Shown here: positions 1 to 64,000 of the stretch, in pieces
Layout: each line of letters starts with the position of its first letter
How positions within the stretch are numbered: position 1 is the stretch's first letter
Assembly: GCA_039801365.1 (NCBI GenBank)
Contig: JBDRUN010000003.1
Location: 2,146 to 66,145 of the forward strand
Reading direction: 5' to 3'
DNA length: 64,000 nt
Source of the DNA: a candidate division WOR-3 bacterium
GTDB lineage: Bacteria > Hydrothermota > Tepidihabitantia > Tepidihabitantales > Tepidihabitantaceae
Program-made: the position numbers and the translations under genes
The notes under the pieces: generated by a model
Told to the model about the DNA's origin: nothing
Databases searched by the model: none
What the model saw: the letters and a program-made list of their open reading frames with translations, nothing else

Positions 1-2
1 AG

Positions 3-893
<891 letters not shown>

Positions 894-896
894 CGA

Positions 897-1043
897 ATGC
901 GGACACAGATTACGCTGGCGTGCGGCGAGTGTAAGCGACGTAACTACCACACGACCAAGAATAAGAAGAAGACCGAACGATTGACGCTTTCCAAGTACTG
1001 CCGGTTCTGTCGCAAGCAGACCGAGCATAAGGAAGTGAAGTAG
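897..1043 (+). CDS. rpmG: 50S ribosomal protein L33
   Basis: Hand translation [48 protein letters not shown]; classic zinc-ribbon L33, immediately after tuf. Not in the ORF track (<60 aa). Confidence 0.85.
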
Positions 1044-1128
1044 GAACGCATCATGCACCACGCGTCACGCTTCGTGCCAGAATGTGGGTGCTGGTATTGT
1101 GCGTCTCAAGTCGAGGTTTTTCAAACGA

Positions 1129-1201
1129 AGGCCAGTAGCTCTAACGGCAGAGCGGCGGACTCCAAATCCGTAGGTTGGGGGTTCAAATCCCTCCTGGCCT
1201 G
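1129..1201 (+). tRNA. trnW: tRNA-Trp (anticodon CCA)
   Basis: 73-nt cloverleaf: acceptor AGGCCAG/CTGGCCT, D-arm GCTC..GAGC, anticodon loop CT-CCA-AA, T-arm GGGGGTTCAAATCCCTC; canonical position between rpmG and secE. Confidence 0.85.
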
Positions 1202-1267
1202 TAGACGATCGGGCGAAGAGCAGGGCCCGCTTTTCGACTTGCCAGTTTTTCGTCACGGTAGCCAAGC

Positions 1268-1459
1268 GTGAGTATCGTAAAGCGTATCAGGAATTACTTG
1301 ATTGAGGTCGTGGCCGAGATGAAGAAAGTGTCGTGGGTCAAGCGCAAGGAGCTTTTCACGACGACAGTTGTGGTCATCGTTTTTTCAGCCCTGCTGGCAG
1401 TTTTCATTGGCATCTTTGACCTCATCTTTTCCCGGCTGCTACACCTTGTACTCCGGTAG
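1268..1459 (+). CDS. secE: Preprotein translocase subunit SecE
   Basis: 63-aa protein with a single C-terminal TM helix (VVIVFSALLAVFIGIFDLIF), WVKRKELF motif; synteny before nusG. Confidence 0.85.
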   Translation: MSIVKRIRNYLIEVVAEMKKVSWVKRKELFTTTVVVIVFSALLAVFIGIFDLIFSRLLHLVLR

Positions 1460-1474
1460 GCGGCGTCCCAAGGT

Positions 1475-1999
1475 ATGAAGTTTTTTGTGGTCCATACCTA
1501 CACCGGCCGGGAGCGTCGGGTCAAAGAGCTATTGGAGAAGGCAATTGAGGCCAGTGGTTTGAAGGAGTCATTTGGCCGGGTAATCATGCCGGCCGAAAAG
1601 GTTACCAGGGTAAGGAAATCGAAGCTTGTGGCCGAGGAGCGTCGGCTTTATCCAGGCTACATCGTGGTCGAAATGGAGCCGAGTGAGGCAGCCCTGAACC
1701 TTGTCAACGCTATTCCCGGTGTCACGCACATGTTGGGTACGCGCAAGGAGCCGATTCCACTGTCCGAGGAGGAGGTGGCTTCGATGCTTGAGCAGATTGA
1801 GCGGGGACTGGACCGGGCCCAACCCGAGGCACCCTTTGAGAAAGGCGAAAATGTCAAGGTGGCAAAGGGGCCTTTTGCCGGGTTCACTGGTCAGGTTGAG
1901 GAGATTTTCGCCGAGCGGCGGCGGGTCAAGGTAACGGTCACAATCTTCGGTCGGCCGACACCAATTGATTTGGATTTCTTGGACGTACAGCCGATATGA
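1475..1999 (+). CDS. nusG: Transcription termination/antitermination factor NusG
   Basis: NGN domain start MKFFVVHTYTGRE, C-terminal KOW motif (GENVKVAKGPFAGFTGQVEEI); synteny. Confidence 0.9.
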   Translation: MKFFVVHTYTGRERRVKELLEKAIEASGLKESFGRVIMPAEKVTRVRKSKLVAEERRLYPGYIVVEMEPSEAALNLVNAIPGVTHMLGTRKEPIPLSEEEVASMLEQIERGLDRAQPEAPFEKGENVKVAKGPFAGFTGQVEEIFAERRRVKVTVTIFGRPTPIDLDFLDVQPI

Positions 2000-2085
2000 T
2001 GACTATGCCACGCATCGTGCTGCACGATTGTGCCGGCATCCAGCGGCATGCGTCGTGCGTCGGATCTTTCAAGAGGAGCGAGTGA

Positions 2086-2514
2086 ATGGCAAAGAAGGTT
2101 ACGGCAGTTGTAAGGCTCCAGATTCCCGCCGGCCAGGCAACGGCGGCTCCGCCGGTTGGGCCAGCACTAGGTCAGCACGGAGTGAACATTGCAGAGTTTA
2201 TCAAGGCCTTCAACGAGGCTACTCGTAAGGAACCGCCCGGCATGGTGATTCCGGTTGTGCTGACCGTTTACTCAGACAGAAAGTTTACGTTCGTAACCAA
2301 GAGTCCGCCCGCGTCCGTCCTCCTGAAACAAGCCGCGGGGCTGGCTAAAGGTTCGAGCGAACCGAACCGTAGCAAAGTAGGAACAGTGAGTCGTAAGGCG
2401 GTGCGCGAAATCGCTGAACGGAAGCTGCGGGACCTGAATGCGAACAGCCTTGAGGCAGCGGTCAAGATTATCGAAGGCACTGCCCACACAATGGGGCTGA
2501 CAGTGGAGGATTGA
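2086..2514 (+). CDS. rplK: 50S ribosomal protein L11
   Basis: [35 protein letters not shown] is the L11 N-terminal consensus. Confidence 0.95.
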
Positions 2515-3215
2515 TGCGGCACAGTAAGCGCTATCGCAAGGCGGTCGAAGGTACTGACCGGCAGCGTACATACACGCTCGACGAGGCAGTAGCGATAGTC
2601 AAGGCGCGAGCGACGGCGAAGTTTGACGAGTCGGTTGATATTGCCGTGCGTCTGGGGATAGACCCGAAGAAACAGGATCAGGCGGTGCGTGGCACTGTCG
2701 CGCTGCCGCATGGTACGGGCAAGAGAGTACGAGTGCTTGTGTTCTGCAAGGGCGACAAGGAGGCTGAGGCGAAGGCGGCGGGTGCAGATTACGTCGGGTT
2801 TGAGGACCTTGTGCAGAAAATCAGCGAGGGTTGGCTTGAGTTTGACGCCGCGGTGGCGACACCGGATACGATGCCGGTCGTTGGCCGGCTGGGCAAGATT
2901 CTGGCACCGAAGGGACTGATGCCTTCGCCCAAGACCAGGACGGTCACCTTCGACGTCGGGCCAGCGGTTGCGGCACTGAAGGCCGGGCAGATCAGCTACC
3001 GGGCTGACAAGACCGGTAACGTGCACGCGTTGGTAGGCAAGGCCTCTTTCGGACATCAGCAATTGGCCGAGAATGTGCGCACGTTCATGGTCGAACTGCT
3101 CCGGGCCAAGCCGGCTTCGGCCAAGGGACAGTTTGTCCGCAAGGTTGTTTTGTCCTCGACAATGGGGCCGGCAGTGAAGGTTGATACCCGCGAGTTCCTC
3201 GCCGCGGGGCGATAA
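2511..3215 (+). CDS. rplA: 50S ribosomal protein L1
   Basis: L1 family sequence ([33 protein letters not shown]); ATGATG start overlaps the rplK stop. Confidence 0.95.
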
Positions 3216-3258
3216 TGGACAGAGCGGTAAGGGATTGGACGACGGACCGGAGGCGATA

Positions 3259-3798
3259 ATGCCGAGGCAAGAAAAGATAGGAGAAGTGGCCGAACTACGA
3301 GACAAGGTCAGCCGTGCTTCGGCGCTGTATTTTGTGGATTTTACTGCGGTTGGCGCAAACGACTTCAACACGGTGCGCCGGCGGCTGCGCGAAACTGGTG
3401 CAACAGTTAGGGTGGCGAAGAATCGGCTCGCGAAGCGGGCGCTAGAGGAAAACGGCGTAGCCCCGGAGGCGTTGAAGTTCCTGCGTGGGCCGACTTCGCT
3501 CGTGCTCGGCGCCGAGGACCCGATTGCGCCAGCTCGGACCCTGCGGGAGATAGTAAAAAAGATCGAAGCGTTGAAAGTGAAGGGCGCGTATGTTGACGGC
3601 GTGGTGTACTCGGCGGACAAGTTCGCATTTCTGGCCTCGCTGCCGACAAAGGCAGACCTACAGGGGCAACTTGTGGGCGTTTTGGCCGCGCCTATTCAAG
3701 CACTCGCGCTTGGACTTGAGCAGCTTGTGGCCGAGCTCGTATTCGTGATGGAAGAACTTGCGAAGCGGCCGTCCAACACCCCGGTTGAGGGCACATAG
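3259..3798 (+). CDS. rplJ: 50S ribosomal protein L10
   Basis: Start placed at the internal ATG (MPRQEKIGEVAELRDKV) preceded by GGAGGCG RBS; L10 family; the ORF-track 5' extension from 3181 overlaps rplA and is unlikely. Confidence 0.9.
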   Translation: MPRQEKIGEVAELRDKVSRASALYFVDFTAVGANDFNTVRRRLRETGATVRVAKNRLAKRALEENGVAPEALKFLRGPTSLVLGAEDPIAPARTLREIVKKIEALKVKGAYVDGVVYSADKFAFLASLPTKADLQGQLVGVLAAPIQALALGLEQLVAELVFVMEELAKRPSNTPVEGT

Positions 3799-3945
3799 AG
3801 AATTGCTGCTACTAAGCCGAATGTCTAGTACTGACCGGAAGGCAAATGTGCGTTCGACATCCGGAAGTCGGGGTGACCTCGGAAGCCCGGCCCGGGTTTC
3901 GGACTCTCTAAAGGAATCCCGGCGCAAAGCGCCGGTTAAGGAGGA

Positions 3946-4347
3946 ATGATGGCAGAAGGTAAAGTTCAGCAGGTTGTCGAGACAATCGAGGGGCTGACCG
4001 TGACCGAGCTGGCAGCCTTGGTAAAGGAGTTGAAGGAAAAGTTTGGTGTGTCAGGGCCGGCTTTTGTCGCCACAGGGCCGGCGCCGGCAGCGGGCGCCGT
4101 AGCCGCCGCGCCGGCTGAAGCTGGGGCTGAGGAACAAACTGAGTTTACCGTCCAGCTGGTTTCAGTCGGTGACAAGAAAATCCAGGTCCTGAAGGAGCTG
4201 CGAGCCGTTACTCAGCTCGGACTCAAGGAAGCCAAAGACATCATTGACCACGTACCGAGTACGATCAAAGAGAACGTTTCGAAGGAAGAGGCACAGAAGA
4301 TAAAGACGAAGCTGGAAGAAGTCGGAGCCAAGGTCGAGATAAAGTGA
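3946..4347 (+). CDS. rplL: 50S ribosomal protein L7/L12
   Basis: N-terminal dimerisation helix, Ala/Pro-rich hinge ([15 protein letters not shown]), conserved C-terminal domain (KVGVIKAVR-like, [26 protein letters not shown]). Confidence 0.9.
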
Positions 4348-4361
4348 CAGCAACGCTGTCA
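4345..4361 (+). terminator. Hairpin overlapping the rplL stop (TGACAGC-aac-GCTGTCA), candidate rplL-rpoB attenuator
   Basis: Perfect 7-bp stem/3-nt loop read directly; sits where the known rplL-rpoB attenuator lies in other bacteria; no T-tract. Confidence 0.35.
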
Positions 4362-4408
4362 CCTCAAGAAGCACGGCCGATGCGGGGTCGAGTCCGGCCC
4401 AAGAACTT

Positions 4409-7400
4409 GTGTCGGCCGACCATAACCAGCCGAAACGCGGTGGTCTAACAACCATGGAGGCAGCCAGGATGAAGCAGAAGGACTTCGCCAAGACGGGCAC
4501 CTTCCTGGAAATCCCCAACCTGCTCTCGCTTCAGCTCAACTCGTTTGCCGATTTCGTTCAGCACGGAGTAGAGCCGGCTCAGCGCAAGCGTCAGGGTCTC
4601 GAACTGGTGCTAAAAGAGACATTCCCGATTGAAGACGTGCATAAGAACTTCAGTCTTGAGTACGTCAGCTACAGCTTCGGCGAGCCGAAGTACTCGCCTG
4701 AGGAGGCAATCGCCAAGGGTGTCAATTACTCGATGCCGCTCAAGGTCGTGTTCCGGATGGTTCGCAAGGACCCTGCGCAAGAGACGGCAAAACCGATCGA
4801 GGTACTCGAGCAGGAGGTTTTCTTCTGCGAGCTGCCCTGGATGACCGTGAACGGGACCTTCATCATCAACGGGGTGGAGCGGGTGGTTGTGAACCAGCTC
4901 CACCGGGCACCGGGGGTTTACTATTCGCAGGAGGGCGGGGAATATTCAGGGCTCCTTGTGCCACTGCGCGGCGCCTGGTTTGAGGTAGTTGTTGACCGGC
5001 ATCGGACGATGGTGGTGCTACTCGACCGCAAACGCAGAATTTCGGCGGCGACGTTCATGCAGGCGATCGGGTTCACCCACGAGGACCTGATTGAACGGTT
5101 GTACAAGGTTGAGCGCCGTCGGCTGGCTCCAGGCCAGATGCTGGCTAAAGCCATCCGAGATGGCGAGGTAGTTCTTGCCCGGCCGGGCGAGTTCGTGACC
5201 CAAGGGCTCTTGGATTTTCTTGCAACCAAGGGAATCACCGAGGGCGACGTAGTTGACGCCGAGCTACCCGGCGTGGATATACTGGCCAATACCCTGCAGG
5301 CGGACAGAGCTGATTCCAAGGAAGATGCAATCAAGCAGATCTACTATCGGCTGCGCTCGATCGCCCCACATTCGCTTGAGGTAGCGGAGAACGTCATCGT
5401 CGGAATGCTGTTTGATCCTAAGCGGTTCGATCTTTCGGAAGTCGGACGGTACAAACTCAACCGCCGACTGATGCGCAAGGTGCCGCTGGAGGAAACCGGT
5501 CTGCTCAAGGACGATGTCGTGGCAATCATTGCACAACTTCTCGCTCTCGCTGGAGAGGCGCGGTTGCGACGGATTCGGTGTACGACCAGGAACGCTGCCG
5601 AGCGTTCGTCGGTTCTTGAGATGCTGAAGGAAGCCGGGGTGGAGCCGGGACAGGAGTTCTGGCACGAACGACTGACAGTGCTGGAGCTGACCTACCGCAT
5701 GGGCGAGGAAGGAGAGCGGGCTGAGGAGGTACTGCGCAAGGCCGGAGTGAAGTTCACTAGCGAGCTCGTGAGGCTCCAGCCGGACGATGTTGATCACCTG
5801 TCGAACCGGCGGGTCAAGCAGGTCGGTGAACTCTTGGAAAACCAGTTTCGGGCCGCGCTGATGCAATTGGCGCAGACCATTCGAGAACGGGTCGCGTTTG
5901 TCGACGAGAGCCAACTTAACCCGCAGGAGCTGGTCAATACCCGTGTGGTGGCCAATGCCGTGATGAAGTTCTTCACCCAGAGTCAGCTGTGTCAGTTTAT
6001 GGAGCAGACCAATCCGCTGGCCGAGCTTACCCACAAGCGGCGGGTTTCAACGCTCGGACCTGGCGGCCTGACGAGAGAGACGGCCGGCTTTGAAGTCCGG
6101 GACGTTCACTATTCGCACTATGGCCGTATCTGTCCGATTGAGACACCGGAGGGTCCCAACATCGGGTTGATTTCGACAATCTCGACCTATGCCAATGTAG
6201 ACCGTTATGGGTTCATCGACACGCCTTACTGGCCGGTACGGGAAGGCAAGGTCATGATTGGCGCCGGCAATGAGGTTTTCCTGAATCCGGAAGAAGAGGA
6301 ACGTTACACCATCGCTCAGGCCCATGCCGAACTGACTCCGGATAACCGGTTCGCCAAGGAAGAAGTCGTCTGCCGACGCCAGGGCGACGTCGTCGTTGTA
6401 CCGCCAGCCGAGGTTGACTTCATGGACGTGTCGCCGATGCAGATTTTTTCGCCTTCAACGATTCTTATTCCGTTCCTGGAACATGACGACGCCGACCGGG
6501 CACTGATGGGATCGAACATGGAACGTCAGGCGGTGCCGCTGCTGGAACCGCAGCGACCGCTGGTTGCGACCGGTGTCGAGGAGAAGTTCGCAACCGAGTC
6601 GGGTGCGGTGCTGCGCGCAAGTGAGGCCGGCGTAGTTACCAAGGTTGACGCGCGGACGATTGTCGTGAGGACCGAGACCGGTCTCGTGGAATATAAGCTG
6701 CTCAAGTACAAGAAGTCGAATCAGTACACCTGTTTGTCCCAGCGGCCGGTGGTGAAAGTCGGTGACGTCGTCAAGCAGGGCGACCTGTTGGCCGATGGTC
6801 CGGGAACCGAGGGTGGTCAGCTCGCGCTGGGCCGCAATGTACTCGTCGCGTTTGTGCCTTGGCGCGGGTACAACTACGAGGACGCAATCATCGTTTCGGA
6901 AAAGCTTCTGGCCGATGATGCGTTTACATCTATCCAGATACTGGAGTTTGAGATTCAGGCTCGTGAGACCAAACTCGGACCTGAGGAGATAACTCGTGAT
7001 ATTCCGGGTGCCACCGAAGACGACCTGCGCAACCTAGACGAATTCGGGGTGATAAGAGTCGGTGCCGAGGTCGGACCAGATGATATTTTGGTCGGCCGGA
7101 TTACGCCCAAAGGTGAGACTGAGTTCACACCCGAAGAAAGGCTGTTGCGGGCCATCTTTGGCGAGAAGGCCTCGAATGTCAAGGACACTTCGCTTCGGGT
7201 TGACCCGGGTGTATTCGGGGTTGTGGTCAACCGGCGGATTCTGTCGCGCAAGCTCGGGGACCCGATGTCGCGCCGACTGGAGAAGGAACGGGCTGGTGAT
7301 GCCGAACACAAGTTCGAGCTCCGAAAGCAGTTCCTTCTGGAGCGACGCAACGGCAAGCTGCGTTCGGTGCTGCGCGACCAGAAGGCAGCAGCGCCGGCCA

Positions 7401-8419
7401 AGGACGCCAAAGGTCGCATTGTGCACAAGGCCGGCCATCCGATTACCGATGAGTTTCTGGAGTCTGATGAGTTCAACCGGGTGCGGAACTTCGAGCAGTT
7501 GGTATCGAACCCAAAGAGACAGGCGGCAATCCGGGCAGCCATGAAGGAGTACGAGGACGGTCTCGCGGAGGCGGAGCGTGAAAAGCTCGCTGAACTGGAG
7601 CGTGTTACGCGTGGCGACGAGCTGCCTCACGGTGTCTTGAAATGGATAACGGTATTCATCGCCCAGAAACGCCGGCTGTCCTGCGGCGACAAGATGGCGG
7701 GCCGGCACGGTAACAAAGGCGTAGTGTCGAAGGTCCTGCCCGTCGAAGATATGCCCTACATAGCGGTCGGTGCTGAAGATGGGGTATCTGAGACTGTGCG
7801 CGGGATGAGGGGGTTGCCGGTTGACATCGTGCTGAACCCGCTGGGTGTGCCCTCAAGGATGAACCTCGGTCAGGTTCTCGAGACGCACTTGGGCTGGGCC
7901 GCAAGCGTACTCGGGTACCAAGCGGTCTGCCCGGTATTTCGCTCAGCCACACCGGAGGACATCAAGGAGGAGCTACGTCAGGCCGGGCTGCCGGATGACG
8001 GCAAGATTACGATGTATGACGGCCGGACCGGTGAACCCTTCAAGGAGAAGATAACAACCGGGATGATCTACATGATGAAACTGGTCCACATGGTGGACGA
8101 CAAGATCCATGCCCGGTCAACAGGCCGGTATTCGCTCATTACTCAGCAACCGCTCGGGGGCAAGGCTCAATTTGGCGGCCAGCGGTTCGGCGAAATGGAG
8201 GTCTGGGCGCTTGAGGCGTATGGTGCAGCTCATGCTCTGCAGGAAATGCTGACGATAAAGTCGGACGATGTTGAGGGTCGGAGCGTGCTTTACGAGGCAC
8301 TGATTCGGGGCAAGAATCCGCCTCGGCCAAAACCACCGGCATCTTTCTCGGTTCTTGTCAAGGAACTCCAGGGCTTAGGACTGGAGTTGGTTCCAGAACG
8401 CAAGGAGGAGACGGTATGA
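4409..8419 (+). CDS. rpoB: DNA-directed RNA polymerase subunit beta
   Basis: 1336-aa ORF with all conserved beta regions (rifampicin-cluster region QLSQFMDQTNPL-like = QLCQFMEQTNPLAELTHKRR, GDKMAGRHGNKGV, FGGQRFGEMEVWALEAYGAAH). True start may be one of the internal Met at 4454 or 4469. Confidence 0.95.
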   Translation: MSADHNQPKRGGLTTMEAARMKQKDFAKTGTFLEIPNLLSLQLNSFADFVQHGVEPAQRKRQGLELVLKETFPIEDVHKNFSLEYVSYSFGEPKYSPEEAIAKGVNYSMPLKVVFRMVRKDPAQETAKPIEVLEQEVFFCELPWMTVNGTFIINGVERVVVNQLHRAPGVYYSQEGGEYSGLLVPLRGAWFEVVVDRHRTMVVLLDRKRRISAATFMQAIGFTHEDLIERLYKVERRRLAPGQMLAKAIRDGEVVLARPGEFVTQGLLDFLATKGITEGDVVDAELPGVDILANTLQADRADSKEDAIKQIYYRLRSIAPHSLEVAENVIVGMLFDPKRFDLSEVGRYKLNRRLMRKVPLEETGLLKDDVVAIIAQLLALAGEARLRRIRCTTRNAAERSSVLEMLKEAGVEPGQEFWHERLTVLELTYRMGEEGERAEEVLRKAGVKFTSELVRLQPDDVDHLSNRRVKQVGELLENQFRAALMQLAQTIRERVAFVDESQLNPQELVNTRVVANAVMKFFTQSQLCQFMEQTNPLAELTHKRRVSTLGPGGLTRETAGFEVRDVHYSHYGRICPIETPEGPNIGLISTISTYANVDRYGFIDTPYWPVREGKVMIGAGNEVFLNPEEEERYTIAQAHAELTPDNRFAKEEVVCRRQGDVVVVPPAEVDFMDVSPMQIFSPSTILIPFLEHDDADRALMGSNMERQAVPLLEPQRPLVATGVEEKFATESGAVLRASEAGVVTKVDARTIVVRTETGLVEYKLLKYKKSNQYTCLSQRPVVKVGDVVKQGDLLADGPGTEGGQLALGRNVLVAFVPWRGYNYEDAIIVSEKLLADDAFTSIQILEFEIQARETKLGPEEITRDIPGATEDDLRNLDEFGVIRVGAEVGPDDILVGRITPKGETEFTPEERLLRAIFGEKASNVKDTSLRVDPGVFGVVVNRRILSRKLGDPMSRRLEKERAGDAEHKFELRKQFLLERRNGKLRSVLRDQKAAAPAKDAKGRIVHKAGHPITDEFLESDEFNRVRNFEQLVSNPKRQAAIRAAMKEYEDGLAEAEREKLAELERVTRGDELPHGVLKWITVFIAQKRRLSCGDKMAGRHGNKGVVSKVLPVEDMPYIAVGAEDGVSETVRGMRGLPVDIVLNPLGVPSRMNLGQVLETHLGWAASVLGYQAVCPVFRSATPEDIKEELRQAGLPDDGKITMYDGRTGEPFKEKITTGMIYMMKLVHMVDDKIHARSTGRYSLITQQPLGGKAQFGGQRFGEMEVWALEAYGAAHALQEMLTIKSDDVEGRSVLYEALIRGKNPPRPKPPASFSVLVKELQGLGLELVPERKEETV

Positions 8420-8504
8420 GGGGCGGACGACTACGGAGAACAGAAACAAGATGGCAGGCCGCTGCGTGGCAAGTTGGGGCGGGTGGACGAGGAGGGCGGA
8501 TACC

Positions 8505-11500
8505 ATGATTGCTGACAGGGATTTCCGAGACTTTGACGCACTGCGGCTGCGGATTGCATCGCCGGAAACAATCCGGAGCTGGTCCTCGGGCGAGGTGATA
8601 AAGCCCGAGACAATCAACTACCGCACCCAGAAGCCGGAACGGGACGGACTGTTCTGTGAGCGCGTGTTTGGTCCGGTGAAGGACTATGAGTGTAACTGTG
8701 GTAAGTACAAGAAGATTCGGTATAAGGGCATTGTGTGCGACCGTTGTGGCGTCGAGGTGACGACTTCGGCGGTGCGGCGTCATCGGATGGGGCACATCGA
8801 ACTGGTCGTGCCGGTTGCCCACACGTTGTTCTACCAGGTGCCACCTTCGAAGATTGGGCTCATGCTGGCGCTTTCCATCAACCAAGTCGAGGCAGTGCTG
8901 AATTACGAGGCATATGTGGTGATTGAGCCAGGCGACTCGCCGCTCAAGAAGATGGACCTTTTGGCTGAAGAGGACTATCGTGAGTACAGCCGTCGGTACG
9001 ATGGTTTTGAGGCAGGGACTGGTGCGGCCGCAATCAAGACACTATTGTCCAAGATCGAACTGGAAGACCTTGCCGCAGAACTACGTGCTCGGATTAAGCA
9101 CGAGACTTCCCGTCGGTTTGACCTACTACGGCGACTTCGGGTGGTTGAGGCGTTCCGGACTTCGGGTGCCCAGCCGGAGTGGATGGTGCTCGAGGTGCTG
9201 CCGGTGATTCCTCCTGACCTGCGGCCGCTAGTGCCGTTGGAGGGAGGGCGTTATGCTACCTCCGACCTGAACGATTTGTATAAACGGGTCATTGTCCGAA
9301 ATAACCGGCTCAAGCACCTGATGTCAATCAAGACTCCGGAGATTATTCTCAAGAATGAGAAGCGGATGCTGCAAGATGCCGTAGATACACTCTTCTCGAA
9401 CGAGACCCGGCCCAGGCCGGTGCGGGGCAGAGGAAACCGGCCGCTGAAATCGCTGTGCGAGGCACTGCGGGGCAAACAGGGCCGGTTTCGTCGTAATCTT
9501 CTGGGCAAGCGGGTTGACTACTCTGGCCGGTCGGTCATTGTGGTCGAGCCGACGCTGAAGCTTCACGAGTGCAGTCTGCCAAAGGAAATGGCCCTGGAGT
9601 TGTTCAAGCCGATGATTCTCAGACAATTGGAGGAACGTCGGCTGGCCGAATCTGAGCGAGGAGCAAAATCAATGTACCGGAAGGAGGCGCCCGAGGTATG
9701 GGAGGTGCTTGAGGAGGTGACGCGCGAGCACCCGGTACTGCTGAACCGCGCACCGACTCTGCACCGAATCTCGGTCGAAGGTTTCTTTCCTCGGTTGTCC
9801 GAGCAACGGGCGATCGGGATTCATCCGCTCGTGTGCCCGCCGTTCAACGCCGATTTTGACGGTGACACGATGTCGGTGCACGTACCGCTGACGCCAGAGG
9901 CGATCCTCGAAACAGCGGTACTCACCCTTTCTTCCCACAATATTCTTTCGCCTGCGCACGGCCGACCGCTGATGGTGCCGTCGCAGGACATTGTGGCCGG
10001 GGTGTACTTCATGACCAAAACCAGGCCTTCCCGCGGCGAGGCGAAGAAACACTTTGACGACTTCGCTACAGTGCACTCGGCCTATGAACTAGGTGAGCTT
10101 GATATCCACGAGCCGGTTAAGTTTCATTACGAAGGCAAGGTCTACGATACGACGGTGGGGCGGGTGCTTTTTAACGAGGTGTTGCCCAAGTCGCTGCGGT
10201 TTGTGAACGAGACCTATGGTAAGGATAAGCTCGTGGCGGCAGTTGACCTGTGTTCGCGAACTCTCGGCATGGACGCGACGGCGAAACTGTTGGACGACAT
10301 CAAGGACCTGGGATTTGAGATGGCAACGAGGTCCGGACTGTCAATCGGCATGGATGACGTGACCGTGCCGCCGGAGAAGGCTGAAGTACTCGAGCGTTCG
10401 GAGAAGGCGCTGCGCCGGGTTCAGCGGGCGTACGAGCGTGGGCTGATGACCGATGCCGAGAAGTACAACTTGGTAGTGAATACTTGGACACTGGCTACAG
10501 CCGAGGTCGAAGAAGCGCTGATGAAGCGGTTGAGCCAGGACCAGGAGGGATTCAACCCGGTTTTCATGCTGATTGACTCTGGCGCGCGAGGTTCCCGGAC
10601 TCAGGCTTCGCAGATCGGCGGGATGCGCGGCCTGATGGCTAAACCGCAGCGCCGGTCGGTCGGCGAGGAGGTTATTGAGACCCCGATCAAGAGTTCCTTC
10701 CGCGAAGGGTTGTCGGTCTGGGAGTATTTCATCTCGACCCACGGTGCGCGCAAAGGTCTTACCGATACCGCGCTCAAGACCGCGGAGGCCGGTTACCTAA
10801 CACGCCGCCTTGTGGACGTGGCGCAGGACGTTGTAATAACCCAGGAGGACTGTGGCACAATTCTTGGTCAGGAAGTTACCGCACTGCGAGAGGGCGGTGA
10901 GGTCGTCGAGCCTCTGGCGGAGCGCATCGCGGGCCGATTCGCGGTGGACGATGTCGTGAATCCGATCTCAGGCGAGGTTATCGTCCGGGCAGGAGATGAA
11001 ATTTCGGACAAAGCAGCTCAAGAGATCGAAGATTACGGTATCGAGAAAGTCAGGGTCAGGTCGGTTTTGACCTGCGAGACACCGGGCGGGTTGTGCGTGA
11101 AATGCTACGGCCGTAATCTCGCAACCGGCCGAATTGTGGAAATCGGCGAAGCGGTTGGCGTTGTCGCGGCGCAGTCAATTGGCGAACCGGGTACCCAGCT
11201 TACGCTCAAGACGTTCCACGTCGGCGGTGTCTCAGCCCGCGTGGCGGAGCAGACCAAGGCCACGGCCAAGTACTCGGGTCACGTGAAGTATGAAGGGTTG
11301 GTGGTCTCGGCCCGGTCCGATGGTGAGACGGTGGCGCTCGACCAAGGTCGGATAGTGGTGACTGCTCCGGACCGGGCGGTGCCATTCAATGTACCAGCAG
11401 GTGCGGTTGTCCGGGTCAAAGACGGGCAGGACGTGGCTGAAGGCGAGACGCTCTTTGAGTGGGAGCCGTACTCGATTCCGATCATGGCGAAGGCAGCGGG

Positions 11501-12521
11501 TAAGGTTGTGTACCACGACATTGAGGTTGGCATCACAGTGCGGGAAGACATTGACGAACGGACCGAGCGGATGCAGCGGATCATTACCGAAGACCGGCAG
11601 AAGCGGCGCCACCCGAGAATCACGGTTGTGAACGCGAAGGGCAAGACACTGGAAACCCATGCCCTGCCGGCCGGAGCTTACCTTGTGGCCGACGATGGCA
11701 CTGAGGTTGTGCCAGGTGACACGCTGGCACGGTTGCTGCGAGAGATGGGCCGGACTAGGGATATAACCGGCGGTCTGCCAAAGGTGGCCGAACTGTTTGA
11801 GGCCAAGCACGTGAAGGACCCGGCGGTTATCTCGGAGATTGACGGCACGGTTCATGTCGGCGAGCCTAAGGAGGGCATCCGGGAGGTGAGGGTCACTTCT
11901 GAGGGTGGAACCGACAAAGTTTACGAGATCCCGTACGGCAAGTATCTCTTGGTCCAGACTGGCGACCAGGTTCTCGCCGGCGACAAGCTGTGCGAGGGTT
12001 CGGTTGACCCACACGATGTTCTTAGAGTCAAGGGTTGGCTGGCCGTGCAGGAGTTCCTGACTAACCAGATTCAGGCGGTATACCGGCTGCAGAAGGTGAA
12101 AATCAACGACAAACACATCTCGGTGATTGTCCGACAGATGCTGCGTAAGGTGAAGGTCATTGACGCTGGCGATTCGAACTTCATCGAGGGTGAAATTGTT
12201 GAGCGGAGAAGACTATACGAGGAAAACCAGAAGCTTGTGGCCGAGAACCTGCGGCCGGCAAGTTTTCAGCCGATACTTCTCGGCATAACACGCGCGGCGC
12301 TCTTGACCGACAGCTTCCTTTCCGCAGCATCATTCCAGGAAACCACCCGGGTGCTGTCCGAGGCTGCAATCCAGGGTCGGCTGGACAAGCTCCGCGGGCT
12401 AAAGGAGAATGTCATCGTTGGCAGGCTGGTTCCGGCCGGCACCGGGTTCCGAGAGTTCTGCCGGATCAAGCTTGCTACTGAGGAGCCAAAAAAGGGTGAG
12501 CAGGAGGTAGCTTCAGAATGA
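8505..12521 (+). CDS. rpoC: DNA-directed RNA polymerase subunit beta prime
   Basis: Start set at ATG 8505 ([21 protein letters not shown]) with GGAGGGCGG RBS 9 nt upstream; zinc finger [23 protein letters not shown] catalytic motif, full-length beta-prime. Confidence 0.95.
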
Positions 12522-12581
12522 GAATTGTAGTCCCAGAGTTCACAGTACAAAGTTCAGGTGCTACGCAGGAGGTGGTGTAGT

Positions 12582-12968
12582 ATGCCGACCACCAATCAGC
12601 TTGTGAGAAAGCCGCGACGTGTTGCCCGCGCACGATCCAAGACGCCGGCGCTCCGCGGCAACCCGCAGAAGCGCGGGGTCTGTACGAGGGTTTACACCAC
12701 GACCCCCAAGAAGCCAAACTCGGCGCTGCGCAAAGTGTGCAAGGTCAGGCTGACCCACGGACAGGAAATTACCTGCTACATCCCGGGTGAGGGTCACAAC
12801 CTGCAGGAACACTCGATTGTGCTTGTTCGGGGTGGCCGCGTGAAGGACCTGCCGGGCGTGAGGTATCACGTCGTACGAGGAGTCCTGGATACGGCAGGAG
12901 TCGAAGGCCGGCGACAGGGCCGCAGTCAGTATGGTGCGAAGCGGCCGAAGACTCAGGCCGCACAGTAG
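12582..12968 (+). CDS. rpsL: 30S ribosomal protein S12
   Basis: [13 protein letters not shown]...[11 protein letters not shown]...; start at ATG 12582 behind AGGAGGTGG RBS. Confidence 0.95.
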
Positions 12969-12977
12969 GGAGAAGCA

Positions 12978-13448
12978 ATGTCACGTAGAAGAAGGGCAAC
13001 TCCAACCGTACCAGCACCCGACCCCAGATACGGCTCGCCTTTTGTTGCCAAGTTTATCAACAGCTTGATGTGGGACGGTAAGAAAACGGTAGCCCAGCGC
13101 GTGTTCTATGGTGCGATGCAACTCATCACCGAACGAACTAACGAAGACGGGTACGAGGTATTCCAGAAGGCGATGAACAACGTCAAACCGGTGCTTGAAG
13201 TCCGTCCCCGCCGGGTCGGTGGCGCGACCTACCAGATTCCGATGGAAGTCAGACCCCGGCGGCGCGATGCCTTGGCGATAAAGTGGACAATCGAAGCGGC
13301 CCGGACACGGAGCGAGCACACGATGGTCGAGCGACTGGCAGCTGAGCTGATTGATGCCAGCAAGAACCAGGGCGCGGCAGTCAAGAAGAAGGAAGATACT
13401 CACAAGATGGCAGAGGCAAACCGCGCCTTTGCCCACTATCGCTGGTAG
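12978..13448 (+). CDS. rpsG: 30S ribosomal protein S7
   Basis: S7 family sequence ([40 protein letters not shown]). Confidence 0.95.
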
Positions 13449-13497
13449 CGCACGCACAATTACGTCGCGGCCGGGACTTTTCAGTCCCGGTCGCTAC
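13444..13497. terminator. Bidirectional terminator between convergent rpsG and pgeF
   Basis: Nested hairpin GGTAGCG..(CCGGGACT-tttc-AGTCCCGG)..CGCTACC read directly; sits between two convergent stop codons. Confidence 0.5.
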
Positions 13498-14360
13498 CAT
13501 TTTGCACGCCGCAGGACGATTACGGCAAGGTTGCGGCCAGCAGTGCCGTCACGGCGGACCGAGTAGAAGTGCTCCGGGTTCTCTTTGGTGCAGAGGTCGA
13601 GCGAGCCGGCCTCGACGAGGCCCAACCCCGTGAGCAGGCTGCGGTTGGCGGAGCGGAGGTCGAGGTGGAAGCGAAAATGGTTCCAGGGTCCCAGGGTTCT
13701 AGGGTTCAAGGGGTCGAACCGTTGGCTTTCCGATACCTCCTGTTGTTCCGCTGGACGGAGGAAACGGTCGGCCGAGGGGAACTGTTGGCGAAACTCGGCG
13801 GCGACATCCTCACCTACAACGTAGCAGTCAGCGCAGATGCAGGGGCCGAGGGCGAAGTGCAGACGCGGTAGCGGAACCGAGAATCGTTCGGACATCTGTT
13901 GTGCGAGTTTCTCGGCAAGTCTGGTGGCGGTGCCCCGCCATCCGCAGTGGGCAAGGCCGACTACAGGTGGTTTGCATGACCAGATATACACCGGCAGGCA
14001 GTCCGCAACCTTGATGCCGAGTCCGATGCCGGGTAAATCGCTGAAGGCTGCGTCAGCCTCCTGTTGCTTTTCCTGCTTGTCCGGTTCGGCGAAGAATACC
14101 ACCCGTGCAGAGTGAATCTGGTTCATTGTGAAGAGTGTAGTGATGCCAAGGGCGTGCCTGACCCGACGCAGATTTTCTCTGACCGCGTGCTCTTCATCGC
14201 CAACCTGCAGGGACAGGTTCAGAGAATCGTAAGGGCCGCGCGAGACACCGCCCTTGCGGGTAGTGAAGGCTATCACAAAGCCAGGAGCGGGTTGAGACTC
14301 GTAGTATTCTATTCCATTCGCCAGGTGGATTCGCCAGTTCGCCGGAACGCAACCAGGCAT
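13494..14360 (-). CDS. pgeF: YfiH/PgeF-family protein (DUF152, laccase-domain / peptidoglycan editing factor) carrying an in-frame octamer-repeat insertion
   Basis: FTTRKGGVS..SLNLS, HAVRENL, VADCLPV, GLAHCGWRG, and C-terminal RRDG.AGRNL motifs typical of COG1496; 288 aa versus about 250 typical. Confidence 0.7.
   Translation of the reverse strand: MPGCVPANWRIHLANGIEYYESQPAPGFVIAFTTRKGGVSRGPYDSLNLSLQVGDEEHAVRENLRRVRHALGITTLFTMNQIHSARVVFFAEPDKQEKQQEADAAFSDLPGIGLGIKVADCLPVYIWSCKPPVVGLAHCGWRGTATRLAEKLAQQMSERFSVPLPRLHFALGPCICADCYVVGEDVAAEFRQQFPSADRFLRPAEQQEVSESQRFDPLNPRTLGPWNHFRFHLDLRSANRSLLTGLGLVEAGSLDLCTKENPEHFYSVRRDGTAGRNLAVIVLRRAKW
13681..13720. repeat. Octamer tandem array (TTCNAGGG, 5 copies) in-frame inside pgeF, encoding DPLNPRTLGPWNHF
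   Basis: Direct reading: ttccaggg tcccaggg ttctaggg ttcaaggg gtcgaacc. Confidence 0.8.
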
Positions 14361-14375
14361 CTTGATCGGTCCGCG

Positions 14376-16103
14376 TTATCTCGGTGTTCGTGTCCGCAGG
14401 TCGGTCAGTATGAGCCGAGTGGCAGCACGGCCTTGGTGCGTATTTCTATCCACGGTGAAGCAGATGTCGAGGTAGTCTTTACAGCCGACCTCGATGTCGG
14501 TCAAGAGCTCGCTGCGACGCCAGGCGACTGCGTCACGCACGGTCTCGCCCGAGCGCAGGGCTAGTTTCAGGTGTTCCTGGTTGCGGCCGAACCGCCGTGG
14601 GAATCCTACAACCTCGAGTCCGAGAGTAGCGAAGACCGGACGCCGGTTCTCAGGTCCGTATGGTTCGAGTTGGTCGAGGAACCGGACAAGGTCGTCGTTG
14701 ATCTCGTCAAGCTGACACACTGCATCAACGTCAATGCTGGGCTTGTACAGCTCCTCGGGCAGGCTGTCGGCATAGCGATTGATAGCATCGGTGAACTGCG
14801 GTATTCGGTTGCGGTCAATTACGAGCCCGGCGGCATACTTGTGTCCACCGAAACTGGACAGGTACTCAGCGGCTGCTTTGAGCGATTCATAAAGATTGAA
14901 ACCGTTGACCGAGCGGCCCGAACCCTTTCCCGTTTCGCCCTCAAGCGAAATGACGATGCAGGGCCGGTAGTAGCGTTCGACCAGCCGGGTTGCGACGATG
15001 CCAATTACACCCCGGTGCCAGTCCTCCTGGGCCACGACCACGACACGGCGCTTGTCGAGTCCCTCGGCTTCGACGCGGGCCATTGCCTGTTTCGTTGTCT
15101 CTTCGCCTCGAGTCTGACGGTCTCGGTTGTGGGCGTCAAGCTCGGCGGCAAGGCGGTCGGCCTGGGTCTGGTCGTCGGCGAGCAGAAGTTCAAGCGCGGT
15201 GCTGGCGTGGCTGATACGGCCTGCAGCGTTCAGACGCGGGCCGATGATGAAACCGACATCGTAACTTGTGAGCGGTCGGTCCGGGATTCCAGCACGGCGC
15301 ATCAGGGCGCGCAGCCCGGGTCGGTCGGTTGAGCGAATTGCAGCAAGTCCAAGTCTTGCCAGGATGCGGTTCTCACCAACCAGCGGAACCATATCGGCGA
15401 TAGTGCCGATGCCGACTAGGTCGAGGAGGCAGGTAAGTTCCTGTCGGGGCCGGCCGAGTGCAGAAAGGAGGCTCCAGACAAGTTTGAAAGCGACGCCGAC
15501 GCCGGCCAGCTCGGTAAATGGGTAGGCAGAGCCGGGTCGTTTAGGGTTGACCAGGGCAAGTGCTCGCGGCGGTTCGACCGGCACTTCGTGGTGGTCAGTG
15601 ATGATTACGTCAATACTGGCCGCGGCCGCAGCGGTCACTGCTTCACGGTCGGTTGAACCGCAGTCGTTGGTGATGAGCAGCTTCGCGCCTGTTTCGCGAC
15701 AGAACTCGACGCCGGCAAGCGAGAGACCGTATCCTTCGGACTCGCGGTGCGGCAGGTAATAGACCACATCCGCTCCGAGCCGGCGCAGCGCGGACACAAG
15801 CAGGCAGGTACCGGTGACGCCGTCTGCATCATAGTCGCCGTACACGCAGATGCGCTCCCGGCGTTCGAGTGCCGCAATAATCCGCTCGGTCGCGACCTTG
15901 ATGTCGGGGAGAGTTGCGGGCTGGTGCAGCAGGGCTGGAGAGGGTGTGAGAAAACCGCGGATTGCGTCGGCACTGGCAAGGCCGCGGCGGAGCATCAGCC
16001 GGATTGCGAGTTCAGGCAGGTTCAGTTCTCGCGCGAGGAGAGCTGTATCCGCCGCAGGCGGCTCAGGCAGATGCCAGTGTAACGAAGGAGTCAGTTCAGA
16101 CAT
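14376..16103 (-). CDS. recJ: Single-stranded-DNA-specific exonuclease RecJ
   Basis: DHH motif region (VYGDYDADGVTG, ITDHH), DHHA1 region (GGHKYAAG), RecJ OB-fold C-terminus. Confidence 0.9.
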   Translation of the reverse strand: MSELTPSLHWHLPEPPAADTALLARELNLPELAIRLMLRRGLASADAIRGFLTPSPALLHQPATLPDIKVATERIIAALERRERICVYGDYDADGVTGTCLLVSALRRLGADVVYYLPHRESEGYGLSLAGVEFCRETGAKLLITNDCGSTDREAVTAAAAASIDVIITDHHEVPVEPPRALALVNPKRPGSAYPFTELAGVGVAFKLVWSLLSALGRPRQELTCLLDLVGIGTIADMVPLVGENRILARLGLAAIRSTDRPGLRALMRRAGIPDRPLTSYDVGFIIGPRLNAAGRISHASTALELLLADDQTQADRLAAELDAHNRDRQTRGEETTKQAMARVEAEGLDKRRVVVVAQEDWHRGVIGIVATRLVERYYRPCIVISLEGETGKGSGRSVNGFNLYESLKAAAEYLSSFGGHKYAAGLVIDRNRIPQFTDAINRYADSLPEELYKPSIDVDAVCQLDEINDDLVRFLDQLEPYGPENRRPVFATLGLEVVGFPRRFGRNQEHLKLALRSGETVRDAVAWRRSELLTDIEVGCKDYLDICFTVDRNTHQGRAATRLILTDLRTRTPR

Positions 16104-16220
16104 GCTAAGTTCTAGCCATCAGAACGCGGAAGTCAAGCAGAGAAGGGGTTTGAGGGCCAAGTGAAGGCCATCGGACTCGGTTGGTCCGATTCCCCACTGG
16201 AACCATTCAATCCTGGAGCC

Positions 16221-18347
16221 CTATAACTGTTGTCTTGGTGCCAGGTGGGCTTCGACCTTTTCGAGCGAGGACCGGGCCGCGTCGTGATTCGGGTCAATAC
16301 GAATAGCCTGGGACAATGCGGCTCGAGCCGGTTCAAGGCTATCCATCGAGACGTACACCAGGCCGAGCAGGTAATAGTTTTCGGCGTTCAGCGGGTCGAG
16401 CTCGACCGCAGCCTTGTAGTGCCGGATGGCAAGTGCAAAATCGCGGCGAGCGATAGCGAGGCGGCCGCCGGCCAGCTCGGCCAGCACGCGGTTGCGCGGG
16501 TCGGTGCCGACTACCTTGGCCAACTCCCGGTACTCGGCTTCTGCCTCCTTGGTTCGGCCCAGTCCGGCATAGGCGACAAACAGTCCGTACCGGGCCACCG
16601 GGTTGGCCGGATTCGCGTCAATGGCCCGGCGGAATGCGTCGAATGCTCGGCTGCTTCCCATCGTCATGTAAGTATTTCCGGCCTGGGTCCAGGCTTGAGC
16701 AGTGTACGTTCGGCGGTCAACCGGGATGAGACCGGACCCGGCGTACAAGATGATGGCGGCGGCAGAGATAACAGCCGACCTCATCCATTTCCCTTGCCTT
16801 ATGGCTGAAACCGTCTCGGCCACGGCATACCCGGCGAACATCAGGAAGAACGGAATCACCGGCGCGCGCAGGCGGGAAAGAACGTAGAAAACGAGAGAAG
16901 ATACGAGGAAGGCGAGAATGAAGAATAGGGGATAGAGGGCCAGAGGGACAGAAGGATGAGGTCCGGCACTTGAACCCTGGAACCCCTGAACTCTGGAACC
17001 GTTCCTGCTTAGTGCTAGGAAGACACCGACCAAGCCCAAGGCTGCAATCAGGCCGAAATTCAGAAACGCAACTTTGAGCGCAACCGAGTAGGGCCAGGCA
17101 GTTTCCGGGTAGTAGTTGCTAGGAACTTCGTAATTGGACCAGAACAGGAGAAACTTGCGGGAAAGCAGCCACAGGCTCCGACCCGGGGTACGGACGACGA
17201 ATTCCAGACCTTTCCTTGTCCAGTATGCGGAGGCTTGAGACCAGGAAAGCTCCCTGCCGTCTATCATCCGGCTGATGCGCTTGAGCTGCTGATGCGAGAA
17301 GCCGGCAGTACGCTCCAGCTCGGTCTGCTGCCAGGTGCCGTCGGTCCATGGATTCCAGCCGTAGTAGAAGTTGATGCCCGAATGCGCGGTGAACAGCACC
17401 GGTTCGCGGGCAACGATGAGATTCCGAATCGGCACCACGGCGATTGTGGCCAGCGCGCAGGCGGTCATGGTGATGATAGCTCGCAGTCGTGTCGGAGCCC
17501 CCCTTCCTTTCGTTCCCTCCCCCTTGAAGGGGGAGGAAGAGGGTGAAGGTGGGCTTGCGTTCGAGCGTACTTCGAGCTGCGGTGCGGTGCGTTGTGCGGT
17601 CTGCACCCTGCGGCCTGCGCCCAGTGTGCGCCACAGGACGATGACGAACGCCGGAAGCAGGATTAGCATCTCCGGCCGGCAGATGACCAGAAGGCCAAAC
17701 GATATCCCGGCAATAGCCCAGCGCCATGACCCCCTCCCTTTCATTCCCTCCCCCTTCAAGGGGGAGGGAGAGGGTGAAGGTGGTTTCTGTCCTTTTCCTT
17801 CCTTCCCTTCTTTCTTGAAGGGAGAGGCAAGGGGTGAGGGTGAGGTTACACTCCACAGCACAAGCCACAGGGTCAGGAGTGAGAAGAACACCGTGACCTC
17901 GACATAGAGCAGAGCGCCGGTGTAGAACACGATAATGCCGGTCAGGGCGAACCCGAACGCAGCGAACAGGGCACTGGTGCGGCCAAAGATACGCCGGGTC
18001 GAGTCGTAGAGCAGGAAGCAGGAGACTGCAGCGAGGAAGCACTGGAACAACTGCACCGGGAACACCTTTGGGCCGAATATGGCATACAGCCCGGCGAGCA
18101 TGTAGGGATATAGCGGCCGCAGGAAGAAGACTTCGTTGCCCCATAAGCTCTTGTGCACGATGTCCAGGGCCCAGGTGTGGTAGTACCAGGAGTCAATCAC
18201 CTGGGCTGAGATGACCGAAAATGGATGGCCACGCATCTCCAGAATGAACCACAGCCGGATGGCGAACGTCAACACAACCGCCAGCGCGGGTAGTATCGTT
18301 GTGGTCAATGGTCGGCGGTCAGCGGTCGGCGGTCGGCGTTGCGCCAT
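16221..18347 (-). CDS. GT-C fold membrane glycosyltransferase (ArnT/PMT-like) with C-terminal TPR repeats; contains in-frame repeat insertions
   Basis: About 10 N-terminal TM helices in a pattern like dolichyl-phosphate-mannose / 4-amino-arabinose transferases; C-terminal TPR motifs (AWTQAGNTYMTMGSSRAFDAFRRAIDANP, AEAEYRELAKVV, YKAAVELDPLNAENYYLLGLVY). Confidence 0.7.
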   Translation of the reverse strand: MAQRRPPTADRRPLTTTILPALAVVLTFAIRLWFILEMRGHPFSVISAQVIDSWYYHTWALDIVHKSLWGNEVFFLRPLYPYMLAGLYAIFGPKVFPVQLFQCFLAAVSCFLLYDSTRRIFGRTSALFAAFGFALTGIIVFYTGALLYVEVTVFFSLLTLWLVLWSVTSPSPLASPFKKEGKEGKGQKPPSPSPSPLKGEGMKGRGSWRWAIAGISFGLLVICRPEMLILLPAFVIVLWRTLGAGRRVQTAQRTAPQLEVRSNASPPSPSSSPFKGEGTKGRGAPTRLRAIITMTACALATIAVVPIRNLIVAREPVLFTAHSGINFYYGWNPWTDGTWQQTELERTAGFSHQQLKRISRMIDGRELSWSQASAYWTRKGLEFVVRTPGRSLWLLSRKFLLFWSNYEVPSNYYPETAWPYSVALKVAFLNFGLIAALGLVGVFLALSRNGSRVQGFQGSSAGPHPSVPLALYPLFFILAFLVSSLVFYVLSRLRAPVIPFFLMFAGYAVAETVSAIRQGKWMRSAVISAAAIILYAGSGLIPVDRRTYTAQAWTQAGNTYMTMGSSRAFDAFRRAIDANPANPVARYGLFVAYAGLGRTKEAEAEYRELAKVVGTDPRNRVLAELAGGRLAIARRDFALAIRHYKAAVELDPLNAENYYLLGLVYVSMDSLEPARAALSQAIRIDPNHDAARSSLEKVEAHLAPRQQL
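16972..17006. repeat. Octamer tandem array (GGGTTCNA family, reverse orientation) in-frame inside the GT-C/TPR gene, encoding NGSRVQGFQGSS
   Basis: tgaaccc tggaaccc ctgaactc tggaaccg read directly. Confidence 0.75.
17497..17552. repeat. Imperfect palindromic element about 54 nt, copy 1 (CCCCTTCCTTTCGTTCCCTCCCCCTT-GAAGGGGGAGGAAGAGGGTGAAGGTGG), in-frame in the GT-C/TPR gene
   Basis: Arms are near reverse complements; length is a multiple of 3; encodes a Ser/Pro/Gly/Lys-rich loop (SPPSPSSSPFKGEGTKGRG). Confidence 0.75.
17730..17782. repeat. Imperfect palindromic element about 54 nt, copy 2
   Basis: CCCCCTCCCTTTCATTCCCTCCCCCTTCAAGGGGGAGGGAGAGGGTGAAGGTGG; 85-90% identical to copy 1. Confidence 0.75.
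17788..17846. repeat. Imperfect palindromic element, degenerate copy 3, immediately adjacent to copy 2
   Basis: CCTTTTCCTTCCTTCCCTTCTTTCTTGAAGGGAGAGGCAAGGGGTGAGGGTGAGG; same architecture. Confidence 0.6.
18310..18338. repeat. Heptamer tandem array (GGTCGGC/GGTCAGC, 4 copies) at the 5' end of the GT-C/TPR gene
   Basis: ggtcggc ggtcagc ggtcggc ggtcggc read directly; encodes RRPPTADRRPLTT at the protein N-terminus. Confidence 0.7.
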
Positions 18348-18886
18348 CAGTTGGCACTATCTTAGTTTGGTCGAGGACAGGGTCAAGGACAGGGTGGCAG
18401 TCTGGCCGCTGGGCCACTTGGCCACTCTTGTTTGTCGTGCCTTGACTGAAGTCCGGTTTCGGCCTATTCTGGATGCGGTGGAAAGGTAACCTGAAAGACC
18501 CCGTGACCGGGAAGAAAATGGCAGGCATGAACAACGTCCCCGGGAATACGAGACGAGGCGGTCTTGGCAGAAAACGGAAGTAGGTTAGTGTAACCGATAT
18601 GACAGTCTCGGACCTGCGGCGCCAAGGGTGTGTTGGGGGATAGTATTCTTACGCAGGTTTGCCCCTGTTCCCGGGCAGATTGAGGCAGGACTGGACGCAG
18701 AGCTGGCTGTTTGCACATGAGTTGGTCTGGTGTTTGCGGGCAACCCGCAGTATGCTGGCTTAGCGCTTCAGACGTGCAAAGACGTGGTCTGTATGTGTCT
18801 GCCCGAATAACGAGACACGCTGTTGGGCCTAGGAGCGCGGTTCGCCGGCAGCGAAAGCGAAACAAACCACTAACTAAGGAGGTCAG

Positions 18887-20323
18887 ATGAAAATCTGGTT
18901 AGGCCTGCTGATCCTGATGGTCGTAGCCGTTTCAGCGGGTTTGGCGGCAGGCAACCAAGTGCCCCGAGAGGGTAGGGATGCAATAAGCATCCCCCAGCTT
19001 ATCAACTACCAAGGCAAGCTCACGGACGGCAGCGGTAAGCCGCTGTCCGGCACCTACGGCATGAAGTTCGAGATATACGACCACGCGACCGGTGGCACGA
19101 AGTTCTGGGAAGAAACCCAGCCGGACGTTGCCGTAACCGACGGGCTCTTCAGCGTGAAACTGGGAAGTGTCGATGCGATTGATCCAGCGACGGAACTGCC
19201 GGAAGGGCCGAACTGCTGGCTGCAGGTTACGGTTGGAACAACTGTCATCGAACCGCGGGTCCAGCTTGTGAGCGTACCTTACACCTACAAATCGGACGAC
19301 GCAGCCAAACTCGGCGGGACAGCGGCCGCTGATTATGCGACCAAGACCTGGGTAACTGGCCAGGGCTTCGAGTTACAGGCAAACAAGAATGCTGCGAATG
19401 GCTACTGCGGCCTTGATGCAGGCGCTAGAGTTCCGAACAGCCGGTTGTACACCGGTTCTGGCAACGGCCTCGACGCTGACCTACTCGACGGCAAACACGC
19501 CTCAGAGTTCGTCGCTGGCTCCGGCAGTTCCGGCTACATCCCCAAGTGGGCAGCAGCCGGTACGCTCGATAACTCCCTTATCTCCCAGAACGGCAATGCC
19601 ATAGGAATCGGCTGTGTGCCCGGACCGGGTAGCCCCGTTGCTCTTGAGGTGTATAATAACGGTCCGAAGCCAGTATTGTACGTGCACGGGTCAGAACTGG
19701 ACCGTAACTTCACAGGGCATTATGCCGACTATCCGGCGTTTGCCACACACGCGGGTTCACAGGGAGGCTATCCGGTCAGCTACGGCATGGGCCAAGTATT
19801 AGGAGGACTGGGGATCGTCGCCAAGGAGTCCAACCCGAACGCGTTTGGCAATATCCAGTTCTTCACCGGCAACTCTCTCATCGGTTATCCTGGCGCCGAG
19901 CGAATGCGCATCACCTATGACGGCAAGGTCGGTATCGGAACAACATCACCCTCAGCTCCTCTGCATGTCATTGGCAATTTCATAGCCTCCGGCACCAAGA
20001 GCGCGATGGTTACCACGCCGACGCATGGCAATCGAAAGCTCTACTGTGTTGAGGCCGCAACGGTCAAGTTCACTGACGAAGGAACTGCCCGCTTGAACGG
20101 TGGCAGCGCTCGCGTGAATATTGACCCGATTTTTCTGGAGACCATTGAGGGTGAACTACTGGTTCACCTTACTCCGTACGGTCCTACCAGCCTCTACGTG
20201 GCCGAACGCGGGACAGACTACTTCGTAGTTAGGTCTCTGGATAGCACAGATGTCGAATTCGCTTGGCACGTCAGTGCGTGTCGCAAAGGATACGGCAGCG
20301 TAAGATTAGAAGAGGTCCGGTAG
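18887..20323 (+). CDS. Secreted phage-tail-fibre-like protein (N-terminal tail-fibre repeat domain; C-terminal endosialidase-chaperone-like motif)
   Basis: Signal peptide MKIWLGLLILMVVAVSAGLAAG; motif INYQGKLTDGSGKPLSGTYGMKFEIYDHATGGTKFWEETQ..DGLFSVKLGS typical of Bacteroidota-type tail-fibre domain proteins; C-terminal ERMRITYDGKVGIGTTSPSAPLHV resembles the intramolecular-chaperone (peptidase S74-like) signature. Confidence 0.55.
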   Translation: MKIWLGLLILMVVAVSAGLAAGNQVPREGRDAISIPQLINYQGKLTDGSGKPLSGTYGMKFEIYDHATGGTKFWEETQPDVAVTDGLFSVKLGSVDAIDPATELPEGPNCWLQVTVGTTVIEPRVQLVSVPYTYKSDDAAKLGGTAAADYATKTWVTGQGFELQANKNAANGYCGLDAGARVPNSRLYTGSGNGLDADLLDGKHASEFVAGSGSSGYIPKWAAAGTLDNSLISQNGNAIGIGCVPGPGSPVALEVYNNGPKPVLYVHGSELDRNFTGHYADYPAFATHAGSQGGYPVSYGMGQVLGGLGIVAKESNPNAFGNIQFFTGNSLIGYPGAERMRITYDGKVGIGTTSPSAPLHVIGNFIASGTKSAMVTTPTHGNRKLYCVEAATVKFTDEGTARLNGGSARVNIDPIFLETIEGELLVHLTPYGPTSLYVAERGTDYFVVRSLDSTDVEFAWHVSACRKGYGSVRLEEVR

Positions 20324-20541
20324 CGTATCCCGGTAAGGGAAGTTTAAAGGATTATTGCGTACGCTAGCCGCCTGTCAAGTCAAAGTCAGCCATGGGGCCG
20401 GTCCTGCGAGTGGCCGGCTGCACCACTTGGCAGGTTTGTCCTGGATGCAACAGACATTGGCCTGTGCTTTGATATCCTAGCGCGTCGGGTCTGAATACTG
20501 CGGGGAAACTACGGAAATGCGGTAAAGGAATTTCTGTAGGC

Positions 20542-21096
20542 GTGACCAGAAGCTTGACCTGCACAAGTCGCTGGCCGGTGTTGCCGAGGTATCGGGTAGT
20601 GTTTGAGATGGGCGTTTTGCAGGACATCTGCCGGTGGGCGAGGCTCGGGTATGAGACACGCTACAAGGCGGAACGGCTCGGGTTTCTGTTCGGGCACGTG
20701 GGGAATAGGCGGACCGTCGTCGTGAAGCGGGCGGTCCTGTATCGGGGCGGCATACGTACTCGGACGAGCGCTGTCTGCGCGGCTGCATCGCTGATTCGCC
20801 GGCGCCGGAAATTGGCACGGGCGCTGGGTCTCCGGGCCTTGGGTCTGTTTCACTCGCACGTGGAGGTTGGGGGTTGGGTCGTGCACGGGCTGACGCCAGG
20901 TGAGGCGTTCGAGAACGACCCGGTATCGGTGATTGAGGCTGTTGTTGCGGTGCGGTTCGCGGGCCGGAAGCCGGTTCGGACGTCACGCAAGGTGCTGTTC
21001 GGGTTCGAACCCGATACCGGGTACACGTACAACATTCGGGTGTACGGCAGGACCGAACGCGGAGTCAGGCTGCTGCCGGTGCGGGCCACAGACTGA
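20542..21096 (+). CDS. Hypothetical Arg-rich protein with a degenerate MPN/JAB (JAMM-like) motif
   Basis: Segment LGLRALGLFHSHVEVGGWVVHGLTPGEAFEND resembles G-x-YHSHP...S..D of JAB metalloproteases but is not canonical; overlapped by antisense ORFs, so the call is weak. Confidence 0.25.
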   Translation: MTRSLTCTSRWPVLPRYRVVFEMGVLQDICRWARLGYETRYKAERLGFLFGHVGNRRTVVVKRAVLYRGGIRTRTSAVCAAASLIRRRRKLARALGLRALGLFHSHVEVGGWVVHGLTPGEAFENDPVSVIEAVVAVRFAGRKPVRTSRKVLFGFEPDTGYTYNIRVYGRTERGVRLLPVRATD

Positions 21097-21190
21097 ACAC
21101 AAGGATACAGGATCACTATCACATCAATCCCCCTCTCGTTTAAGGGAGAGCGAGTCTGAAGCGGTGAGCCGCAGGCCGCCAGTGGTCTGC

Positions 21191-21427
21191 TCAGCTTGTC
21201 GGCTTCCAGACGTACTTGCCGGTCCGGTCAATGTAGCCAGTCTTGCCTCCGCAGGTCCGGTTGTACTTGTCCGGTCGGCACCCGATATTGACCTCGGCGA
21301 GGCCGTCGGAGAAATCCCACGCTTCGTCGAAATGCGGCTCGGCAATATGCCGGCCGGTCTTTTCAATGAAACCCCACTTGCCGCAGCGCAGCATGCCGCT
21401 CTTGCCGATGGGGACAAATGGGGACAC
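21191..21427 (-). CDS. Small WG-repeat (KWG) domain protein, possibly a fragment
   Basis: GKWGFIEKTGRHIAEPHFDEAWDFSDGLAEV...GYIDRTGKYV matches the WG-containing repeat consensus (two repeats); GTG start. Confidence 0.35.
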   Translation of the reverse strand: MSPFVPIGKSGMLRCGKWGFIEKTGRHIAEPHFDEAWDFSDGLAEVNIGCRPDKYNRTCGGKTGYIDRTGKYVWKPTS

Positions 21428-21914
21428 AACACTATTTTCGTAGTCGAAAGTGTGTCAAGGGCAGGAGGAGAATGCTGAGTTCTGAATGCTGAGTTGCGGG
21501 AGAAGGGCAGCGTATGGCGGGCGTTGCAAGGAATGGCAGTTGAACGAATCATGGCAAGTGTAGATAAAGCGCTGACTATCTTCCGGTTACAGCGAAATCG
21601 CGGGCCGATAATTCAAGGGTAGGGGTCACCGGGTAGGCGGCTAGGGCTGATGCCATTGCCGATGTCTGGTCATGAGCTTGCCCTGGAGCCTGAACCGAAG
21701 CTTGTGCCGATGGAAGTTTTTGAGCGAGTTCGGACGCCTGTTCCAAGGCGGCTGCCGGAGCTTGTCTTGAAACACTCACCTAAGCCAGTGCTGATGCCGG
21801 CACCGAGGCTGTTCCATAAGCGGTTGCCCCAGCCTGTGCTGCTGCGGTGATGGTTGTTTCAGCCGAGGCCGGTTCGGGTCCTGGTGCCGCTGCCGCACCG
21901 GAGGGGGGCTGAGA

Positions 21915-22438
21915 AGTGGAGGCGGGTCTATAAGCCGGGTTCTGTACCCGGACTTCGTCCGAATCCTCCGAAAGGAATAAGGAATACCTCATTCCTGATT
22001 TCGGAGCCCGGCAGAAGCCGGGCGACGGTCATTTATCTGTGCCTGCGGTTGCCCGCAGGCCTCAAGCGACCTACCCGGGACTCGAGCGGACCGGGCCAGT
22101 CCTTGTCCCGATTTGGTCTTGCACCAGGCAGGGTTTGCCCATTCCAGATGTCGCCACCCGGAATAGTGCGCTCTTACCGCACTTTTTCACCCTTACTCTG
22201 CGAGACCCTTCGCTTACGCTCAGGGCAGACCGCAGAGCGGTCTGGTTTCTGTGGCACTTTCCGTCCACGGGCCGTTTCTGACCCGCAGCCTTGCCGTTAG
22301 CAAGTGCCTTGCCCTTTGGTGCCCGGACTTTCCTCTACAGGAGAGAGTTCAAGGGGTCCAGGGTTCAAGGGTTCCAGTGAGGAACACCGAACCGGACTTC
22401 CAAGACCCGGTCCTGCAGCGACCGTCCGACCCGCCTCC
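21915..22438 (-). ncRNA. rnpB: RNase P RNA (bacterial type A) with an octamer-repeat insertion in P3 and an extra 3'-proximal hairpin
   Basis: On the minus strand: P1 GGAGGCGGGTC...GACCCGCCTCC; universal P4 GAGGAAAGTCCGGGC and ACAGAACCCGGCTTAT; ACAGAAAC; AAGGGTGAAAAAGTGCGGTAAGAGCGCAC (P10-P12); GCAAGACCAAATCGGGACAAGG; all in canonical order. About 520 nt because of insertions. Overlapping ORF-track ORFs 21576-22512 are spurious. Confidence 0.8.
22345..22378. repeat. Octamer tandem array (GGGTTCNA family) inside the RNase P RNA gene, in the P3 region
   Basis: gagttcaa ggggtcca gggttcaa gggttcca read directly; lies between P1/P2 and the GGAAAGTCCGGGC P4 strand. Confidence 0.75.
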
Positions 22439-22764
22439 GAAGAACAGTGGTCAAGCATCCCAGTAGTCAAGTGGTTCAGTGACGGACACGGGGACAGCCG
22501 GACCGTTGTCAAAGAGCAGCGACCGGCGAGGTTGGTGGTCTAGTGAAGAACACCGCAACCTCTGAACCCTTTCTTCTACTGACAGTGTAGTCGGTTCTGA
22601 CGAGCTTGGCAAGTGGAATGAGCTCGGACCGATGAACTTGGACTAGGACTACGATTCCCGAACAACCGATTCCGGAACGACTGCCATTGACAGGGAACCA
22701 GGAAGGGCTATATTGAATCGCACGACCAGACAATGGGGCCTGGCCGCGAAAAACGGAGGATGCA

Positions 22765-25188
22765 ATGACCGTCACCAAGGTCGTCGGAACGCTTGTGAGC
22801 CTGGCCGGCCTGCTGGTGGCGCATCAGCTCAGCCTTGCGCCGGGGCAGTTCTCCTTTGAACCCTTTGGCGAGTTCTATCGCGTAGTCGCTGAAGGTTTCA
22901 CATCAGAGGGGCCTCCCGGACATCCTGTGCTGCCCGTTCGCTTCCTAACTTACATCCTGCCGCCCGGGACCAAGGCTGAATCAGTGGACATCAAGACCAG
23001 CGAATACAAGTTCGTCGGCAAGTACTACATCTGTCCGGCACAGCCGTCAGTGCCGCTTGACAGTACGCCGCCGTGGGTGCCGCCGGACTCTGCAATATAC
23101 AACTCGAAGTCGCCCTATCCGGCTGCTCCGGTTGAGATTGTGAACCGCGGGTTCTTTGACGGAGCCAGCGTGGTTACGGTGGCGGTTCGACCGGTGAGGT
23201 ACATCCCTGTCAACCGGGAAGTGTTTGCCCTTTCTTGGATTGAGTTCGATTTCTTTCTCAGCGAGGCGGCTCCGCCGACGCGAGCTATGGTCAGGGACAT
23301 TCATGCGCAGGAAACCCATGACCTGGCGCTGCGGGCGGTCATCGAGAATGACGAGGACATTCCCGCCTACTACCAGTCGCCCATGCTCATTTCAGAGCAG
23401 GCACCGGGAGCCAATGCCCGGGCACCATACCCATCTCCAACCCAGTACACCATTATCACCAATGACCTCTTGGCCAGCTCCTTCCAGCCCTTTGCCGACT
23501 GGCTGACCAACAAAGGCGTCCCGGCCAGCGTTGTCCGAATGAGCCAGTTCCTGCCCTACTTCTCGGGCGTCGATAGTGCCGAGAAACTGCGCAACTACCT
23601 GAAGTACGGATACCAACAGTGCGGCGCCATCTGGGTTCTTCTTGGCGGAGATGCCGGAGTTGTGCCGTTTCGGTACGGGTGGAGGATCAACGACGACACC
23701 GCTCGCCCCAATGCGTCGGGGAATATCATACCCTCCGATCTCTACTTCTCAGACATGAACGGGAACTGGGATGTTGATGGAGACCAGCGCTGGGGTGAGC
23801 CTCACGACGGCGTTGACGTCTACCCCGAGCTTTACGTCGGTCGCCTGACTGTGCGGCAGTCTGAGAAGGTTCAGAACTGGGTGAACAAGCTGCTCTACTA
23901 CGAGATGAATGGGAGCAATGACTTGAGCCAGTTCAACCGGGCGACCTGGATTTATGACGGCGAAGCTGGACTCACTCCATACTCCCAGACTTTCGAGCAG
24001 TTCCCTCTCTACTACACACACAGCTACTACAATAGCGTGACTGCGCCAACTGCGCGGAACGCCTTCGGCAGGGCTGCATCACCCAGCTCTGCGGCGGGCA
24101 TATACAACGTAAACTGCCATGGCGACCCGAGGAACTTCGCCTCAAAATCTACGGGGGGATGGTGGAAAGTCTGGGCAGACAGCAGCCCCGACGGTGAGAA
24201 CGAGCAAAACGCCTGGTTGCGGCGCTGTGACCTCCCCGGTCGCCACTACATCGTCTATGACATCGGCTGCTATACCGCAGCCTTTGACCCATTCATTCCG
24301 CATCCTCCAGGGCACGAGTACTATCCGTCTGACACCCTATTAGCTGATGCTTACACCGATTTCTATCCAACAACACTCGGCGTGGCCCACTTGGGGAATA
24401 CTCGCTGGGGCTGGCCAACGGCGTCGCGAGAACTACAGCATTGCTTCTGGCAGTTATTCTTCAGCTCGGGCAACGCTTCTCTCGGGGTGGCAGAGGGGCT
24501 GTCCAAAGTTGACTACCCCGACTACTACCTACGACATGCCCACAGTCTCTTCGGTTCACCCGAGAACGAGCCCTGGATAATGTCCCCTGCGTCAATGTAC
24601 GTGCGGGCTCCGTCCTCAATACCTCAGGGTGTACCAGTTCAGTTTCAGGTCAAGTGCTCCACCGCGGGTGGAGCTGGAATTTCCCGGGTGAGGGTGTGCC
24701 TTTACAAGCCGAACGACGTCTACCAACTACGCCTGACGAACTCCAGCGGCATCGCCAACTTCACGGTCTGTGCCGGAAGTCCCGGCACGCTACTCGTCAC
24801 CTGCTCCTACCGCCGAGCCGGAACCGGGTCCTTTCAGCAGTATCTTCCTCGTCAGAGAACCTGCCAGGTCATTCCGGCCAAGGGCGAAGGGCCGCAAAGT
24901 GAGGAGTCAGGATTGCCACGGGAACTCGGATTTACCGCTCTGAATCCCAATCCCGCGCTCGGTAATCTCACGGTGCAATACGGCGTGCCGGTCAAGGGTA
25001 GGGTGAAGCTGCTGCTCTATGATACCCAGGGAAGAAGCAGGTCAGTGATAACAGACGAGGATGTGAATCCTGGTTACTACAGGCAAGTCATCAGTAGAGA
25101 CGCTTGGCCCTTTTCGGCCGGTGTATACTTCCTGGCTCTCACGCAGAACGGCAGCCAAGTCACCAGAAAGGTAGCGGTCGCAAAGTAG
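22765..25188 (+). CDS. Peptidase C25 (gingipain-like cysteine protease) family protein with T9SS C-terminal sorting domain
   Basis: N-terminal propeptide-like domain, C25 catalytic-domain motifs (YTIITNDLLASSFQPFADWLTNKGV; YFSDMNGNWDVDGD; CHGDP); C-terminal about 80 aa (LNPNPALGNLTVQYGV..GRVKLLLYDTQGR..GVYFLAL) matches the T9SS/Por secretion CTD. Confidence 0.8.
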   Translation: MTVTKVVGTLVSLAGLLVAHQLSLAPGQFSFEPFGEFYRVVAEGFTSEGPPGHPVLPVRFLTYILPPGTKAESVDIKTSEYKFVGKYYICPAQPSVPLDSTPPWVPPDSAIYNSKSPYPAAPVEIVNRGFFDGASVVTVAVRPVRYIPVNREVFALSWIEFDFFLSEAAPPTRAMVRDIHAQETHDLALRAVIENDEDIPAYYQSPMLISEQAPGANARAPYPSPTQYTIITNDLLASSFQPFADWLTNKGVPASVVRMSQFLPYFSGVDSAEKLRNYLKYGYQQCGAIWVLLGGDAGVVPFRYGWRINDDTARPNASGNIIPSDLYFSDMNGNWDVDGDQRWGEPHDGVDVYPELYVGRLTVRQSEKVQNWVNKLLYYEMNGSNDLSQFNRATWIYDGEAGLTPYSQTFEQFPLYYTHSYYNSVTAPTARNAFGRAASPSSAAGIYNVNCHGDPRNFASKSTGGWWKVWADSSPDGENEQNAWLRRCDLPGRHYIVYDIGCYTAAFDPFIPHPPGHEYYPSDTLLADAYTDFYPTTLGVAHLGNTRWGWPTASRELQHCFWQLFFSSGNASLGVAEGLSKVDYPDYYLRHAHSLFGSPENEPWIMSPASMYVRAPSSIPQGVPVQFQVKCSTAGGAGISRVRVCLYKPNDVYQLRLTNSSGIANFTVCAGSPGTLLVTCSYRRAGTGSFQQYLPRQRTCQVIPAKGEGPQSEESGLPRELGFTALNPNPALGNLTVQYGVPVKGRVKLLLYDTQGRSRSVITDEDVNPGYYRQVISRDAWPFSAGVYFLALTQNGSQVTRKVAVAK

Positions 25189-25196
25189 GAGAGTCC

Positions 25197-26510
25197 GTGC
25201 GACCTCCTGCCTGTTGCGTCATTGTTCTTGCGGCTATTGGGCTAGGCCAGAATTGGGAAACAGCCGCAATCCTAGGTGCTCCGGGTTCTTACGTTCCGTG
25301 TGCGATTGCTGTGGACAGCGCCGGCCGACCGTGCGTGGCGTTCGGCGTTGGGAGGCGTCTAGGATACGCCAGTCAGGACGGGGCCGGTTGGAGATTCGAG
25401 TATCCTGACAGCAGTGCCTACGTTGCGGAGGTGGACTTGTGCCTAGACACAGCTGGGCGTCCTCACATTGGCTACAGTGGGGTACGCTACGCCCACTGGG
25501 ACGGCACCAACTGGCATACTGAAGCTGTTGCTGAAGGGAGCGGATTGACGCTGACGCTGGCTCGGGACAGAACTCCGCATATGGTGTTTGTAGATTCTCT
25601 GGGCGTAAAGTATGCCTATAAGGCCGGCGATACCTGGAACATCCTGACGGTCCCGGCATATCAAGCTGATTCGCTAAGGCGGCTGGGGGGCGCTTCGCTC
25701 GCTGTTGACGCAGCCGACCAACCAGGAATTGCGGTAACCTGGACCAAACATAGTAACCACGACAGCATATGGCTCTCGTTCTTTGAGTATGATGGTCAGA
25801 ACTGGCATAGGTTCGAGGTTGACTCGGCTAAGGGCTGGGGACCCTACGACTTCTGGGTGCCCAAGGTTCAATACGAACCGGGTACCGACATCTTCCACAT
25901 CACATACCGCGCCTATGCCTATCAAGGTGTGTACGTGACCGGAAGACGCAGCGCTTGGCAGGTCGAGCAGGCGAGTGTGTCGGTCGGAAACTGGTGGTAC
26001 GACTTCGCGCTTCACCAGGGAAGACCCTATATTGTTTGTTCCAGCGTTAGGGTTCCTCTGAAGTATCAGTGGCGTTGGGCCGGAGGGTGGGAAGAGGAAC
26101 TGGTTGTCGAAGAGGCTGCGCCGGCAGTTTCTATTGCGGTTGACCGGACCGGTAGACCCCATGTCGCCTTCTTCCCTTTCAGTGGCGACACCCTGTACTA
26201 CGCCCGCAGGCTGTTTGTCGGCACAGAAGAACCGGTGCCGGCAGTCACTCGTGCCGAGCCACAGCTCGTGGTCCATCCCAATCCCGCGCCTCGTGCCTTC
26301 ACGCTTGAGTTTCCAGTCTCTTCTCGGACAACCGCCACAATCTCGCTCTGCGACGCCTCAGGCAGAACCGTCTGGACAGAAGAGCAGACGGTATGTCCCG
26401 GCCACTACCGCACGAGACTTCGCCTTCCAGCGGAGGTTAGTCCCGGTGTCTACTTCCTTCGGGTGAAGGGCAGCCAAGAGGAAGGTACTGCGAGGATAGT
26501 CCTCAGGTAG
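25197..26510 (+). CDS. Secreted repeat protein (W/Y-rich beta-propeller-like repeats) with T9SS C-terminal sorting domain
   Basis: GTG start behind AGGAGA RBS, signal-peptide-like N-terminus; repeated motifs (GRPHIGYSG, GRPYIVCSS, GRPHVAFF; WDGTNWHTE, DGQNWHRFE); C-terminal PQLVVHPNPAPRAFTLEF...GRTVWTE...GVYFLRV T9SS CTD. Confidence 0.6.
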   Translation: MRPPACCVIVLAAIGLGQNWETAAILGAPGSYVPCAIAVDSAGRPCVAFGVGRRLGYASQDGAGWRFEYPDSSAYVAEVDLCLDTAGRPHIGYSGVRYAHWDGTNWHTEAVAEGSGLTLTLARDRTPHMVFVDSLGVKYAYKAGDTWNILTVPAYQADSLRRLGGASLAVDAADQPGIAVTWTKHSNHDSIWLSFFEYDGQNWHRFEVDSAKGWGPYDFWVPKVQYEPGTDIFHITYRAYAYQGVYVTGRRSAWQVEQASVSVGNWWYDFALHQGRPYIVCSSVRVPLKYQWRWAGGWEEELVVEEAAPAVSIAVDRTGRPHVAFFPFSGDTLYYARRLFVGTEEPVPAVTRAEPQLVVHPNPAPRAFTLEFPVSSRTTATISLCDASGRTVWTEEQTVCPGHYRTRLRLPAEVSPGVYFLRVKGSQEEGTARIVLR

Positions 26511-26607
26511 TACATACCCCGTCGCCTTGGCGTTGAGATGGAACTGCAGCACCGGCTGGTCGCTGGGCTTCCTTGAACCGAACGTGCCTTAGGGTATCCT
26601 TAGGGTT

Positions 26608-27738
26608 GTGAATAGCAGGATAGTCCTCGCCATCGGCGGTAATTCCCTTATACGGGCCAAGGACAAGCAGTCTTTTTCGGACCAGCTTGCTGCAGTTGGT
26701 GACACCTGCCACCAGGTTGCCGACTTGGTCGAGGCCGGGCATGAGGTCGTCATTACCCACGGCAACGGGCCACAGGTCGGCTTCCTTCTCATTCGGTCGC
26801 ACTTGTCACGGAACCGGCTGCCGGAGACTCCACTCGATGCCGCGAATGCTCAGACCCAGGCGGAAATCGGGTACATGATTCAGCAGGCGCTCGGCAACGA
26901 GCTGAGCCGGCGGGGACTGTATCAAACCCAGAAAGCCAAGAGCCAAGGGTCAGGAGTAGAAGCTCAAAGTCCAGCCAGAGTGAATGGCGTTGTGACAGTT
27001 GTGACACAGGTGGTGGTTGACCCGAATGACCCGGCGTTTCAGAATCCGTCCAAGCCGGTCGGGCCGTTCTATACCAAGGCTGAGGCCGCGGCTCTGCAGA
27101 GAGAACTGGGCTGGACAATGCGTGAGGACGCAGGTCGCGGGTTTCGGAGATTCGTGCCGTCGCCCCGGCCAGTGGAGATTGTAGAGCTGCCGGAGATTAG
27201 GCGGTTGCTGGAGTCAGGGTTCGTGGTAATCGCCTGCGGTGGAGGAGGGATTCCGGTTGTGAGTGAGCGGACAACTCAGAGCTCAGTAGTCAGGAGTCAG
27301 AACGCAGAGTGCGGAAAACCGGAGTCGGAAGGCTGGCGGCAGGTGATGGATAGTAGGCTGTTGCGGGGAGTAGCAGCGGTGATTGATAAGGATTTGGCAT
27401 CGAGCCTACTCGCGCGGGAACTCGGCGCTGACATATTCGTGATTTCCACCGCGGTGGAGCAGGTGTATCTGGATTACGGTAAGCCAAACCAGCGGCCGCT
27501 CGGTAGCGTCAAAGCAAAAGAGATGCGGGAATACCTCTTGGCCGGTCAGTTTCCAGATGGTAGCATGGGGCCGAAGGTTGAGGCGGCCCTTTCCTTTCTG
27601 GGGCTAGATGAATTCAGGACGCAGGAAGCAGAACGCAGAATGCAGGAGCTGGGAGCGGAGCGGCAGGTTATTATCACCGACCCGGAACATATAGTGGCCG
27701 CACTGCGGGGAGAAGCGGGAACGAGAATTACAGCATGA
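26608..27738 (+). CDS. arcC: Carbamate kinase with three in-frame low-complexity insertions
   Basis: IVLAIGGNSL...HGNGPQVG...VVIACGGGGIPVV...IDKDLASSLLARELGADIFVISTAVEQVYLDYGKPNQRPLG...GSMGPKVEAA are carbamate kinase signatures; 376 aa versus about 310 typical. Confidence 0.8.
   Translation: MNSRIVLAIGGNSLIRAKDKQSFSDQLAAVGDTCHQVADLVEAGHEVVITHGNGPQVGFLLIRSHLSRNRLPETPLDAANAQTQAEIGYMIQQALGNELSRRGLYQTQKAKSQGSGVEAQSPARVNGVVTVVTQVVVDPNDPAFQNPSKPVGPFYTKAEAAALQRELGWTMREDAGRGFRRFVPSPRPVEIVELPEIRRLLESGFVVIACGGGGIPVVSERTTQSSVVRSQNAECGKPESEGWRQVMDSRLLRGVAAVIDKDLASSLLARELGADIFVISTAVEQVYLDYGKPNQRPLGSVKAKEMREYLLAGQFPDGSMGPKVEAALSFLGLDEFRTQEAERRMQELGAERQVIITDPEHIVAALRGEAGTRITA
26931..26985. repeat. arcC insertion 1 (GCAGAGT-family repeat DNA; encodes KAKSQGSGVEAQSPARV)
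   Basis: CAGGAGTAGAAGCTCAAAGTCCAG related to CAGGAGTCAGAACGCAGAGTGC (insert 2) and CAGGAAGCAGAACGCAGAATGC (insert 3). Confidence 0.6.
27270..27330. repeat. arcC insertion 2 (encodes TTQSSVVRSQNAECGKPESEG)
   Basis: Same motif family; falls between conserved carbamate kinase blocks. Confidence 0.6.
27606..27665. repeat. arcC insertion 3 (encodes EFRTQEAERRMQELGAER)
   Basis: Same motif family. Confidence 0.6.
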
Positions 27739-29090
27739 AGGGTTCAAGGGTTCGAGGGTTCAAGGGGCCGAGTGAGCAGACCGGACGATGCCAGATACCA
27801 GATAACAGATTGCAGATTGCAGAGTCCAGACCACGGAACTCAGGATTGTGCGTCCTGGCGTTCTTGGTGGTTGTTTCATCAATCTTCGCTCAGCCGGCGA
27901 TGGTGCTTATTCCGATGGACCTGACGCAGGCCGACCATCTGAAGGCGTACGGCATCGTGTATCGGCTGTTGCAGCGGGGGCAGAGAGCGGAGTGGCTTCT
28001 GAACTATCGGGGCGGTTCGTTCCTCTTGCCGGTTGAGGCTCAGGCAATGAAAGAGTGTCGGCTTGAAGGGGTGGTCTATCAGTCGGTGTCCGCGGCCGAC
28101 CTGGTACAGATCAGGCAGACTATTGATCAGAACAACATGGAGTCAGTTATGCTGGAGCGGCCAACGAGGCTGGCGGTGTACGTTCCACCCACCGCTGACC
28201 CGTGGGACGATGCGGTTCGGCTGGCCCTGGACTATGCCGGCATTCCGTACGACAAGGTCTGGGATGAGGAGGTGCTGGCCGGTAAGCTTTCCCAGTACGA
28301 CTGGCTGCATCTGCATCACGAGGATTTCACCGGCCAGTACGGCAAGTTCTATGCTTCGTACCATAACGCAGACTGGTACCAGGCCGAAGTGGCGCTGAAT
28401 ACGAAAATGGCGCGTAAGCTCGGATTCTCCAAAGTCAGCAAACTGAAGCTTGCGATTGTCGGGATGGTGCGGCAGTATGTCGCGGATGGCGGGATGCTGT
28501 TTGCAATGTGTTCGGCCACAGACACGCCGGATATTGCCTGGGCGGCACAGAATACGGATATCTGTAATCAGGTTTTCGATGGCGACGGCGTTGATCCGGC
28601 GTATCGCTCAAAGCTCGACTACAGTGGTTGTCTGGCATTCGAGAACTTTGAGCTAGTTACCGACCCAATGGTGTATGAGCACTCAGACATTGACACCTAT
28701 CTTGAGGCGACTGCCCGCGGGCCGGATACATACTTCGCACTGTTTGACTTCTCGGCCAAGTTTGACCCGGTGCCGACGATGCTGGTTCAGAACCACGTAG
28801 GGCTGGTCAAGGAGTTTCTCGGCCAGAACTGCGGGTTTCGCCGGGAGCGGCTGAAAAAGAGCACGCTCATTATGGGTGAGGTCAAGAATACCGAGGAGGT
28901 GAAGTACATTCACGGTAACTTCGGCAAGGGGACTTGGACTTTTCTCGGTGGCCACGACCCTGAGGACTACGCCCACCGCATCGGCGACCCAGTGACCGAC
29001 CTTTCCTTGCACAAGAACTCGCCTGGGTACAGGCTGATACTGAATAACGTGCTGTTTCCCGCGGCGGAGAAGAAAAAGCTGAAGACGTGA
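27735..29090 (+). CDS. Hypothetical secreted protein (possible ThuA/DUF4159-like amidotransferase-like fold); 5' end built from tandem repeats
   Basis: Long ORF with a conserved-looking core (LAVYVPPTADPWDDAVRLALDYAGIPYD, MLFAMCSATD); its first about 35 codons are the GGGTTCNA and CAGATTG arrays, so the true start is probably near 27846 (hydrophobic signal LCVLAFLVVVSSIFA). Confidence 0.45.
   Translation: MKGSRVRGFKGPSEQTGRCQIPDNRLQIAESRPRNSGLCVLAFLVVVSSIFAQPAMVLIPMDLTQADHLKAYGIVYRLLQRGQRAEWLLNYRGGSFLLPVEAQAMKECRLEGVVYQSVSAADLVQIRQTIDQNNMESVMLERPTRLAVYVPPTADPWDDAVRLALDYAGIPYDKVWDEEVLAGKLSQYDWLHLHHEDFTGQYGKFYASYHNADWYQAEVALNTKMARKLGFSKVSKLKLAIVGMVRQYVADGGMLFAMCSATDTPDIAWAAQNTDICNQVFDGDGVDPAYRSKLDYSGCLAFENFELVTDPMVYEHSDIDTYLEATARGPDTYFALFDFSAKFDPVPTMLVQNHVGLVKEFLGQNCGFRRERLKKSTLIMGEVKNTEEVKYIHGNFGKGTWTFLGGHDPEDYAHRIGDPVTDLSLHKNSPGYRLILNNVLFPAAEKKKLKT
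27739..27767. repeat. Octamer tandem array (GGGTTCAA GGGTTCGA GGGTTCAA) spanning the arcC stop
   Basis: Direct reading. Confidence 0.8.
27791..27832. repeat. Heptamer tandem array (CCAGATA CCAGATAA CAGATTG CAGATTG CAGAGTC CAGACC)
   Basis: Direct reading. Confidence 0.8.
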
Positions 29091-29096
29091 GAGCAA

Positions 29097-29136
29097 AGGG
29101 TTCAAGGCTTCCAGCGTTCCAGGGTTCGAGGGTGAG
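29097..29136. repeat. Octamer array (GGGTTCAA GGCTTCCA GCGTTCCA GGGTTCGA GGGTGAGG), left flank of four-helix-bundle gene 1
   Basis: Direct reading. Confidence 0.8.
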
Positions 29137-29163
29137 GATTTCGGGCGCGGAGACGGGCGGAGG

Positions 29164-29541
29164 ATGCTGAGGAACTACAAGGAGTTGACTGCATGGCAGC
29201 GGGCGTACGGGCTTTGTCTGGAGGTTTATCGCCTTACTGCCGAGTTTCCAAAGGAGGAGAAGTATGGGCTTGTATCTCAGATTCGGCGGGCCGCCGTGTC
29301 GGTTCCATCCAACATTGCCGAGGGATACGGCAGAAGAACCACGGGTGAGTATCTCCAGTCTCTGCATGTTGCGTACGCTTCTCTGTGCGAGCTCGAGACG
29401 CAAGTTCTCCTTGTTTCGGACCTGGGGTTCCTGAAATTGGAGCCGTCGCGGAAACTGAAGGAAGACGTTGGTGATGTCGAGCGGTTGCTCAAGGCGCTCA
29501 TCAGGTCATTGGAGCAGAAGCGTTCTGCTCCTGAACACTAG
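29164..29541 (+). CDS. Four-helix-bundle protein (TIGR02436 / 23S rRNA intervening-sequence protein family, PF05635; same family as DGR Avd)
   Basis: YKELTAWQRAYGLCLEVYRLTAEFPKEEKYGLVSQIRRAAVSVPSNIAEGYGR...SLCELETQVLL is the characteristic family sequence. Confidence 0.8.
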   Translation: MLRNYKELTAWQRAYGLCLEVYRLTAEFPKEEKYGLVSQIRRAAVSVPSNIAEGYGRRTTGEYLQSLHVAYASLCELETQVLLVSDLGFLKLEPSRKLKEDVGDVERLLKALIRSLEQKRSAPEH

Positions 29542-29572
29542 AACCCTTGAACCCTAGAATCCTGGAACCCTG
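29541..29572. repeat. Octamer array in inverted orientation (GAACCCTT GAACCCTA GAATCCTG GAACCCTG), right flank of four-helix-bundle gene 1
   Basis: Reverse complement of the GGGTTCNA family; starts in the gene's stop codon. Confidence 0.8.
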
Positions 29573-29580
29573 TCTCTGAT

Positions 29581-29847
29581 ATGTGCCTGGCCATACCGGT
29601 AAGAATTACCGAGCTTCGCGGCGATATGGCGGTCGGTGAAGTAGGCGGCATCGAGCGCGAGATTTCCGTGCTGATGACGCCGGATGTGAGAGTCGGTGAT
29701 TATGTCATAGTTCACGCCGGGTTTGCACTGCAGATTGTGGACCAGGAAGAGGCGAAGGAGAACCTCAGGATTCTTTCCGAGATGGCTCAGGTCACCGAGA
29801 AGGTTCGGCAGAAGGCGCGGCGGACTAGGCCTAACCGGACTGGGTGA
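29581..29847 (+). CDS. hypC: Hydrogenase maturation factor HypC/HupF
   Basis: Invariant MC(L/I)A(I/V)P N-terminus (MCLAIPVRI) and length of 88 aa. Confidence 0.85.
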   Translation: MCLAIPVRITELRGDMAVGEVGGIEREISVLMTPDVRVGDYVIVHAGFALQIVDQEEAKENLRILSEMAQVTEKVRQKARRTRPNRTG

Positions 29848-30244
29848 TGATGAGCGGGCAGGGCAGGCTGGCGAGAAGCTCCTCGGGCAGGCGGTAGTTG
29901 CGCTCGGCTAGGTTCCCGGACGCAAGGACAACGAGGTCGCAATGGGTGCTGGTCACCAGGGAGCGCAGCTGCCCCACGTCGCCTTCCTGGACAACGACCG
30001 ATGACTTGATACCGACAGACTTGAATTCCTGCTCAAGGCTGTAGAGGTCTTGCCAGCAGCGACGCTCCTGCTCCTCGCGCCGCACGTCCGGGCGGGTACG
30101 GCTCTCGGTCGGCAGGGTGGACTTGTGACCCGGGAGCATCACCGCACTCAACAATACCGTGCTGTTGTGCTTGCGGGCAAGGTCCATCACAAAGCCCTTT
30201 TCGTCCTGCTTCTCGCTAGCAATGTAGAGTATCTTCTCAAACAT
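29831..30244 (-). CDS. Universal stress protein (UspA) family
   Basis: USP fold pattern (ILYIASEK...; VVVQEGDVGQLRSL...CDLVVLASGN). Confidence 0.65.
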   Translation of the reverse strand: MFEKILYIASEKQDEKGFVMDLARKHNSTVLLSAVMLPGHKSTLPTESRTRPDVRREEQERRCWQDLYSLEQEFKSVGIKSSVVVQEGDVGQLRSLVTSTHCDLVVLASGNLAERNYRLPEELLASLPCPLIITQSG

Positions 30245-30252
30245 GTTTCTCC

Positions 30253-32205
30253 TTAGGGGGCAATCTTAGTCTGAATCAGGAGTGCCGCAGTGGCGACTGC
30301 CAGCGATACGGCGGTGACAACAATGCCGACACGGAACCATTCGCCGAACTTGACGTGTTGTCCAGTCGTGCGCTCGAAGGCGCCAACTGCAACAAGGTTG
30401 GCGGTCGAGCCGATGACAGTCAGGTTGCCGCCGAAACAGCCGCCGAACAAGAGCGCCCACCAGAGAATCGAGGCGTGAGGGATATTGATGCCGGCCGGAC
30501 CCATGTCCCGGGCGATGGGCACAAGCGCGGCCACGATTGGCAGATTGTCTACAAAGCCGGACAAGAGGCTGCTTGCCCAGAGCATCAGAACCGACGCCGA
30601 CCCGGCAACGCCGACCCGTCCTCCAAGGGCCGCGCTGATGTTACCGGACAGGGTGTGCAGCAGGTAGCCGAGTTTGGTGGTTACCCCGGTGTACTCAAGG
30701 CAGGCGGCATTGGCGAACAGGAACATGAAGAAGAGCAGGGTCCACCAGTCAATGCCCCGCTCGATGAGTAGCTTGCCGCGTTCCTGTTCGTGGAAGACGA
30801 TGAACCCGGTGACCATCAGCGCGACCGCAACTAGCGCGGTACCGTCACCAAGGCCGAGTAGTACTTCGATGCGGCGGTGCAGGGCGATCATCACTACTGT
30901 GACGGCAAAAGTGATGATGCCAGTGCGTAGTTTCGCAGGGTCCACAATGCCGATCGACTGCTCCAATTCTCTGGCGTCGAATTCGTAGCGTCGGCCGAAG
31001 AAGTGTTTGCGGAACAGAAGAAGACAGAGCAGGGCGACGATAACTGCGGCGAGGGCGGAAACCGGAGTGGCCCAGCGCAGGAAGTCTTCGAACGTCAGGT
31101 TGCCGGCAAAGGCGATGTACACGCCGATGGGGTTGCCGACAAGGGTGAGGGCGCTGCCGACGTTGGTGGCGAATACCAGACTGAGCAGGTAGGGTACGAG
31201 TGGAGCCTTGGTGCGGCGGGACACCTCCAGGGCCAGGCCGAAGGTCACAAGGATTGCCGATACCTCGTCGGCGAACCCGCCCATCAGGACCGAGAACCCC
31301 ATCAGGATGAGCAGGAGCAACCAGGGAATGCCCTTGACCTGTTCGACCGCTTTGACAACCACGAAGCGGAACACGCCGATGTTTTCTAGCCAGCGGACGA
31401 TGACCATCATCGCCATTATGAACAGGATGGTTGGGATGGACATGAAGTCCACAGTGGTCTCTAGGTTCATTACGCCCGCCACCAACAGGACCCCGAGGCT
31501 GGCTGCGGCAATGGCCACGCGGAATCGCCAGAATAGGAGCGTGCCAAGAACCATTGCGACGAATAGCGCAACGGTGAGTTCCTGCCGCGCGAGCCAGGGC
31601 TGCATGTTGAACTTCAGATATTCCGGTGCGGCGTAGAATCCGACGTTGGGAAGCCGAATCAGAGGCAAGGTCAGTCGAGCTGCGACGTAGGCTGCGGCGA
31701 CCACGAGCAGAAATACTAGCATCCTGCGGTTGCGACGGATGAAAGACTGGTGGGGAGGCGAGGACACGATTTCAGCTACGCGCACCGGGTTGGTGGTACG
31801 GAGTGCTGCGGCACGAATCTCGGATTGGTTCAACGAGCGGGCGAGTTCAGCGAGAATCTCCAAGTAGAGTTTCCGTTCATCGGTCGGGCCAACGATGACG
31901 AAGGCCGTGCGCACCGGCTCACGGTCGGCTGCAGCCCAGTCCAAAGGCGTGGAAAGGCGGACGGTTGCTACTGCTGCCGAACTAGCCGAAGGCACAAGGG
32001 CGTGTGGCAGGGCGATGCCGTTGCCTACGCCGGTCGAGCCGAGTTGCTCACGGGCGAGGAGTTCGCGGACCAGGGCTTCGCGGTCGGTGATGATGCCATT
32101 CTCGTAGAGCCGGTCGGCCACGAGCCGGAAGAGCTGCTCCTGCGTGCAACCCTCAGGGCAGGTCAGGGCCAGCTCGGGCCGGACAAAAGTCTCCAGCCTA
32201 ATCAT
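30253..32205 (-). CDS. Fusion protein: N-terminal PTS EIIA(Ntr)-type domain plus C-terminal ArsB/NhaD-superfamily (CitMHS-like) anion permease
   Basis: N-terminus EQLGSTGVGNGIALPHAL (EIIA-type-2 phosphorylation-site region) followed by about 12 TM helices with ArsB/NhaD permease-like composition. Confidence 0.7.
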   Translation of the reverse strand: MIRLETFVRPELALTCPEGCTQEQLFRLVADRLYENGIITDREALVRELLAREQLGSTGVGNGIALPHALVPSASSAAVATVRLSTPLDWAAADREPVRTAFVIVGPTDERKLYLEILAELARSLNQSEIRAAALRTTNPVRVAEIVSSPPHQSFIRRNRRMLVFLLVVAAAYVAARLTLPLIRLPNVGFYAAPEYLKFNMQPWLARQELTVALFVAMVLGTLLFWRFRVAIAAASLGVLLVAGVMNLETTVDFMSIPTILFIMAMMVIVRWLENIGVFRFVVVKAVEQVKGIPWLLLLILMGFSVLMGGFADEVSAILVTFGLALEVSRRTKAPLVPYLLSLVFATNVGSALTLVGNPIGVYIAFAGNLTFEDFLRWATPVSALAAVIVALLCLLLFRKHFFGRRYEFDARELEQSIGIVDPAKLRTGIITFAVTVVMIALHRRIEVLLGLGDGTALVAVALMVTGFIVFHEQERGKLLIERGIDWWTLLFFMFLFANAACLEYTGVTTKLGYLLHTLSGNISAALGGRVGVAGSASVLMLWASSLLSGFVDNLPIVAALVPIARDMGPAGINIPHASILWWALLFGGCFGGNLTVIGSTANLVAVGAFERTTGQHVKFGEWFRVGIVVTAVSLAVATAALLIQTKIAP

Positions 32206-33388
32206 AAGTACCGTAGAAACGTTGGATGAGCAGAATTATACGTTCTTGCTCAGCTTCGGTCAAAGTCGGACGAATCGGTAGGTTGATGATTTCAAGGGAC
32301 GTCTGCTCGGCCACCGGGCAAGGCTGGCGGTGGTAGAGGCCGGATTGCAGATTACAGATTGCAGAGATTCCGGTCTCTGGTACCTGGCAATTGGCTTCCG
32401 GTAATGCGTGGCGCTCAAGTGCTGGCTCAAGATATACCGGCCGCTCATAGTAGCATCCGGTTTCGACTCCGTGCTTCGACAGGTAGTCGCGCAGCTTGTC
32501 CCGCTCCGGAACAAGGATGGCGTACTGGTGGTAGTTGGAAACGCAGTCCCGGTGTCCCCGGACAAGCCGCGCGACGCCGGCGAGCGCTTCGTCATACCGT
32601 GCGGCGAGCACGCGTCGCCGGGTATTCTCGGCATCAAGCCGGGCCAGTCCCAGGCGGAGCACCGCAGCCTGGATTTCGTCAAGCTGAGAGTTGTAGCCGG
32701 TCCGTATGTGTTGACCCTGTTCGTCTCTGCCGTGACGTCTCAGTTGGCCAATGGTGCGGGCTAGGGCCGGGTCCGAGGTTGCGACCGCACCGCCATCACC
32801 AAGTGCGGCAAGGTTCTTGGTGGGGTAGAAACTGAACGTGCCGGCGTTACCAAAGCTTCCGAGTTTTCTGCCCTGCCAGATCGAGCCGATCGCCTGCGAG
32901 GCGTCTTCAATCAGGGCAAGGCCGTGCTTCGCGCACAGCTCGACGAATTCCGAAACCTCTCCGCAATGGCCGAACAGATGAACCAGCAAGACTGCCTTCG
33001 TCCTTGGCGTGATAGTCGACTCGCAAGCCGCGGGGTCAAGACAGAGCGTACCAGATTCGATGTCAGCGAATACCGGAGTCGCACCCACACGAATTATTGC
33101 CTCGACTGTGGCGAAGAAGGTGAACGGTGTAGTGATGACTTCATCGCCCGGGCCGATGCCGAGTGCGTCAAGAGTCAGGACCAAAGCGTCGGTGCCGCTC
33201 TTGACCCCGAGCACGTGGCTTGCGCCCAGATAGCAGCCGAGTTCCTGCTCAAACGCGGCCAGTTCCGGCCCGGCTACAAACCGGCCGCTGGTAATGATTC
33301 GGTTCAGGATGCGAGCGTATTCATCCGCAACACACCTGGTGTTGCTTCGGATGTCATACAGCGGGATTGAGCTCGGCAAATCGGCCAA
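32198..33388 (-). CDS. DegT/DnrJ/EryC1/StrS-family PLP-dependent sugar aminotransferase
   Basis: [17 protein letters not shown], conserved Lys region ([18 protein letters not shown]), family length. Confidence 0.85.
32342..32371. repeat. Heptamer tandem array (GGATTGCA GATTACA GATTGCA GAGATTCC) inside the DegT gene
   Basis: Direct reading; same CAGATTG family as at 27791. Confidence 0.7.
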
Positions 33389-33457
33389 GATGATAGCTTA
33401 GTGCCATCAAGAGTCAAAGGCTTGACCCGGGATGGACCCATCCTAGAATCACCCTGC

Positions 33458-35494
33458 GTGGCCGACCACAGCCAGTTCAAACTCGTAGCTCCGTTCGAGC
33501 CGAGTGGGGACCAACCAGAAGCAATAGAACGACTGGTCGAGTTCATCCAGTCCGGGGCCAAGTATTCAACGCTTCTCGGTGTGACGGGTTCGGGCAAGAC
33601 CTTCACGATGGCGAATGTCATTGCCCGACTGAATCGGCCGACAATCGTCATTTCTCACAACAAAACCCTGGCCGCGCAGTTGTTCGGCGAGTTCCGTCAG
33701 TTCTTTCCGGAGAATGCGGTCGAGTACTTCATTTCCTACTACGATTATTACCAGCCTGAGGCGTATGTGCCGGAGCACGACCTGTACATCGAAAAGGATG
33801 CGTCAATCAACGAGGAAATCGAGCGACTCAGGCTGCGGGCTACCTCCAGTCTGCTGGAGCGCAGGGATGTGGTGGTGGTGGCCTCGGTTTCCTGCATCTA
33901 CAACCTGGGTGAGCCGTGGGAGTTCAGAGAGTCGGTGCTGCCGCTGGAGCAGGGCAAGGACCTGGACCGGGACGGGCTGATTGAGGAGCTGGTCAGACTC
34001 CAATACACACGGAACGATATGGAGTTGAAACGTTCGACGTTCCGAGTACGGGGCGACTTTGTGGACATTCATCCTTCACACCGGGACTACGGTCTGCGGG
34101 TGGAGTTCGACGGCAGTCAAATCAGCCGACTGACCGTGTTTGACATCGTGTCCGGGGACAACGTGGAGCAGAGGCAGCGGATGATAATCTATCCGGCCAA
34201 GCAGTTCGTCACTACTGAACGCCAGATAGAAGGCGCAATTGCCTCAATCGAACAGGAGTTGGCACAGCGGGTGAGCGAGCTTGAGTCGCAGAACAAGCTA
34301 CTTGAGGCGCAGCGGCTGGCGACCCGGACCAGGTTTGACATCGAGATGATGCGTGAGTTCGGGTACTGTCCTGGGATCGAGAACTACTCACGGCATCTGT
34401 TGGGCAAGAAACCGGGCGAGCGACCGTACTGCATGCTTGACTACTTCCCGGCCGACTACCTGATGATTATTGACGAGTCGCACGCGACAATCCCTCAGAT
34501 TCAGGGAATGTACAACGGTGACCGGGCGAGAAAGCAGACGCTTGTGGACTACGGGTTCAGGCTACCCTCGTGTCTGGATAACCGACCTTTGCGGTTCGAC
34601 GAGTTCCAGGCACTGGTAAGACAGGCAATTTTCACCTCAGCTACCCCAGGACCGTACGAGTTTGAGCACAGCCAGGGTCGTGTTGCAGAGCTGGTGGTGC
34701 GGCCAACCGGCCTTGTTGACCCGAAGATGACAATCAGGCCGACCAAGGGCCAAGTTGACCACCTGATTGGAGAGATTCGCAAGCGGGTAGAGAACCACGA
34801 GCGGACCCTGGTTACCACGTTGACCAAGCGGATGGCCGAGGACCTGGCTGAGTATCTGACTGAGATGGGGCTGAAGGTGCGCTACATGCACTCGGAGATT
34901 GACGCCATCGAGCGGGTGGAAATCCTGCGCGGGCTCAGGCTAGGTGAGTTCGACGTGCTCGTGGGGATCAACCTGCTGCGGGAGGGGCTGGACCTGCCGG
35001 AAGTGTCGCTTGTGGCGATCCTTGATGCGGACAAAGAGGGATTCCTGCGGGATGAACGTTCGCTGATTCAGACTGCGGGCCGGGCAGCGAGAAACGTGAG
35101 GGGAGAGGTGATCCTTTACGCGGACAACATCACGCGGTCAATCAGGATGGCGCTGAAGGAGACAGAACGCAGGCGGCAGAAGCAGATTGAGTACAACCTT
35201 AGGCACGGTATCGAACCGCGCTCGATACAGAAGTCAGTGGACCAGGTGCGGCTGACAACCTCGGTGGCGGACGCGAAGCCGGAGGAGCCAATAGCCAATA
35301 GCCAATGGCCAATGGCGGAGGAGGAGGACAGGATTGCGGCGCTGGACAGATTGCAGAAGGAGATGAAAGAAGCGGCGCAGAGACTGGAGTTCGAGAAGGC
35401 CGCAGAGTACCGGGACCGGATTACCCGGCTGCGCCAGCAGATTGACGACGAAGAGTGGAAGCGGGGCCGCCGCAAGCGGCTCAAGAAACGCTGA
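33458..35494 (+). CDS. uvrB: Excinuclease ABC subunit B
   Basis: [17 protein letters not shown], Walker A GVTGSGKT, helicase motifs, C-terminal UVR domain ([17 protein letters not shown]); GTG start proposed at 33458 (ORF opens at 33401); carries an in-frame CCAATAG heptamer array. Confidence 0.9.
35288..35315. repeat. Heptamer tandem array (CCAATAG CCAATAG CCAATGG CCAATGG) in-frame in uvrB, encoding [10 protein letters not shown]
   Basis: Direct reading. Confidence 0.8.
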
Positions 35495-35646
35495 CGCGCT
35501 GACGCTTACAGCCTGCGACCCTCATCCGTTGGCCAGCAACCCGGGCGGCGTTGACTTCACTTGACCGGCTACTATGCTCGGTTTGTGAAGACTGCTACGG
35601 GCATACCGGCCTCTGCGGGTTGTGCGAGGCCGAAGAAAGACAGGCT

Positions 35647-35967
35647 ATGATGCCCTCTGATGTGCCATTCAGTGTGCTCACGCCACTTGAATTCGCGGTT
35701 TCGGTGACGCGTGAACGCTGGCATCTGATCCTCAGTATCAAGCATCCTGTGATGGACGGGCACAATGGCGACGTGTGAGCCGCGCTCGAGAATCCAGACG
35801 AAGTACGTCGCAGCCGCCGGGATGAGCAGGTGATGTTGTTCTACCGGGTGGAACGGCCCGGACGCTGGACCTGTGCGGTGGTCAAGCGTCCGGGCAGCGA
35901 AGGTTTTCTGATTACGGCCTACCCTACCGATGCCGTGAAGGAAGGTGAACAGATATGGGTCAAGTGA
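35647..35967 (+). pseudogene. DUF4258-family (putative toxin) gene interrupted by an in-frame TGA at 35776-35778
   Basis: Same-frame translation ...SIKHPVMDGHNGDV*AALENPDEVRRSRRDEQVMLFYRVERPGRWTCAVVKRPGSEGFLITAYPTDAVKEGEQIWVK; LENPDEV and ITAYP..KEG blocks are DUF4258 hallmarks; stop overlaps the downstream DUF2283 start by 13 nt. Confidence 0.5.
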
Positions 35968-36167
35968 AAGTCTTCTACGACCGTGCCGGGAACACCCTTA
36001 CGGTTTGGTTCGGTGAGAAGCAAGACGAATACTCCTGCGAGGAGACAGGTGATGAAGTCGTGCTGATGAAAGACAAGCACGGCCGAGTCATCGGTTTCGA
36101 GAAGCTGAACTTTGCACTGCTTGCTGCGGACCGGCTCCAAGTCGCGTTCGAGGCCGCGAGCGTCTGA
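35955..36167 (+). CDS. DUF2283-family small protein (putative antitoxin partner of DUF4258)
   Basis: MGQVKVFYDRAGNTLTVWFGE...DEVVLMKDKHGRVIGFE matches the DUF2283 pattern (x-YD-x-D-x-L-x-I...D-x-G-x-IGIE). Confidence 0.65.
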   Translation: MGQVKVFYDRAGNTLTVWFGEKQDEYSCEETGDEVVLMKDKHGRVIGFEKLNFALLAADRLQVAFEAASV

Positions 36168-36421
36168 GGCGCGGCGGTCGTACCGAGTTCGGGCCGGACT
36201 CTGGCCCCAAGACGGGCGTAGCACAGGAATGGCGTACCGGCAGTGAAGTAACCCTGGCCTGTCTGCCGCCGGGCCAGAGCGTCCACGACCGCCTCTGAGT
36301 TCAACCCCGGTCCGACATCTGCTCGCCTGGCCGCTTGTCCACTTCTCTTTCACCGTTCTGGCTATTGACTCTTGACCTTTGGCTTCTGGCTTCGGTCTGC
36401 CCGCTTGTCCGCTTTTTCTTC

Positions 36422-36449
36422 TTGACATCTCATCAGGAGTCGCTATAAC
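36422..36449 (+). promoter_or_regulatory. Near-consensus sigma70-type promoter (TTGACA-16 nt-TATAAC) upstream of the retropepsin-like gene
   Basis: Hexamers read directly; preceded by several TTGAC-like half-sites (ttgactcttgacctttggc). Confidence 0.35.
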
Positions 36450-36519
36450 AGTCGTGCATGTGGTGTTTGGGTGAGTCTGCAGCCGTGAGCTGTCAGCCTT
36501 CCACACGGCAGGACGAAGT

Positions 36520-36936
36520 TTGTTCCGGATTGGGGTAGCTATGGCGATAATCGAACAGAGAATAAGGTTGGTCGGGTCGAAGGGCAGCAGGGATGTGGTG
36601 GCGCTGTTTGACAGCGGCGCAAGCTATTCAATCATTCAGCCCGGTCTTGCCCGTGAGGTTGCGCGTCCAGAGCGGTTGCCCACCCCCAAGCATTTCGGAA
36701 CCGCGGAGAAGGGGCGCAAGGTTACCGCGAAGGAGTGTGTCCGGCTCGACTTCAAGCTCAACGGCCACACGCTCAGCGACGAGTTCATGGTCGTTCCCGG
36801 CATCACGGAATCGGTCATCATCGGCGCGGCTACGATGCAGAAGTGGCGCATGAAACTCGACTTCGAGCACGACCGGGTAATAGTTGACCCGCGGGTTACG
36901 AAACTGAGACTGCTCAGGCTAGGCAATAGCCAATAG
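36520..36936 (+). CDS. Retropepsin-like (clan AA) aspartic protease
   Basis: Active-site ALFDSGASYSII (D-S/T-G-A), flap and C-terminal IIGAATM motif typical of bacterial retropepsin-like proteins. Confidence 0.75.
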   Translation: MFRIGVAMAIIEQRIRLVGSKGSRDVVALFDSGASYSIIQPGLAREVARPERLPTPKHFGTAEKGRKVTAKECVRLDFKLNGHTLSDEFMVVPGITESVIIGAATMQKWRMKLDFEHDRVIVDPRVTKLRLLRLGNSQ

Positions 36937-36950
36937 GCAATGGGCAATCG
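36919..36950. repeat. Heptamer array (GGCAATA GCCAATA GGCAATG GGCAATC) bridging the protease stop and the four-helix-bundle gene 2 start
   Basis: Direct reading; provides both the TAG stop and the ATG start. Confidence 0.75.
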
Positions 36951-37314
36951 CGTGCAGTCATACCGAGACCTTGAGGTCTGGAGGAAAGCGATTGACCTCG
37001 TTACTGAGACGTATCGGCTATCGCGCAGATTCCCGAAGGACGAAATCTACTCACTTACGAGCCAGATTCGCCGGGCAGCCACTTCGATTCCGGCCAACAT
37101 CGCTGAGGGGTGGGGCCGGAATATGACGAAGGAGTATGTCCAGTTCCTGCGGATTGCCCGGGGCTCTCTACACGAACTGGAGACGCACTTGGAAGTGTCT
37201 TGTAACCTCGATTACTTCGGGCCGACCGAGTTGGACGCTATGCTCGGTAGGACGCACGAAATCAACAAGATGCTCAACAGCTTGATACGAGCCATTGAAG
37301 CCAATGGGCATTAG
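36940..37314 (+). CDS. Four-helix-bundle protein (TIGR02436 / 23S rRNA IVS protein family), paralog 2
   Basis: SYRDLEVWRKAIDLVTETYRLSRRFPKDEIYSLTSQIRRAATSIPANIAEGWGR...SLHELETHL; about 45% identical to the 29164 paralog. Confidence 0.8.
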   Translation: MGNRVQSYRDLEVWRKAIDLVTETYRLSRRFPKDEIYSLTSQIRRAATSIPANIAEGWGRNMTKEYVQFLRIARGSLHELETHLEVSCNLDYFGPTELDAMLGRTHEINKMLNSLIRAIEANGH

Positions 37315-37460
37315 GCAATGGGCGTGGCACAGGAATTAGGCAATGGGCAACAGGCATTGTTAGGCAATGGCTATTGGCTATTGCCTTCCGGAGCGGCTCC
37401 TGCCTACTGGCTTTCCGCGCCGGTCATTGTCTGTCCTGCTATTGGCTCCTGCCTATTGGC
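37306..37460. repeat. Extended degenerate heptamer region (GGCAATGG / GCATTAG / CTATTGG units in both orientations), right flank of four-helix-bundle gene 2
   Basis: ccaatgg gcattag gcaatgg ... ttaggcaatgg ctattgg ctattgc ... ctattggctcctgcctattggctaattggctg. Confidence 0.6.
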
Positions 37461-37493
37461 TAATTGGCTGCGTGCCCCTGGCACGTTTGCTGC

Positions 37494-37531
<38 letters not shown>

Positions 37532-37622
37532 ATCCAATCCTAACAAGCTAGAATTTCTTTGGAGTTGGCTGGCTGTATGCCCGTGTATCACGGCCTTCTA
37601 TCCATAAATGCAGGAGGTGAGT

Positions 37623-38321
37623 ATGAAATGGACAGCAGCAATTCTCGTATTGGCGGCGCTGACAGTGATGACGTCAAGCTGTGTGCGAAGGGTGTATGTC
37701 AACGAGCACCGCTTCACGATATCCGATGTCTCCGAAGGCGTTGCCAATGATATCGAACGCGAGCTCAAGGAGGGTGGTTACAGAGTTCGCACCGTTTCAG
37801 CGAACAAGAAGGGAGAGATACTCGGGAGGGAGGACATAGAGGACCGCACATTCGTCCTAGAGAGTGATGGCTACACCGACGAGGACGTCCGCAAGGTGAC
37901 TGCCATCGTGACAAACCCGAGAAGGAATGAGCCGATAGCGCTCCGATACACCGCCGTTCAGCAAGATTACGTCTCAGCCGCAGGCGCAGGAACGGCTTCT
38001 GTTGAGGTGAGCTTTGATCTAACCGAGAACGCGAGAGCATACTTCAAGGCAACTGGTCAGCCAGTCCAGATGCGGAGGCTTAGTGGGCAACAGACGGCGA
38101 CCTTCTCTTACAGACGTCAGAAAGGTGAAGAGTACGTGGACATCTATGTCGTACCCGAAGGTGCAGGGCCAGGCTACAAGCCGAGAACGTTTCACCGAAT
38201 CAGCCTGTCCTATCCTTATGCTGACAGGGTCTTGCCATGGGAGTCATGCTGGACAAGGTTCTGGAAGTGGGTAAGGTCTATCTTTGGGAGTCGACGGACC
38301 GAGGATAGGTCTGGAAGCTGA
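37623..38321 (+). CDS. Hypothetical lipoprotein
   Basis: MKWTAAILVLAALTVMTSSC lipobox-type signal after GGAGGTG RBS; no recognisable domain. Confidence 0.5.
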   Translation: MKWTAAILVLAALTVMTSSCVRRVYVNEHRFTISDVSEGVANDIERELKEGGYRVRTVSANKKGEILGREDIEDRTFVLESDGYTDEDVRKVTAIVTNPRRNEPIALRYTAVQQDYVSAAGAGTASVEVSFDLTENARAYFKATGQPVQMRRLSGQQTATFSYRRQKGEEYVDIYVVPEGAGPGYKPRTFHRISLSYPYADRVLPWESCWTRFWKWVRSIFGSRRTEDRSGS

Positions 38322-39038
38322 GTGCTGAGCGACTAGCAGAGAAAGCCGAGGTGAGGAAGGGGGAAAGCGGAATGAGAGACGGAGAATGGAGGCGGAACAG
38401 AGGGCGAGGGCGGGCTGAGTCGGTTGGCGGCGCGAGGTGGTCCAAGGGAACAGGTTATTGGCGGACATGGCTCGTAGGCAACCCGACTGCGTGCAAGGTC
38501 ACACAATAGACGGCGTCCGGGTTCCTGAGCCACAGGAAGTGGCGATTTGCGAAAAGGATAGAGATGCGACAGAGACAGCGACTATGCTCCTGCCCGTTCA
38601 GCCAGCAGGGTGCGATTGCGGGCAAGTTTCAGATGTTGTGGGACATAGCGACTAAGGCACTGTCCGGAACTGGTCCCGGCTACGGGGTCACCCTGTGACC
38701 TAGGGAGTGACTCCCCATCTGAGTCGGATTCTGAACCAGGTCTTCAACCTAACCCTCAGTAGGATGGTTAGTTACATTCTGATTAGGCGCGTGAGCGTCT
38801 AGCTCAGGCGATGGCTGAGTTGCGCTTTGACTGCTCGTCTCAAGGGCGACGTCAGAACAGGGCCGAACTAGGTTGTGAGTTAGGTCTTGAAGGAAGGGCT
38901 GAGAATCCGCATCAGAGCCGGCCTGAGTCGCGATGTCAGTCTGGTTCTGACCTGAGATTTGACTCTTTAGTTCAGTGCAGAGGTGAGAACGGGGTTCACA
39001 GGTGGTCTTACAGGGACAGCAGCACGCCTGGCTGGGTG

Positions 39039-40151
39039 CTAACGGCCGAAGAGGTTCTGGACTAGACCGCGGGCGAGGCCGGGGATACGCATCGCACGCT
39101 CCGGGCACAACTCGACGCAGCAGTAGCACATGATGCATTTCCGGCGGTCAACGTCTGGAAACGGCGACATCGCGATGGCGCGCGCAGGACAGTTGTCCGC
39201 GCAGCGGCGGCACTTGGTGCAGTGCTGACGGTCAAGAGTTGGTCGACGCCGTAGCAGGGGATAGGCGATTGCTGATGAGATGCCAGTAAGACTGCCAGCA
39301 AGCCGGGTCGAGGGCAGGCGGAAACCGGGAATCCGTTCGAAGTCGCCGATGACCTCGACCTGGCTGAGTGCGGCCGGACCAAGCCCGCGTTCGGCAGCGA
39401 TGCGGACGGTCGGAATTCGGACCGGGTCTGCACCAGCCATCGCGGCCATCACGACATCGAGCGCAGCCGGGTTCGTGGCCGTGATAATGCGGCCGATGTT
39501 TCGCACCCGGCCGCCGGAGGGGCCGTTCTGGCCGTCCATTCCACGCAGTGCGTCCATGATGCTCAAGACCGGTACCGGCACGGCCTGGTAGATGTCCACG
39601 AGTAGTTCGCCGAATTCTTCCCCAGACCGGGCAAGGGTGTGCAGGTGCGATTTCTGGCCGCCCGGGATGATGCCGAACAGGTTCTTGATTGCACCGGTGA
39701 GTATGGTGAGCGCGTGAGTCTTGAACACCGGCAGGTTCAGGATGACGTCGGCTTCAGTGACCAGGTGTGAGGCGTGGATTTGATTGAGGAAGCGGGACTT
39801 CAATGGCAGGGTAACAGGTGTCTCGGTCAGGCTGTGAAAGCATCCTTCGCTTGCTTCGATGACACCGGTAGGAGCGATGTAGTCGGCGACATTGCGTTGT
39901 AGTCCGCCACCCGGGTTATCCGCAACCCAGACTTTGCCGGCGCCGCGGGCCTTGAGTCCGCGTACCACCTGACGGATGAGTTCCGGGTTGGTCGTGACCG
40001 AATGTTCGGGCGGGTGTGGGCTTAGTAGATTCGGTTTGACCCATACCTTCTTGCCCGCGAAGTCGTAGTCGAGGAACTCAAGGGCCTCGGTGACAGCAGC
40101 GGCAATGTCGGTGACCTTACGCACAAGGACACGGGGCCGGGCGGCACTCAT
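39039..40151 (-). CDS. DUF362-domain iron-sulfur protein with C-terminal 2x[4Fe-4S] ferredoxin domain
   Basis: DUF362 core (VWVKPNLL...ADNPGG) and CTKCRRCADNCP / CIMCYCCVELCP cysteine clusters. Confidence 0.8.
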   Translation of the reverse strand: MSAARPRVLVRKVTDIAAAVTEALEFLDYDFAGKKVWVKPNLLSPHPPEHSVTTNPELIRQVVRGLKARGAGKVWVADNPGGGLQRNVADYIAPTGVIEASEGCFHSLTETPVTLPLKSRFLNQIHASHLVTEADVILNLPVFKTHALTILTGAIKNLFGIIPGGQKSHLHTLARSGEEFGELLVDIYQAVPVPVLSIMDALRGMDGQNGPSGGRVRNIGRIITATNPAALDVVMAAMAGADPVRIPTVRIAAERGLGPAALSQVEVIGDFERIPGFRLPSTRLAGSLTGISSAIAYPLLRRRPTLDRQHCTKCRRCADNCPARAIAMSPFPDVDRRKCIMCYCCVELCPERAMRIPGLARGLVQNLFGR

Positions 40152-40187
40152 TGGCGCGGGCCGAATGGATGGATGCGGCTGGTCAGA

Positions 40188-40376
40188 CTACAGTTTGCCC
40201 GGCAGGATGTAGAGGATATTGGCCGGAGAAACATCGGCATTGGTCATTGCCGACTTTTCCTCCGGTATGCCAGGCACGTCGTTGAATTTGACGTCCACCG
40301 CACGTATCATTCCTTCTTTGAGCGTGTAGGCGGTGCAGTTTACTGTGCCGCCGGATTTCAGGTAAATGACCGGCAT
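40188..40376 (-). CDS. Small hypothetical protein (62 aa) between the acyl-CoA dehydrogenase and DUF362 genes
   Basis: Only co-directional ORF filling the gap; no homology recognised. Confidence 0.3.
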   Translation of the reverse strand: MPVIYLKSGGTVNCTAYTLKEGMIRAVDVKFNDVPGIPEEKSAMTNADVSPANILYILPGKL

Positions 40377-40388
40377 TTCTTGTCCTTT

Positions 40389-41588
40389 CTACTCTGGTCT
40401 GGGCAGACTGACTCGGGTCGGTTTGTCCGTGCGCAGGCCAAGAGCGTAGTCGGCCTGCAGGAGTTTGTGAATCTCGCGCGAGCCTTCGTAAATCTGCGCG
40501 CCTTTGGCGTTGCGGTAGAACCGTTCGACGTTGTATTCGTTGGAGAAGCCGTATGCGCCGTGAATCTGGACCGCGTTGGACGCAGCCCGCTCGGCACACT
40601 GGCAGGCGTACATCTTGGCCAGCGAGGTCTCGCGGGTTGAGCGGCGGCCTTCATTCTTGAGCCAGCCGGCCTTGAGCCAGAGCAGGCGGGCGGCTTCGTA
40701 GTCTGAGGCTATCTCGGCAATCATCTCCTTGATGAGTTGGTGTTCGGCGATGGGCCGGCCAAATGTGGTGCGGGTCTGGGCGTACTCGACCGAGGCTTCA
40801 AGGCAGGCGCGAATCAAGCCGGTGGAACCTGCGGCTACGGTATAGCGGCCCTGGTCTATGGCAAACATCGCAATACGGAATCCTTCGCCTTCTTGTCCGA
40901 GTAGGTTCTCTTTGGGCACGCGCACATCGTCCAGGGCAATCGAGCCGGTGTTGCCGGCCCGTACACCCAGCTTGCCGTGAATCGTGGCCGTGGTCAGGCC
41001 TTTCATCCCTCTTTCCAGGAGGAATGCGGACATGCCAGTATGGTCGCGCTTGCGCTTCTTCTCGGCGTCGGTCCAGGCGATGATGAGGAAGTGGTCGGCG
41101 ATGTCGGCTAGGGAGATCCACATCTTCTCGCCAGAGATGATGTAGTCGCTGCCGTCCTTACGGGCAGTGGTCTGAATACCCATGGCGTCGCTGCCGGCCG
41201 CGGGTTCGGTGAGGCCAAAGGTGCTCAGTTTCTCGCCCTTAGCCTGAGGGATGAGCCAGCGCCGTTTCTGCTCCTCGGTGCCCCAGGAAAGCAGGGTCAG
41301 GCTGTTGAGACCGACGTGCACCGAGAGAATGACGCGGAGTGAAGTGTCCACGAATTCTAGTTCTTCACAGGCTAGGCCCAGCGCGATGTAGTCGTTGCCT
41401 ATGCCGCCGTATCTTTCGGGCAGAGAAAGGCCTAGAAGACCGAGCCCGGCCATTCCTCGCAAGAAGGAAAGGTCGAATTCTGCCTTCTGATCCCGTTCTT
41501 GTATCACTGGCAGGACTTCGGTCTGAGCCCACTTGCGGGCCAGGTCCTGCACGAACTTCTGTTCTTCGGTGAAAGAGAAGTCTATCAT
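40389..41588 (-). CDS. Acyl-CoA dehydrogenase (glutaryl-CoA-dehydrogenase-like)
   Basis: ACAD N/M/C domain motifs (GLTEPAAGSD, YIISGEKMWIS, QIHGAYGFSNEY, IYEGSREI); start at MIDFSF behind GGAGGA RBS. Confidence 0.9.
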   Translation of the reverse strand: MIDFSFTEEQKFVQDLARKWAQTEVLPVIQERDQKAEFDLSFLRGMAGLGLLGLSLPERYGGIGNDYIALGLACEELEFVDTSLRVILSVHVGLNSLTLLSWGTEEQKRRWLIPQAKGEKLSTFGLTEPAAGSDAMGIQTTARKDGSDYIISGEKMWISLADIADHFLIIAWTDAEKKRKRDHTGMSAFLLERGMKGLTTATIHGKLGVRAGNTGSIALDDVRVPKENLLGQEGEGFRIAMFAIDQGRYTVAAGSTGLIRACLEASVEYAQTRTTFGRPIAEHQLIKEMIAEIASDYEAARLLWLKAGWLKNEGRRSTRETSLAKMYACQCAERAASNAVQIHGAYGFSNEYNVERFYRNAKGAQIYEGSREIHKLLQADYALGLRTDKPTRVSLPRPE

Positions 41589-41664
41589 AGGTCCTCCTGG
41601 GTAAGGCTTCGAGTCCAATAGTCGAAAAGCTGAAAGGTTGTACTGCCGGAGCGTTGCGGCTGTT

Positions 41665-42942
41665 TCACGATTTGCCCGTTGGTGGGAGAGAAAGGAGCTT
41701 TTCTAGGTCCAGTCTGGCCGAAAGCTTGCTCTGTGCGTGCGCCTCGATCAGGGCGGAAAGAGGAAACAGGTTCTGTTCGCGCAGGAGCAGGGCCAGAGCG
41801 TACAATGCGGCCCCGCGGCGGCCCGCGGTGCGGCGAAGGGGAGTCCGTATAACCTTCGCTTCGGTTTCGGGCTCAGGCAGTTCTTCATCAAGCAGAACAA
41901 GGCCGGTGCGCATTGAGCGCAGTGTCGGTGCACAGCGTCGAAAGCCGTCGTTTGAGGTGATTGCGGCTAGATCGGGTACGGTCGTGCCGGTGTAGAGTAT
42001 TGGGTCTGGAGAGATAACGATGTCTGCCGCAGAATAGCCGGTTCCTACCGTAACCGGATACCAGCCTCGCTTTGTTGCGCTGAGTCCTGAGGAGACCGCG
42101 GCACGGGCGAACAGCTCGGCCGCGGATTGGACGCCTTCGCCTGCTGAGCCGCCGAGCATTATCGAGACGCGGCGGTCCAGGCCGGACTCGTGTCGGCGGG
42201 CGATTGGTTTCAGGTCGAGCAGTGAAGCCGTATTCGTCCTTTCAGGAAAGCGGCACGGTGTCACACCCGGGTTGAGCAGAAGTTCAAGAGAAAGTCCGGC
42301 TTCGCGCACTAGGTCCTCGACCGACCGGCCCGGGTTGTGCTTGGAGCCGTAGCTGGGACACTGTTCCATTACTTCCACGAGCGAGAATCCCTGCGTTGCA
42401 ATGGCGCGGGCAATCGCTTCGGAGAAGTCGCCCCGGCAGATTACCCGTTCCACACTGGCCGCGCCGGCCGCGTGCAGACGGCGGCACAGGTCGGCGCCGC
42501 GTTCCTTCGTGCCTTGCGGATGGGTAGGGGTGCGGTAACCGCAGGGCGTGAGCCCGGAAGGCTGGCCTCCGGTCATCCCATAGAGCATGTTGTTGAAGAC
42601 TACTGCGGTCAGGTTGAAGTTGCGGTGAGCGGCCTCGATAAGGTGTTGAAGTCCGATGACCGCGCCGCCGTCGCCGAGAAAGGCAATGACCGTTTTTCCT
42701 TCTGGCAGGCCGGCCGCAATCCCTGAGGCCAGAGCTACCGAGCGGCCGTGGATGCCGTGTACCGTGTGAGTGTGGAAGTTGCGGTCGATGATGCCGTGAC
42801 AGCCGATGTCGGTGACTAGCACCACGTCAAGCGGGTTCACGGCCAGTTTCTTGAGGGCTTTGGCCGTGTTGCGCACGACCAGTGCGTGGCCGCATCCTGG
42901 GCAGAAGGGCAGGTTAGAATCGGAAAGGAACACGTCGCTCAA
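41665..42942 (-). CDS. 2-oxoacid:ferredoxin oxidoreductase beta subunit fused to gamma subunit
   Basis: N-terminal TPP-binding domain (FCPGCGH, GDGG..IGLQH, NNMLYGMTGGQ) and C-terminal gamma-domain-like region (IMLGGSAGEGVQSAAELF). Confidence 0.8.
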   Translation of the reverse strand: MSDVFLSDSNLPFCPGCGHALVVRNTAKALKKLAVNPLDVVLVTDIGCHGIIDRNFHTHTVHGIHGRSVALASGIAAGLPEGKTVIAFLGDGGAVIGLQHLIEAAHRNFNLTAVVFNNMLYGMTGGQPSGLTPCGYRTPTHPQGTKERGADLCRRLHAAGAASVERVICRGDFSEAIARAIATQGFSLVEVMEQCPSYGSKHNPGRSVEDLVREAGLSLELLLNPGVTPCRFPERTNTASLLDLKPIARRHESGLDRRVSIMLGGSAGEGVQSAAELFARAAVSSGLSATKRGWYPVTVGTGYSAADIVISPDPILYTGTTVPDLAAITSNDGFRRCAPTLRSMRTGLVLLDEELPEPETEAKVIRTPLRRTAGRRGAALYALALLLREQNLFPLSALIEAHAQSKLSARLDLEKLLSLPPTGKS

Positions 42943-44057
42943 ACTGCCTCGGCAATCTCTTCAGGTGTTATCAACCGACCCAGGGCGTTGACTCCCTTTA
43001 GTCCGTCTCGACCGGCGGAGCCGAAGAGCAGTTCGCGCAGTTGTCCGGTCAGGTTCTCCTCGGCAACTATGACCCGTGGGTAACGGCCGATTATGTCTAG
43101 ATAGACCGGGGGTAGGGGGACGAGGGTCTTGGGAATGAGCAGGGATACGCGCCTGCCTTGTCGGCGTAGGAGCGACACTGCCTCGCGGGCCGCGAGTGCG
43201 GTAACGTCCCAGGCTACGATTATGGTCTGTGCTCCGGTTTGTTCATCCAAGTCGAACCGGGTGAAATCAGGCAGGTTGGCGATGACCTTTTCCTGCAGAC
43301 GGACAGAATTGGCCAAGGCTTCGCCTGAGGCCGGACCAGGAACGCCTTTCGCATCGTGCGTCGAGGCGTTGAGACGTACCTGATGAGTTGAGTTGCCTAC
43401 TGGCAGGAACGGCGGGACGAGGTTCGCTTCCGGCGCGTAGGTCTGGTAAGGGCCGGGTCCCGAGTACAGATTGTGGAAGGCAGATTCGATTTCCGGTAGG
43501 CTGGAAAGGTCAAAGTCACGCTGGGTCATCACCATCTCTTTGGAGGTGAGCACCACCACGGGCGTGCGAAGGGATAGTGCAGTGCGCACCGCCAGGGCCG
43601 GCAGTTCCCAGCAGTCAGCAAAATCTGCCGGACACAGAACTGGCAGTGCATAGCCGCCGGAGAGCAGGCCGCGGACGAGCAACAGGTCGCCTTGACCGCT
43701 GTCAGTTGCGCTGCCGGTGGACGGGCCCAGTCGCTGGGCCAAAACGATGACCATTGGCAGTTCCATCATGTGGGCCATACCAATGGACTCTGCCATCAGG
43801 GCGAATCCGGGATAGGAAGTGGCGGTGAAGGGAACCCGGCCAGAGGCCGAGAGCCCGGCCATCCATTGCAGTGCGGTAATTTCGTCCGGAGCCGGGACCG
43901 CCATCGGGATGCGCTGAAACGCATAGGCGTAGATGAGATTGGACGGAGTAATTGGGTAGCCAAGAAAAGTATTGGCTCCGGAACGTGCCAGAGACTCAAC
44001 GATCAGGCGGGAACCGTCAATCAGGCAGGTGTGCGAGTCAGGCTTTACAATGTTCAT
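42939..44057 (-). CDS. 2-oxoacid:ferredoxin oxidoreductase alpha subunit
   Basis: KorA/PorA family N-terminal domain (DGSRLIVESLARSGANTFLGYPITPS), translationally coupled to the beta-gamma gene. Confidence 0.85.
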   Translation of the reverse strand: MNIVKPDSHTCLIDGSRLIVESLARSGANTFLGYPITPSNLIYAYAFQRIPMAVPAPDEITALQWMAGLSASGRVPFTATSYPGFALMAESIGMAHMMELPMVIVLAQRLGPSTGSATDSGQGDLLLVRGLLSGGYALPVLCPADFADCWELPALAVRTALSLRTPVVVLTSKEMVMTQRDFDLSSLPEIESAFHNLYSGPGPYQTYAPEANLVPPFLPVGNSTHQVRLNASTHDAKGVPGPASGEALANSVRLQEKVIANLPDFTRFDLDEQTGAQTIIVAWDVTALAAREAVSLLRRQGRRVSLLIPKTLVPLPPVYLDIIGRYPRVIVAEENLTGQLRELLFGSAGRDGLKGVNALGRLITPEEIAEAV

Positions 44058-44076
44058 CCAGAAGCTGCCGGTCGCA

Positions 44077-45375
44077 CTAGCGACGCGAAAGACCGACCCG
44101 GCGATACACCGCAGGCACGTGCTTGAGCAGTTGCCTTACGTTAAGAATCCGGGCCAGGCCGCGAGTTCCCAGTTTCTTTAGTATGACTGGGTTCTGCCGG
44201 CACAAGTCGGTGAACGGCCGGCCGGTTTGGCGCGACTCAAATGCCAGTTCCTGTACCAACTTGTAGGCAGTATCCCGGCTGGTGCCGGCGCGCACCAGGG
44301 CGAGCATCAATCCTTGAGAGAAGAACGAACCACCTGATGCCTCAAGGTTCTGTTTCATCCGGTCAGGGCGTACGACTAGTCCGGTCAGCACACCGGTGAG
44401 CTTGCGTATGATGTAGTGAACCAGGCAGAAAGCGCCGGGAATGGTGATTCTCTCAGGAGCAGAGTTGGTTAAGTCGCGTTCGTGCCAGAGCGGGATGTTC
44501 TCGTACCCAGCTGCGGCCAAGCCGCGCACCACGCGGGCCAGACCGCACACCCGTTCGCAGACGATTGGATTCTGTTTGTGCGGCATGGCAGACGAACCAC
44601 GCTGTTTTCGGGCAAATGGCTCGCCCACTTCGCCAATCTCGGTGCGCTGAAGGTTGCGTATCTCCGTGGCGATGCGTTCCATGCCCGCGGCAACAAGAGC
44701 CAAGATGCAGAGCAGGAAGGCGTGTCGGTCACGGGGAATGACCTGGGTTGAGACAGGCTCTGGCTTTAGTCCCAGTTCTTTCAGCACCCGGGCCTCGAAT
44801 GCGGGGGAGAGCTGCGTGTAGGCTCCGACCGTGCCGGAAATCTTGCCGTAGCTCATCTCGACCGAGGCAAGGCGGAGTCTGGTCAGGTTGCGGTCAGTCT
44901 CCTCATACCAGGAAAGACACTTGAGACCGAAGGTTATCGGCTCGGCGTGCACTCCGTGGGTGCGGCCGATCATCGGTGTGTGTTTGTGGGCAAGCGCAAG
45001 CCGGGCAGTCTGGACTCGCAGGTCGCCAAGAGCGGCCTCGATTATTGCTAGGCCGGAAATGCAGCGCAGTGACAGTGCGGTATCCACGACGTCGTAGGAG
45101 GTGAGTCCGTAGTGGACGTAGCGGCCGGCCGGGCCGACACTGCGGGCAACGCTCTTTGTGAAGGCGATGACATCGTGACTTGTCTCTTTTTCGAAGCGCT
45201 CGATTTCCTTCAGGTTGAATGATGCATGCTGAATTGCGCGGGCCGCGGTGGCCGGGATGATACCGAGTTCGCCCTGCACCTTGGCGACCGCCTTTTCTAC
45301 GAGCAGCCACGAGTTGAACTTTGCAGTCTCGGACCACAGAGCGGCCATCTCAGGTAGGGTGTACCGTTCGATCAT
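44077..45375 (-). CDS. purB: Adenylosuccinate lyase
   Basis: RYTLPEMAALWSE N-terminus, fumarate-lyase signature GSSAMPHKQNP. Confidence 0.95.
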   Translation of the reverse strand: MIERYTLPEMAALWSETAKFNSWLLVEKAVAKVQGELGIIPATAARAIQHASFNLKEIERFEKETSHDVIAFTKSVARSVGPAGRYVHYGLTSYDVVDTALSLRCISGLAIIEAALGDLRVQTARLALAHKHTPMIGRTHGVHAEPITFGLKCLSWYEETDRNLTRLRLASVEMSYGKISGTVGAYTQLSPAFEARVLKELGLKPEPVSTQVIPRDRHAFLLCILALVAAGMERIATEIRNLQRTEIGEVGEPFARKQRGSSAMPHKQNPIVCERVCGLARVVRGLAAAGYENIPLWHERDLTNSAPERITIPGAFCLVHYIIRKLTGVLTGLVVRPDRMKQNLEASGGSFFSQGLMLALVRAGTSRDTAYKLVQELAFESRQTGRPFTDLCRQNPVILKKLGTRGLARILNVRQLLKHVPAVYRRVGLSRR

Positions 45376-46463
45376 CGCAGTTGATAGACCAAGCGGGCCT
45401 GTTCGCCTCCCCGGTCAATGACGATGTCAATGGTTCCGAACGGTTGTTGGTACGTTCTGGCAAAGCTGGCAGCGTTGCGCACCACCTTGCCCTGGGCCAT
45501 GAGGATGACATCGCCCGGAGCGAGGCCAATAGTTCGAGCAATGCCGGTGTTGGCCACCTCGGTGACGACGACCCCACGATCATAGACGAGGTTGAAGCGG
45601 GCACGGAGCTTTGAGTCAATGTCGGCGACCGAGCAGCCAAGGCCGGTCGAAAGAGTAGTGGTGGCAGCGGCCGTGCCGCGCACCTCGGCGATGAACTTCT
45701 TGACGTCGTTTATTGGCCGGGCAAATCCGATGCCTTCAGACCCACCGGAGTGAGTGAAGATGAAGGTGTTGATGCCGATGACCTCGGCGTCGGCGTTGAC
45801 TAGTGGCCCGCCAGAATTACCCGGGTTGATGGCGGCATCGGTCTGAATCATGTCCGACATCACCCGGCCCTGGCCGGTTTTGACGTCGCGGTGTAGGGCG
45901 GAAATTACGCCGACCGTAACCGTGGGCTGGGCATCCTCAAGCAGGAACCCGAAGGGGTTGCCAAAAGCGATAGCCCATTCACCGATCATCAGGTTATCGG
46001 AATTGCCGAGTGGGGCAAAGGGAAGTCCCCGGGCTTTGACTCGGAGTAGGGCAAGGTCCCGGGCATCGTCAATGCCTTCGAGTTCGGCATCGAACTCCTG
46101 ATTCGAGGGCAAGGTTACCTTGATTATCGAGGCGTTGCGTACGACATGGGCGTTGGTGATAATGTCGCCCGATTCAGAAACGATGACGCCCGAGCCCATT
46201 GACTTCACTTCCTGCCGATACTGTCGCGGCGGGAAGAAGTCGCGGAAGAAGTCGTCGAATCCGAATCCGCCAAAGGGGTCGTAAGTGACGACCCGGACCT
46301 GGGTCACGACGACGGAGACGACCGCGGGGCTGACACGGCGTGCGGCACGGACGATTGCGGTCTGACGCGATTCAGATATTTCTTCTTGCGGGCCGGCCCT
46401 GCACAATACAACCGGGACCAGCAGGGCGACAATGAGTAGTAATGCCGGTAGGTAACGTTTCAT
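45372..46463 (-). CDS. htrA: HtrA/DegP-family periplasmic serine protease (trypsin domain plus PDZ)
   Basis: Signal peptide MKRYLPALLLIVALLVPVVLC; catalytic triad context (TNAHVV; DLALL; GNSGGPL); C-terminal PDZ; the ORF-track 5' extension is unlikely. Confidence 0.85.
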   Translation of the reverse strand: MKRYLPALLLIVALLVPVVLCRAGPQEEISESRQTAIVRAARRVSPAVVSVVVTQVRVVTYDPFGGFGFDDFFRDFFPPRQYRQEVKSMGSGVIVSESGDIITNAHVVRNASIIKVTLPSNQEFDAELEGIDDARDLALLRVKARGLPFAPLGNSDNLMIGEWAIAFGNPFGFLLEDAQPTVTVGVISALHRDVKTGQGRVMSDMIQTDAAINPGNSGGPLVNADAEVIGINTFIFTHSGGSEGIGFARPINDVKKFIAEVRGTAAATTTLSTGLGCSVADIDSKLRARFNLVYDRGVVVTEVANTGIARTIGLAPGDVILMAQGKVVRNAASFARTYQQPFGTIDIVIDRGGEQARLVYQLR

Positions 46464-46568
46464 AGCCTTGGCCAGTGTAGCAACGCCAGGCGGCAAGGTC
46501 AAGGCAGATGGAGAAGATAGAGTCGAGACACGCTCGGCACTGCAACCGGTTGACAATTCAATGGTTTC

Positions 46569-47051
46569 GTGGTAAACCATTGCCGCCGGCGGAAAGGGCT
46601 GCTGGCGAAACGGAAAATGGCGGCAATGAGTCGTGAGGTCGCCGAGCAGGTTCAGCATGACCACGTTGTGGAGGTGCCATACCGGGAATACCACAATTAC
46701 CCGAGTCTGGCGCACCCGCACCTGCTGACTTACTTCAATCACCCCTACAAGTCGCGGGGCGCGCGTGATGAACCGGGCAACGAGCTGTTTCCCGACATAG
46801 TCGTGTACTGGCTTGAAACTGACAAGTTGATGTTAGCAACCAAGGTCGAGACCGAGTCAACGGTGAATTACGAGGAAGCACAGGAGCGGGAGATTCAGCC
46901 GGCCTGGAGCAAGCTTCCATCTGTACGTTCCACACGGGCTGGGCAGGGTCGCGAAGCTGCTGTGCAAGGGTATGAGAGTAGCCGAATTGGTCGAGTACCG
47001 CAAAGAGGGGACAAAGTTCATCATCGAGCGGTATGGCCAGGCGCATCTTGA
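46569..47051 (+). CDS. Hypothetical protein; 3' end possibly frameshifted
   Basis: A conserved-looking peptide continues in another frame after about 46920 (…YVPHGLGRVAKLLCKGMRVAELVEYRKEGTKFIIERYGQAH*), suggesting a frameshift; no family assignment. Confidence 0.25.
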   Translation: MVNHCRRRKGLLAKRKMAAMSREVAEQVQHDHVVEVPYREYHNYPSLAHPHLLTYFNHPYKSRGARDEPGNELFPDIVVYWLETDKLMLATKVETESTVNYEEAQEREIQPAWSKLPSVRSTRAGQGREAAVQGYESSRIGRVPQRGDKVHHRAVWPGAS

Positions 47052-47115
47052 CAGTGGTATGAATCCAGGCCCGTCTGAGAACATCTTGATGTCCGAGTAT
47101 TGAAGGAGAGCAGGT

Positions 47116-48078
47116 TTGCGAACGAAGCTGGCAACCTACAACGTGCAGAATTTGGGGCGCCAGGACCTGCCCGAGCCCACGATGTATCGCAGGAAGCTCG
47201 ATTTCATTGTTAGGGCAATCACTGGACTTGACGCGGACCTCGTGGTGGTGAACGAGTTACGCGAGCAGGCGAGCTTTTTCGATCTCGCCGAAGCATGCGG
47301 TTCCTATTCTGGGCGGTTGCTTGGCGACGCGCGGCCCGGCGCGCGCGAGGTTCACACCGGAATACTGACAAGGCTCGAGGTGCTTGAGTGTGGTCAGTGG
47401 CGTGAGTTCCCGGCGACCGTACCCGGCCGGCCTGGAGAATTGGTTCAGCTTGTTTTCTCACGGCCAGTGCCGTGGGTAAAGGTACGGCTTGGAAACGGAC
47501 AGACACTGTTTGCTGCCGGAGTTCACCTGAAATCTCGTCGGCCCGAGGTTGAAGCTATTCCGGTCAGCGAATCGGCGCGGCGGCGAGAGGTGTTGGGGCA
47601 GACACTGGCCGTACAGACAAGGATGGCTGAAGCTGGCGGGCTACGCTGCCTTCTGGATGAGGTGATGGTTGGCAAAGCGGCCCACCATTTTGCGGTGCTT
47701 GGGGATTTCAACGACCCGGTTGATTCGATGACCGTGAGCCTTGTGTGCGGCAGAAGGGTTGACGATTGCGAGGCCGGTTCTGCGGACTCGTGTCTGCTTT
47801 TTCCTGTGGAGTTGAAAACCGACGGCCGGCGACCGTATTCCTACGTCGGGTCAGGTGGGCAGGCACTGATTGACCACATTCTTGTTAGCCAGGACCTGCT
47901 GGCGCAGGTTGTTCAGGCCGGGGTCGAAACCCGACTGCTTGACCCCGGGCTGGTTGCCGGGCAGTCGTCAATTACCTCTGACCACGCACCGGTCTGGGTA
48001 GAGGTCGAGTTGACAGAGCAAACCGGAGCAGACGTCGGTACGAATAGACCGGGGGATAGCAGGGACGGGAGGACCTAA
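47116..48078 (+). CDS. Endonuclease/exonuclease/phosphatase (EEP) family protein
   Basis: LKLATYNVQNL, VVVNEL, VLGDFND, SDHAPVWVEV EEP catalytic motifs. Confidence 0.8.
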   Translation: MRTKLATYNVQNLGRQDLPEPTMYRRKLDFIVRAITGLDADLVVVNELREQASFFDLAEACGSYSGRLLGDARPGAREVHTGILTRLEVLECGQWREFPATVPGRPGELVQLVFSRPVPWVKVRLGNGQTLFAAGVHLKSRRPEVEAIPVSESARRREVLGQTLAVQTRMAEAGGLRCLLDEVMVGKAAHHFAVLGDFNDPVDSMTVSLVCGRRVDDCEAGSADSCLLFPVELKTDGRRPYSYVGSGGQALIDHILVSQDLLAQVVQAGVETRLLDPGLVAGQSSITSDHAPVWVEVELTEQTGADVGTNRPGDSRDGRT

Positions 48079-48093
48079 GGAAAAGGAGGGTGA

Positions 48094-49905
48094 ATGAGTC
48101 CGGGAAGTAGGAACGCCACGGTTGTGTCTTTGTGGTTTGTGCTGGCTCTGGGCATGTTGGTGCTGCCAGCCAGGGCCGAGCTTGGGTACGTTGAGTGTTC
48201 GACCGGGCTGCGGGAAAATCCCAGGCTCGACGGCGGTCGGACCGAGCTGGAGATGGCCGATATTGACAACGATGGCAATGTTGACATCTTGTCAATCGGA
48301 GACCACGGCAGTCCTTGGATAAACACCCAGGAGCATGGCGTGATGGTGTGGTTCGGCAACGGCGCGGGTGGCTGGACCAACTACATGTCGCCGGATACCC
48401 TGGGCTACGGCGGTATCGCAGTGGGGGATGTGAACTGGGACGGCAGATGGGACGTAGGTTACGGTATGCATCACAACTATGCCAATGGCGACCTTGGCGA
48501 TCAGGTGCTTGAGGTAGCACTTGGAGATGGTACTGGCCGACACTGGGTTGCGTGGGATGATTCTCTTGCCATGGAAGGCCAGGACTGGGGCATGTTCTCG
48601 ACCGATTTCGCGGACATTGACAATGACGGCGATTTGGACCTGGGTTCGATTTCGTTCGGTGCGGACGACGGTATCCACGTTTATCTGAATCTGGAAAACG
48701 GCGCGTGGCGACGGTCTTTCGGGTTTCTTGGCGGGAACTCAAACATGGAATTCTACTTCCGGGACGTGAATCGGGACGGCAACACAGATATGATTGCCGC
48801 ACATCAGTACGGCAGTGTCTGGTTCGGCAACGGTGCGGGTGGGTTTTCGCCGGCAAGCACCGGTCTACCATCTTACAACCGCGGTCTATGGGGCCTGTCA
48901 GCAGGCGACGCGGATAATGACGGCGGATGCGATGTGGCATTTGCCAATGACTCAGGCGGGGTTGAGGTGTACCGGTGGAACGGGTCGCGCTGGGTCGAAT
49001 TCTCTGGCAGTCTGCCTGGAACTGGCGACTTCGAGGGAACTCAACTGTGCGACATGGATGCTGACGGATTCACTGACCTTGTAGCCCTGGGTGGCGGTCT
49101 GGTAAAGGTGTGGAAAGGCGACGGTGCTGGCAACTGGACCGAGGCGGCGAGTATCTCGATACCCACGCCCGGCTACTACAGTGCCTTGCGTACCGGCGCA
49201 GACTTTGACCACAACGGCCGGCCGGACATCTGCTGTGTGACCGAAGAAGGAAACTGGCCCAATGACCGCAACTATGCGCACGCATTTCGGGAGTCAAGCC
49301 CAGCCGAAAGTCTGCGCATATTCCCGGTGTTTCCCCGTGGCGGGGAGAAGTTTATCGGCGGCTCGGTGCAGTTCATAGACTGGTGGAGCGAGGCGCCGAA
49401 CGCCTCCAGCACCAGAGTGAAGCTCGAACTTTCGATCCAAGGTTCTTCTGGACCGTGGCAGCCGATTGCCGACAGTCTGCGTAATGCAGGAAGGCATCAG
49501 TGGTTGGTCCCGCCAGGTGCGGTTTCGGCGAACTGCTATATCCGTTACACAGTCTATGGGCCAGGCGGGGCGGCACAGGGCATTACGCCCCGGCCGTTCA
49601 CAATCGGGCAACCGACCAAGGTCGAGGAACACTCCTGCATTCCGGGTGTGGAAACAGGTGTACTAGTAAGGCCGAACCCGATGAGGGACAGGCTCACCAT
49701 CGAGTTCAGGTCAGGCATGGCAGGCCGAGTGCAGCTGGCGCTCTGCGATGTATCAGGCCGGCAGGTATGTTGCGGTCAGTTCGAGAAAGTGGATGCAGGG
49801 TGCACCTTGATTCTGCGGATGGACGGCGTTACGGCCGGGACTTACTTCTTAAGAGTAGAAGACAGGGCCGGCGCCGTTGTCAGACGCATCGTCAAGACGA
49901 ACTAG
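48094..49905 (+). CDS. FG-GAP/VCBS-repeat beta-propeller protein with T9SS C-terminal sorting domain
   Basis: At least 6 repeats of D-x-[DN]-x-DG-x-x-D (DIDNDGNVD, DIDNDGDLD, DVNRDGNTD, DADNDGGCD, DMDADGFTD, DFDHNGRPD); C-terminal LVRPNPMRDRLTIEF...GTYFLRV CTD. Confidence 0.8.
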   Translation: MSPGSRNATVVSLWFVLALGMLVLPARAELGYVECSTGLRENPRLDGGRTELEMADIDNDGNVDILSIGDHGSPWINTQEHGVMVWFGNGAGGWTNYMSPDTLGYGGIAVGDVNWDGRWDVGYGMHHNYANGDLGDQVLEVALGDGTGRHWVAWDDSLAMEGQDWGMFSTDFADIDNDGDLDLGSISFGADDGIHVYLNLENGAWRRSFGFLGGNSNMEFYFRDVNRDGNTDMIAAHQYGSVWFGNGAGGFSPASTGLPSYNRGLWGLSAGDADNDGGCDVAFANDSGGVEVYRWNGSRWVEFSGSLPGTGDFEGTQLCDMDADGFTDLVALGGGLVKVWKGDGAGNWTEAASISIPTPGYYSALRTGADFDHNGRPDICCVTEEGNWPNDRNYAHAFRESSPAESLRIFPVFPRGGEKFIGGSVQFIDWWSEAPNASSTRVKLELSIQGSSGPWQPIADSLRNAGRHQWLVPPGAVSANCYIRYTVYGPGGAAQGITPRPFTIGQPTKVEEHSCIPGVETGVLVRPNPMRDRLTIEFRSGMAGRVQLALCDVSGRQVCCGQFEKVDAGCTLILRMDGVTAGTYFLRVEDRAGAVVRRIVKTN

Positions 49906-50037
49906 ACAGTCAGCCGCGCGCATGTACAATGTGGCGGTGCAGCCAGGAGCTGTGACCGGCTTGACGGTGGCCAGGCAGAGTCAGACAAGTACGGGTTCGG
50001 CACTGGACGCACGGCAACAAAGCGATAGGGAGGAAAG

Positions 50038-50886
50038 ATGAGGAGACTGCTGGGACTGGTACTGGTCATGCTGGTCGTGTTTGCAGCCGGGGTCGGCTGC
50101 AAGTCCAAGGTGGAACTCGACAAAGCAGCAGTGCGTGCTTTGGTGGAAAAGGACTCCACCCACTTCAGGGGCAGTACTGCAGGCGACTCGAGCGAGAACG
50201 TGTTCGGACTCGACGACACGACCGAAGGGCTGTGGTGGCGCGGGCCCCAGAGTCACGACCCGTCGCCAGTCATCGAAGTCGGTGTATCGGGCGATTCGGC
50301 CTGGGTTGGCTGGCACCAGCACAACTACGGCGAACTGATTCACTGGGTCAAGACCAGCGATACGACCGCGGTGCGCTGGGTGAAGAACCTGCAGGAAAAG
50401 GTGCAGATCAACGCCATCTTCATGCGTGATGGCAAGGTAAGCGACACAGACCGGGGCTGGAAGCTCAAGAAAATCACGCTCGTGGAAGGTACATCGGAAA
50501 CGACGAACACCGTGCGAATTGACAGCGTGCACATCCACACCTCGCTGCAGGACGTTACGATTGTTGACCCGCTGGCGCACTACTTCCGACTTGACAGCCT
50601 TGTTTCGTTCACACCGGGTGAGCAGGTGACGATAACGATGTACACCAACGTGGAGGATGGATTTGCCAACCTCCATGCGTTCTGGCTGATTTTCTTCATA
50701 AGGTTGCCTTTCCAGAACATGGGTAACGGCGTGTACTCAGGAACTTGGAATGCCGAGCTCGTGCCTGGGTTCCGGTTCGCCATATTCGAACTACTTTCCC
50801 GGGGCACACTCTTGAAGCCGCCGGAAACCGGGCCGTATGACTACAAAGGTTGGCTGTTCCCGTACATGATAAAGACCGCGGACTGA
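50038..50886 (+). CDS. Hypothetical lipoprotein
   Basis: MRRLLGLVLVMLVVFAAGVGC lipobox signal. Confidence 0.55.
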   Translation: MRRLLGLVLVMLVVFAAGVGCKSKVELDKAAVRALVEKDSTHFRGSTAGDSSENVFGLDDTTEGLWWRGPQSHDPSPVIEVGVSGDSAWVGWHQHNYGELIHWVKTSDTTAVRWVKNLQEKVQINAIFMRDGKVSDTDRGWKLKKITLVEGTSETTNTVRIDSVHIHTSLQDVTIVDPLAHYFRLDSLVSFTPGEQVTITMYTNVEDGFANLHAFWLIFFIRLPFQNMGNGVYSGTWNAELVPGFRFAIFELLSRGTLLKPPETGPYDYKGWLFPYMIKTAD

Positions 50887-50991
50887 CCTAGGGCTGTAAG
50901 GCGTATTATTAGGGCGAGGGGCGAGCAGCCCCTCGCTTTGGATCGAGCGGGTCTGGCTTGACCACGACAGTCTTGCTTCTATACTCACCAC

Positions 50992-51726
50992 ATGAAAGGT
51001 GTTGTCTTATGCGGCGGGATGGGAACCCGTCTGCTTCCTTTGACCCGCATAACCAATAAGCACCTGCTACCGGTCTATGACCGACCGATGGTGTATTACC
51101 CGATTGAAAAGCTGGTGCAGGCCGGTATCCGGGACGTGATGGTCGTGACCGGAGGTGAAAGTGCCGGTGATTTTCTGCGACTGCTGGCCAACGGACGGGA
51201 GTTCGGACTCAAGCGGCTTCACTACGCTTACCAGGAGGGTTCAGGGGGTATTGCCGCAGCATTGGCGTTGGCTGAGGACTTTGCCGAGGGCGACCGGTTG
51301 GTAGCAATCCTTGGGGACAACCTGTTTGAAGAGAATCTTGCGCCGTATGTGAACCGGTTTCGACGACAGAAAAGTGGAGCCAGAGTGTTGCTCAAGTCCG
51401 TCCCAGACCCGGAGCGGTTCGGCGTTGCCACGGTCAAGGCGGGAAGATTGTTGCGAGTCGTTGAGAAGCCGAGGCGACCGGACAGCGATTTGGCAGTGAC
51501 GGGCTGCTACATGTATGACACAAGAGTGTTTGATATTATCCGAACCCTCAGGCCATCGAAGCGCAACGAGCTGGAGATTACCGACGTGAACAACGTCTAT
51601 ATCAGCCGGAAGCAGATGGAGTACGACGTGCTTACTGGCTGGTGGCAAGACGCCGGGTCGTCGTTTGAGGCATATGCCAGAGCTCAGGCACTTGCGCGCG
51701 AGCTAAGGCTCCAGCGGTTGACGTGA
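50992..51726 (+). CDS. Sugar-phosphate nucleotidyltransferase (glucose-1-phosphate thymidylyltransferase-like, short form)
   Basis: MKGVVLCGGMGTRLLPLT...K(H/P)LLPV N-terminal signature. Confidence 0.85.
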   Translation: MKGVVLCGGMGTRLLPLTRITNKHLLPVYDRPMVYYPIEKLVQAGIRDVMVVTGGESAGDFLRLLANGREFGLKRLHYAYQEGSGGIAAALALAEDFAEGDRLVAILGDNLFEENLAPYVNRFRRQKSGARVLLKSVPDPERFGVATVKAGRLLRVVEKPRRPDSDLAVTGCYMYDTRVFDIIRTLRPSKRNELEITDVNNVYISRKQMEYDVLTGWWQDAGSSFEAYARAQALARELRLQRLT

Positions 51727-51781
51727 ACGGGTTTTCCTCCGTCCATATTGTCGTATCCTGGATCGGGCTGACATAGGGCGC

Positions 51782-54268
51782 ATGGCGTCGGGGGGCAAGC
51801 GTCTTCTTCTGATTGACGGCCATTCGCTCATCTACCGGAGCTTCTTTGCTTTCATCCGTCAGCCACTGCGCAACTCCAAAGGCCGCAATACCTCAGCCGT
51901 TTTTGGTTTTGCCAACACGCTAAGGAAACTGCTGAAAACCTTGAAGCCGGAGTATTGTGCGGTTGTGTTTGACGCACCAGGCAAGACTTTCCGGCATGAG
52001 AAGCTCGAACAGTACAAGATTCAGCGGCCGCCTGCACCCGAGGAGTTACCTGAACAGATTCCGGTAGTGAAGAAGATGGTGAAGGGATGGGGTCTGGCAA
52101 GTTTCGAACAAACCGGGGTTGAGGCAGACGATGTACTCGCCACGTTGGCGCGACGGTTCGCAAGCCAAGGGTTCGAGGTCGTGATTGCGACGAGTGACAA
52201 GGACCTGCTTCAATTGGTCGGGGGGCGGATAACAGCTTACGACCCGTGGCAGGAGAAGTTATACGGGTCAGAGGAAGTGCGGGAGAAGCTCGGAGTCGGG
52301 CCTGAGCTTGTCTGCGACTTTCTAGCGCTCACCGGCGATTCTAGTGACAACATTCCTGGGGTACCCGGTATCGGGCCGAAGCGGGCCTTAGAAATCCTGA
52401 CGCGGTACGGCTCGCTCGCCACAGCGCTGGAGAGAGAGCCGAAACTGCGCGGACATGAGTCGGTAGCCAGGCTTAGTCGGGAGCTTGTCGAGGTTCGTGA
52501 CGATGTTGACGTGGCGGCAAGACCTGAGGACCTAGTGACTGGAAAGCCTGACATCGAGACGTTAAGTGACATTTTCCGGGAGATGGAGTTCGATTCTCTG
52601 CTAAGAGAGCTGGGACCGGCAAAGTCGGAGGCAGGCGAAGTAGTTGAACTCAGAGGGGATGTGCCCGAACGTGGTATCGCCGTTTTTTCGCTTGGGACTG
52701 GTCTCGGTCTCTGGTTTACGCTGGACGGAGAAAAGACCACGTTCGTGCCAGCCGATAGAAACGATGCGGTACGACGGTTCCTCACTGGGCAGGAATTGAC
52801 CAAGGTCGGCTTCGATATCAAGAGCAAGGTCAAGCAGGCATGGCAGGCCGGGATTGCGCTGGCCGGACCGTTGTTTGACGTCGGGGTTGCGGCTTGGCTT
52901 GTGGACCCGAACCGGCGCAGCTATGGTTTGGAGGACGTCACTGCCCAGCTTCTGGGTCGACCGATACTTCCGGCAGGTCTTCAGGACGAACCGGCGCTGG
53001 TCTGGCAGCTGTTCAAGCATCTTGAATCTGATCTGGCAGCGCTGGGGCTGGAAAGGGTTGCCGGCGAAATAGAGATGCCGCTGATTCCGGTACTCGCTGA
53101 GATGGAGGAGCGTGGTGTTGGCCTGGACGTGGATTATCTCGGCCGGCTGGAACAGGAGCTCGGACAGGAGGCAGACCGGGTTCAGAAGAGTATCTGGAAC
53201 AAGGCCGGAGTTGAGTTCAACGTTGGCTCACCCAAGCAGCTTGCCGGAGTCTTGTTTGAGCGGCTCAAGCTTCCCAGGGGCAGGCGGACCAAGACCGGGT
53301 TCTCAACCGACTCAGTCGTGCTTGAGGAATTGGCCTCGCAACACCCGGTCATCCAGGACATTCTGTACTTTCGAGAATTGACCAAGCTGCGCAATACGTA
53401 TATCGGACCGCTGCGAGAGATGGCCCGGCCGGGCACCAACCGTATACACTGCGAGTTTAATCAGACCGGTACCGGCACGGGCCGGCTGTCCTCCTCCAAT
53501 CCAAACCTACAGAACATCCCGATTCGGACTGAACTAGGCCGCAGAATCAGGCAGGCTTTTGTCGCCGGACCGGGCAAGGTACTGCTGTCGGCAGACTACT
53601 CCCAGATTGAACTGCGGGTCCTTGCCCACATCGCCAATGATGAGGAGCTGAAAAGGGCATTTGAGCAGAAAGAAGATATCCATGTTCATACGGCTGCGGC
53701 AGTGTTCGGTGTTGCGGCCGAGGCTGTCACTCCGGAGCAGAGGCGGATGGCTAAGGTTGTCAACTACGGCCTGATATACGGGATGGGAGACTACGGGCTT
53801 TCCTGGCGGATGGGCATACCCCGCGAACAGGCGCGCGGATTTCTCGATGACTATATGACTCGGTTTGCCGGGGTTGCCGCCTGGCGCGAGCGCGTGCTGG
53901 CCGAGGTGCATGAGCGGGGTTTTGTGCGTTCACTGTCGGGACGGATTCGGCCGTTGCCGGGTGTGACGAGCAAGAACCGCAACGTTGTCGAGGCGGCAAG
54001 ACGTGCGGCTATCAATGCACCGGTCCAGGGTTCAGCCGCAGACATCATGAAGCAGGCGATGCTGAATGTGAATCGGCGGTTGAAGGAAGAGCGGCTTGAG
54101 GCCGGAATTATCGTACAGGTGCATGACGAGTTGCTGGTAGAAGTTGATGAGAACTGCCTGGCTGAGGTGAAGCTGGCAGTCAGGCAAGAAATGGAAGCAG
54201 CCTGGAAACTGGATGTGCCGTTGGTCGTTGACATTGGTACCGGCAAGACGTGGGGAGAGGCGCACTAG
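51782..54268 (+). CDS. polA: DNA polymerase I (5'-3' exonuclease plus polymerase domains)
   Basis: LLLIDGHSLIYRSFFA 5'-nuclease start; pol motifs A (LLSADYSQIELR), B (RRMAKVVNYGLIYG), C (VHDELL); 828 aa. Confidence 0.95.
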   Translation: MASGGKRLLLIDGHSLIYRSFFAFIRQPLRNSKGRNTSAVFGFANTLRKLLKTLKPEYCAVVFDAPGKTFRHEKLEQYKIQRPPAPEELPEQIPVVKKMVKGWGLASFEQTGVEADDVLATLARRFASQGFEVVIATSDKDLLQLVGGRITAYDPWQEKLYGSEEVREKLGVGPELVCDFLALTGDSSDNIPGVPGIGPKRALEILTRYGSLATALEREPKLRGHESVARLSRELVEVRDDVDVAARPEDLVTGKPDIETLSDIFREMEFDSLLRELGPAKSEAGEVVELRGDVPERGIAVFSLGTGLGLWFTLDGEKTTFVPADRNDAVRRFLTGQELTKVGFDIKSKVKQAWQAGIALAGPLFDVGVAAWLVDPNRRSYGLEDVTAQLLGRPILPAGLQDEPALVWQLFKHLESDLAALGLERVAGEIEMPLIPVLAEMEERGVGLDVDYLGRLEQELGQEADRVQKSIWNKAGVEFNVGSPKQLAGVLFERLKLPRGRRTKTGFSTDSVVLEELASQHPVIQDILYFRELTKLRNTYIGPLREMARPGTNRIHCEFNQTGTGTGRLSSSNPNLQNIPIRTELGRRIRQAFVAGPGKVLLSADYSQIELRVLAHIANDEELKRAFEQKEDIHVHTAAAVFGVAAEAVTPEQRRMAKVVNYGLIYGMGDYGLSWRMGIPREQARGFLDDYMTRFAGVAAWRERVLAEVHERGFVRSLSGRIRPLPGVTSKNRNVVEAARRAAINAPVQGSAADIMKQAMLNVNRRLKEERLEAGIIVQVHDELLVEVDENCLAEVKLAVRQEMEAAWKLDVPLVVDIGTGKTWGEAH

Positions 54269-54347
54269 AGTGAAGTTACCGGCTGTAGGTCACAAGTTAC
54301 GAACCTGTAACAGAGGGCGGCGAACAGCAAGCAGCAGGCGGTTGCGC

Positions 54348-55556
54348 GTGTTCCTTTCGTTTGGAACCAGACCGGAGGCGATAAAGCTGGCCCCGGTCAT
54401 CAGGCAACTCAAGCGCCATCCCGAGTCATTCCGAGTGTTCGTCGCGGTCACTGCCCAGCATCGGAGCATGCTTGACCAGGTTCTTTCGGTCTTCGACATC
54501 AAGCCGGACTTTGACTTGGACATTATGCGTGCCGGTCAATCGCCCGGGGATGTGACGAGGAGAACGTTGACCGGCATTGAGCGGTTGATTGTCAGGGTGA
54601 AGCCTGATGTGATGCTGGTTCAGGGTGATACGACGTCTGCCTTCGCGTCTGCACTGGCCGCATTCTACCATCGGGTTCCGGTTGGTCACATCGAGGCAGG
54701 ATTGCGCACGGCCGACAAGTATGCGCCATATCCTGAAGAAATGAACCGCCGACTTATCTCGAACCTTTCTGACATACACTTTGCACCGACACAACAGGCG
54801 CGAAAAAACCTATTAGGAGAGGGAGTACCTGCGCGTTCCATCCACGTAACCGGCAACACAGTCATTGACGCCCTGCACCTTGCACTCAAGAGGCGGGATG
54901 ATGGACTTGCGAGAGCATCATCAGAGGTTGCTGGACCTCATGTCTCGGGTTCGACTGGCTTTCAGACTTACCGGGGTAGTCGGCATACAGGAGCACGATT
55001 CCGGAGTACCATAACTCACGACCCGGAATCCAGAATTCTTCTTGTGACCGCCCATCGTCGGGAAAGTTTCGGACCCGGCTTCGAGCGCATCTGCCAAGCA
55101 CTTGCGGCCATTGTCCGGCGCAACCCGGATGTTGAACTTGTGTACCCGGTGCATCTGAATCCGAATGTGCGCCGGCCGGTCATGTCACTGCTGGGTAATC
55201 TGGGCCGTGTGCACTTGGTTGAGCCGCTTGAATACCTGCCGTTCGTCCGCCTGATGGAGCGGTCATACCTGATACTCACTGACTCAGGCGGGATTCAGGA
55301 GGAAGCGCCGGCCCTGGGTAAGCCGGTACTGGTTCTGCGCGATAAGACCGAACGACCTGAGGCAATAAAGGCCGGGACGGCAATACTGGTCGGTACCGAC
55401 CCGGCCAGAATCGTGGCCGAAACCGAACGACTCCTGAACTCACCCGCGGCCTACTACCGCATGGCCCGGGCGAAGAATCCGTTCGGTGACGGCAGGGCCG
55501 CGCAACGCATCGTCCACGTTCTGCGCAGGCTGCAGGCGCTCGGCATTCAGCCCTGA
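54348..55556 (+). CDS. wecB: UDP-N-acetylglucosamine 2-epimerase (non-hydrolysing)
   Basis: FGTRPEAIKLAPV, TAQHR, GDTTS, HIEAGLRT, DSGGIQEEAP motifs; GTG/TTG start proposed near 54342-54348. Confidence 0.85.
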   Translation: MFLSFGTRPEAIKLAPVIRQLKRHPESFRVFVAVTAQHRSMLDQVLSVFDIKPDFDLDIMRAGQSPGDVTRRTLTGIERLIVRVKPDVMLVQGDTTSAFASALAAFYHRVPVGHIEAGLRTADKYAPYPEEMNRRLISNLSDIHFAPTQQARKNLLGEGVPARSIHVTGNTVIDALHLALKRRDDGLARASSEVAGPHVSGSTGFQTYRGSRHTGARFRSTITHDPESRILLVTAHRRESFGPGFERICQALAAIVRRNPDVELVYPVHLNPNVRRPVMSLLGNLGRVHLVEPLEYLPFVRLMERSYLILTDSGGIQEEAPALGKPVLVLRDKTERPEAIKAGTAILVGTDPARIVAETERLLNSPAAYYRMARAKNPFGDGRAAQRIVHVLRRLQALGIQP

Positions 55557-55605
55557 GCCGTATCGTGGAGTTGACACCTGTGGTCATTTCCCTACACTTT
55601 GCAAC

Positions 55606-56835
55606 GTGAATAGATTGTTGCAGTATCTGCGCGTTGTCATCAAGTGGCGCAGACTTATTTTCTATAACACGTTGGTCATGACCGTTCTGGCAGTGGTGAT
55701 CAGTTTCATTCTTCCGCAACGCTTCACCGCCGTCGCCCAGCTCCTTCCTCCACCCGAAGACGACATGCTTGGGATGTCGTCAATCCTGGGAAGCAGTGGG
55801 TTTGGCACCAGCCGGCTGAGCCGGCTGCGTTTAGGCAGTATGCTGGGAGGATCAACACCATCAGACCTGATGGTTGGCATCATGGGCAGCCGCAGCGTGA
55901 TGCAGAAGGTGGTCGAACGTTGCAGTATCATTTATCACTATCGGATAAAGAAGAACAGCATCGAGAGTGCCATCAAGACCCTTCGCAAGTTGACGAATCT
56001 GAGCGTCTCAGACGACGGCATCGTGAAGATCAGGGTGGATGCCAAGACTCCAGCGCTTGCCGCGGCAATTGCCAATTCTTACGTCGAAGAGCTGGACGAC
56101 TTCTTGCGTCACTCCAACATCAGTCGGGGCCGCAACATGCGGCTGTTTCTGGAACGCCGGGTAGAAGAAGTTGAAAGCAGTCTGGCGGTGGCGCGAGAAT
56201 CGCTCGAAGCATTCCAGCAGCGCCATAAGACCGTCTCCGTCAACGATGAGACAAAGGCGGCAGTTGAAGCCTACGCCAAGCTCAAGTCTCAGCTGTACCT
56301 GAGGCAGGCCGAACTGGGCATGGTCGAAGAAGTCAGCGGGCTTGAGAACCCATATGCGACAAGTCTCAGGGGAGAGGTTGATGCTTTTCAGAATCAACTC
56401 AAGAAACTTGAGCGGGGAGGGTCCAGGACAGGATTCGGCGCAGGCTTCGGCGTCCCTTTCGAGAGTCTGCCAAGCGTCGCGGCGGAGTTTCTGCGTCGGT
56501 ACCAGGACCTCAAGATTCAGGAAGAGACTTACGCGATGCTCTACCAGCAATATGAGTATGCCAAGATCCTGGAAGCTCGCGATACCCCTTCAATTACGGT
56601 CCTCGATTATGCAGTGCCACCAGAGAAACGCAGTTTTCCGCGGCGATTGGTCATTACCCTTGCGGTCTTGTGCTTCAGCCTTCTGGCCAGTATTGCCTTT
56701 GCACTAGTGTCGGAGTATTTTCACCACCTCAGCGTGACTCGGCCCCAGGAGTACGCAGGATGGCAGGAGGTCGGCGCGCAGATTGTTCAGCTCCTTCGTC
56801 GTCCTAAGCGGGCAGACGCTGGCAAGACCGTCTGA
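55606..56835 (+). CDS. Polysaccharide chain-length determinant (Wzz/GumC-family)
   Basis: N-terminal TM (LIFYNTLVMTVLAVVISFIL), long coiled periplasmic region, C-terminal TM; GTG start at 55606 proposed (the ORF's first ATG at 55486 overlaps wecB). Confidence 0.65.
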   Translation: MNRLLQYLRVVIKWRRLIFYNTLVMTVLAVVISFILPQRFTAVAQLLPPPEDDMLGMSSILGSSGFGTSRLSRLRLGSMLGGSTPSDLMVGIMGSRSVMQKVVERCSIIYHYRIKKNSIESAIKTLRKLTNLSVSDDGIVKIRVDAKTPALAAAIANSYVEELDDFLRHSNISRGRNMRLFLERRVEEVESSLAVARESLEAFQQRHKTVSVNDETKAAVEAYAKLKSQLYLRQAELGMVEEVSGLENPYATSLRGEVDAFQNQLKKLERGGSRTGFGAGFGVPFESLPSVAAEFLRRYQDLKIQEETYAMLYQQYEYAKILEARDTPSITVLDYAVPPEKRSFPRRLVITLAVLCFSLLASIAFALVSEYFHHLSVTRPQEYAGWQEVGAQIVQLLRRPKRADAGKTV

Positions 56836-56836
56836 A

Positions 56837-58309
56837 ATGAATCCGGACCCCGGTGTTGACCGGGACCATCCGACCTTGGCCGCGCCCAGGGTCGCCAGAA
56901 ATACCGCCTACCTTGCCCTGGCGGATGTTGCCAACAAGGTCATGGTGTTTGTTTTTTTTGCACTGGCTGCCCGTCACCTCGGTACCGAGAAGTTCGGCAT
57001 CTTTTCTCTTGCTCTGGCTTTTACGACTATGTTCTCGGTCTTTTCAGACTTAGGGTTGGGATTTCTGGCTGCCCGGGAGATCGCCAGAGATTCATCTGTT
57101 GCGAGTCGCTACATCGGTAACGCCCTGGCAATCAAGGTGGCGGTCTCTGTTCTCCTTATCGGCATTGTGACGCTGACTGTCCGGCTACTCGGTTATCCCA
57201 GCACGACGGTCGCAGTCGTAGGAGTCACGAGCCTGTTCATACTTACCAGTGCGGTCGCGCTTTACTATAGCTTCATCTTCCAAGGGTTCGAACGCATGGA
57301 ATTCACCGCTCTTACAAGGATGCTGCAAACCGGCACTCTGATTACCGGCGGTGTGCTATTGGGCAGGGGTGCGGCTGTTACCCTGCGCTACGCTTGGTTG
57401 TACGTTGGCGCCGGATTCGCTGCCGCGCTCGCGTCCGCGGTGGTCTGTGCCGCAGTCTTGGTTGCACCCAGTTTGAGGCTTGAACTTCGAACGATGGTGC
57501 GGATGCTGCGGGCTGCGTTCCCTTTCGGCCTGGCTTCGGTGTTCGTTGTACTGTACTATTGGAATGGAACCGCGCTTCTTTCCAAGTTCAAGGGGGACAG
57601 TGAAGTCGGACTCTATAGCGCCGCCTTCCGGCTTGTACTTGGTGTTGGATTCCTATCGTTTGCCTTTTCCGGAGCAATGTACCCGGTGATGTCGCGGCTT
57701 CACCAGGGTGCTGCCCAGCGCCTGCAGGCAGGGATTACTTCGTCGCTTAGATACGTGATGATACTGGCGGTTCCGGTTGCCGTATTCGGGCTTGTGCTTG
57801 CTGGACCGCTTGTCCGGTTCATCTACGGCGGCCAATACGTAGGTTCAGTTGCCATGTTACGCGTACTTGCATGGTGGGGCGGGTTGGCCTCGCTGAACTC
57901 GATGCTCAGTAACTACCTGTATGCTGTTGATCGGCCCGGGGTCGTAATGCTGCAATCGGCAGTTGGCCTGGGCGTCAATGTTCTTCTGAATTTCCTCCTG
58001 ATACCGCTGGCCGGTGGTATCGGAGCAGCGGTTTCAATTACCGCGGCCGAGTTCACCGGCACGGTCATGTTGACGGTGGCCCAGCGCACGACCGCTGCGC
58101 GAGCGGACTTACGTCAACTTGCGGGTTGCTGGGGCCGGTGTCTTATTGCGGCGGTTCTGGTAGCGCCACTGGCATGGGTGCTCGCCAAATTGCACGTCCT
58201 CGTCAGCGTCGCTGTCGGTTTGTCTGTCTATATACTGCTGCTTACCATGCTGCGCGGTTTCGACCGAGCCGACGTCCTTCTCCTACGTCGCGTGCTCGGC
58301 AAGGAGTAG
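56837..58309 (+). CDS. Oligosaccharide flippase (Wzx, MOP superfamily polysaccharide biosynthesis protein)
   Basis: About 12-14 TM helices, characteristic N-terminal YLALADVANKVM..LAARHLG region. Confidence 0.8.
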   Translation: MNPDPGVDRDHPTLAAPRVARNTAYLALADVANKVMVFVFFALAARHLGTEKFGIFSLALAFTTMFSVFSDLGLGFLAAREIARDSSVASRYIGNALAIKVAVSVLLIGIVTLTVRLLGYPSTTVAVVGVTSLFILTSAVALYYSFIFQGFERMEFTALTRMLQTGTLITGGVLLGRGAAVTLRYAWLYVGAGFAAALASAVVCAAVLVAPSLRLELRTMVRMLRAAFPFGLASVFVVLYYWNGTALLSKFKGDSEVGLYSAAFRLVLGVGFLSFAFSGAMYPVMSRLHQGAAQRLQAGITSSLRYVMILAVPVAVFGLVLAGPLVRFIYGGQYVGSVAMLRVLAWWGGLASLNSMLSNYLYAVDRPGVVMLQSAVGLGVNVLLNFLLIPLAGGIGAAVSITAAEFTGTVMLTVAQRTTAARADLRQLAGCWGRCLIAAVLVAPLAWVLAKLHVLVSVAVGLSVYILLLTMLRGFDRADVLLLRRVLGKE

Positions 58310-58313
58310 TATC

Positions 58314-59858
58314 GTGCGGCCTTGGTCGAGACTGGGTTCCTGCTTCGCTCAGCTTCGTGGAAGTGCTGGACTCGGTGAGAGATGCAACTCGACAAGTTTT
58401 CCTGGAAAATACGGACTGCTGGTCCTGCTGGTTTGTCAAGCGGTAGTTCTGATCGCTTATTACTTGCTGCTGTCCAATACCGCTGACGTAGCTGTGTCAG
58501 TTATGGTCCTTTTTCTACCATTCTTACTTGGCACGTTGGTTGTCGTCTTGAGCCACGAATCGTACGCCACGACTTTCTTTGTACTTGCGGCGACGTTGGC
58601 CGGGCTTGGCTTTCTGCCTGGCAGTCCAGGTCTTAATACAGTCTATGTCGTCTTTCTTATGCTTGCCTATGTTGTGGCTAACCTGTCGTTTCGATTGGTG
58701 GGCGCTGGTGATGTCAGACTGAAGGGCCTGCCTATACCATTCGGTTCTCTCTTTCTGGTACTCGCTGTTGCTCTGCTGGTTTCAACACTTGTTGCGGGGG
58801 CAAGGGGACTTCTCAATGTTGGACTGATAACCGGTGTTGTGACGTTCCTGCTGTCAGGTCTTGCCGTCTGGTACTTGGCAGGTTGCTTCAGCGATGAGGG
58901 ACGTCTTGTGAAGGTCATATACTCGGTAATACTAATCGTCACCGTTGCCAGTGTGGTTTGGCTGCCAGCAGCCTATGGGGCCATCGGGAAGAGGATGACG
59001 ATGCCATTTCAGTCGGTTGCGGTGGGCCTGAACGAGGTTGGGGGTTCGCTAGCAATGTTGGCGGTTCTAGCAATGGGGCTGCTCGTATTGGAGGAAAAAC
59101 CTGCCAGAAGGGTAGCACTTGGTATTGCGTTTCTGGTCTTGGTGCTCGGTCTCATCCTCACAAAGTCAAGGGGCGCCTGGGTTGGTGCCATTGCTGGTCT
59201 TGCATACATTCTCATTAGGGCGCGGCGGACCAAGATTCTACTTTTCTTCTTGGTGGCCATCCCCCTTGTCGTGGCTTTGCTCGAACCAATCAAGGCTACT
59301 TTTGTAGCCAGACTCACTCAGACCGAGGCCGGGGACCCTGCGTGGCTAGGCAGGGTCTTCATGTGGCAAACGGCGCTCCGGATCATTCCAAAGAATCTTC
59401 TGTTCGGCATTGGCCTGCACAACTTTGGGGTGGTAAAGTACGACTACGGGTTTCCTCGTTTTCTGGATCCGTTGGATGTTTCATTCTCCTATCGTCCAAA
59501 CCAAGTCCTGTTTGGGCACACCCACAATCTATACGTGGAGCTTCTTATGGGGATCGGAGTTATTGGTTTTGCTGCCTTTCTGCTTATCATACTTCTGACA
59601 GTTGTGAACCTGAACAGAATAGCAGGTACAGATCGGGAGACGAAGTTGAAGGGGCCGGCGCTAGGCTTGGCAGCCCTCCTGATAGCGTATATGACCCATT
59701 CTTTCTTTGACTACCTCTTGTGGATTGTGTACTCTCTCGTTGTGTTTGCTACCTTTCTGGGATTGTCGCTTGTGGTAGTGAAGTTGGACCAAGAAGGATC
59801 ACGCGCGTGGGTTGATCGTAGTACGTCAGCGGTTACTCGGTCACAGACTTTACGATAG
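58314..59858 (+). CDS. O-antigen ligase / Wzy-like polymerase family membrane protein
   Basis: Multi-TM protein with LTKSRGAWVG loop motif (O-antigen ligase domain). Confidence 0.65.
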   Translation: MRPWSRLGSCFAQLRGSAGLGERCNSTSFPGKYGLLVLLVCQAVVLIAYYLLLSNTADVAVSVMVLFLPFLLGTLVVVLSHESYATTFFVLAATLAGLGFLPGSPGLNTVYVVFLMLAYVVANLSFRLVGAGDVRLKGLPIPFGSLFLVLAVALLVSTLVAGARGLLNVGLITGVVTFLLSGLAVWYLAGCFSDEGRLVKVIYSVILIVTVASVVWLPAAYGAIGKRMTMPFQSVAVGLNEVGGSLAMLAVLAMGLLVLEEKPARRVALGIAFLVLVLGLILTKSRGAWVGAIAGLAYILIRARRTKILLFFLVAIPLVVALLEPIKATFVARLTQTEAGDPAWLGRVFMWQTALRIIPKNLLFGIGLHNFGVVKYDYGFPRFLDPLDVSFSYRPNQVLFGHTHNLYVELLMGIGVIGFAAFLLIILLTVVNLNRIAGTDRETKLKGPALGLAALLIAYMTHSFFDYLLWIVYSLVVFATFLGLSLVVVKLDQEGSRAWVDRSTSAVTRSQTLR

Positions 59859-60918
59859 CATAGATCTTGCTAGCAGTCAGTGCCCAGGAAAACCTATTAG
59901 CCTGATTCGGCCCCAGTCTGCGGAGTTGGTCTGCTAGCTGGGTGTTGTCTATCACGGTCTGGATTGTCTGGATGATGTCTCTTGTGGAGAGTGGGTTGAA
60001 GTAAAGCGCGGCACTACCCGCGACTTCGGGAATGCTTGCGGCCCGGCTGCATACGACCGGTGCTCCGTGCGCGAGTGCTTCGAGTACTGGGAGACCGAAT
60101 CCTTCGTAGAGGGAGGGGAATACGAACAGGGTACATCGGCGATATAACTTGGAGAGTTCTTGGTCGGGCACGTCGGATAGGAGAACTACCCGATCGGTCA
60201 GACCAAGCTTGGCAATGACTGCCTTTGTTGCCGCGATATGTTGGCTTGTTCCCCATCCGACGATGACGAGTCGAGTTACCTCAGGAAACTTCAGTCGTGA
60301 AAAAGCGGTAAGTAACCGGGCGAGATTCTTATGCGGAGGGTGTCCTCCGACGTAGAGTATGTATGGTTGCAGTATTCCTGTGACAGAACTGTTTCCGCTA
60401 CAGTCTGAATCAACCGAGGGCAGAAGTCCTTGACCTGGGGTGACCACATGAATACGTTTCGGTGGAAGCAGTCTAAGCCTCAGCAGGTCGAGGCGAGTAT
60501 TCTTGGAGTCACAGATGACCGCATTGGCCCAGCGCAACGTCTGAAGTCCCAGCCAGAATGTGGCCTTGTCCCGGCCGCGATGGGACCGGTTCATGATGAG
60601 GGGAATCAGGTCGTGGACGGTTGCCACCGTCGGGATCGTCGCAAGAGGCGGTACGATTGGGGTGACGCTCAGAAGAGCATCGTACCGCCTGGTGCAGTAG
60701 CCAGTTAGTGCTGTCATTGCCCACGCTGTCCTTCTCGTGCTGTAACGGGTGAAGTCTGGAACCTTAATCGTCTCGCAGCGCGTGGCAAGAAGGCTGGGGT
60801 CCGGTGTAAGCACTGTAACTTCACACAGCTGGGAGAGCTCCTCAACCATGTGTCTTATGTACTGAGTGATACCAACGGTGGTTCGTGTATCGAATGCCGC
60901 GTTGATCAGCAGTCTCAC
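59833..60918 (-). CDS. Glycosyltransferase family 4 (GT-B)
   Basis: FVFPSLYEGFGLPVLEALAHGAPVV signature. Confidence 0.85.
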   Translation of the reverse strand: MRLLINAAFDTRTTVGITQYIRHMVEELSQLCEVTVLTPDPSLLATRCETIKVPDFTRYSTRRTAWAMTALTGYCTRRYDALLSVTPIVPPLATIPTVATVHDLIPLIMNRSHRGRDKATFWLGLQTLRWANAVICDSKNTRLDLLRLRLLPPKRIHVVTPGQGLLPSVDSDCSGNSSVTGILQPYILYVGGHPPHKNLARLLTAFSRLKFPEVTRLVIVGWGTSQHIAATKAVIAKLGLTDRVVLLSDVPDQELSKLYRRCTLFVFPSLYEGFGLPVLEALAHGAPVVCSRAASIPEVAGSAALYFNPLSTRDIIQTIQTVIDNTQLADQLRRLGPNQANRFSWALTASKIYAIVKSVTE

Positions 60919-61149
60919 ACAGCAATAATAGTCAACATGTGCTGACGCTCAAGTTCCGGGGACCCCGCTGCGACAGTTCGAGATGTTGCGTGTGTGCGCA
61001 AGCCAGTGCGAGGACCCTGTTTGGCGGTCAGACAGGTTCCTGACTGATTTGACACACACGAAGCTCTCACTAGTATCTCGTAAGCTGGCGGCCGGCAGAG
61101 TCGGCTTCTCAGTGGATCACCTGGACGCTGCTGCCGAGCCGACGGAAGA

Positions 61150-62112
61150 ATGCGAGGAATGATGAAATATATTGTTTCCATTGTGCTGGCATTGGGATTA
61201 TCTGCTCAAGGGCAAGTGAGTCTGGCAGGTGGGAGGCTCTCGGCCGATGCTCTTCTCTGGGTTAGCTGCCGTTGGCAGCAGGGTGAAAGGGGCGGTCTGC
61301 ATAACAGCCGGTTCGACTTCTATCGCCGGGCGATGTTTGTCGGTCTGAGCAGCCAGGTACATCCGGTCGCATCGCTGCGCATGTACTTCGACGCTGCCGG
61401 TGTATCACCCTACGACCTTTATTTGGACTTGCGATGGCCGAACGGCATCGGCTTGCGGGCGGGTCAGTTTGTCCCTCCGTTGGGGTTTGAGGCCTGGACA
61501 CCACCACGCGAACTGAGGTTTATTGAGTACTCGATTCTCGAACGTCACTGGAAACCTTGGGGTGGGAGAGACATTGGTGTGATGGCAAGCTACAAGACAG
61601 GGCTGTTCGAGTTGGCCGGAGCAGTCGTCAATGGCAACGGCCGGAACACGTGGGGAGACGAGAATGACTGGAAGGATGTATGCGGATGCGTCACGTTGAA
61701 GCCCCTGGCTCAGTACGGTCTGCAGTTCGCGTGTCGCGCATACGACGGGCGATACTACAAGGAGGGTGTCAGGTTCTGGAATGCGGCGGCCGAAGCTCTT
61801 TTTGAGCGCGGTCCGCTTCAGGTCCTCGCGGCTGGGCAACACGCTGTTTGGGGTAGTGTAATAAGGAATTCATTCCAGGTTCAAGCGGCCTGCGGATTTC
61901 TTCAGTTGTTGGAACCGGTTGGGCGAGTCGAAGTGGAACTGTTGTCGGAGGATAAGTACGTGCTGGGCGTGACTGGGGGAGTCAACCTTCTAGCGGCCGG
62001 AGACTTGCTTAAGGTCATGCTCAACTACTGCTACTCACGCCGGGCTTCGGTTTTGCCTGAGAACAGGGAAACTCAGCAGGTCCTCACACTGCAGGTTCAG
62101 GCCGCGATGTAG
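61150..62112 (+). CDS. Putative outer-membrane porin (phosphate-selective porin O/P-like)
   Basis: Signal peptide; GQFVPPLGFEAWTPPRELRFIEYS resembles the Porin_O_P motif (G.F.vPF..E......l.FiER); alternating beta-strand pattern. Confidence 0.4.
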   Translation: MRGMMKYIVSIVLALGLSAQGQVSLAGGRLSADALLWVSCRWQQGERGGLHNSRFDFYRRAMFVGLSSQVHPVASLRMYFDAAGVSPYDLYLDLRWPNGIGLRAGQFVPPLGFEAWTPPRELRFIEYSILERHWKPWGGRDIGVMASYKTGLFELAGAVVNGNGRNTWGDENDWKDVCGCVTLKPLAQYGLQFACRAYDGRYYKEGVRFWNAAAEALFERGPLQVLAAGQHAVWGSVIRNSFQVQAACGFLQLLEPVGRVEVELLSEDKYVLGVTGGVNLLAAGDLLKVMLNYCYSRRASVLPENRETQQVLTLQVQAAM

Positions 62113-62173
62113 CTTGAGCAGAAATGGATCGGCCGACTTGCTCCTGTGTCGATGCTAGTGGTGCTGCTTGGGA

Positions 62174-63283
62174 CTATGTTCTAGGGCTGCTGCGGAGGAT
62201 ATCCATCACCTTTTCCGCCGTTTTGTCCCAGCTGAACAGGCGGGCGCGGCGCATGCCAGCCTCGCGGCAGTGATTTCTCAGGACTCTGTTTTCTGCAAGC
62301 TCCACCATCCGTTGGACCAGCGACTCGACTGAGGTCGGGTCGAAGTATACAGCCGCATCACCACCTACCTCTGGCAGACTTGAGCAGTTGCTGGCCAAAA
62401 CCGGCGTGCCACAAGCCATAGCCTCTAGAACTGGCAGACCAAAACCTTCATAGACAGATGGTATCACCACATAGAGCGCACCACAGTACAGTGCGACCAA
62501 GTTCTCGACCGTTACGTAGTCCAGCAAGGAGACGCGATGCTCAATGTTCAGTCGGTGTACCTCGGACAGGATGTGGCGGTACCTCCAGCCCTTCTTCCCG
62601 GCTACGACGAGTTTGAAACGGGCTGGCAAACGGGCAAGCGCGCGGAAAAGAAGCGGGTAGTTCTTTCTGGGTTCGATAGTCCCCACTGCCAGAACGTATT
62701 CGTCCCCGATTCCCATTGCGCTTAAGCGATTCTGAACCTGGGGTAACGGCAGAGGCTGGAATATGGGGTCGGCGGCCTCTGGTACGACGGTGATGCGCGC
62801 CTCAGTCACTCCCAGTCTGGCAACGAGGTCGCGCTTAGTCTGTTCGGAGACTGTAATTATCGCGTCAGCGCGGGTGAGCGACTTCCGGAAATACAGCCGA
62901 TGAACTAGCGCGTTGTAGCGGGCCATCGAACGCGGATAGAGCACGGGGACGATGTCGTGGACAGTGAGAACACCCCTTATGCCGACCGGCAGTGACAGAG
63001 GGAGGAAGTGCGACGGCCCCCAGAAGCAGTCCGGCTTGTCATGTTTTAGTAGTCTCGTAGCTCGGGTCTGTAGCCAGAAGGTGCCCGGCAGCCGGGAACG
63101 GTCGGTGCGGAGGCGAAGCGGAAGTCTGCTTGTTGGCACGGTTGTCAGCGGTCGAGAGGCGTAAAGCAGAATCTCGTCATCTTGTTTGATTTCAGCGGGC
63201 AGGTGTTCAATGACTCGCGATAGATACCAGCCGATACCGGTGAGTCTGTGCCGCAGCGCGCCGGCGTCAACCCCTATTCTCAT
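62174..63283 (-). CDS. Glycosyltransferase family 4 (GT-B)
   Basis: YVVIPSVYEGFGLPVLEAMACGTPVL signature. Confidence 0.85.
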   Translation of the reverse strand: MRIGVDAGALRHRLTGIGWYLSRVIEHLPAEIKQDDEILLYASRPLTTVPTSRLPLRLRTDRSRLPGTFWLQTRATRLLKHDKPDCFWGPSHFLPLSLPVGIRGVLTVHDIVPVLYPRSMARYNALVHRLYFRKSLTRADAIITVSEQTKRDLVARLGVTEARITVVPEAADPIFQPLPLPQVQNRLSAMGIGDEYVLAVGTIEPRKNYPLLFRALARLPARFKLVVAGKKGWRYRHILSEVHRLNIEHRVSLLDYVTVENLVALYCGALYVVIPSVYEGFGLPVLEAMACGTPVLASNCSSLPEVGGDAAVYFDPTSVESLVQRMVELAENRVLRNHCREAGMRRARLFSWDKTAEKVMDILRSSPRT

Positions 63284-63307
63284 ACTGTATTCCTGGATGT
63301 TTGCGGG

Positions 63308-64000
63308 CTATACACGGAGTCGGCGTTGACTCAGCTTTTCCTTGATGGTTACTGCGGTAAGCACTGCCCATCCTACAGGCGCAGGGTACCGTCTCAGGTA
63401 GTGCTTGCGGTAGAACACGCGCATAGCTTCGTAGAATGCATGGTGAGCACGCAGTCGATCCGAAGTCGAGGCAGCAGATTGTCCAGCGGTACTGTGTTTG
63501 ATGCCCGATGACAACCCTTTGAGGTGTATTATCGAGACCTCGGGGTGATAGACGACCTTCCAGCCAGCCTGTTTGATACGCATCGCCCAATCAATATCCT
63601 CTCCGTACATGAAGAAGGTTTCATCGAGCAGTCCAACCTGGTCGAGTACGGCTCGGCGGACAAGAAAGAAGCAGCCACTCGGTGAATCTATCTCATGTGT
63701 CGTATTCAGGTCCTTGTAGGTGAGATGATATCCACCGAAAAACCGGGACCGCGGTAGAATACGGTCCAGTCCAAGAAAATAGCAAAATGATGCCCAGGGA
63801 GTTGGGAAGCCCCGGTGACAGGCTTGGTCAAGGCTACCGTCGGCCAGGTTGACGCGACAGGTTGCTGCCCCGACTCCTGGAGAACTTTCCATGTACTGCA
63901 ACATGGCTGGCAGTACCTCTTCCGGTACCCGGGTGTCAGGGTTCAGCAGCAGCACGTAGCGCCCTCTTGCAGTTCGTATGCCCAGGTTGTTGCCGGCTGC
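63308..64000 (-). CDS. Glycosyltransferase family 2, C-terminal part; N-terminus beyond window end
   Basis: Reading frame stays open to the window edge (…AAGNNLGIRTARGRYVLLLNPDTRV…), the GT2 DxD region. Confidence 0.7.
   Translation of the reverse strand, partial: AAGNNLGIRTARGRYVLLLNPDTRVPEEVLPAMLQYMESSPGVGAATCRVNLADGSLDQACHRGFPTPWASFCYFLGLDRILPRSRFFGGYHLTYKDLNTTHEIDSPSGCFFLVRRAVLDQVGLLDETFFMYGEDIDWAMRIKQAGWKVVYHPEVSIIHLKGLSSGIKHSTAGQSAASTSDRLRAHHAFYEAMRVFYRKHYLRRYPAPVGWAVLTAVTIKEKLSQRRLRV

Follow-up and report, generated by a model that had tools for sequence, protein, structure and literature searches.

A REP-like palindrome, probably a tolerated passenger, in three in-frame copies within a membrane glycosyltransferase gene of a WOR-3 bacterium

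Why does a gene for a membrane glycosyltransferase carry three copies of one palindrome inside its coding sequence? The gene lies in a 64-kb stretch of DNA (the window) from a candidate division WOR-3 bacterium, and an earlier note, made from the letters alone, had described the three palindromes. A repeat search and alignment to a family consensus bear the description out, and the features are as follows.

16221..18347, minus strand: host gene, encoding a 708-aa membrane glycosyltransferase (open reading frame list and translation)
17499..17551, minus strand: copy 1 of the 53-nt palindromic element, 49/53 against the family consensus; amino acids 266-283, PPSPSSSPFKGEGTKGRG
17730..17782, minus strand: copy 2, the best preserved, 51/53 against the consensus; amino acids 189-206, PPSPSPSPLKGEGMKGRG
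17790..17842, minus strand: copy 3, decayed, 41/48 against the consensus plus a 5-nt indel; amino acids 169-186, SPSPLASPFKKEGKEGKG

The three copies share orientation and codon phase, every block beginning at codon position 2, and all encode PPSPSPSPLKGEGMKGRG-like peptides, in two loops of the protein. The repeat-family search delimited them as 17499-17552, 17730-17783 (93%), and 17790-17843 (70%, relative to copy 1). A common core had been claimed for all three. The core CCCTCCCCCTTSAAGGGGGAGGG was indeed found twice at up to three mismatches, against 0.00 expected from 100 shuffles, but copy 3 has only a degenerate form, TCCCTTCTTTCTTGAAGGGA, and many G-to-A changes have accumulated in its G-arm. 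Copies 2 and 3 are in tandem, as had been noticed, with 60 nt from start to start. The statement that each copy is a multiple of 3 was mistaken: the intervals originally given are 56, 53, and 59 nt, and the conserved block of 53 to 54 nt is not divisible by 3 either. Instead, flanking bases preserve the frame, and the reading frame is unbroken across all three copies. The core hairpin of copy 1 lies at 17514-17538, copy 2 contains a perfect 12+12 palindrome at 17745-17769, and a residual hairpin of copy 3 lies at 17804-17823. Strong hairpins had been expected in the mRNA, and they are predicted at -21 to -33 kcal/mol (-29.6, -33.0, and -21.4 for copies 1 to 3), with z-scores against shuffles of only -1.6 to -2.0 because the composition of C-run plus G-run folds well regardless.

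The host protein is a polytopic GT-C protein, as had been predicted. Pfam places a PMT_2 (GT-C-type) domain at the N terminus (37.7 bits; gathering cutoff, 26.1) and TPR repeats, with matches to TPR families, at the C terminus. The AF2 model (pLDDT, 86.9; pTM, 0.88) has a multi-helix core, and Foldseek matched it to the oligosaccharyltransferases AglB, PglB, and STT3, although the TMq of 0.29 to 0.35 is moderate only. No PDB relative was found at the sequence level. In the first extracytoplasmic loop, the acidic residue D52 is conserved without exception in 114 homologues, and the protein thus combines the Pfam score, polytopic helical core, and invariant acidic residue of a PMT_2/GT-C enzyme. 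It is 100% identical to an NCBI entry named 'MAG: tetratricopeptide repeat protein [candidate division WOR-3 bacterium]' (P0001), and its gene has conserved synteny with RecJ and Cu-oxidase_4 neighbors.

Where the inserts fall may explain why the protein bears them. Copies 2 and 3 occupy loop 1, between helices H148-168 and H205-223, and copy 1 occupies loop 2, between helices H225-253 and H285-313. Residues 169-204 and 254-284 are modeled as coil with pLDDT of 48 to 60 (about 50 for 254-284), and the fold is retained. A screen of relatives for the empty site, which the earlier note had proposed, found loop 1 empty, with 11 aa, in 103 of 114 homologues versus 48 aa here; loop 2 has 16 to 17 aa in 37 homologues versus 59 aa here. 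The loop 2 site also bears the element in two distant orthologues (P0006 and P0007), and in other orthologues the corresponding loop holds a second palindromic element (L134) or heptamer tandem repeats (L135). Three features could account for survival of the insertions: they sit between transmembrane helices, in two loops that are short and vary in length; their summed length keeps the frame; and they are read without stop codons, giving a peptide (Ser/Pro-Lys/Gly) that is flexible and net positive and would suit a loop in the cytoplasm, the side of the membrane that both insert-bearing loops appear to face. Together, these features argue that the protein probably still works with its inserts and that the inserts are tolerated passengers, presumably neutral ones.

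The element is not confined to this gene. Its 53-nt family consensus reads CACCCTCACCCTCT-CCCTCCCCC-TTSAA-GGGGGAGGG-AATGAAA-GGGAGGGGG, and this 53-mer, sharply bounded and flanked by unrelated sequence, was found at about seven other distinct loci, mostly outside long open reading frames (L121, the same as L128; L124; L125, the same as L126; L127; L129, the same as L130; L131; L132; and L133, the same as L070). Copy 2 differs from the L121 copy at 1 of 53 positions, as counted by hand from the printed sequences. L129 is a WOR-3 contig, as its GroEL is approximately 90% identical to GroEL proteins that NCBI names as WOR-3. These loci support a palindromic repeat family at the level of DNA rather than a protein motif.

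The core of the element is more widespread still. A 21-nt core, identical across phyla, occurs at at least 120 sites in one-genome-per-species contigs of many phyla, versus approximately 0.5 to 3 by chance (our own arithmetic). The outer arms are also common to this wider family, and its type-A relatives form hairpin doublets and tandem arrays. Among the core matches listed, about three quarters are intergenic, and 23% have a stop-free frame of at least 60 codons on both sides versus 68% of random positions. Some copies elsewhere are in frame, in PepN, in two PolA interdomain linkers, in an aminotransferase, and in a DEAD helicase, with Pfam domains on both sides of or flanking the insert. Genes beside the intergenic copies are co-directional, convergent, or divergent in the same proportions as the background, and therefore a role of the family as terminator or promoter was rejected. 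A CRISPR-like array was also rejected, as the copies lack spacers and are single or in short tandems.

We favor, with a probability of roughly 0.6, the explanation that the copies belong to a short, nonautonomous, REP-like palindromic family dispersed at low density in WOR-3 genomes, that those in the gene are tolerated passengers, and that the C5/G5 hairpin core recurs in repeats that are far more abundant, lie mostly between genes, and occur in many bacterial phyla. The element would have entered the glycosyltransferase gene at least twice. Copy 3 may be the older, decayed insertion and copy 2 a younger one, adjoining it and present in this lineage only, while copy 1 would represent entry into the second loop, the one that is element bearing in the two distant orthologues as well.

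In 11 aligned copies, the element begins with CACCC after a pyrimidine and ends with GGGGG before a T, and terminal inverted repeats are present, the outer arms CACCCTCACCC and GGGAGGGGG(TG) being conserved in all copies. The same 11 copies have no GTAG or CGTC tag and no consistent direct repeat as a target-site duplication, only L129 having a possible GCAT/GCAT pair. An IS200/IS605-type target was rejected, as no conserved tetranucleotide precedes the element in the 11 copies. No transposase was found by Pfam among the 50 open reading frames of the window, and a crude scan of all fetched loci for a HUH...YxxNP motif found no RAYT, a scan that would miss a RAYT gene present once elsewhere in the genome. 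The lack, in these searches, of a transposase, a target-site duplication, and a conserved flanking target counts against the explanation we favor. We infer that the element is mobile. Its copying may involve a single-stranded hairpin intermediate and an enzyme supplied in trans, or else template switching or gene conversion. The comparison to REP and MITE elements in the earlier note thus holds in part: the 53-mer at unrelated loci and the core in many phyla are REP-like, but the MITE-like half fails on target-site duplication.

Intragenic REPs are documented, for example, in DNA polymerase I, whose linkers or loops presumably accommodate them, and a GTAG (or CGTC) tetranucleotide tag marks one REP end (Di Nocera, De Gregorio & Rocco 2013, PMC3733652). 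Like REPs, the members of the family are imperfect palindromes, short and GC-rich, that lie for the most part between genes, either singly, as inverted doublets, or in arrays, and a minority are in frame in genes such as that for DNA polymerase I. As in REPs, target-site duplications are absent, and the consensus is conserved beyond neutral expectation. Unlike REPs, the element lacks the terminal tag and is 53 nt long with a 23- to 25-nt core, compared to the usual 20 to 40 nt of a REP; moreover, it is low copy in the WOR-3 DNA sampled, with none elsewhere in the window and no RAYT in the window or the fetched loci. REPs also form REPIN-RAYT systems (Bertels & Rainey 2011, PMC3116915), which the RAREFAN preprint (10.1101/2022.05.22.493013) describes as mostly inherited vertically within individual bacterial lineages, whereas the core of this element spans many phyla.

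Another parallel for the inserts within genes is the Rickettsia palindromic elements, or RPEs (Ogata et al. 2000, as reviewed in PMC10969869). Both are palindromic repeats found in frame in unrelated housekeeping genes, with noncoding copies besides, and both lengthen the protein by a conserved peptide segment and do not destroy it. RPEs, however, are about 100 to 150 bp, AT-rich, and confined to Rickettsia, whereas the element is 53 nt, consists of C and G runs, and is found in WOR-3; there is no sequence similarity between the two, and the relatives of the core lie in many phyla. By analogy, the element works like an RPE and is not a member of the RPE family. Prokaryotic MITEs are reviewed in the same place (PMC10969869). 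The element resembles them in being small and noncoding, with terminal inverted repeats (CACCC...GGGTG), a stable hairpin transcript, and an occasional in-frame fusion to an open reading frame, but it has no flanking direct repeats, is GC-rich rather than AT-rich, and is much shorter. We know of no parent insertion sequence for it. Palindromic amphipathic repeat coding elements, or PARCELs, are a further class (Roske et al. 2010, PMC2996958). They too are palindromic DNA repeats within coding sequence that are spread among distant taxa. PARCELs are longer, form tandem intragenic arrays, and encode amphipathic helices. In contrast, the peptide of the element is predicted to be coil, and most members of its family are noncoding.

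By analogy to the RPEs and the published intragenic REPs, we regard the element as a dispersed, REP-like palindrome that permissive loops tolerate. The event is of a known kind, and the lineage, WOR-3, is new: REP-like palindromes colonize coding sequence in this uncultured phylum, and do so in a polytopic membrane enzyme. The gene also shows, as a clean natural case, which loops of a GT-C-type transferase can take 20 to 40 extra residues. Full-text literature searches with the core DNA and the peptides returned nothing relevant, and the searchable literature gave no description of the wider family, whose core is identical in many phyla and which has neither a GTAG/CGTC tag nor a known mobilizing enzyme.

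Conservation of the element at orthologous sites is a reason to consider that it is instead a structure maintained in place by purifying selection, such as a hairpin in RNA or DNA, a module forming a G-quadruplex, or a site bound by a protein or the ribosome. In three orthologous ABC ATPase-permease operons (L131, L132, and L133), the coding DNA is 66 to 72% identical and the intergenic 55-nt element is 95 to 96% identical, and the L131 copy ends 6 nt upstream of the permease ATG. Among glycosyltransferase orthologues, the element is 0.85 to 0.93 identical while the host proteins are 56 to 66% identical outside it, and third-codon identity is 0.78 to 0.94 inside the element versus 0.49 to 0.58 outside. 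The right junction, xPxRLR, is common to the window copy and L123, which suggests an old shared insertion. Moreover, GGAGG occurs in the G-arm and CCTCC in the C-arm, the 21-nt core is the same across phyla, and the right arm, as we read it, fits the canonical G4 motif G5-A-G3-N7-G3-A-G5. As judged from the alignments, conservation at orthologous sites is far above that of neutral DNA, and a purely passive passenger leaves it unexplained. Strong conservation of this kind offers a way to ask whether a repeat persists by selection or by turnover.

Selection on a structure is, all the same, unlikely, as is the related idea that the element, within this gene, tunes how fast the mRNA is translated or how stable it is between transmembrane segments. 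At the corresponding site, L122, the closest orthologue (73% amino acid identity), has no recognizable element, and nucleotide identity there is 41%, near random. Copy 3 is decaying, and most homologues manage without an insert. Intergenic copies have no bias of orientation or position with respect to the adjacent genes. The element alignments have almost no covariation, although for the outer stem the test is uninformative because there is too little variation. A permissive search of Rfam gave no family, only miRNA-type hairpin noise far under the gathering scores. Finally, a REP consensus kept by turnover, or by coevolution with its cognate enzyme, would look alike.

A broader version of selection is quite unlikely. 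Here, the C5/G5 hairpin with its G-rich tail would be one ancient or horizontally spreading family held near invariant by a universal partner, perhaps the anti-Shine-Dalgarno tail of the ribosome, a hairpin/G-quadruplex switch, or a broad-host single-strand transposase, and would serve as a selected regulatory RNA or DNA module at orthologous sites, this gene included.

Alternatively, an ancestral low-complexity loop was duplicated locally, by slippage, unequal recombination, or gene conversion, for the sake of a useful Ser/Pro-Lys/Gly peptide, and the palindrome is incidental. Every copy in the window lies in the one gene, and even a loose hairpin scan of the window gave no further copy. Nor is there one in the 15 kb and 22 kb surrounding two orthologues. 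The clustering of three copies in a single 2.1-kb gene therefore departs far from random dispersal and counts against the explanation we favor. Moreover, copies 2 and 3 are adjacent, all copies use one frame, copies 1 and 2 have a variant of their own (CACCTTCACCC, versus CACCCTCACCC in every other copy), and the same loops lengthen in orthologues by simple tandem repeats. Local duplication is very unlikely, however, as the 53-nt sequence recurs, with identical ends, at unrelated, mostly noncoding loci of other genomes, copy 2 is nearer to that external consensus (51/53) than it is to copy 1, and the peptide regions are predicted to be disordered. That repeats, which misassemble easily, were put into the gene by faulty assembly or binning of this metagenome-assembled genome is hardly credible, as the frame is intact across three copies, the independent assemblies GCA_016294905.1 and ENA ERZ27266623 bear the element in the same loop of the orthologous gene, and the RecJ and Cu-oxidase_4 synteny is conserved.

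Elements of the REP-like family that we favor also affect annotation, as they inflate protein lengths and create spurious 'PSPxxGEG' open reading frames. A peptide search of a representative library gave five matches, and the four retrieved look like spurious open reading frames over related repeat arrays, for example, PLPNPSPARGEGL.

Three copies of one element lie within a single membrane glycosyltransferase gene. The earlier note had described three such copies, and a repeat finder recovered them as one family of 54-nt repeats at 17499-17552, 17730-17783 (93% identical) and 17790-17843 (70%), with a perfect 12+12 palindrome at 17745-17769. The blocks were aligned to a consensus built from copies gathered later:

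17499-17551, minus strand: copy 1, 49/53 identical to consensus
17730-17782, minus strand: copy 2, 51/53 identical to consensus
17790-17842, minus strand: copy 3, 41/48 identical to consensus; carries a 5-nt indel and numerous G-to-A changes

All three blocks start at codon position 2. They had been described as multiples of 3, which is wrong because the conserved block is 53-54 nt; adjoining bases keep the frame. The frame in use reads PSPSPSPLKGEGMKGRG, while the second contains a TGA stop and the third encodes acidic TLTLSLPLEGGGNEREG. In the window, a 23-nt core occurs twice with ≤3 mismatches (0.00 expected from shuffles), and neither BLAST-short nor a loose scan for C-arm/G-arm hairpins found a further copy in the 64 kb. 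In each well-preserved copy, a strong GGAGG is also followed two bases later by an in-frame ATG (element consensus GGGGGAGGGAATGAAAGG); at Met202 (window 17745-17738 region), copy 2 thus has a potential internal start codon, and copy 1 has ACG there.

The host gene, 16221..18347(-), encodes 708 aa with a PMT_2 domain above the Pfam cut-off and C-terminal TPR repeats. An NCBI protein from a candidate division WOR-3 MAG is identical to this product. Its neighborhood is one of housekeeping genes (EF-Tu, NusG, L7/L12, two large ORFs, S12, S7, Cu-oxidase_4 and RecJ, then, beyond the glycosyltransferase gene, UvrB, PolA and polysaccharide genes), and no transposase was found there among the window ORFs by Pfam. 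The ORFs at 4409-8419 and 8451-12521 are putatively rpoB and rpoC, judged by size and by synteny with the RNA-polymerase genes of L122, the contig of the closest relative. An AlphaFold2 model built from 114 homologues was confident (pLDDT 86.9, pTM 0.88), and Foldseek matched it to TPR proteins and its membrane part to the oligosaccharyltransferases AglB, PglB and STT3 (TMq 0.29-0.35). Two stretches were modeled as coil with pLDDT 48-60: residues 169-204, which contain copies 3 and 2 and lie between helices 148-168 and 205-223 (loop 1), and residues 254-284, which contain copy 1 and lie between helices 225-253 and 285-313 (loop 2). Assuming that the N terminus is inside, that the invariant D52 loop and the TPR domain are outside, and that helix 79-91 is juxtamembrane, both loops would be cytoplasmic, a placement that fits both the Arg/Lys-rich short loops of orthologues (VAGNRLW; LWRRKTSLRNL) and inserted peptides that are net positive in charge.

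Most relatives have empty sites. The earlier note had proposed screening for them, and loop 1 is indeed 11 aa in 103/114 homologues versus 48 aa in the window protein; for loop 2, 37 homologues have 16-17 aa versus 59 aa. The element is present in loop 2 of homologues P0006 (contig L121) and P0007 (L123), 66% and 56% identical in amino acids outside it, and was not recognizable in loop 2 of the closest relative, P0002 (73%). The right junction, G-xPxR-LR, is common to the window and L123, and this favors an old shared insertion. Loop 1 of P0002 and P0003 contains 13 additional aa, which might conceivably be a remnant of copy 3.

The element also occurs far beyond this gene. A subtype-specific 31-mer, scanned against metagenomes, matched 10 loci, seven of them distinct, including contig L129, assigned to WOR-3 because its GroEL is ~90% identical to NCBI-named WOR-3 GroEL proteins. 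Most of these copies lie outside long ORFs. Aligned copies form a sharp 53-nt block, CACCCTCACCCTCTCCCTCCCCCTTSAAGGGGGAGGGAATGAAAGGGAGGGGG, with unrelated flanks and neither a target-site duplication nor a conserved target. The 21-nt core, CCTCCCCCTTNAAGGGGGAGG, was found in at least 120 stretches when one genome per species was scanned, versus ~0.5-3 expected by chance from our own arithmetic, and the matches listed include Rhodocyclales, Geobacter, Nitrospira, Actinomycetota, Gemmataceae, Dehalococcoidales, Stahlbacteria, Omnitrophota and others. Two architectures surround it: the symmetric form of the window, CACCCCCACCC-n-core-n-GGGTGGGGGTG, and a commoner one-sided form, ACCCCATCCCCCTCC-yrA-core, which frequently comes with a second hairpin or in arrays, recalling REP doublets. 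The frame was open for ≥60 codons on both sides in 23% of core matches listed versus 68% of random positions, and neighbor-gene orientations at intergenic matches were a background mix. Clear in-frame copies occur in real, Pfam-supported genes: PepN, two PolA interdomain linkers, an aminotransferase and a DEAD helicase.

Doublets or arrays of the core hairpin were seen in Proteobacteria and Geobacter (loci L004, L026, L035, L065, L074, L088, L103, L109, L117; L007, L032, L082, L111). There, a second, slightly different hairpin, its C-rich tail opposite, often precedes the core hairpin, and the two form a REPIN-like inverted doublet; alternatively, the core hairpin forms head-to-tail repeats with a period of 31-36 nt. 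Among IMG/VR contigs L136-L139, the 21-nt core is on three viral/proviral contigs, twice on two.

We favor, with a probability of roughly 60%, a REP-like dispersed palindrome that would be copied through a hairpin intermediate by a putative activity and that persisted here because permissive cytoplasmic loops were its landing sites. Such behavior resembles that of the Rickettsia palindromic elements (RPEs), known in-frame palindromic repeats (review PMC10969869), and of intragenic REPs, which occur in genes such as PolA, UvrA and RecB and whose suggested sites there are flexible linkers (PMC3733652). The element is not an RPE, as size, sequence and host taxon differ, and, lacking a tag, it lies outside the GTAG and CGTC REP superfamilies. 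Of the proposed REP/MITE likeness, the REP half is favored and the MITE half fails for want of a target-site duplication. No published description of the sequence or its peptide was found in the literature searched; in-frame palindromic repeats are already known, and the present element adds another case.

Selection on an RNA or DNA structure is an unlikely alternative. Conservation at orthologous sites is unexpectedly high: third-codon identity in the glycosyltransferase gene is 0.78-0.94 inside the element versus 0.49-0.58 outside, and in three orthologous ABC ATPase-permease operons of diverged genomes, coding DNA is 66-72% identical versus 95-96% for the intergenic element, which lies between the ATPase and permease genes at these positions:

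L131 3851-3903
L133 1554-1584
L132 160-190

Besides selected structure, candidate readings are site-specific reinsertion, such that insertions are younger than they look, and homogenization of the copies by a master sequence under constraint, as has been proposed for REPINs. The strong mRNA hairpins that had been anticipated were indeed predicted (-29.6, -33.0 and -21.4 kcal/mol for copies 1 to 3), but z was just -1.6 to -2.0, as same-composition shuffles also fold well. In L131, 6 nt separate the end of the G-rich arm from the permease ATG, and this arm could be, or mask, the ribosome-binding site; in L133, an ATG within the element starts the longest permease ORF.

A purely local duplication or a protein-level motif is more doubtful. 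Copies 1 and 2 share a private variant, CACCTTCACCC, where all nine other copies have CACCCTCACCC, and so derive from one source in this lineage. Copy 2 resembles the external consensus more closely than it does copy 1, and by our count it differs from the L121 copy at 1/53 positions. An artifact is very improbable.

In this protein family, the loops have also taken up tandem repeats of 7-8 nt, which are frequent in the window, and a second palindromic element. Positions refer to the window unless a contig is named:

13679-13712, 16972-17000, 22347-22377, 27738-27772, 29097-29133, 29532-29571: dispersed GGGTTCMA octamer tandem arrays
18310-18338, 18369-18395, 18404-18426: short tandem repeats at the glycosyltransferase 5' end
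L134 (contig of orthologue P0087) 3632-3659: second palindrome, CCCTCTCCCTTCAAGGGCGAGGGAGAGG, with a C-rich left tail, in frame in loop 2

The GGGTTCMA arrays have 3.5-5 units each (a 22-mer matches 14 times at ≤3 mismatches versus 0 expected) and recall cyanobacterial short tandemly repeated repetitive (STRR) sequences. One lies inside the Cu-oxidase_4 coding sequence, and another forms a third low-confidence loop of the glycosyltransferase (aa ~449-470, SRVQGFQGSS). Four heptamers, GGTCGGC, encode its N-terminal RRPPTADRRP, and 12-mer GGTCAAGGACAG and 8-mer GGCCACTG repeats lie just upstream of its start codon. The second palindrome, translated as TLTPTLSLQGRGRG, is also in orthologues P0012, P0013, P0018, P0035, P0045, P0060 and P0085; thus, loop 2 has been struck independently by different palindromes. 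Loop 2 falls into length classes of 16-17, 24, 31-32 and 38 aa (alignment A3). In orthologue P0053 (contig L135), its extra residues, SLVPRPSSLVPRPS, are five tandem heptamers, GTCCCTM, and the 7-8-aa steps therefore look like three 7-8-nt units per addition. Finally, two paralogous "23S rRNA-intervening sequence protein" genes (PF05635; 29164-29541 and 36940-37314), 7 kb apart, each adjoin heptamer or octamer tandem repeats.

Follow-up and report, generated by a model that had tools for sequence, protein, structure and literature searches.

Background

The closest precedent for the locus described here is the rnpB gene of heterocyst-forming cyanobacteria, which carries STRR repeats; in the work of Vioque (1997, Nucleic Acids Res 25:3471), these are said to lie in helix P12. 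REP/BIME, ERIC, Correia and other MITE-like elements are short dispersed palindromes that form hairpins, often just 3' of stop codons, and the intervening sequences and expansion segments of rRNA are extra hairpins at helix tips that vary between close relatives. As to RNase P RNA itself, P19 is listed among the helices of the bacterial class A molecule (PMC2858038), and P3 is, in eukaryotes, a conserved protein-binding module (PMC4919922, PMC4536320).

We analysed an rnpB gene lying in a 64-kb stretch of DNA from a WOR-3-lineage bacterium (this whole stretch is called 'the window' below). The gene shares with class A RNase P RNA (RF00010) all core helices and conserved blocks, in canonical order, but exceeds it by about 150 nt, located in P3 and at the P19 position. 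As in the cyanobacteria, short tandem repeats of a genome-wide family lengthen a peripheral helix of the RNA and leave the core intact. The differences are that the cyanobacterial units are heptamers, whereas the P3 units of the window are octamers (period 8); that the repeats reportedly sit in P12 there, and here in P3, P19 and the leader, with P12 affected in relatives; that the host is a WOR-3 bacterium; and that the insert consists of two arrays in inverted orientation, with a defined YCAC loop between them. Inverted arms forming hairpins and dispersed copies (P3, leader and positions 16135-16235) are shared with MITE- and REP-like elements, but here the arms consist of tandem 8-mers and copies also occur in frame in protein genes. 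Like the rRNA segments, the inserts are extra hairpins at the helix tips of an essential structured RNA and vary between close relatives, although the P3 helix of the window is imperfect. The helix-loop-helix P3 of eukaryotic RNase P/MRP is likewise an enlarged helix, whereas the P3 extension reported here is dispensable within its own clade. The literature searched yielded no account of a family of dispersed tandem-octamer hairpins in WOR-3, nor any article that connects WOR-3 with RNase P or tandem repeats.

Identity and core structure of the rnpB gene

A full-length match to RF00010 (RNaseP_bact_a) was obtained with cmscan at 21915-22437 of the minus strand (260.9 bits, E = 6.5e-84, for a gathering score of 100). 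It spans model positions 1-367 of 367, with only four non-canonical pairs flagged, and confirms the RNase P RNA gene that a preliminary description had proposed on this strand from the sequence alone. Class A, not class B, was the best clan member, and the class A specificity-domain helices (P13/P14, P16-P17-P6) were aligned. The universal blocks follow each other in the correct order and P1 to P4 show their canonical pairing, as had been claimed (cmscan and motif coordinates, Table 1). P1 (11 bp), P2 (7 bp) and the base of P3 (8 bp) are nested and close the molecule; for the long-range helix P4, the pairing read from the sequence joins GAAAGUCCGGG (22322-22330) to the complementary CCCGGCUU (21930-21945), with a bulged U and an ACAGAA flank. 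An exact 27-mer inside the S-domain block, GGGTGAAAAAGTGCGGTAAGAGCGCAC, is common to 12 WOR-3 MAGs.

The RNA is 523-524 nt long, in agreement with the earlier estimate of about 520 nt, compared to 358-410 nt in most WOR-3 homologues. The excess over the 367-position model and over most of these homologues is about 150 nt, located in P3 and at the P19 position. Seven mechanical open reading frames (ORFs) of 65-148 aa overlap the gene on both strands; none has a Pfam match at E <= 0.1, and they had rightly been taken as spurious. No second rnpB was found by cmscan in the window. The genes neighbouring rnpB carry T9SS sorting tails, and a 451-aa neighbour protein is 75-92% identical to WOR-3 proteins; a C25 peptidase is also encoded nearby. 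The best explanation, judging from the sequence, is that the locus is the working rnpB of a WOR-3-lineage bacterium, with an ordinary class A core (P1-P4, J-regions, P15-P18 and S-domain). The RNA would be active with its inserts retained.

Table 1. Positions in the window of the rnpB gene, its helices and inserts, its upstream region and an intergenic hairpin copy
Feature	Position	Strand	Sequence or description	Basis
rnpB, RNase P RNA, bacterial class A	21915-22438	-	523-524 nt	RF00010 match; fold z-score -9.0
P1	22428-22438 (5' strand); 21918-21928 (3' strand)	-	GGAGGCGGGTC / GGAGGCGGGUC (5'); GACCCGCCTCC (3')	11 perfect pairs; cmscan structure line
P2, 5' strand	22420-22427	-	GGACGGUC; partner GACCGUC, 22024-22030	cmscan; motif coordinates
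P3, whole helix	22335-22418	-	84 nt; 8-bp base CUGCAGGA / UCCUGUAG plus ~66-nt extension	
P3 extension, 5' arm	22381-22410	-	degenerate complement of the octamer array, paired largely via G·U	
P3 apical loop	22377-22380	-	UCAC	sequence; carrier alignment
P3 extension, 3' arm	22345-22376	-	four tandem octamers UGGAACCC UUGAACCC UGGACCCC UUGAACUC; + strand GGGTTCNA	TRF period 8
P4, 5' strand block	22321-22335	-	GAGGAAAGTCCGGGC / GAGGAAAGUCCGGGC; pairs with 21930-21945, usual bulged U	
Conserved block	22245-22252	-	ACAGAAAC	motif search
P12, moderately extended	22196-22240	-	likewise in L032 and L029	cmscan insertion; alignment
S-domain conserved block	22166-22194	-	AAGGGTGAAAAAGTGCGGTAAGAGCGCAC / AAGGGUGAAAAAGUGCGGUAAGAGCGCAC	cmscan; motif coordinates
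P19-like hairpin	22006-22023	-	GCCCGGC-UUCU-GCCGGGC; equivalent of the short P19 of relatives (e.g. L023, ACCCGGCUUGCCGGGG)	
Extra hairpin	21967-22005	-	UCCGAAA...UUUCGGA	fold z = -5.6 and z = -6.2
Tail	21946-21966	-	GGAUUCGGACGAAGUCCGGGU; second UUCGGA and second CCGGG; includes AAGUCCGGGU	
J19/4 and P4 3' strand	21930-21945	-	ACAGAACCCGGCTTAT / ACAGAACCCGGCUUAU	cmscan; motif coordinates
Leader, -10 box to mature 5' end	22439-22583	-	~145 nt; hairpin copy and degenerate octamer array	
Leader degenerate octamer array	22445-22481	-		sequence
Leader hairpin copy	22528-22569	-	GGGUUCAGAGGUUGCGGUGUUCU-UCAC-UAGACCACCAACCUC	paralogue of P3 element
Promoter-like site	22584-22612	-	TTGCCA-17-TACACT	promoter scan; block kept upstream of relatives' rnpB
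Paralogous intergenic hairpin/array copy	16135-16235	+	…GGTCCGATTCC-CCAC-TGGAACCATTCAATCCTGGAGCCC…	

The P3 extension

In the cmscan alignment, P3 holds 66 nt where the model has 6, which places an insertion where the preliminary description had put it. That description had read the insertion as an octamer array. The four tandem units are indeed there, with the consensus YNGAACCC, but they form only the 3' arm: the insert is a self-complementary two-armed hairpin element closed by a UCAC loop, and not a one-sided array. The whole helix folds at -36 kcal/mol (z = -3.6), the extension forming a chain of 4-5-bp helices with internal loops between them. Within rnpB, matches to other places in the window are confined to the 3'-arm array.

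Homologous extensions were compared between carriers, that is, genomes whose rnpB has the extended P3. Among the four carriers compared, a 15-column apex block around the UCAC loop is 87-100% identical and the octamer arm 75-89%, for cores that are 84-90% identical. The 5' arm is the least conserved part, at 58-77% identity. Support from covariation for the extended P3 is thin: across five carriers, 28 consensus pairs were counted, 2 of them compensatory, and shuffle controls were not exceeded. In register, 95% of cells were paired, compared to 30-59% when slid.

The P19-position expansion

Between the 3' strand of P2 and the ACAGAAC motif that leads to the 3' strand of P4, the window has 78 nt (21946-22023), compared to 13-21 nt in most relatives. 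The insertion of about 75 extra nt announced before the P4 3' strand is therefore present, but the excess is slightly smaller: compared to the Rfam model it amounts to about 62 nt, and compared to the relatives to about 57-65 nt. Its perfect TCCGAAA...TTTCGGA hairpin is found exactly as described. Both this extra hairpin and the duplicated AAGTCCGGGT noted near the 3' end exist, but their position corresponds to an expanded P19, an optional helix which nearly all WOR-3 rnpB have and which is short in most of them. The 3' arm of the extra hairpin contains a tandemly duplicated heptamer, AUUCCUU (TRF period 7 at 21972-21986).

The minimum free energy structure of the region has three hairpins (-46.2 kcal/mol), while the centroid is a single long helix (-36.3 kcal/mol). 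According to these models, the tail would either form a small hairpin of its own, the third, or supply the 3' strand of a single long P19. Two copies of the string AAGTCCGGG are present, at 22322-22330 and 21947-21955; the duplicated AAGTCCGGGT provides a pairing strand within the expanded P19 region and is not a P4 copy with a role of its own. Folding also indicates that AAGUCCGGGU can pair locally with the P4 3' strand (hairpin of -12.5 kcal/mol); such pairing would be in competition with P4 and could hinder folding. As a candidate target-site duplication, a direct CCGGG repeat was read in the sequence on either side of the insert; no similar repeat is evident at P3. The window contains no other copy of the P19-region hairpin, and the insert is absent from the relatives L012, L043 and L040. 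Among the genomes sampled, the expanded P19 region is unique to this one.

Leader, promoter and dispersed copies of the repeat

The leader is a third repeat-bearing segment, beyond P3 and P19, which had escaped the preliminary description. The promoter block upstream of it is identical in the window, L032, L042, L012 and L043. Variants occur in L046 (TTGCCC), L040 (TAGACT as -10) and L049 (TTGTCA/TAGACT), and the block of L050, located by eye, reads TTGCCA...TAGACT. The promoter-to-P1 distance is only about 6 nt in L040 and about 19 nt in L012; array-bearing leaders are found in L032, L042, L043, L046, L049 and L050.

With at most one mismatch, GGGTTCNAGGGTTC has 14 matches in the window, compared to 0.12 expected, and none of 100 shuffles gave more than 1, which upholds the earlier view of a genome-wide repeat family. 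Arrays of period 7-8 number 16, against about 1.2 in shuffles; heptamer arrays occur elsewhere in the window as well as in the P19 hairpin. Sites of the octamer family were found in the P3 and the leader of rnpB, in intergenic DNA, just past stop codons and, in frame, within two protein genes. Sharing of the array with protein genes had been proposed, and it holds for two in-frame arrays; the four other sites are intergenic (three arrays and one hairpin copy).

The two-armed form of P3 was encountered only in P3, in the leader copy and at 16135-16235, and for the last of these it rests on sequence similarity, because the fold of the copy itself is not significant (z = -0.41). The P3 apex motif, TTCC-YCAC-TGGAAC, recurs at 16190-16203, outside any RNA gene. 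Most other octamer arrays are one-sided and fold unremarkably (z from -1.1 to +1.3); for the array at 29490-29620 (z = -2.2), the fold is dominated by an adjoining perfect hairpin. Copies of the octamer element are present at orthologous intergenic positions in relatives, and repeat arrays outside rnpB are also found in L032, L039 and L041.

Gain and loss in relatives

Four other independent assemblies, from different projects, have homologous P3 extensions (L032, L040, L042 and L050). Colonisation of rnpB by the repeat family, as put forward earlier, stands as regards the insert in P3, which is neither a recent nor a private event. Synteny around rnpB is conserved in relatives. P3 is short (7 bp) in L043 and in the sister lineage L012 (96% bootstrap), and intermediate in L049, which has only a stub. 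The intermediate lengths (L049, L046) were taken from synteny look-ups, the DNA pattern search covering gaps of 62-92 only; the look-ups for P0002, P0004, P0010, P0013, P0017 and P0014 gave no rnpB beside the kinase gene, or the contig ended before it. The extension persists in both subclades. Its presence in four other assemblies but not in the sister L012 indicates that its gain or loss is rapid and that the RNA can do without it. When tested, monophyly of the octamer-P3 carriers was rejected (window + L032 + L040, bootstrap 0%).

Expansions recur in the phylum. In L039 and L041, P3 is long as well, with units that are different and apparently of heptamer type, and repeat-rich expansions of P12 are found in L012, L043, L042 and L050. 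One 39-nt palindrome occurs in the P19 of L008 and L013 and in the P16/17 region of L050; this palindrome is absent from the window.

Origin and possible roles of the inserts

We consider it probable that the gene is a working rnpB, whose extra 150 nt or so are repeat hairpin elements at the tips of outer helices, tolerated as passengers. Small hairpin-forming repeat elements would have landed in these tips, or grown there: one of about 66 nt in the P3 loop, with tandem octamers on both arms, and another of about 60 nt beside the short P19 hairpin. By analogy with published bacterial RNase P structures, the P3 and P19 tips should be exposed to solvent. An insertion into a hairpin loop would only lengthen the helix, which points away from the core; the ribozyme would therefore still fold and cut pre-tRNA, and selection would be slow to remove the insert. 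The octamer family is scattered over the rnpB leader, intergenic DNA, sites past stop codons and in-frame protein loops, with gains and losses in the clade over short timescales; given this scatter and rapid turnover, the inserts are best read as tolerated passengers and not as required parts of the enzyme.

The extended P3, perhaps together with P19, might instead be a selected functional module, such as a lineage-specific protein docking platform or a tertiary brace; we regard this as unlikely. P3 tips do contact proteins in other systems, as with Rpp20/Rpp25 on the eukaryotic P3 and RnpM at the tip of the B. subtilis P3 (PMC4919922; PMC10853771). The conservation of the apex, on a par with that of the catalytic core, could point to a function, and the high identity of the octamer arm, the pairing kept in five of five carriers and the presence of the extension in both subclades are in its favour. 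However, L012 and L043 do without the extension and L049 has only its stub, the 5' arm drifts freely, and the P19 insert is seen in a single genome. Moreover, the copy outside RNA genes has the apex motif too, so that the conservation of this motif may be a property of the element rather than of RNase P.

The geometry of long hairpins exactly at helix tips is also that of rRNA intervening sequences. By analogy with 23S rRNA, the inserts might be excised by RNase III with no religation, to leave an RNA of two or three base-paired pieces that P1, P2 and the P3 base could hold together. This seems improbable: a chain of 4-5-bp helices interrupted by internal loops, as in P3, is a poor RNase III substrate, and no fragmented bacterial RNase P RNA was found in the literature searched. 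A broader version, to which we give as little credence, would make processing substrates of the P3 and P19 inserts and of the array-bearing leader, the clade running on a multi-piece RNase P RNA and the leader hairpin directing 5' maturation. Finally, assemblies classically go wrong at short tandem repeats, and this gene is of unusual length, as might be expected of a chimera with repeats mis-joined into rnpB, or of a decaying pseudogene. The probability of either is minimal, and both were rejected: the core is intact, with its full-length 260.9-bit match, the same architecture recurs in the four other assemblies, which are independent and stem from different projects, both promoter and synteny are conserved, and the window has no second rnpB.

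Conclusions

Gene callers will set spurious ORFs over the rnpB locus, and length filters may miss rnpB genes of 520-590 nt. Invasion of RNase P RNA by short tandem repeats is not peculiar to cyanobacteria, and also concerns the uncultured phylum WOR-3. From the data, WOR-3 genomes seem to hold a family of dispersed tandem-octamer hairpins, which also inserts in frame into proteins. In this phylum, hairpins of 7-8-nt repeats have repeatedly come into and gone from the 5' leader and no fewer than four outer helices (P3, P12, P16/17 and P19) of the same essential ribozyme, and the inserts of WOR-3 rnpB constitute a natural map of the insertion-tolerant sites in the class A structure.

Catalytic core of the RNase P RNA gene

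An Rfam scan of the whole window returned a single ribozyme, a bacterial RNase P RNA of class A (RF00010), at 21915-22437 on the minus strand. The match scored 260.9 bits (E = 6.5e-84; the gathering score is 100) and covered the model in full (positions 1-367 of 367); only four pairs of the alignment were flagged as non-canonical. The RNA, of 523 nt, is therefore a member of RF00010, as the preliminary description had claimed, and the universal blocks quoted there were all located where expected (Table). P4 is formed by AAGUCCGGG paired with CCCGGCUU, with the usual bulged U, and cmscan showed none of the conserved junctions to be disturbed. The same description called the gene 'hidden under spurious ORFs', which is fair, since none of the seven mechanical ORFs (65-148 aa) that overlap it had a Pfam match at E <= 0.1. 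The core is that of a standard class A ribozyme. Two large insertions were placed in the RNA by cmscan: one in the P3 loop (66 nt versus 6 in the model), the other, of 62 nt, between the 3' strands of P2 and P4.

Hairpin insertions in P3, P19 and the leader

P3 (22335-22418) is predicted to fold into one extended hairpin with imperfect pairing (-36 kcal/mol, z = -3.6). The octamer array first noticed there is present, but it is not one-sided: because the 5' arm complements the octamers of the 3' arm, with a UCAC loop between them, the insert is a two-armed element. Part of this pairing is by G·U, for example GGUUCGG opposite UUGAACC. For five octamer carriers, RNAalifold predicted 28 pairs, two with compensatory changes; in a four-carrier alignment, 95% of cells paired in register compared to 30-59% when slid, and shuffle controls were not exceeded. 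The helix thus seems to be kept mostly through sequence conservation, and its statistical support is modest. Identity among four carriers, the window's gene and three relatives (L032, L040, L042; L-numbers denote loci from relatives' assemblies with rnpB or its neighbour genes) was 87-100% in the apex, 75-89% in the octamer arm and 58-77% in the 5' arm; for the catalytic core it was 84-90% among full-length carriers.

The second insertion belongs to a 3' region of 78 nt (21946-22023, minus strand) made of three parts. An 'extra hairpin near the 3' end' had been reported, and it does exist. In nearly all of the 17 rnpB genes of a first scan, a short hairpin (13-21 nt) separates the P2 3' strand from ACAGAAC; its position is that of P19, and the reported feature is therefore an expansion at the P19 position. 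P19 is among the helices listed for bacterial class A RNAs (PMC2858038). Of the window's hairpins, the first matches the ancestral P19 (compare ACCCGGCUUGCCGGGG in L023). The insert itself is recent, because L012, L043 and L040 lack it and the P19 expansion of L032 is unrelated to it in sequence. A direct CCGGG repeat on both sides and an internal UUCGGA duplication suggest an insertion or duplication event. In the window, L023, L029, L028 and L039, the P4 3' strand is matched almost exactly by the 5' strand of P19 (ACCCGGCUU / GCCCGGCUU), so that P19 in this lineage mimics P4. A caution for the window is that AAGUCCGGGU and the 3' P4 strand can form a local hairpin (-12.5 kcal/mol) that would compete with P4. 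Given the resemblance of ACCCGGCUU to the P4 strand, shorter versions of this pairing potential are found in many WOR-3 homologues; such competition is evidently tolerated.

Upstream of the gene, a promoter-like site with its flanks (CTTGCCA...ACTACACT) is conserved in L032, L042, L012 and L043, with variants in L046, L040 and L049. The distance from the -10 box to the mature 5' end is about 6 nt in L040, 19 nt in L012, 90-150 nt in L032, L042, L043, L046, L049 and L050, and 147 nt in the window. The long leaders (the 22439-22583 region of the window and those of six relatives) are filled by octamer-array hairpins. If the putative promoter is used, its distance from the mature end implies that the primary transcript would need 5' trimming.

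Table. Features of rnpB, its surroundings and its relatives (WIN, window)
Feature	Locus	Position	Strand	Remark
P1	WIN	22428-22438 with 21918-21928	-	motif search
P4 5' block	WIN	22321-22335	-	motif search
Block ACAGAAAC	WIN	22245-22252	-	motif search
S-domain block	WIN	22166-22194	-	motif search
Block ACAGAACCCGGCTTAT	WIN	21930-21945	-	motif search
P3 base, 8 bp	WIN		-	CUGCAGGA with UCCUGUAG
P3 5' arm	WIN	22381-22410	-	degenerate complement of octamer array
P3 loop	WIN	22377-22380	-	UCAC
P3 3' arm	WIN	22345-22376	-	tandem octamers UGGAACCC UUGAACCC UGGACCCC UUGAACUC
First 3' hairpin	WIN	22006-22023	-	GCCCGGC-UUCU-GCCGGGC
Second 3' hairpin	WIN	21967-22005	-	UCCGAAA...UUUCGGA; 3' arm with tandem heptamer AUUCCUU x2 (TRF)
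Tail	WIN	21946-21966	-	GGAUUCGGACGAAGUCCGGGU
Promoter-like site	WIN	22612-22584	-	TTGCCA-17-TACACT; promoter scan
Leader hairpin copy of octamer element	WIN	22528-22569	-	
Decayed leader octamer array	WIN	22445-22481	-	aligned by eye with cleaner array in L043 leader
Intergenic octamer arrays	WIN	27740-27763, 29098-29129, 29539-29570		first two beside stop codons
Array in YfiH/PgeF-family gene	WIN	13678-13721, in ORF 13494-14360	-	Pfam Cu-oxidase_4, 2.2e-63
Array in PMT_2/TPR gene	WIN	16929-17001, in ORF 16221-18347	-	peptide NGSRVQGFQGSSAG..., between domains
RGSCAAT heptamer arrays	WIN	35286-35317, 36921-36952, 37299-37360, 37365-37386, 37438-37462		both orientations
Arrays just after stop codon of 451-aa gene	L008, L046, L049	4280-4297, 5217-5234, 4912-4929		
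rnpB with P12 expansion	L012, L043, L042, L050	6494-6963, 3437-3929, from 3159, 1-570		P12 longer by 60-100 nt, repeat-like
39-nt palindrome	L008, L013, L050	1472-1510, 4470-4508, 137-175		GGGACATGA..ATTGNTCTCAAT..ATCNTGTCCC; variant in L041
Cobalamin riboswitch	L013, L015, L029	4046-4311, 1378-1552, 293-467		adjoins rnpB
23S_rRNA_IVP / bAvd-like-fold gene	L045, L046, L049, L050	2364-2750, 5350-5520, 4961-5332, 3389-3760		after 451-aa gene

Expansions in related genes and history of the P3 extension

The 17 genes of the first scan were mostly 358-410 nt long, with a P3 hairpin of 4-8 bp. Scanning metagenomes for the conserved P1/P2 strand followed by 62-92 unspecified nt and the P4 strand gave four loci, and synteny-guided look-ups four further rnpB genes. 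A homologous octamer-type P3 extension was found in L032, L040, L042 and L050; L039 and L041, from other WOR-3 sublineages, have a long P3 built of different, apparently heptamer-like units; P3 is short in L012, L043, L046 and L030, and intermediate in L049, where it resembles the L032 type with its middle missing. Other helices are affected as well: P12 in four relatives (with units such as GTGTCTNT in L043), the P16/17 region in L008 and L050, and P19 in L028, L013, L008, L041, L032 and L050. L050 has expansions in all three of these as well as in P3 and would reach about 590 nt, exceeding the window's gene. One and the same 39-nt palindrome lies in P19 in L008 and L013 versus the P16/17 region in L050. 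Its presence in different helices is hard to reconcile with local slippage and points to the insertion of pre-formed hairpin elements; it suggests a mobile hairpin repeatedly landing in rnpB helix tips.

In a bootstrapped neighbour-joining tree of 347 ungapped core columns, the window grouped with two short-P3 genes, L012 (96%) and L043 (86%). A clade of the window with the octamer carriers L032 and L040 never formed (0% bootstrap). Identity of the 451-aa protein encoded nearby agrees with this tree (92% with L012, 82-84% with L032 and L042). Non-carriers are thus interspersed among carriers, and the extension may be either ancestral with several losses or re-acquired; under both histories it is dispensable.

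A dispersed octamer family

GGGTTCNAGGGTTC (at most one mismatch) has 14 matches in the window, compared to 0.12 expected, and TRF found 16 arrays with a period of 7 or 8 and 2.9 or more copies, where 20 shuffled sequences gave about 1.2 and never more than 4. Within rnpB, the array segment alone matches elsewhere in the window. An intergenic copy at 16135-16235 (+), between two minus-strand ORFs, has both loop and array in common with P3 (TTCC-CCAC-TGGAACCATTCAATCCTGGAGCCC), the common apex TTCC-YCAC-TGGAAC being followed by octamers. The preliminary description placed the array in protein genes too. This holds for two arrays, translated in frame inside real genes; others are intergenic. In the YfiH/PgeF-family protein, the peptide RFDPLNPRTLGPWNH is among about 22 extra residues separating two blocks alignable to solved structures. 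Octamers of the window's type also occur outside rnpB in relatives, and the arrays adjacent to stop codons, which recur at the orthologous position behind the 451-aa gene in L008, L046 and L049, are reminiscent of REP-type elements that come after genes. A second family, of RGSCAAT heptamers, is scattered over 2.2 kb in which few ORFs are convincing; next comes (GACA)x9.5 (37494-37531).

Host lineage and gene neighbourhood

The window comes from a WOR-3-lineage bacterium, on three grounds: the exact core 27-mer GGGTGAAAAAGTGCGGTAAGAGCGCAC is shared by 38 species-representative genomes, of which 12 are labelled candidate division WOR-3; the genes flanking rnpB, for a C25 peptidase and another protein, both carry T9SS sorting tails; and a conserved 451-aa neighbour shares 75-92% identity with WOR-3 MAG proteins. 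In nearly all relatives rnpB directly neighbours, divergently, an amino-acid-kinase gene, followed by the 451-aa gene. In the window the two T9SS genes (C25 peptidase and a 468-aa protein; 22765-26510, +) part rnpB from the kinase gene, and this pair looks like an insertion that broke local synteny. The highly conserved 451-aa protein (27735-29090, +) has no Pfam hit, and its homologues are named 'asparagine synthetase B' by NCBI; since an octamer array overlaps its annotated start, translation probably begins at a site downstream of it. A cobalamin riboswitch adjoins rnpB in three WOR-3 relatives and none lies next to the window's gene; a small 23S_rRNA_IVP / bAvd-like-fold gene follows the 451-aa gene in four close relatives, with no counterpart seen there in the window.

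Probable tolerated passengers

We consider it probable that this rnpB is active and carries tolerated repeat-hairpin passengers. Hairpin elements entering terminal loops would lengthen helices coaxially, and in published bacterial holoenzyme structures P3 and P19 have their tips directed away from the active site. Such inserts should be nearly neutral, which is consistent with their fast gain and loss. Conservation of the apex could speak for a functional P3 module; this is unlikely, however, as the extension is missing in the sister lineage and an identical apex motif exists in a non-rnpB copy. Even less probable is an IVS-like excision of the inserts, giving a fragmented RNase P RNA, for which the helix would be a poor RNase III substrate. 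That the locus is a pseudogene or a mis-assembly is hardly credible and was rejected: the core is intact, four other independent assemblies have a matching architecture, and both the promoter-like site and synteny are conserved.

Short tandem repeats (STRR) are known in cyanobacterial rnpB, where they are reportedly heptamers in P12. The present case departs from that precedent: the host phylum is WOR-3, the unit in P3 is 8 nt long; P3, P19 and the leader are affected (P12 and P16/17 too in relatives), the window's form is an inverted-array hairpin with a defined loop, and turnover can be demonstrated among close relatives. In the literature searched, no paper tying WOR-3 to RNase P or to tandem repeats was found. 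A repeat-expanded WOR-3 rnpB would not much surprise an RNase P specialist; the distribution of repeat hairpins in these genes is nevertheless a useful natural map of insertion tolerance.

Follow-up and report, generated by a model that had tools for sequence, protein, structure and literature searches.

The carbamate kinase gene (arcC) of a candidate division WOR-3 bacterium raises the question of how short repeat DNA comes to lie in frame within a conserved enzyme, and what keeps the reading frame intact. We addressed it in the window, by which we mean the whole 64-kb stretch of DNA that was analyzed; its features are collected in Table 1.

Table 1. Carbamate kinase, repeat arrays, hairpin elements, and intervening-sequence protein (IVP) cassettes in the window
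Feature	Location	Coordinates	Strand	Details
arcC, carbamate kinase, 376 aa		26608-27738	+	Pfam AA_kinase; PDB 1e19, E = 2.8e-76, gaps at three sites
Segment 1	arcC	26917-26988	+	aa 104-127, +20 aa; loose 7-nt array AGCCAAG AGCCAAG GGTCAGG ...
Insert 2	arcC	27268-27351	+	aa 221-248, +28 aa (84 nt)
Insert 3	arcC	27604-27663	+	aa 333-352, +16 aa
Octamer array, GGGTTCAA family	pgeF (13494-14360)	13675-13718	-	aa 214-229
Two adjacent octamer arrays	GT-C/TPR gene (16221-18347)	16929-17000	-	GGGACAGA and GAACCCTG; aa ~450-473
Three 54-nt hairpin elements	GT-C/TPR gene	17499-17552, 17730-17783, 17790-17843	-	In-frame SPFKGEG/SPLKGEG-type peptides
In-frame insert, 21 aa (63 nt)	DegT/DnrJ/EryC1 aminotransferase gene (32198-33388)	32309-32371	-	CAGATTG heptamer array at 32336-32368
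Heptamer array, (AGCCAAT)x4	uvrB (33401-35494)	35278-35324	+	Flexible linker before the UVR domain; near-perfect part 35286-35313
(AAGGGTTC)x3.6, then (CAGATNN)x6	arcC/next-gene junction	27738-27837	+	
Cassette 1		29095-29574	+	Inverted octamer arrays (29095-29136, 29528-29574) around a 23S_rRNA_IVP gene (29164-29541)
Cassette 2		36917-37386	+	Inverted AGGCAAT/AGCCAAT heptamer arrays around a second 23S_rRNA_IVP gene (36940-37314)
Helix P3 extension, 66 nt, paired octamer arrays	RNase P RNA (21915-22437)	22335-22420	-	

Extra segments of the carbamate kinase

With 376 residues, the arcC product exceeds the solved carbamate kinases (310 to 317 aa, one of 332 aa) and most of its WOR-3-type homologues (312 aa). 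The initial annotation had put the excess at about 66 aa, in three insertions between conserved blocks, and this was borne out closely: 64 additional residues form three blocks, each located between conserved ones both in the alignments and as gaps against PDB 1e19. The catalytic motifs are intact and invariant in alignments with homologues. A 7-nt periodicity is a solid signal in the inserts, and the arrays are degenerate (71% to 80% matches), with segment 1 barely periodic. The array of insert 2 (27271-27315) reads TCAGAGC TCAGTAG TCAGGAG TCAGAAC GCAGAGT, and that of insert 3 (27610-27656) reads CAGGACG CAGGAAG CAGAACG CAGAATG CAGGAGC. Insert 2 also has a 16-mer, AGTCAGGAGTCAGAAC, in common with an arm of an intervening-sequence (IVS) protein gene of Nostoc punctiforme.

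The AlphaFold model of the enzyme had a mean pLDDT of 80, with a mostly confident core. Segment 1 (pLDDT ~52) and insert 2 (38 to 49), the latter located at a beta-hairpin turn, were modeled as coil, and insert 3 (64 to 72) was modeled with a short helix. The inserts fall between secondary-structure elements and are predicted to form low-confidence loops, in line with the surface loops expected from the sequence.

Most homologues, many from WOR-3 among them, lack the segments, as does every solved structure, which supports the view that they are derived insertions of repeat DNA and not the ancestral linkers that the initial annotation had named as a refuting case. Among the relatives that do have arrays at the three loops, the lengths and units differ. 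The sites are filled by (CAGAAGG)n in L003, by (TCAGAAN)n in L004, by (GCCGACR)x3, exactly 21 nt, in L002, and by (RCGAGGG)x5 in L005; in an array-poor relative, inserts of similar length are nonrepetitive. The inserted peptides likewise vary in sequence and length, and the insert-bearing sequences formed at least two separate groups in an unbootstrapped neighbor-joining tree. We also searched for insert borders and target-site duplications, for which relatives diverged by at least 26% at the protein level were too distant. As no pair of empty and filled sites was close enough to fix the insert boundaries, the arrival of the arrays from elsewhere is something that we infer.

Short arrays in other genes and the reading frame

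The initial annotation had derived the three arcC insertions from one 22-nt motif family. That motif did not hold as the defining unit: it has three matches in the window at up to 3 mismatches, as many as arose in 5 of 100 shuffles, and the identity of copy 1 is just 63%. Degenerate tandem arrays with units of 7 or 8 nt are a better description of the inserts. We counted 11 period-7 arrays in the 64-kb window (0.63 in shuffles) and 7 period-8 arrays (0 in shuffles); periods 4 to 5 and 9 to 12 occurred at chance level, and period 6 was represented by a single array. The arrays consist of about 2.1 to 6 imperfect copies, with match levels of 71% to 95% for those inside genes, and fall into the unit families GGGTTCAA, CAGATTG/TCAGRAG, AGCCAAT/AGGCAAT, and GACA-type, the last including a perfect noncoding (GACA)x9.5 tract at 37494. 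Members of a family recur at unlinked loci and on both strands: GGGTTCAA at six, AGCCAAT at at least five, and CAGATTG at 27782 and 32336. The arcC arrays are heterogeneous and have no close match elsewhere in the window. A GGGTTCAA array of four units contains four G3 tracts, which are absent from the CAGATTG and AGCCAAT families. An Rfam search returned no known RNA family matching the arrays. Out of ~20 arrays, 8 to 12 (at least 40%) lie within genes with clear homology, three of them in arcC. By a rough estimate, this share is still below the ~90% expected from coding density.

Insertions had also been proposed for pgeF, the GT-C/TPR membrane protein gene, and uvrB, and the first two were upheld. 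The pgeF array encodes RFDPLNPRTLGPWNH in a loop that exceeds that of the closest orthologue by 8 aa and those of the solved YfiH/YlmD structures by ~20 to 25 aa. The GT-C/TPR gene has two adjacent octamer arrays, of which GAACCCTG belongs to the GGGTTCAA family, a further heptamer array (17595-17622), and the three palindromic 54-nt elements, whose 23-nt arms are 100% complementary (RNA fold z of -2.4 and -3.1). These coincide with indels of +25 aa, +17 aa, and others relative to a 70%-identical orthologue. A scan of the genome collection for GT-C relatives yielded a single true orthologue. Compared with the orthologue in L007, the +25 aa lie at two of the 54-nt elements, and the third is aligned with what may be a decayed copy. 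Within the window, the exact hairpin core is seen only two times, in each case in this gene, and a search of 88 other loci did not find it. The aminotransferase insert had been overlooked by the earlier reader.

For uvrB, the repeat array is present as described, but there is no net insertion: the linker equals in length that of an orthologue with 88% identity and differs by no more than 2 aa from that of Bacillus caldotenax UvrB. The orthologue has a decayed 7-nt phase at the array position. An array without a change in length fits conversion or evolution in place better than simple insertion. The arrays inside arcC, pgeF, the aminotransferase gene, and uvrB have neither inverted partners nor excess RNA structure, single arrays in protein genes folding like shuffles (z of -1.4 to +0.7).

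Two explanations had been offered for the consistent reading frame, namely, selection and an insertion mechanism biased to multiples of 3. The lengths of the in-gene arrays (34, 28, 29, 33, 23, and 28 nt) are mostly not multiples of 3, although the whole insert is, and 8 of 9 noncoding arrays are not multiples of 3 either. Because the units are of 7 or 8 nt and the arrays are mostly not multiples of 3, the biased mechanism has no support and was rejected. Selection is enough to explain frame preservation, which looks like survivorship.

Arrays around intervening-sequence protein genes

At the junction of arcC with the next gene (27735-29090), two arrays keep the frame of that gene, whose start is ATGA-coupled, and L002 and L004 have both arrays at the corresponding position. 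Two further sets of arrays in the window enclose IVP genes, which belong to PF05635 (E = 5.9e-35 and 1.9e-39). The arms of these cassettes are 87% and 91% complementary and form an outer stem in the minimum-energy fold; in cassette 2, more arrays continue to position 37538. Both cassettes are situated between protein-coding genes, and the window contains no rRNA. No other IVS-protein gene was found in the window, and none was found in L001 to L004 or L007. Between gene 27735-29090 and hypC, the syntenic slot contains nothing in L001 and L002, a complete cassette in L005/L006 as in the window, and a gene-less array hairpin in L003. The paired arrays, both in the cassettes and in helix P3 of the RNase P RNA, fold well.

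The same arrangement occurs elsewhere. Inverted array arms were identified at 58 of 74 metagenome IVP loci, compared with 0 of 114 displaced-geometry controls; the arm period was 8 at 36 of these loci, 7 at 21, and 4 at 1. Of eight IVP loci examined on plasmids, five likewise had arms (those of Nostoc punctiforme, Trichormus, Calothrix, Anabaena, and Azospirillum). The other three plasmid loci had no inverted arms: two Nostoc 7120 plasmids had a downstream array only, and Gemmatirosa had direct arrays. The 106 ORFs neighboring IVP loci fell into 100 clusters. TCAGRAG arms occur on the Nostoc and Trichormus plasmids. The 64-kb window contains no IVP cassette whose arms belong to the CAGATTG/TCAGRAG family, so that a source for the arcC arrays is not seen in it. 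The unit families common to in-gene arrays and cassette arms hint at where the arrays may come from. The single in-gene arrays have no inverted partner, and their relation to the arms is one of shared unit sequence only.

Origin of the arrays and relation to known repeats

The reading that we consider fairly probable is that the genome has been colonized by a few families of short arrays and by a 54-nt hairpin element, which arrived without regard to frame, and that selection retained the survivors. Arrays paired in inverted orientation make up the arms that flank genes for four-helix-bundle 23S rRNA intervening-sequence proteins, single arrays reside in spacers and inside genes, and the hairpin element would have colonized the genome separately from the arrays. 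Arrays would enter DNA, or be copied from arrays of the same family, irrespective of the reading frame. In essential genes, selection would let only some copies survive, those with a total length that is a multiple of 3 nt, with no in-frame stop, and in a tolerant loop or linker; because only such copies survive, the outcome would resemble frame-preserving insertion into conserved enzymes. Once in place, arrays would be eroded by point mutations or renewed through slippage or conversion, which would give rise to different lengths and units at the same three arcC loops in related lineages. Arrival from elsewhere, cassette arms as the source, and inserted peptides as neutral passengers are the inferred parts of this scheme. 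More tentatively, and with doubt prevailing, the arrays in enzymes may derive, as lone arms or as remnants reduced to an array, from a mobile cassette that is widespread but so far undescribed and that consists of an IVS-protein gene between inverted arrays. This cassette would land in rRNA helices (as the classical IVS), RNase P RNA, spacers, and protein loops, leaving behind gene-less hairpins and single arrays.

Slippage might instead have acted alone, with loops and linkers expanding in place and the arrays being home-grown low-complexity DNA that belongs to no dispersed family. The heterogeneous arcC arrays without close matches at other window loci, the units that differ by lineage at one arcC site, and the uvrB array, with no net length change and a decayed 7-nt phase in the orthologue, are consistent with this possibility, and polymerase slippage has been named as the cause of an excess of bacterial heptameric repeats (PMC4692102). 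However, identical units are present at many unlinked loci on both strands, the enrichment is restricted to periods 7 and 8, and the conserved empty arcC sites have no obvious seed. Unit families also recur in distant genomes, as shown by the junction in L002 and L004 and by the TCAGRAG arms of the Nostoc and Trichormus plasmids, which have a 16-mer in common with arcC insert 2. Slippage as the sole source is therefore unlikely in our view. Mis-assembly of the metagenome, or decay into pseudogenes, is highly improbable: the window does come from a metagenome-assembled genome, and repeats are known to cause assembly errors, but no ORF is disrupted, every invariant motif is kept, and the core structure is mostly predicted confidently. 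Moreover, independent assemblies from other samples and projects have arrays at the same arcC sites, so the segments are not the sequencing artefacts that had been named as a concern.

Alternatively, the arrays might be kept for a function, as new surface loops, as RNA or DNA structure signals (G-quadruplexes or RNase III sites), or as hypermutable on/off tracts. Such a role would agree with the conservation of the two arcC junction arrays in position, unit, and frame in three lineages, with inserts persisting in the array-poor relative after the repeats decayed, and with the good folding of paired arrays. In addition, the four units of GGGTTCAA arrays provide four G-tracts, and similar heptamers make quadruplexes in vitro (PMC4692102). 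Nevertheless, most homologues work without inserts, the peptides vary in length and sequence among relatives and have low predicted order, and single in-gene arrays fold no better than shuffles (z of -1.4 to +0.7). The arrays are also imperfect and lie in housekeeping genes, unlike contingency loci, and we regard retention for function as quite improbable. The contingency loci of Haemophilus and Neisseria consist of long perfect repeats in surface and restriction-modification genes and switch the frame (PMC2651432). They share with the arrays described here the location of tandem repeats within coding sequence and a unit that is not a multiple of 3 (PMC2651432), whereas our arrays are short, imperfect, and located in housekeeping enzymes.

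Among the closest known counterparts are the Rickettsia palindromic elements (RPEs; Ogata et al. 2000, as summarized in PMC10969869), which are palindromes of ~100 to 150 bp in defined Rickettsia families. There, too, selfish repeat DNA lies in frame in unrelated conserved genes and is read as an extra peptide, at places that seem to suit the fold and function of the protein. The 54-nt GT-C/TPR elements behave alike, and the arrays have the same outcome. However, most inserts here are direct tandem arrays of 28 to 56 nt with 7- or 8-nt units and no palindrome, the host is a free-living WOR-3 bacterium, and no sequence relation to RPEs is expected. A hairpin like that of RPEs is found only in the three 54-nt elements and not in the arcC, pgeF, DegT, or uvrB arrays.

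Dispersed heptameric repeats, to which the cyanobacterial STRR repeats belong, were first described decades ago. Our literature search retrieved no published explanation for them and nothing on tandem repeats in WOR-3. In Xanthomonas (GGGAATC, 89% to 93% intergenic) and Nostoc (GGGGAYT), they resemble the arrays described here in their 7-nt unit, ~4 units per site, and presence at many loci on both strands (PMC4692102). They also include convergent pairs capable of forming stem-loops, with positions conserved among related species; the window has two inverted pairs. Unlike the Xanthomonas heptamers, the arrays here are not overwhelmingly intergenic, at least 40% being in real genes, and octamers are as common as heptamers, with several families that are not G-rich, unlike in Xanthomonas and Nostoc. 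A link to IVS-protein genes is not reported for those heptamers (PMC4692102).

Such a link was found in our literature search, for S23p/four-helix-bundle genes and heptamer repeats, only in the study of the Coxiella IVS, in which an S23p ORF is accompanied by a stem of terminal inverted repeats and by GACAGAT heptamers in tandem, their copy number varying by strain (PMC4990558). The S23p structure that has been solved comes from Xanthomonas campestris (PMC4990558). The 23S rRNA IVSs of Coxiella and Leptospira are regarded as selfish and possibly mobile (PMC4990558). As in these, the PF05635 ORF of our cassettes is located within complementary long-stem termini, and tandem heptamers adjoin the Coxiella ORF (PMC4990558); the paired arrays inserted without an ORF at the helix P3 tip of the RNase P RNA parallel the position of an IVS in an rRNA helix. 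Unlike the rRNA IVSs, which are found in helix 25 or 45, the cassettes here lie between protein genes, and their arms are tandem arrays throughout.

The inserts provide a map of tolerance, marking loops that accept 8 to 28 extra residues in carbamate kinase, the DegT aminotransferase, PgeF, and the GT-C glycosyltransferase, with relatives that have different inserts serving as independent trials. They also call for caution in annotation, as length outliers and low-complexity peptides in uncultured phyla can be in-frame repeat DNA and not new domains. The tight association of 7- or 8-nt arrays with genes for IVS proteins in different phyla suggests a concrete origin for dispersed heptamers and connects rRNA intervening sequences with the helix extension in RNase P RNA and with insertions in protein loops. 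Should the arrays indeed derive from a mobile cassette, the dispersed heptamers of cyanobacteria (STRR), Xanthomonas, and others would have a common origin, and a natural generator of protein loop insertions would have been identified.

Three inserts in carbamate kinase

The proposal that carbamate kinase is overlong because of three insertions between conserved blocks was borne out. The protein, of 376 amino acids (aa), has an exact database entry from a candidate division WOR-3 bacterium MAG and compares with homologues that are mostly 307 to 316 aa long (mode, 312; best 120 homologues), and its match to Pyrococcus furiosus carbamate kinase 1e19 (E = 2.8e-76) was interrupted at three places, with ~20 residues unmatched after position 105, ~28 between 220 and 249, and ~20 after 332. 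Two alignments, of 23 and of 86 sequences, showed three extra blocks (aa 104 to 127, 221 to 248, and 333 to 352) flanked by invariant motifs, and the catalytic-type motifs GGN, HGNGPQVG, DKD, and GSMGPK were all intact. On this evidence, the excess length and the insertion sites are real. An AlphaFold model based on the 86-sequence alignment (mean pLDDT, 80; pTM, 0.81) predicted insert 1 as coil (pLDDT, ~52) between helix 76-101 and strand 127-131, insert 2 as coil (pLDDT, 38 to 49) in the turn joining strands 215-220 and 251-254, and insert 3 as a short helix (pLDDT, 64 to 72) between helix 320-331 and strand 353-357. With all three placed between secondary-structure elements, the predicted surface-loop location holds for ArcC.

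In the arcC loci of five relatives, the three sites are identical in place and the segments differ in length and repeat unit (see the table). In L001, one of the loci fetched from relatives, all three sites are filled and the inserts are no longer repetitive. Since these loci come from independent assemblies and carry inserts at the same sites, an assembly artefact is excluded as their source. In a neighbor-joining tree (insert columns taken out; no bootstrap), insert-bearing ArcC proteins fall into at least two groups, each with insert-less nearest relatives, and the site-2 insert GEGQGTRDGGGRG is scattered through the 312-aa sequences. The picture is one of a few old insertions with turnover and at least one further, independent event at that loop.

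Heptamer and octamer arrays in other genes

The initial annotation had built the arcC inserts from one 22-nt motif family. This was not upheld: the pattern gave three matches at ≤3 mismatches, which 5 of 100 shuffles equalled, and copies 1 and 2 were only 63% identical. Read in register, insert 2 is a degenerate heptamer array (TCAGAGC TCAGTAG TCAGGAG TCAGAAC GCAGAGT), as is insert 3 (CAGGACG CAGGAAG CAGAACG CAGAATG CAGGAGC); the periodicity of insert 1 is loose only. When arrays were counted at ≥4 units and ≥71% self-identity, the window contained 11 of period 7 and 7 of period 8 (0.63 and 0 expected from Markov shuffles, respectively). Periods 4 to 5 and 9 to 12 showed no excess over chance in the window at a stricter threshold, and period 6 was represented by a single array. 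A few unit families are shared by unlinked loci on both strands. The sole perfect long simple repeat of the window is a (GACA)x9.5 tetranucleotide tract at 37494-37531, 77 nt upstream of ORF 37608-38321, which has no Pfam match; the tract is a candidate for length-variable promoter spacing.

Coordinates of array-bearing features (window positions unless a relative's locus is named)
Feature	Position	Strand	Details
pgeF	13494-14360	-	octamer array 13675-13718 encodes RFDPLNPRTLGPWNH
GT-C/TPR gene	16221-18347	-	PMT_2 plus TPR
RNase P RNA, class A	21915-22437	-	Rfam, 260.9 bits
arcC, carbamate kinase	26608-27738	+	Pfam AA_kinase
Octamer-then-heptamer junction pair	27735-27845; L002 11008-11100; L004 5134-5225
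Next gene/hypC slot	29090-29581; L001 12384-12399; L002 12357-12374; L003 2905-3010
Cassette 1	29095-29574		gene 29164-29541; octamer arms 29095-29136/29528-29574, 87% complementary
DegT/DnrJ/EryC1 aminotransferase	32198-33388	-	insert 32309-32371
Cassette 2	36917-37386		gene 36940-37314; AGGCAAT arms 36917-36953/37360-37386, 91% complementary
GGGTTCAA family	13675, 16972, 22343, 27738, 29095, 29528		recurrent unit
CAGATTG-type family	27782, 32336		recurrent unit
AGCCAAT/AGGCAAT family	35286, 36917, 37299, 37365, 37434		recurrent unit
L002 arcC			site 2 (CAGAAGC)-type; site 3 exactly three GCCGACR units, 21 nt
L003 arcC			site 2 (CAGAAGG)n; site 3 (CAGAAGN)n
L004 arcC			site 3 (TCAGAAN)n
L005 arcC			site 2 (RCGAGGG)x5

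In-frame repeat insertions had also been listed for pgeF, the GT-C/TPR gene, and uvrB. The first was confirmed, the PgeF array loop being 8 aa longer than in the orthologue from the relative's locus L007 and exceeding that of solved YfiH/YlmD proteins by ~20 to 25 aa. The second was confirmed too: relative to a 70%-identical orthologue, the protein has 25 extra aa at two of its three palindromic 54-nt hairpin elements and 17 just upstream of the third, which itself aligned to a possibly decayed copy in the orthologue, and its two octamer arrays coincide with mixed indels. The 54-nt elements fold with z values of -2.4 and -3.1. The uvrB linker does hold an (AGCCAAT)x4 array (95% matches), but a net insertion was rejected, as the linker matches that of L001 UvrB (88% identical) exactly in length and differs by no more than 2 aa from the Bacillus caldotenax UvrB linker. 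The uvrB ORF also has ~22 to 28 more N-terminal codons (33401-33470, + strand) than the orthologue and solved UvrB, and its true start is probably downstream of the listed one. A case new to the list is the DegT aminotransferase, in which a 21-aa (63-nt) in-frame insert with a CAGATTG heptamer array is missing from the homologue in the relative's locus L005 and from solved structures (~24 unmatched residues versus PDB 7b0d). Single arrays in protein genes had no array partner within 600 nt and folded no better than shuffles.

L001 and L007 belong to one MAG (GCA_965649205.1; UvrB 88% identical to that of the window) that is almost without short-unit arrays; in the array-poor L001 region, Tandem Repeats Finder listed two short rows over 21 kb and no row over 14 kb. 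Together with the nonrepetitive L001 arcC inserts and the decayed 7-nt phase that L001 uvrB shows at the array position, this suggests that arrays stay homogeneous only in lineages with an active system.

In the gene directly after arcC (27735-29090), the putative first ~35 codons are (AAGGGTTC)x3.6 followed by (CAGATNN)x6. Both arrays occur at the same junction in two relatives, L002 and L004, in frame with the ATGA-coupled start. The pair is thus kept in position, unit, and frame across three lineages, with a predicted N terminus MKGSRxRGxKG...RLQIAE and, downstream of the arrays, a signal-peptide-like segment.

RNase P RNA and IVS-protein cassettes

In the RNase P RNA, P3 has 66 nt in place of the usual 6-nt loop; paired octamer arrays, among them 22343-22380, make up this hairpin (z = -4.2). 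Close to the 3' end, an additional ~62 nt form an AAGGAAT hairpin (z = -4.1). These inserts parallel the intervening sequences of rRNA helices.

Both 23S_rRNA_IVP genes in the window (PF05635; IVS protein, four-helix bundle, S23p) are bracketed by inverted arrays. The arms of cassette 1 belong to the unit family found inside pgeF and the GT-C/TPR gene, and those of cassette 2 to that of uvrB. The slot between the gene after arcC and hypC is empty in L001 and L002 (8- to 16-nt spacer), holds the same cassette as the window in L005 (3243-3710) and in another relative, L006 (3626-4093), and contains in L003 inverted (AGRGATCR)x4 arrays that form a hairpin with no gene, much like a non-autonomous derivative. 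Immediately upstream of cassette 2 lies a small ORF (36520-36936, + strand) whose similarity to aspartyl protease families of the retroviral type is weak (best E, 5.9e-6).

Scanning metagenomes with the IVP alignment yielded 80 loci, 74 of them with both flanks available. Inverted arms above all shuffles were present at 58 of the 74, and these arms are tandem arrays (median, 30.5 nt) of period 8 in 36 loci, period 7 in 21, and period 4 in 1, the unit varying by lineage; a control in which this geometry was shifted by 700 nt gave inverted arms at 0 of 114. The 106 neighbouring ORFs formed 100 clusters; the loci thus lie in almost entirely different genomic contexts. On named plasmids, the protein occurs mostly in Nostocales. 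Inverted heptamer arms were found at five of the eight plasmid loci examined (Nostoc punctiforme, Trichormus variabilis, Calothrix, Anabaena sp. 90, and Azospirillum), the exceptions being two Nostoc PCC 7120 plasmids with a downstream array only and Gemmatirosa with direct arrays. The 16-mer AGTCAGGAGTCAGAAC is common to the N. punctiforme arm (TCAGGAG/TCAGAAG) and arcC insert 2.

The Coxiella IVS combines an S23p ORF, a 28-bp stem of terminal inverted repeats that RNase III cleaves, and variable numbers of tandem GACAGAT heptamers, and has been proposed to be selfish or mobile (PMC4990558). Our literature search found no published link between IVS-protein genes and dispersed heptamer repeats. 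That the intragenic arrays stem from such cassettes should be taken as a lead rather than as a finding.

Reading frame and origin of the arrays

Frame preservation had been attributed either to selection or to an insertion mechanism biased to multiples of 3; selection is retained and the bias is not. Units are 7 or 8 nt, intragenic arrays measure 34, 28, 29, 33, 23, and 28 nt, the total insert rather than the array being a multiple of 3, and only one of nine non-coding arrays (31, 37, 40, 29, 16, 28, 38, 27, and 23 nt) is divisible by 3, so that nothing in unit sizes or array lengths points to such a mechanism. Where an essential gene is intact, any insert seen in it must be in frame and free of stops. 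Of about 20 arrays, 8 to 12 lie in genes with clear homology, a share below the ~90% expected by a rough estimate from coding density, as purifying selection would lead one to expect.

Local slippage alone would explain part of the data: it accounts for array turnover and for the uvrB case, but leaves unexplained both the unit families common to different loci and phyla and the confinement to the two periods 7 and 8. There is little support for a possible functional role of the arrays. As repeats, they are similar to the dispersed heptamers known from Xanthomonas and Nostoc, in which about four units are favoured and convergent pairs occur, and which are 89 to 93% intergenic in Xanthomonas (PMC4692102); the window differs in its octamer units, its cassette link, and the large fraction of arrays within housekeeping genes. 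The reading with the most support is that the arrays are selfish or neutral repeat DNA on which selection acts as a filter. Arrays from families spread through the genome would enter genes, only copies that keep the frame, lack stops, and sit in tolerant loops would persist, and the survivors would later decay or turn over, an outcome like that of the Rickettsia palindromic elements (PMC10969869).

Follow-up and report, generated by a model that had tools for sequence, protein, structure and literature searches.

A four-helix-bundle gene between complementary octamer arrays in a WOR-3 bacterium: a probable intervening-sequence-type cassette outside rRNA

Does a small gene that stands between two oppositely oriented arrays of 8-nt repeats form a single element with them and, if it does, what kind of element is it? 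The question is raised by a 125-aa gene of a candidate division WOR-3 bacterium. The window analysed here is the whole stretch of 64,000 nucleotides in which this gene lies. A sequence-only reading had described the gene and its flanks as a cassette-like unit. A second gene of the same family, also flanked by arrays, occurs in the same window. The features on which the argument rests are as follows, in window coordinates (4HB, four-helix-bundle).

27738..27772, plus strand: further G-type octamer array of the cassette 1 family, inside the 5' end of the upstream 451-aa gene (TRF)
29096..29578, plus strand: whole indel unit (arms and gene 1), absent at the orthologous site of locus L087; bounds approximate to a few nt
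29097..29141, plus strand: 5' arm of cassette 1, G-rich octamer array AGGGTTCA AGGCTTCC AGCGTTCC AGGGTTCG AGGGTGAGG
29164..29541, plus strand: 4HB gene 1, 125 aa (TIGR02436 / PF05635 / NF008911)
29532..29572, plus strand: 3' arm of cassette 1, C-rich octamers GAACACTA GAACCCTT GAACCCTA GAATCCTG GAACCCTG, reverse complement of the 5' arm
36919..36948, plus strand: 5' arm of cassette 2, heptamers TAGGCAA TAGCCAA TAGGCAA TGGGCAA running into the gene 2 ATG (TRF period 7, 4.1 copies)
36940..37314, plus strand: 4HB gene 2, 124 aa, 42% identical to gene 1
37300..37462, plus strand: 3' side of cassette 2, G-type heptamers at 37300-37370, then inverted C-type CTATTGG/CTATTGC at 37371-37462

Two genes, their proteins and their arms

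The arms of cassette 1 are short and regular. TRF delimits the 5' array at 29097-29133 (period 8, 4.6 copies, AGGGTTCC type; the arm unit is also given as GGGTTCNA) and the 3' array at 29532/29533-29571 (period 8, 4.9 copies, GAACCCTA type). The earlier placement of gene 1 between a direct and an inverted octamer array, the latter beginning in the stop codon, is borne out by the open reading frame and by TRF, and the TAG stop (29539-29541) falls within the 3' arm. The array upstream is equally real, while its distance from the gene, given before as 28 nt, is 30 nt to the ATG by the TRF boundary and shorter if the degenerate extra unit GGGTGAGG is counted. With arms of ~37-41 nt the cassette spans 476 nt (29097-29572). 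This span, and an indel of ~482 nt described below, agree with the proposal of terminal inverted repeats around a single-gene unit of ~475 bp.

The two arms are predicted to pair strongly. RNAduplex gives -55.4 kcal/mol for them, compared with -31.8 ± 4.6 when the 3' arm is shuffled, and the minimum-free-energy structure of 29085-29585 has them paired, with the whole of gene 1 enclosed. The further array at 27738-27772 is an alternative partner of the 3' arm (duplex -60.0 kcal/mol); it is missing from the same position in loci L087, L088 and L001. Two arrays of the cassette 1 family also flank the upstream 451-aa gene.

Gene 1 scores above the cut-offs of three family models: PF05635 (E=5.9e-35, 120.1 bits, cut-off 33.8), TIGR02436 (118.9 bits, cut-off 24) and NF008911 (138.9 bits, cut-off 137). 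This places it in the four-helix-bundle/23S-rRNA-IVS family, where IVS denotes an intervening sequence. The protein matches PDB 2GSC (Xcc0516) over residues 3-120 (E=1.9e-25), an entry that contains five chains. Xcc0516 is described as a homopentamer of four-helix bundles (Lin et al. 2006, as relayed in PMC3936711 and PMC4990558). The RxxxSxxxNxxE motif is present, and R42, S46, N50 and E53 are invariant in the family alignment. By homology, the gene 1 protein is predicted to be a toroidal homopentamer like Xcc0516, and is probably related to Avd, which binds nucleic acids and reverse transcriptase (RT). An exact-sequence look-up of gene 1 returned no record, and orthologs were reached via homologs. 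Among these orthologs dN is ~0.14 and dS 1.3-2.6; gene 1 is under purifying selection and is a syntenic, stable resident in several lineages. The PADLOC-DB models of anti-phage defence gave no match at E<=0.01.

Genes around gene 1 encode AA_kinase, HypC, Usp, CitMHS, DegT and UvrB proteins as well as an asnB-like protein. The asnB-like gene, the 451-aa gene already mentioned, lies immediately upstream and is well conserved in WOR-3; hypC lies immediately downstream. No promoter of its own is predicted upstream of gene 1. The sole sigma-70-like match sits in the 3' arm of cassette 1, facing hypC, and the match count is not above that of shuffles. No RT is found among the Pfam-assigned neighbouring genes and no rRNA in the window, where Rfam gives only RNase P RNA and one tRNA. 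Both absences had been anticipated in the sequence-only reading.

Gene 2 is bracketed by a heptamer, TAGGCAA/AGCCAAT, unlike the octamer of gene 1, and here too the array is direct upstream and inverted downstream. The arms of cassette 2 form a predicted duplex of -49.4 kcal/mol, compared with -36.4 ± 4.4 for shuffled sequence. The presence of two unit types in one genome indicates that the unit belongs to the cassette and not to the host.

Occupied and empty sites

Loci retrieved for comparison carry L-numbers; L001/L006 and L002-5 come from related WOR-3 genomes. At these loci, as in the window, the site between the asnB-like gene and its downstream neighbourhood is occupied: a 4HB gene ~80% identical to gene 1 is found in the same place with arms present. 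The arms of the orthologous WOR-3 loci are kept with differing copy numbers, as is seen for the 5' arm at L001 and L002.

L087 has an empty site. From the stop of the asnB-like gene to the hypC ATG there are 490 nt in the window and 8 nt in L087, where the spacer between the same two genes reads TGA CAGAGCAT ATG and contains neither a 4HB gene nor arrays. The resulting indel of ~482 nt is close to 29097-29572. The upstream neighbour protein of L087 is the one most similar to that of the window (92% identity). In L088 and L089 the same upstream gene is followed by 2-3 nt and then by an ARMT1-like gene that is absent from the window; at neither site is there a 4HB gene or an array. The empty site for gene 2 was found through the neighbouring protease gene. 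In the syntenic L190 (UvrB ... retropepsin-like gene ... DUF362), 32 nt without arrays stand in place of the window block 36919-37462.

Both cassettes of the window are discrete indels, gained or lost whole. The proposal that gene and arms act as one cassette-like unit thus holds at both sites, with empty alleles in relatives at L087, L088 and L089 for gene 1 and at L190 for gene 2.

The order of events at the gene 1 site can be read in two ways. By the identity matrix of the 451-aa gene the window and L087 are sisters, and the pattern then requires a single gain and a single clean loss. The tree of the adjacent kinase is star-like, so that L087 may simply never have had cassette 1. In either case cassette 1 entered a very short spacer just downstream of the asnB-like gene in a WOR-3 subclade and was vertically inherited from then on, with its protein under purifying selection. 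Because gap placement by MAFFT is arbitrary, the junctions were read by eye and with local alignment. No target-site duplication is evident at the two occupied/empty junction pairs, which come from genomes 8-14% diverged (adjacent protein 92% and 86% identical), and no transposase or recombinase was seen in or beside the cassettes.

Complementary flanks across the family

PF05635/TIGR02436 is a huge family without an assigned function (at least 7860 homologs at E<=1e-10 among the matches listed), and has been studied only as the Avd protein of diversity-generating retroelements (DGRs) and as the protein of rRNA IVSs. We asked how many of its genes have flanks like those of genes 1 and 2, scoring each gene by the best local complementarity between its two 200-nt flanks and counting it as positive at a score of 14 or more. 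Sample 1 comprised 80 homologous loci from a scan of one genome per species. Represented are Desulfobacterota, Nitrospirota, Planctomycetota, Elusimicrobiota, Acidobacteriota, Bacteroidota, Chloroflexota, Gemmatimonadota, Atribacterota, CPR and others. The threshold is reached by 66 of 76 4HB genes and by 13 of 339 other ORFs in the same loci (87% vs 3.8%; Fisher p=4e-52). Among these 13 ORFs are three further TIGR02436 genes, one GxxExxY gene and one that is apparently a small GIY-YIG gene.

No close ortholog of gene 2, at more than 65% identity, was present in metagenomes, and the 80 metagenome loci retrieved with gene 2, which are independent of sample 1, were therefore used as a replicate (sample 2). 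The outcome is similar, with 52 of 72 4HB genes positive and 3 of 99 other ORFs (72% vs 3%; p=2e-23). Of 18 4HB genes on viral contigs, most have visible arms and 12 score at least 14. At this threshold ~13-28% of homologs have no arms. Flanking by inverted arrays, predicted for the paralogs of gene 1, is thus seen at gene 2 and at the majority of homologs in both samples. Arrays do not flank random genes at equal frequency, and several of the few other ORFs that score positive are themselves 4HB genes or small genes of selfish appearance.

The arms follow a common plan. In the unit tables the upstream unit is the reverse complement of the downstream unit for nearly every gene. On the coding strand the 5' arm has more G than C in 69 of 69 cases in sample 1 and in 48 of 49 in sample 2 (117/118). 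Units are 7 or 8 nt long and almost always include AGG; an arm has a median of 4.0 units (interquartile range 3.4-4.6), or 31 nt. The 3' arm often starts in or at the stop codon, and many proteins of the family end in '...NP' (AAC CCT TGA) because the stop lies in AACCCTTGA. Most of the free-standing copies sampled, from more than 10 phyla, share this one architecture of G-rich array, ORF and complementary C-rich array.

Repeat type follows protein clade, not host, and gene and arms are inherited together. A Mantel test relates unit sequence to protein clade (r=0.48, p<=0.001). AGGRTTCA octamers accompany proteins that share 56% identity or more with that of gene 1, in Desulfobacterota, Nitrospirota, WOR-3, Ignavibacteria, Bacteroidota and Pseudomonadota. 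The gene 2 clade has heptamers, and its nearest members have AGGCAAT, AGCCAAT or AGGGAAT. Also seen is a modest excess of 4HB genes co-oriented with their neighbours (78% and 83%, against a background of 68%).

In the literature searched, in which coverage of subscription journals is incomplete, we found no description of a family-wide architecture of free-standing PF05635 genes beyond the heptamers of Coxiella. The same incompletely covered literature yielded no statement of the strict polarity, of units that track the protein clade or of clean indels. IVSs and the tandem heptamers of Coxiella are already known; the family-wide rule appears to be new, although it may be described elsewhere.

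Intervening-sequence likeness and competing readings

The closest known counterpart of cassette 1 is found inside rRNA. The IVS of Coxiella burnetii, a 'selfish genetic element' of 428 nt, lies in helix 45 of 23S rRNA and contains an S23p (PF05635) ORF; its terminal inverted repeats give a 28-bp stem (PMC4990558). Three tandem copies of GACAGAT and one degenerate copy directly precede the ATG, and the copy number varies between strains (PMC4990558). In vitro, the first repeat is where RNase III preferentially makes its 5' cut; the authors found no evidence for S23p production in vivo, and they state that the 'functionality and origin remain unclear' (PMC4990558). Genes annotated 23S_rRNA_IVP also occur within cas operons (PMC3936711) and in 16S/23S insertions of CPR bacteria (PMC11270868), and both of these papers call the domain functionally uncharacterised.

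Cassette 1 has much in common with the ORF-bearing 23S rRNA IVSs of Coxiella and also of Leptospira, Brucella and Haemophilus. The protein family is the same and the size similar (428-444 nt for IVSs, ~480 nt for cassette 1). In both, a single ORF is closed by terminal inverted repeats, which make a stem of ~28 bp in the IVS. Both also have tandem short repeats in the 5' arm ahead of the ATG, an octamer in 4.6 copies in cassette 1 and GACAGAT in 3-4 copies in Coxiella. However, cassette 1 lies between protein-coding genes and the IVS inside rRNA, and the repeats differ in sequence and period. In addition, the Coxiella IVS ORF is decaying, in contrast to gene 1 with its clear purifying selection. 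Universal rRNA motifs are absent from 191 sequences (1.18 Mb in all), and none lies near any of the ~180 loci examined.

Since the Coxiella architecture matches in all but location, we read gene 1 and its arms as a free-standing selfish cassette of the IVS type, the arms of which would pair in the transcript. This comparative reading is, on balance, the one that we favour. 'IVS-type element outside rRNA' is a sharper label than a generic cassette. Gene 1 with its arms probably represents a class of compact hairpin cassettes that is very widespread.

By analogy with IVSs, the arms would pair in a read-through transcript of the host operon to give a stem of ~30 bp that encloses the ORF from the ribosome-binding region to the stop codon. 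A stem of this size, suitable for RNase III, could allow the insert to be cut out of the host RNA or insulated from it, and may also control access to the 4HB start. The IVSs of rRNA would then be rare copies of the cassette that landed in rRNA loops. Features consistent with a role at the transcript level are the strict polarity (SD-like AGG units on the 5' side, CCU-rich units on the 3' side), the length of the arms and the fact that they take in both the start region and the stop codon. The slight excess of co-orientation and the balance of mismatch types given below add nothing to this case. The stem model does not account for the repeat structure, as a plain stem needs no tandem repeats. 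Against it, too, arrays of the same kinds stand alone inside coding genes and in RNase P RNA of this genome, so that the arrays have an existence of their own.

If the IVS-type reading is right, the IVS is no mere curiosity of rRNA but the conspicuous part of a general element, which may explain the origin of IVSs. Both this origin and the function of a large orphan family become approachable by experiment.

A compatible alternative is that the cassette is mobile at the DNA level. The arms would then be terminal inverted repeats or single-stranded DNA hairpins acted upon by an enzyme encoded elsewhere, and the RNA stem would be a side effect; REP/REPIN-RAYT systems, the ends of IS200/IS605 elements and foldback elements are possible parallels. 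We consider this possible but unlikely. The all-or-none indels, with arrays missing from the empty sites, are consistent with it, as is the occurrence of the same protein clade with the same unit type across phyla and on viral contigs.

Arrays outside the arms also point in this direction. Inverted array pairs without cargo, made of the unit of the nearby cassette, occur in L049 (7064-7252), L086 (6852-7058), L045 (2598-2728), L001 (6304-6366) and L010 (7834-7921); such pairs resemble MITE-type derivatives. Of 92 non-arm arrays, 22 share the unit of their own cassette, compared with 4.5 ± 2.2 for a random cassette. An extra conserved hairpin is present outside the arms in 11 loci, one of them from Bacteroidota. 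Arm mismatches are compatible with G.U pairing in 74 cases and are of the A.C type in 71, and with no G.U excess the sequences do not separate RNA pairing from DNA pairing.

Other observations argue against a DNA-level element. There is no transposase or recombinase in or adjoining the cassettes, and neither junction pair shows a target-site duplication. The G-rich 5' polarity of 117/118 is unexpected for a purely double-stranded site, unless it is inherited by descent, and gene 1 is syntenic and vertically inherited over ~20% protein divergence.

Known repeat systems offer partial parallels to these arrays. The arrangement here is reminiscent of REP/REPIN-RAYT, in which a gene is reportedly flanked by its own cognate short inverted repeats and gene-less hairpin pairs are scattered in the genome, as are the cargo-less pairs and same-unit arrays here. 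However, the 4HB protein is not an HUH/tyrosine transposase and is not known to be catalytic, and the arms are tandem 7-8-nt arrays and not the single palindromes of REPINs. In the FB foldback transposons of Drosophila, short tandem repeats make up the terminal inverted repeats. Short gene-less derivatives are common to foldback/MITE elements and the present cassettes, but foldback elements are eukaryotic and much longer, and neither a transposase nor a target-site duplication is seen here. The STRR sequences of cyanobacteria are said to be tandem heptamers dispersed in the genome, and we found no literature in which they are connected with either PF05635 genes or paired inverted arrays.

The arms may instead, or in addition, be putative arrays of binding sites for the 4HB pentamer itself, with approximately one unit per subunit, through which the protein would autoregulate, protect or propagate them. 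This could coexist with the IVS-type cassette as well as with a DNA-level element, and we regard it as rather unlikely. The median of 4.0 units per arm (3.4-4.6) and the homopentameric state of Xcc0516, with five chains in 2GSC, are suggestive. The covariation of unit sequence and period with protein clade, the purifying selection on the protein, and the solo and cargo-less arrays of the same unit near cassettes are further points in its favour. The covariation is equally well explained by co-inheritance of gene and arms, however, and ~4 copies simply give a stem as long as an RNase III substrate (~30 bp). We know of no sequence-specific binding by a protein of the PF05635 family.

A bolder extension, which we consider doubtful, is that the pentamer is a trans-acting factor that recognises its own 7-8-nt unit, and that the 4HB protein and the arrays constitute a new self-propagating system. 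The protein would maintain or spread gene-bearing cassettes, gene-less hairpins and solo arrays. Solo arrays would end up in frame in proteins and in the loops of structured RNAs (the P3 loop of RNase P RNA, rRNA helices). In this WOR-3 lineage, cassette-type arrays do occur in frame inside housekeeping genes and also in the P3 loop of RNase P RNA. Such a system, if real, would give a role to a protein family that ranks among the largest uncharacterised ones in bacteria, account for how rRNA IVSs arose and suggest what Avd was before its recruitment to DGRs.

That gene 1 is an avd gene, and the locus a component or remnant of a DGR, is highly improbable. Similarity to Avd is detectable but weak (PF22296, 23.6 bits; NF033474, 25.2 bits; PHROG 'Avd protein of DGR', E=9e-11). 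These scores are far under the cut-offs of 40 and 80 bits, and for the NF033474 equivalog values of 25.2 and 29 compare with 80; identity as a DGR Avd was rejected. The four-helix-bundle fold is homologous, but no RT is among the Pfam-assigned neighbouring genes, and direct repeats of the template/variable type of at least 45 nt are absent from 19-40 kb. bAvd is reportedly a pentameric barrel, as is Xcc0516. To our knowledge, the DGR literature describes no tandem-array arms around avd.

Coincidence, in which two of many 7-8-nt arrays merely happen to flank gene 1, is just as improbable: ~20 arrays of such units lie between 13.6 and 37.5 kb of the window, some inside genes, and two flank the 451-aa gene as well, but the contrasts of 87% vs 3.8% and 72% vs 3% in independent samples, the polarity of 117 to 1, the conservation of arms at orthologous loci and their disappearance together with the gene at empty sites refute an effect of repeat density.

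The arms also have a practical consequence for annotation, as they shift the predicted ends of proteins, and in this WOR-3 lineage arrays of the same kind add in-frame peptides to housekeeping proteins.

Possible other cargo between the arms and motifs beside them

Five of the comparison loci carry a G-type array (the unit of the 5' arm) followed 6-140 nt on by the complementary C-type array, the unit being identical to that of the four-helix-bundle (4HB) cassette about 2 kb off. These pairs are versions of the arms without cargo or with tiny cargo. Genes of other kinds were also identified between inverted arrays, and the arms may carry cargo other than 4HB genes.

L049 7064-7252, array pair, no or tiny cargo
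L086 6852-7058, array pair, no or tiny cargo
L045 2598-2728, array pair, no or tiny cargo
L001 6304-6366, array pair, no or tiny cargo
L010 7834-7921, array pair, no or tiny cargo
L059 7263-7652, gene for a GxxExxY protein (TIGR04256, E=1e-42)
L062 729-1019, gene for a 96-aa GIY-YIG-like protein
L037 6932-7981, 349-aa peptidase-like gene in another WOR-3 genome

Immediately beyond the 3' arm, Desulfobacterota loci and one Cyclobacteriaceae locus have a small conserved hairpin, TCTCC(C)AA-N3-5-TTGG(G)AGAAGAAC. In L013, L016, L018, L024, L025, L027, L030, L033, L036 and L041 it lies 18-73 nt past the end of the 4HB gene, and in all of these except L025 the distance is 18-30 nt. Immediately beyond the 5' arm there is a related motif, CATCTCCAA..TTGG.GAT. 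The hairpin either belongs to a larger element or marks a preferred target.

The 3' arm units of cassette 1 (4HB gene 1 with its octamer arms) also build a sigma-70-like pair directed toward hypC, the gene directly downstream. The pair amounts to no more than a match to the consensus, and such matches are no more numerous around cassette 1 than in shuffles.

29532-29560 (+), sigma-70-like pair TGAACA-17-TAGAAT

Arrays within genes and the RNase P RNA

Six coding genes in the window contain tandem arrays of 7-8-nt units in frame.

13679-13712, in a YfiH-like gene
16929-17000, in the gene for a 708-aa membrane/TPR protein
27610-27647, in a carbamate-kinase-like gene
27738-27830, in an asnB-like gene (N-terminus)
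32343-32365, in a DegT-like gene
35286-35313, in uvrB

The array in the carbamate-kinase-like gene contributes about 19 residues, which the WOR-3 relatives L088 and L001 lack. Inside the 708-aa ORF is a peptide-encoding insert in two copies ('...SPSPLKGEGMKGRG...' and '...SSSPFKGEGTKGRG...'). Mirror-image versions are seen in the opposite-strand frames, suggesting a further palindromic repeat family inserted in frame.

17250-17900 (-), two-copy peptide-encoding insert
21915-22437 (-), bacterial RNase P RNA (Rfam, 260.9 bits)

The RNase P RNA is 523 nt long, compared with 367 positions in the Rfam model. Its P3 loop has a 66-nt insertion that includes an octamer array (22347-22377), whose unit belongs to the family that makes up the arms of cassette 1. 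An array occupies the equivalent position in the RNase P RNA of L001 (about 1500-1990, (-)).

Surroundings and arms of gene 2

Adjoining gene 2, the second 4HB paralog, is a gene for a 131-aa retropepsin-like protein.

36541-36936 (+), retropepsin-like gene
37494-37531, (GACA) microsatellite, 9.5 copies

Homologs of the retropepsin-like gene (60-88% identity) carry names from WOR-3, Dehalococcoidia/Chloroflexi and one Thermoplasmata archaeon, a distribution that is unusually broad and tight given its small size. The closest relatives of the protein are longer (149-170 aa) because their C-termini extend past the point of the window's array. In L190 (about 3440-3452), the syntenic relative without the cassette, the microsatellite has only about 3 copies.

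Among the metagenome loci retrieved with gene 2, many within L118-L184 have heptamer arms that are often telomere-like (e.g., TTAGGGA, TTAGGGG and TTTAGGG). Chance resemblance among G-rich heptamers is the probable reason, although the likeness recurs strikingly often.
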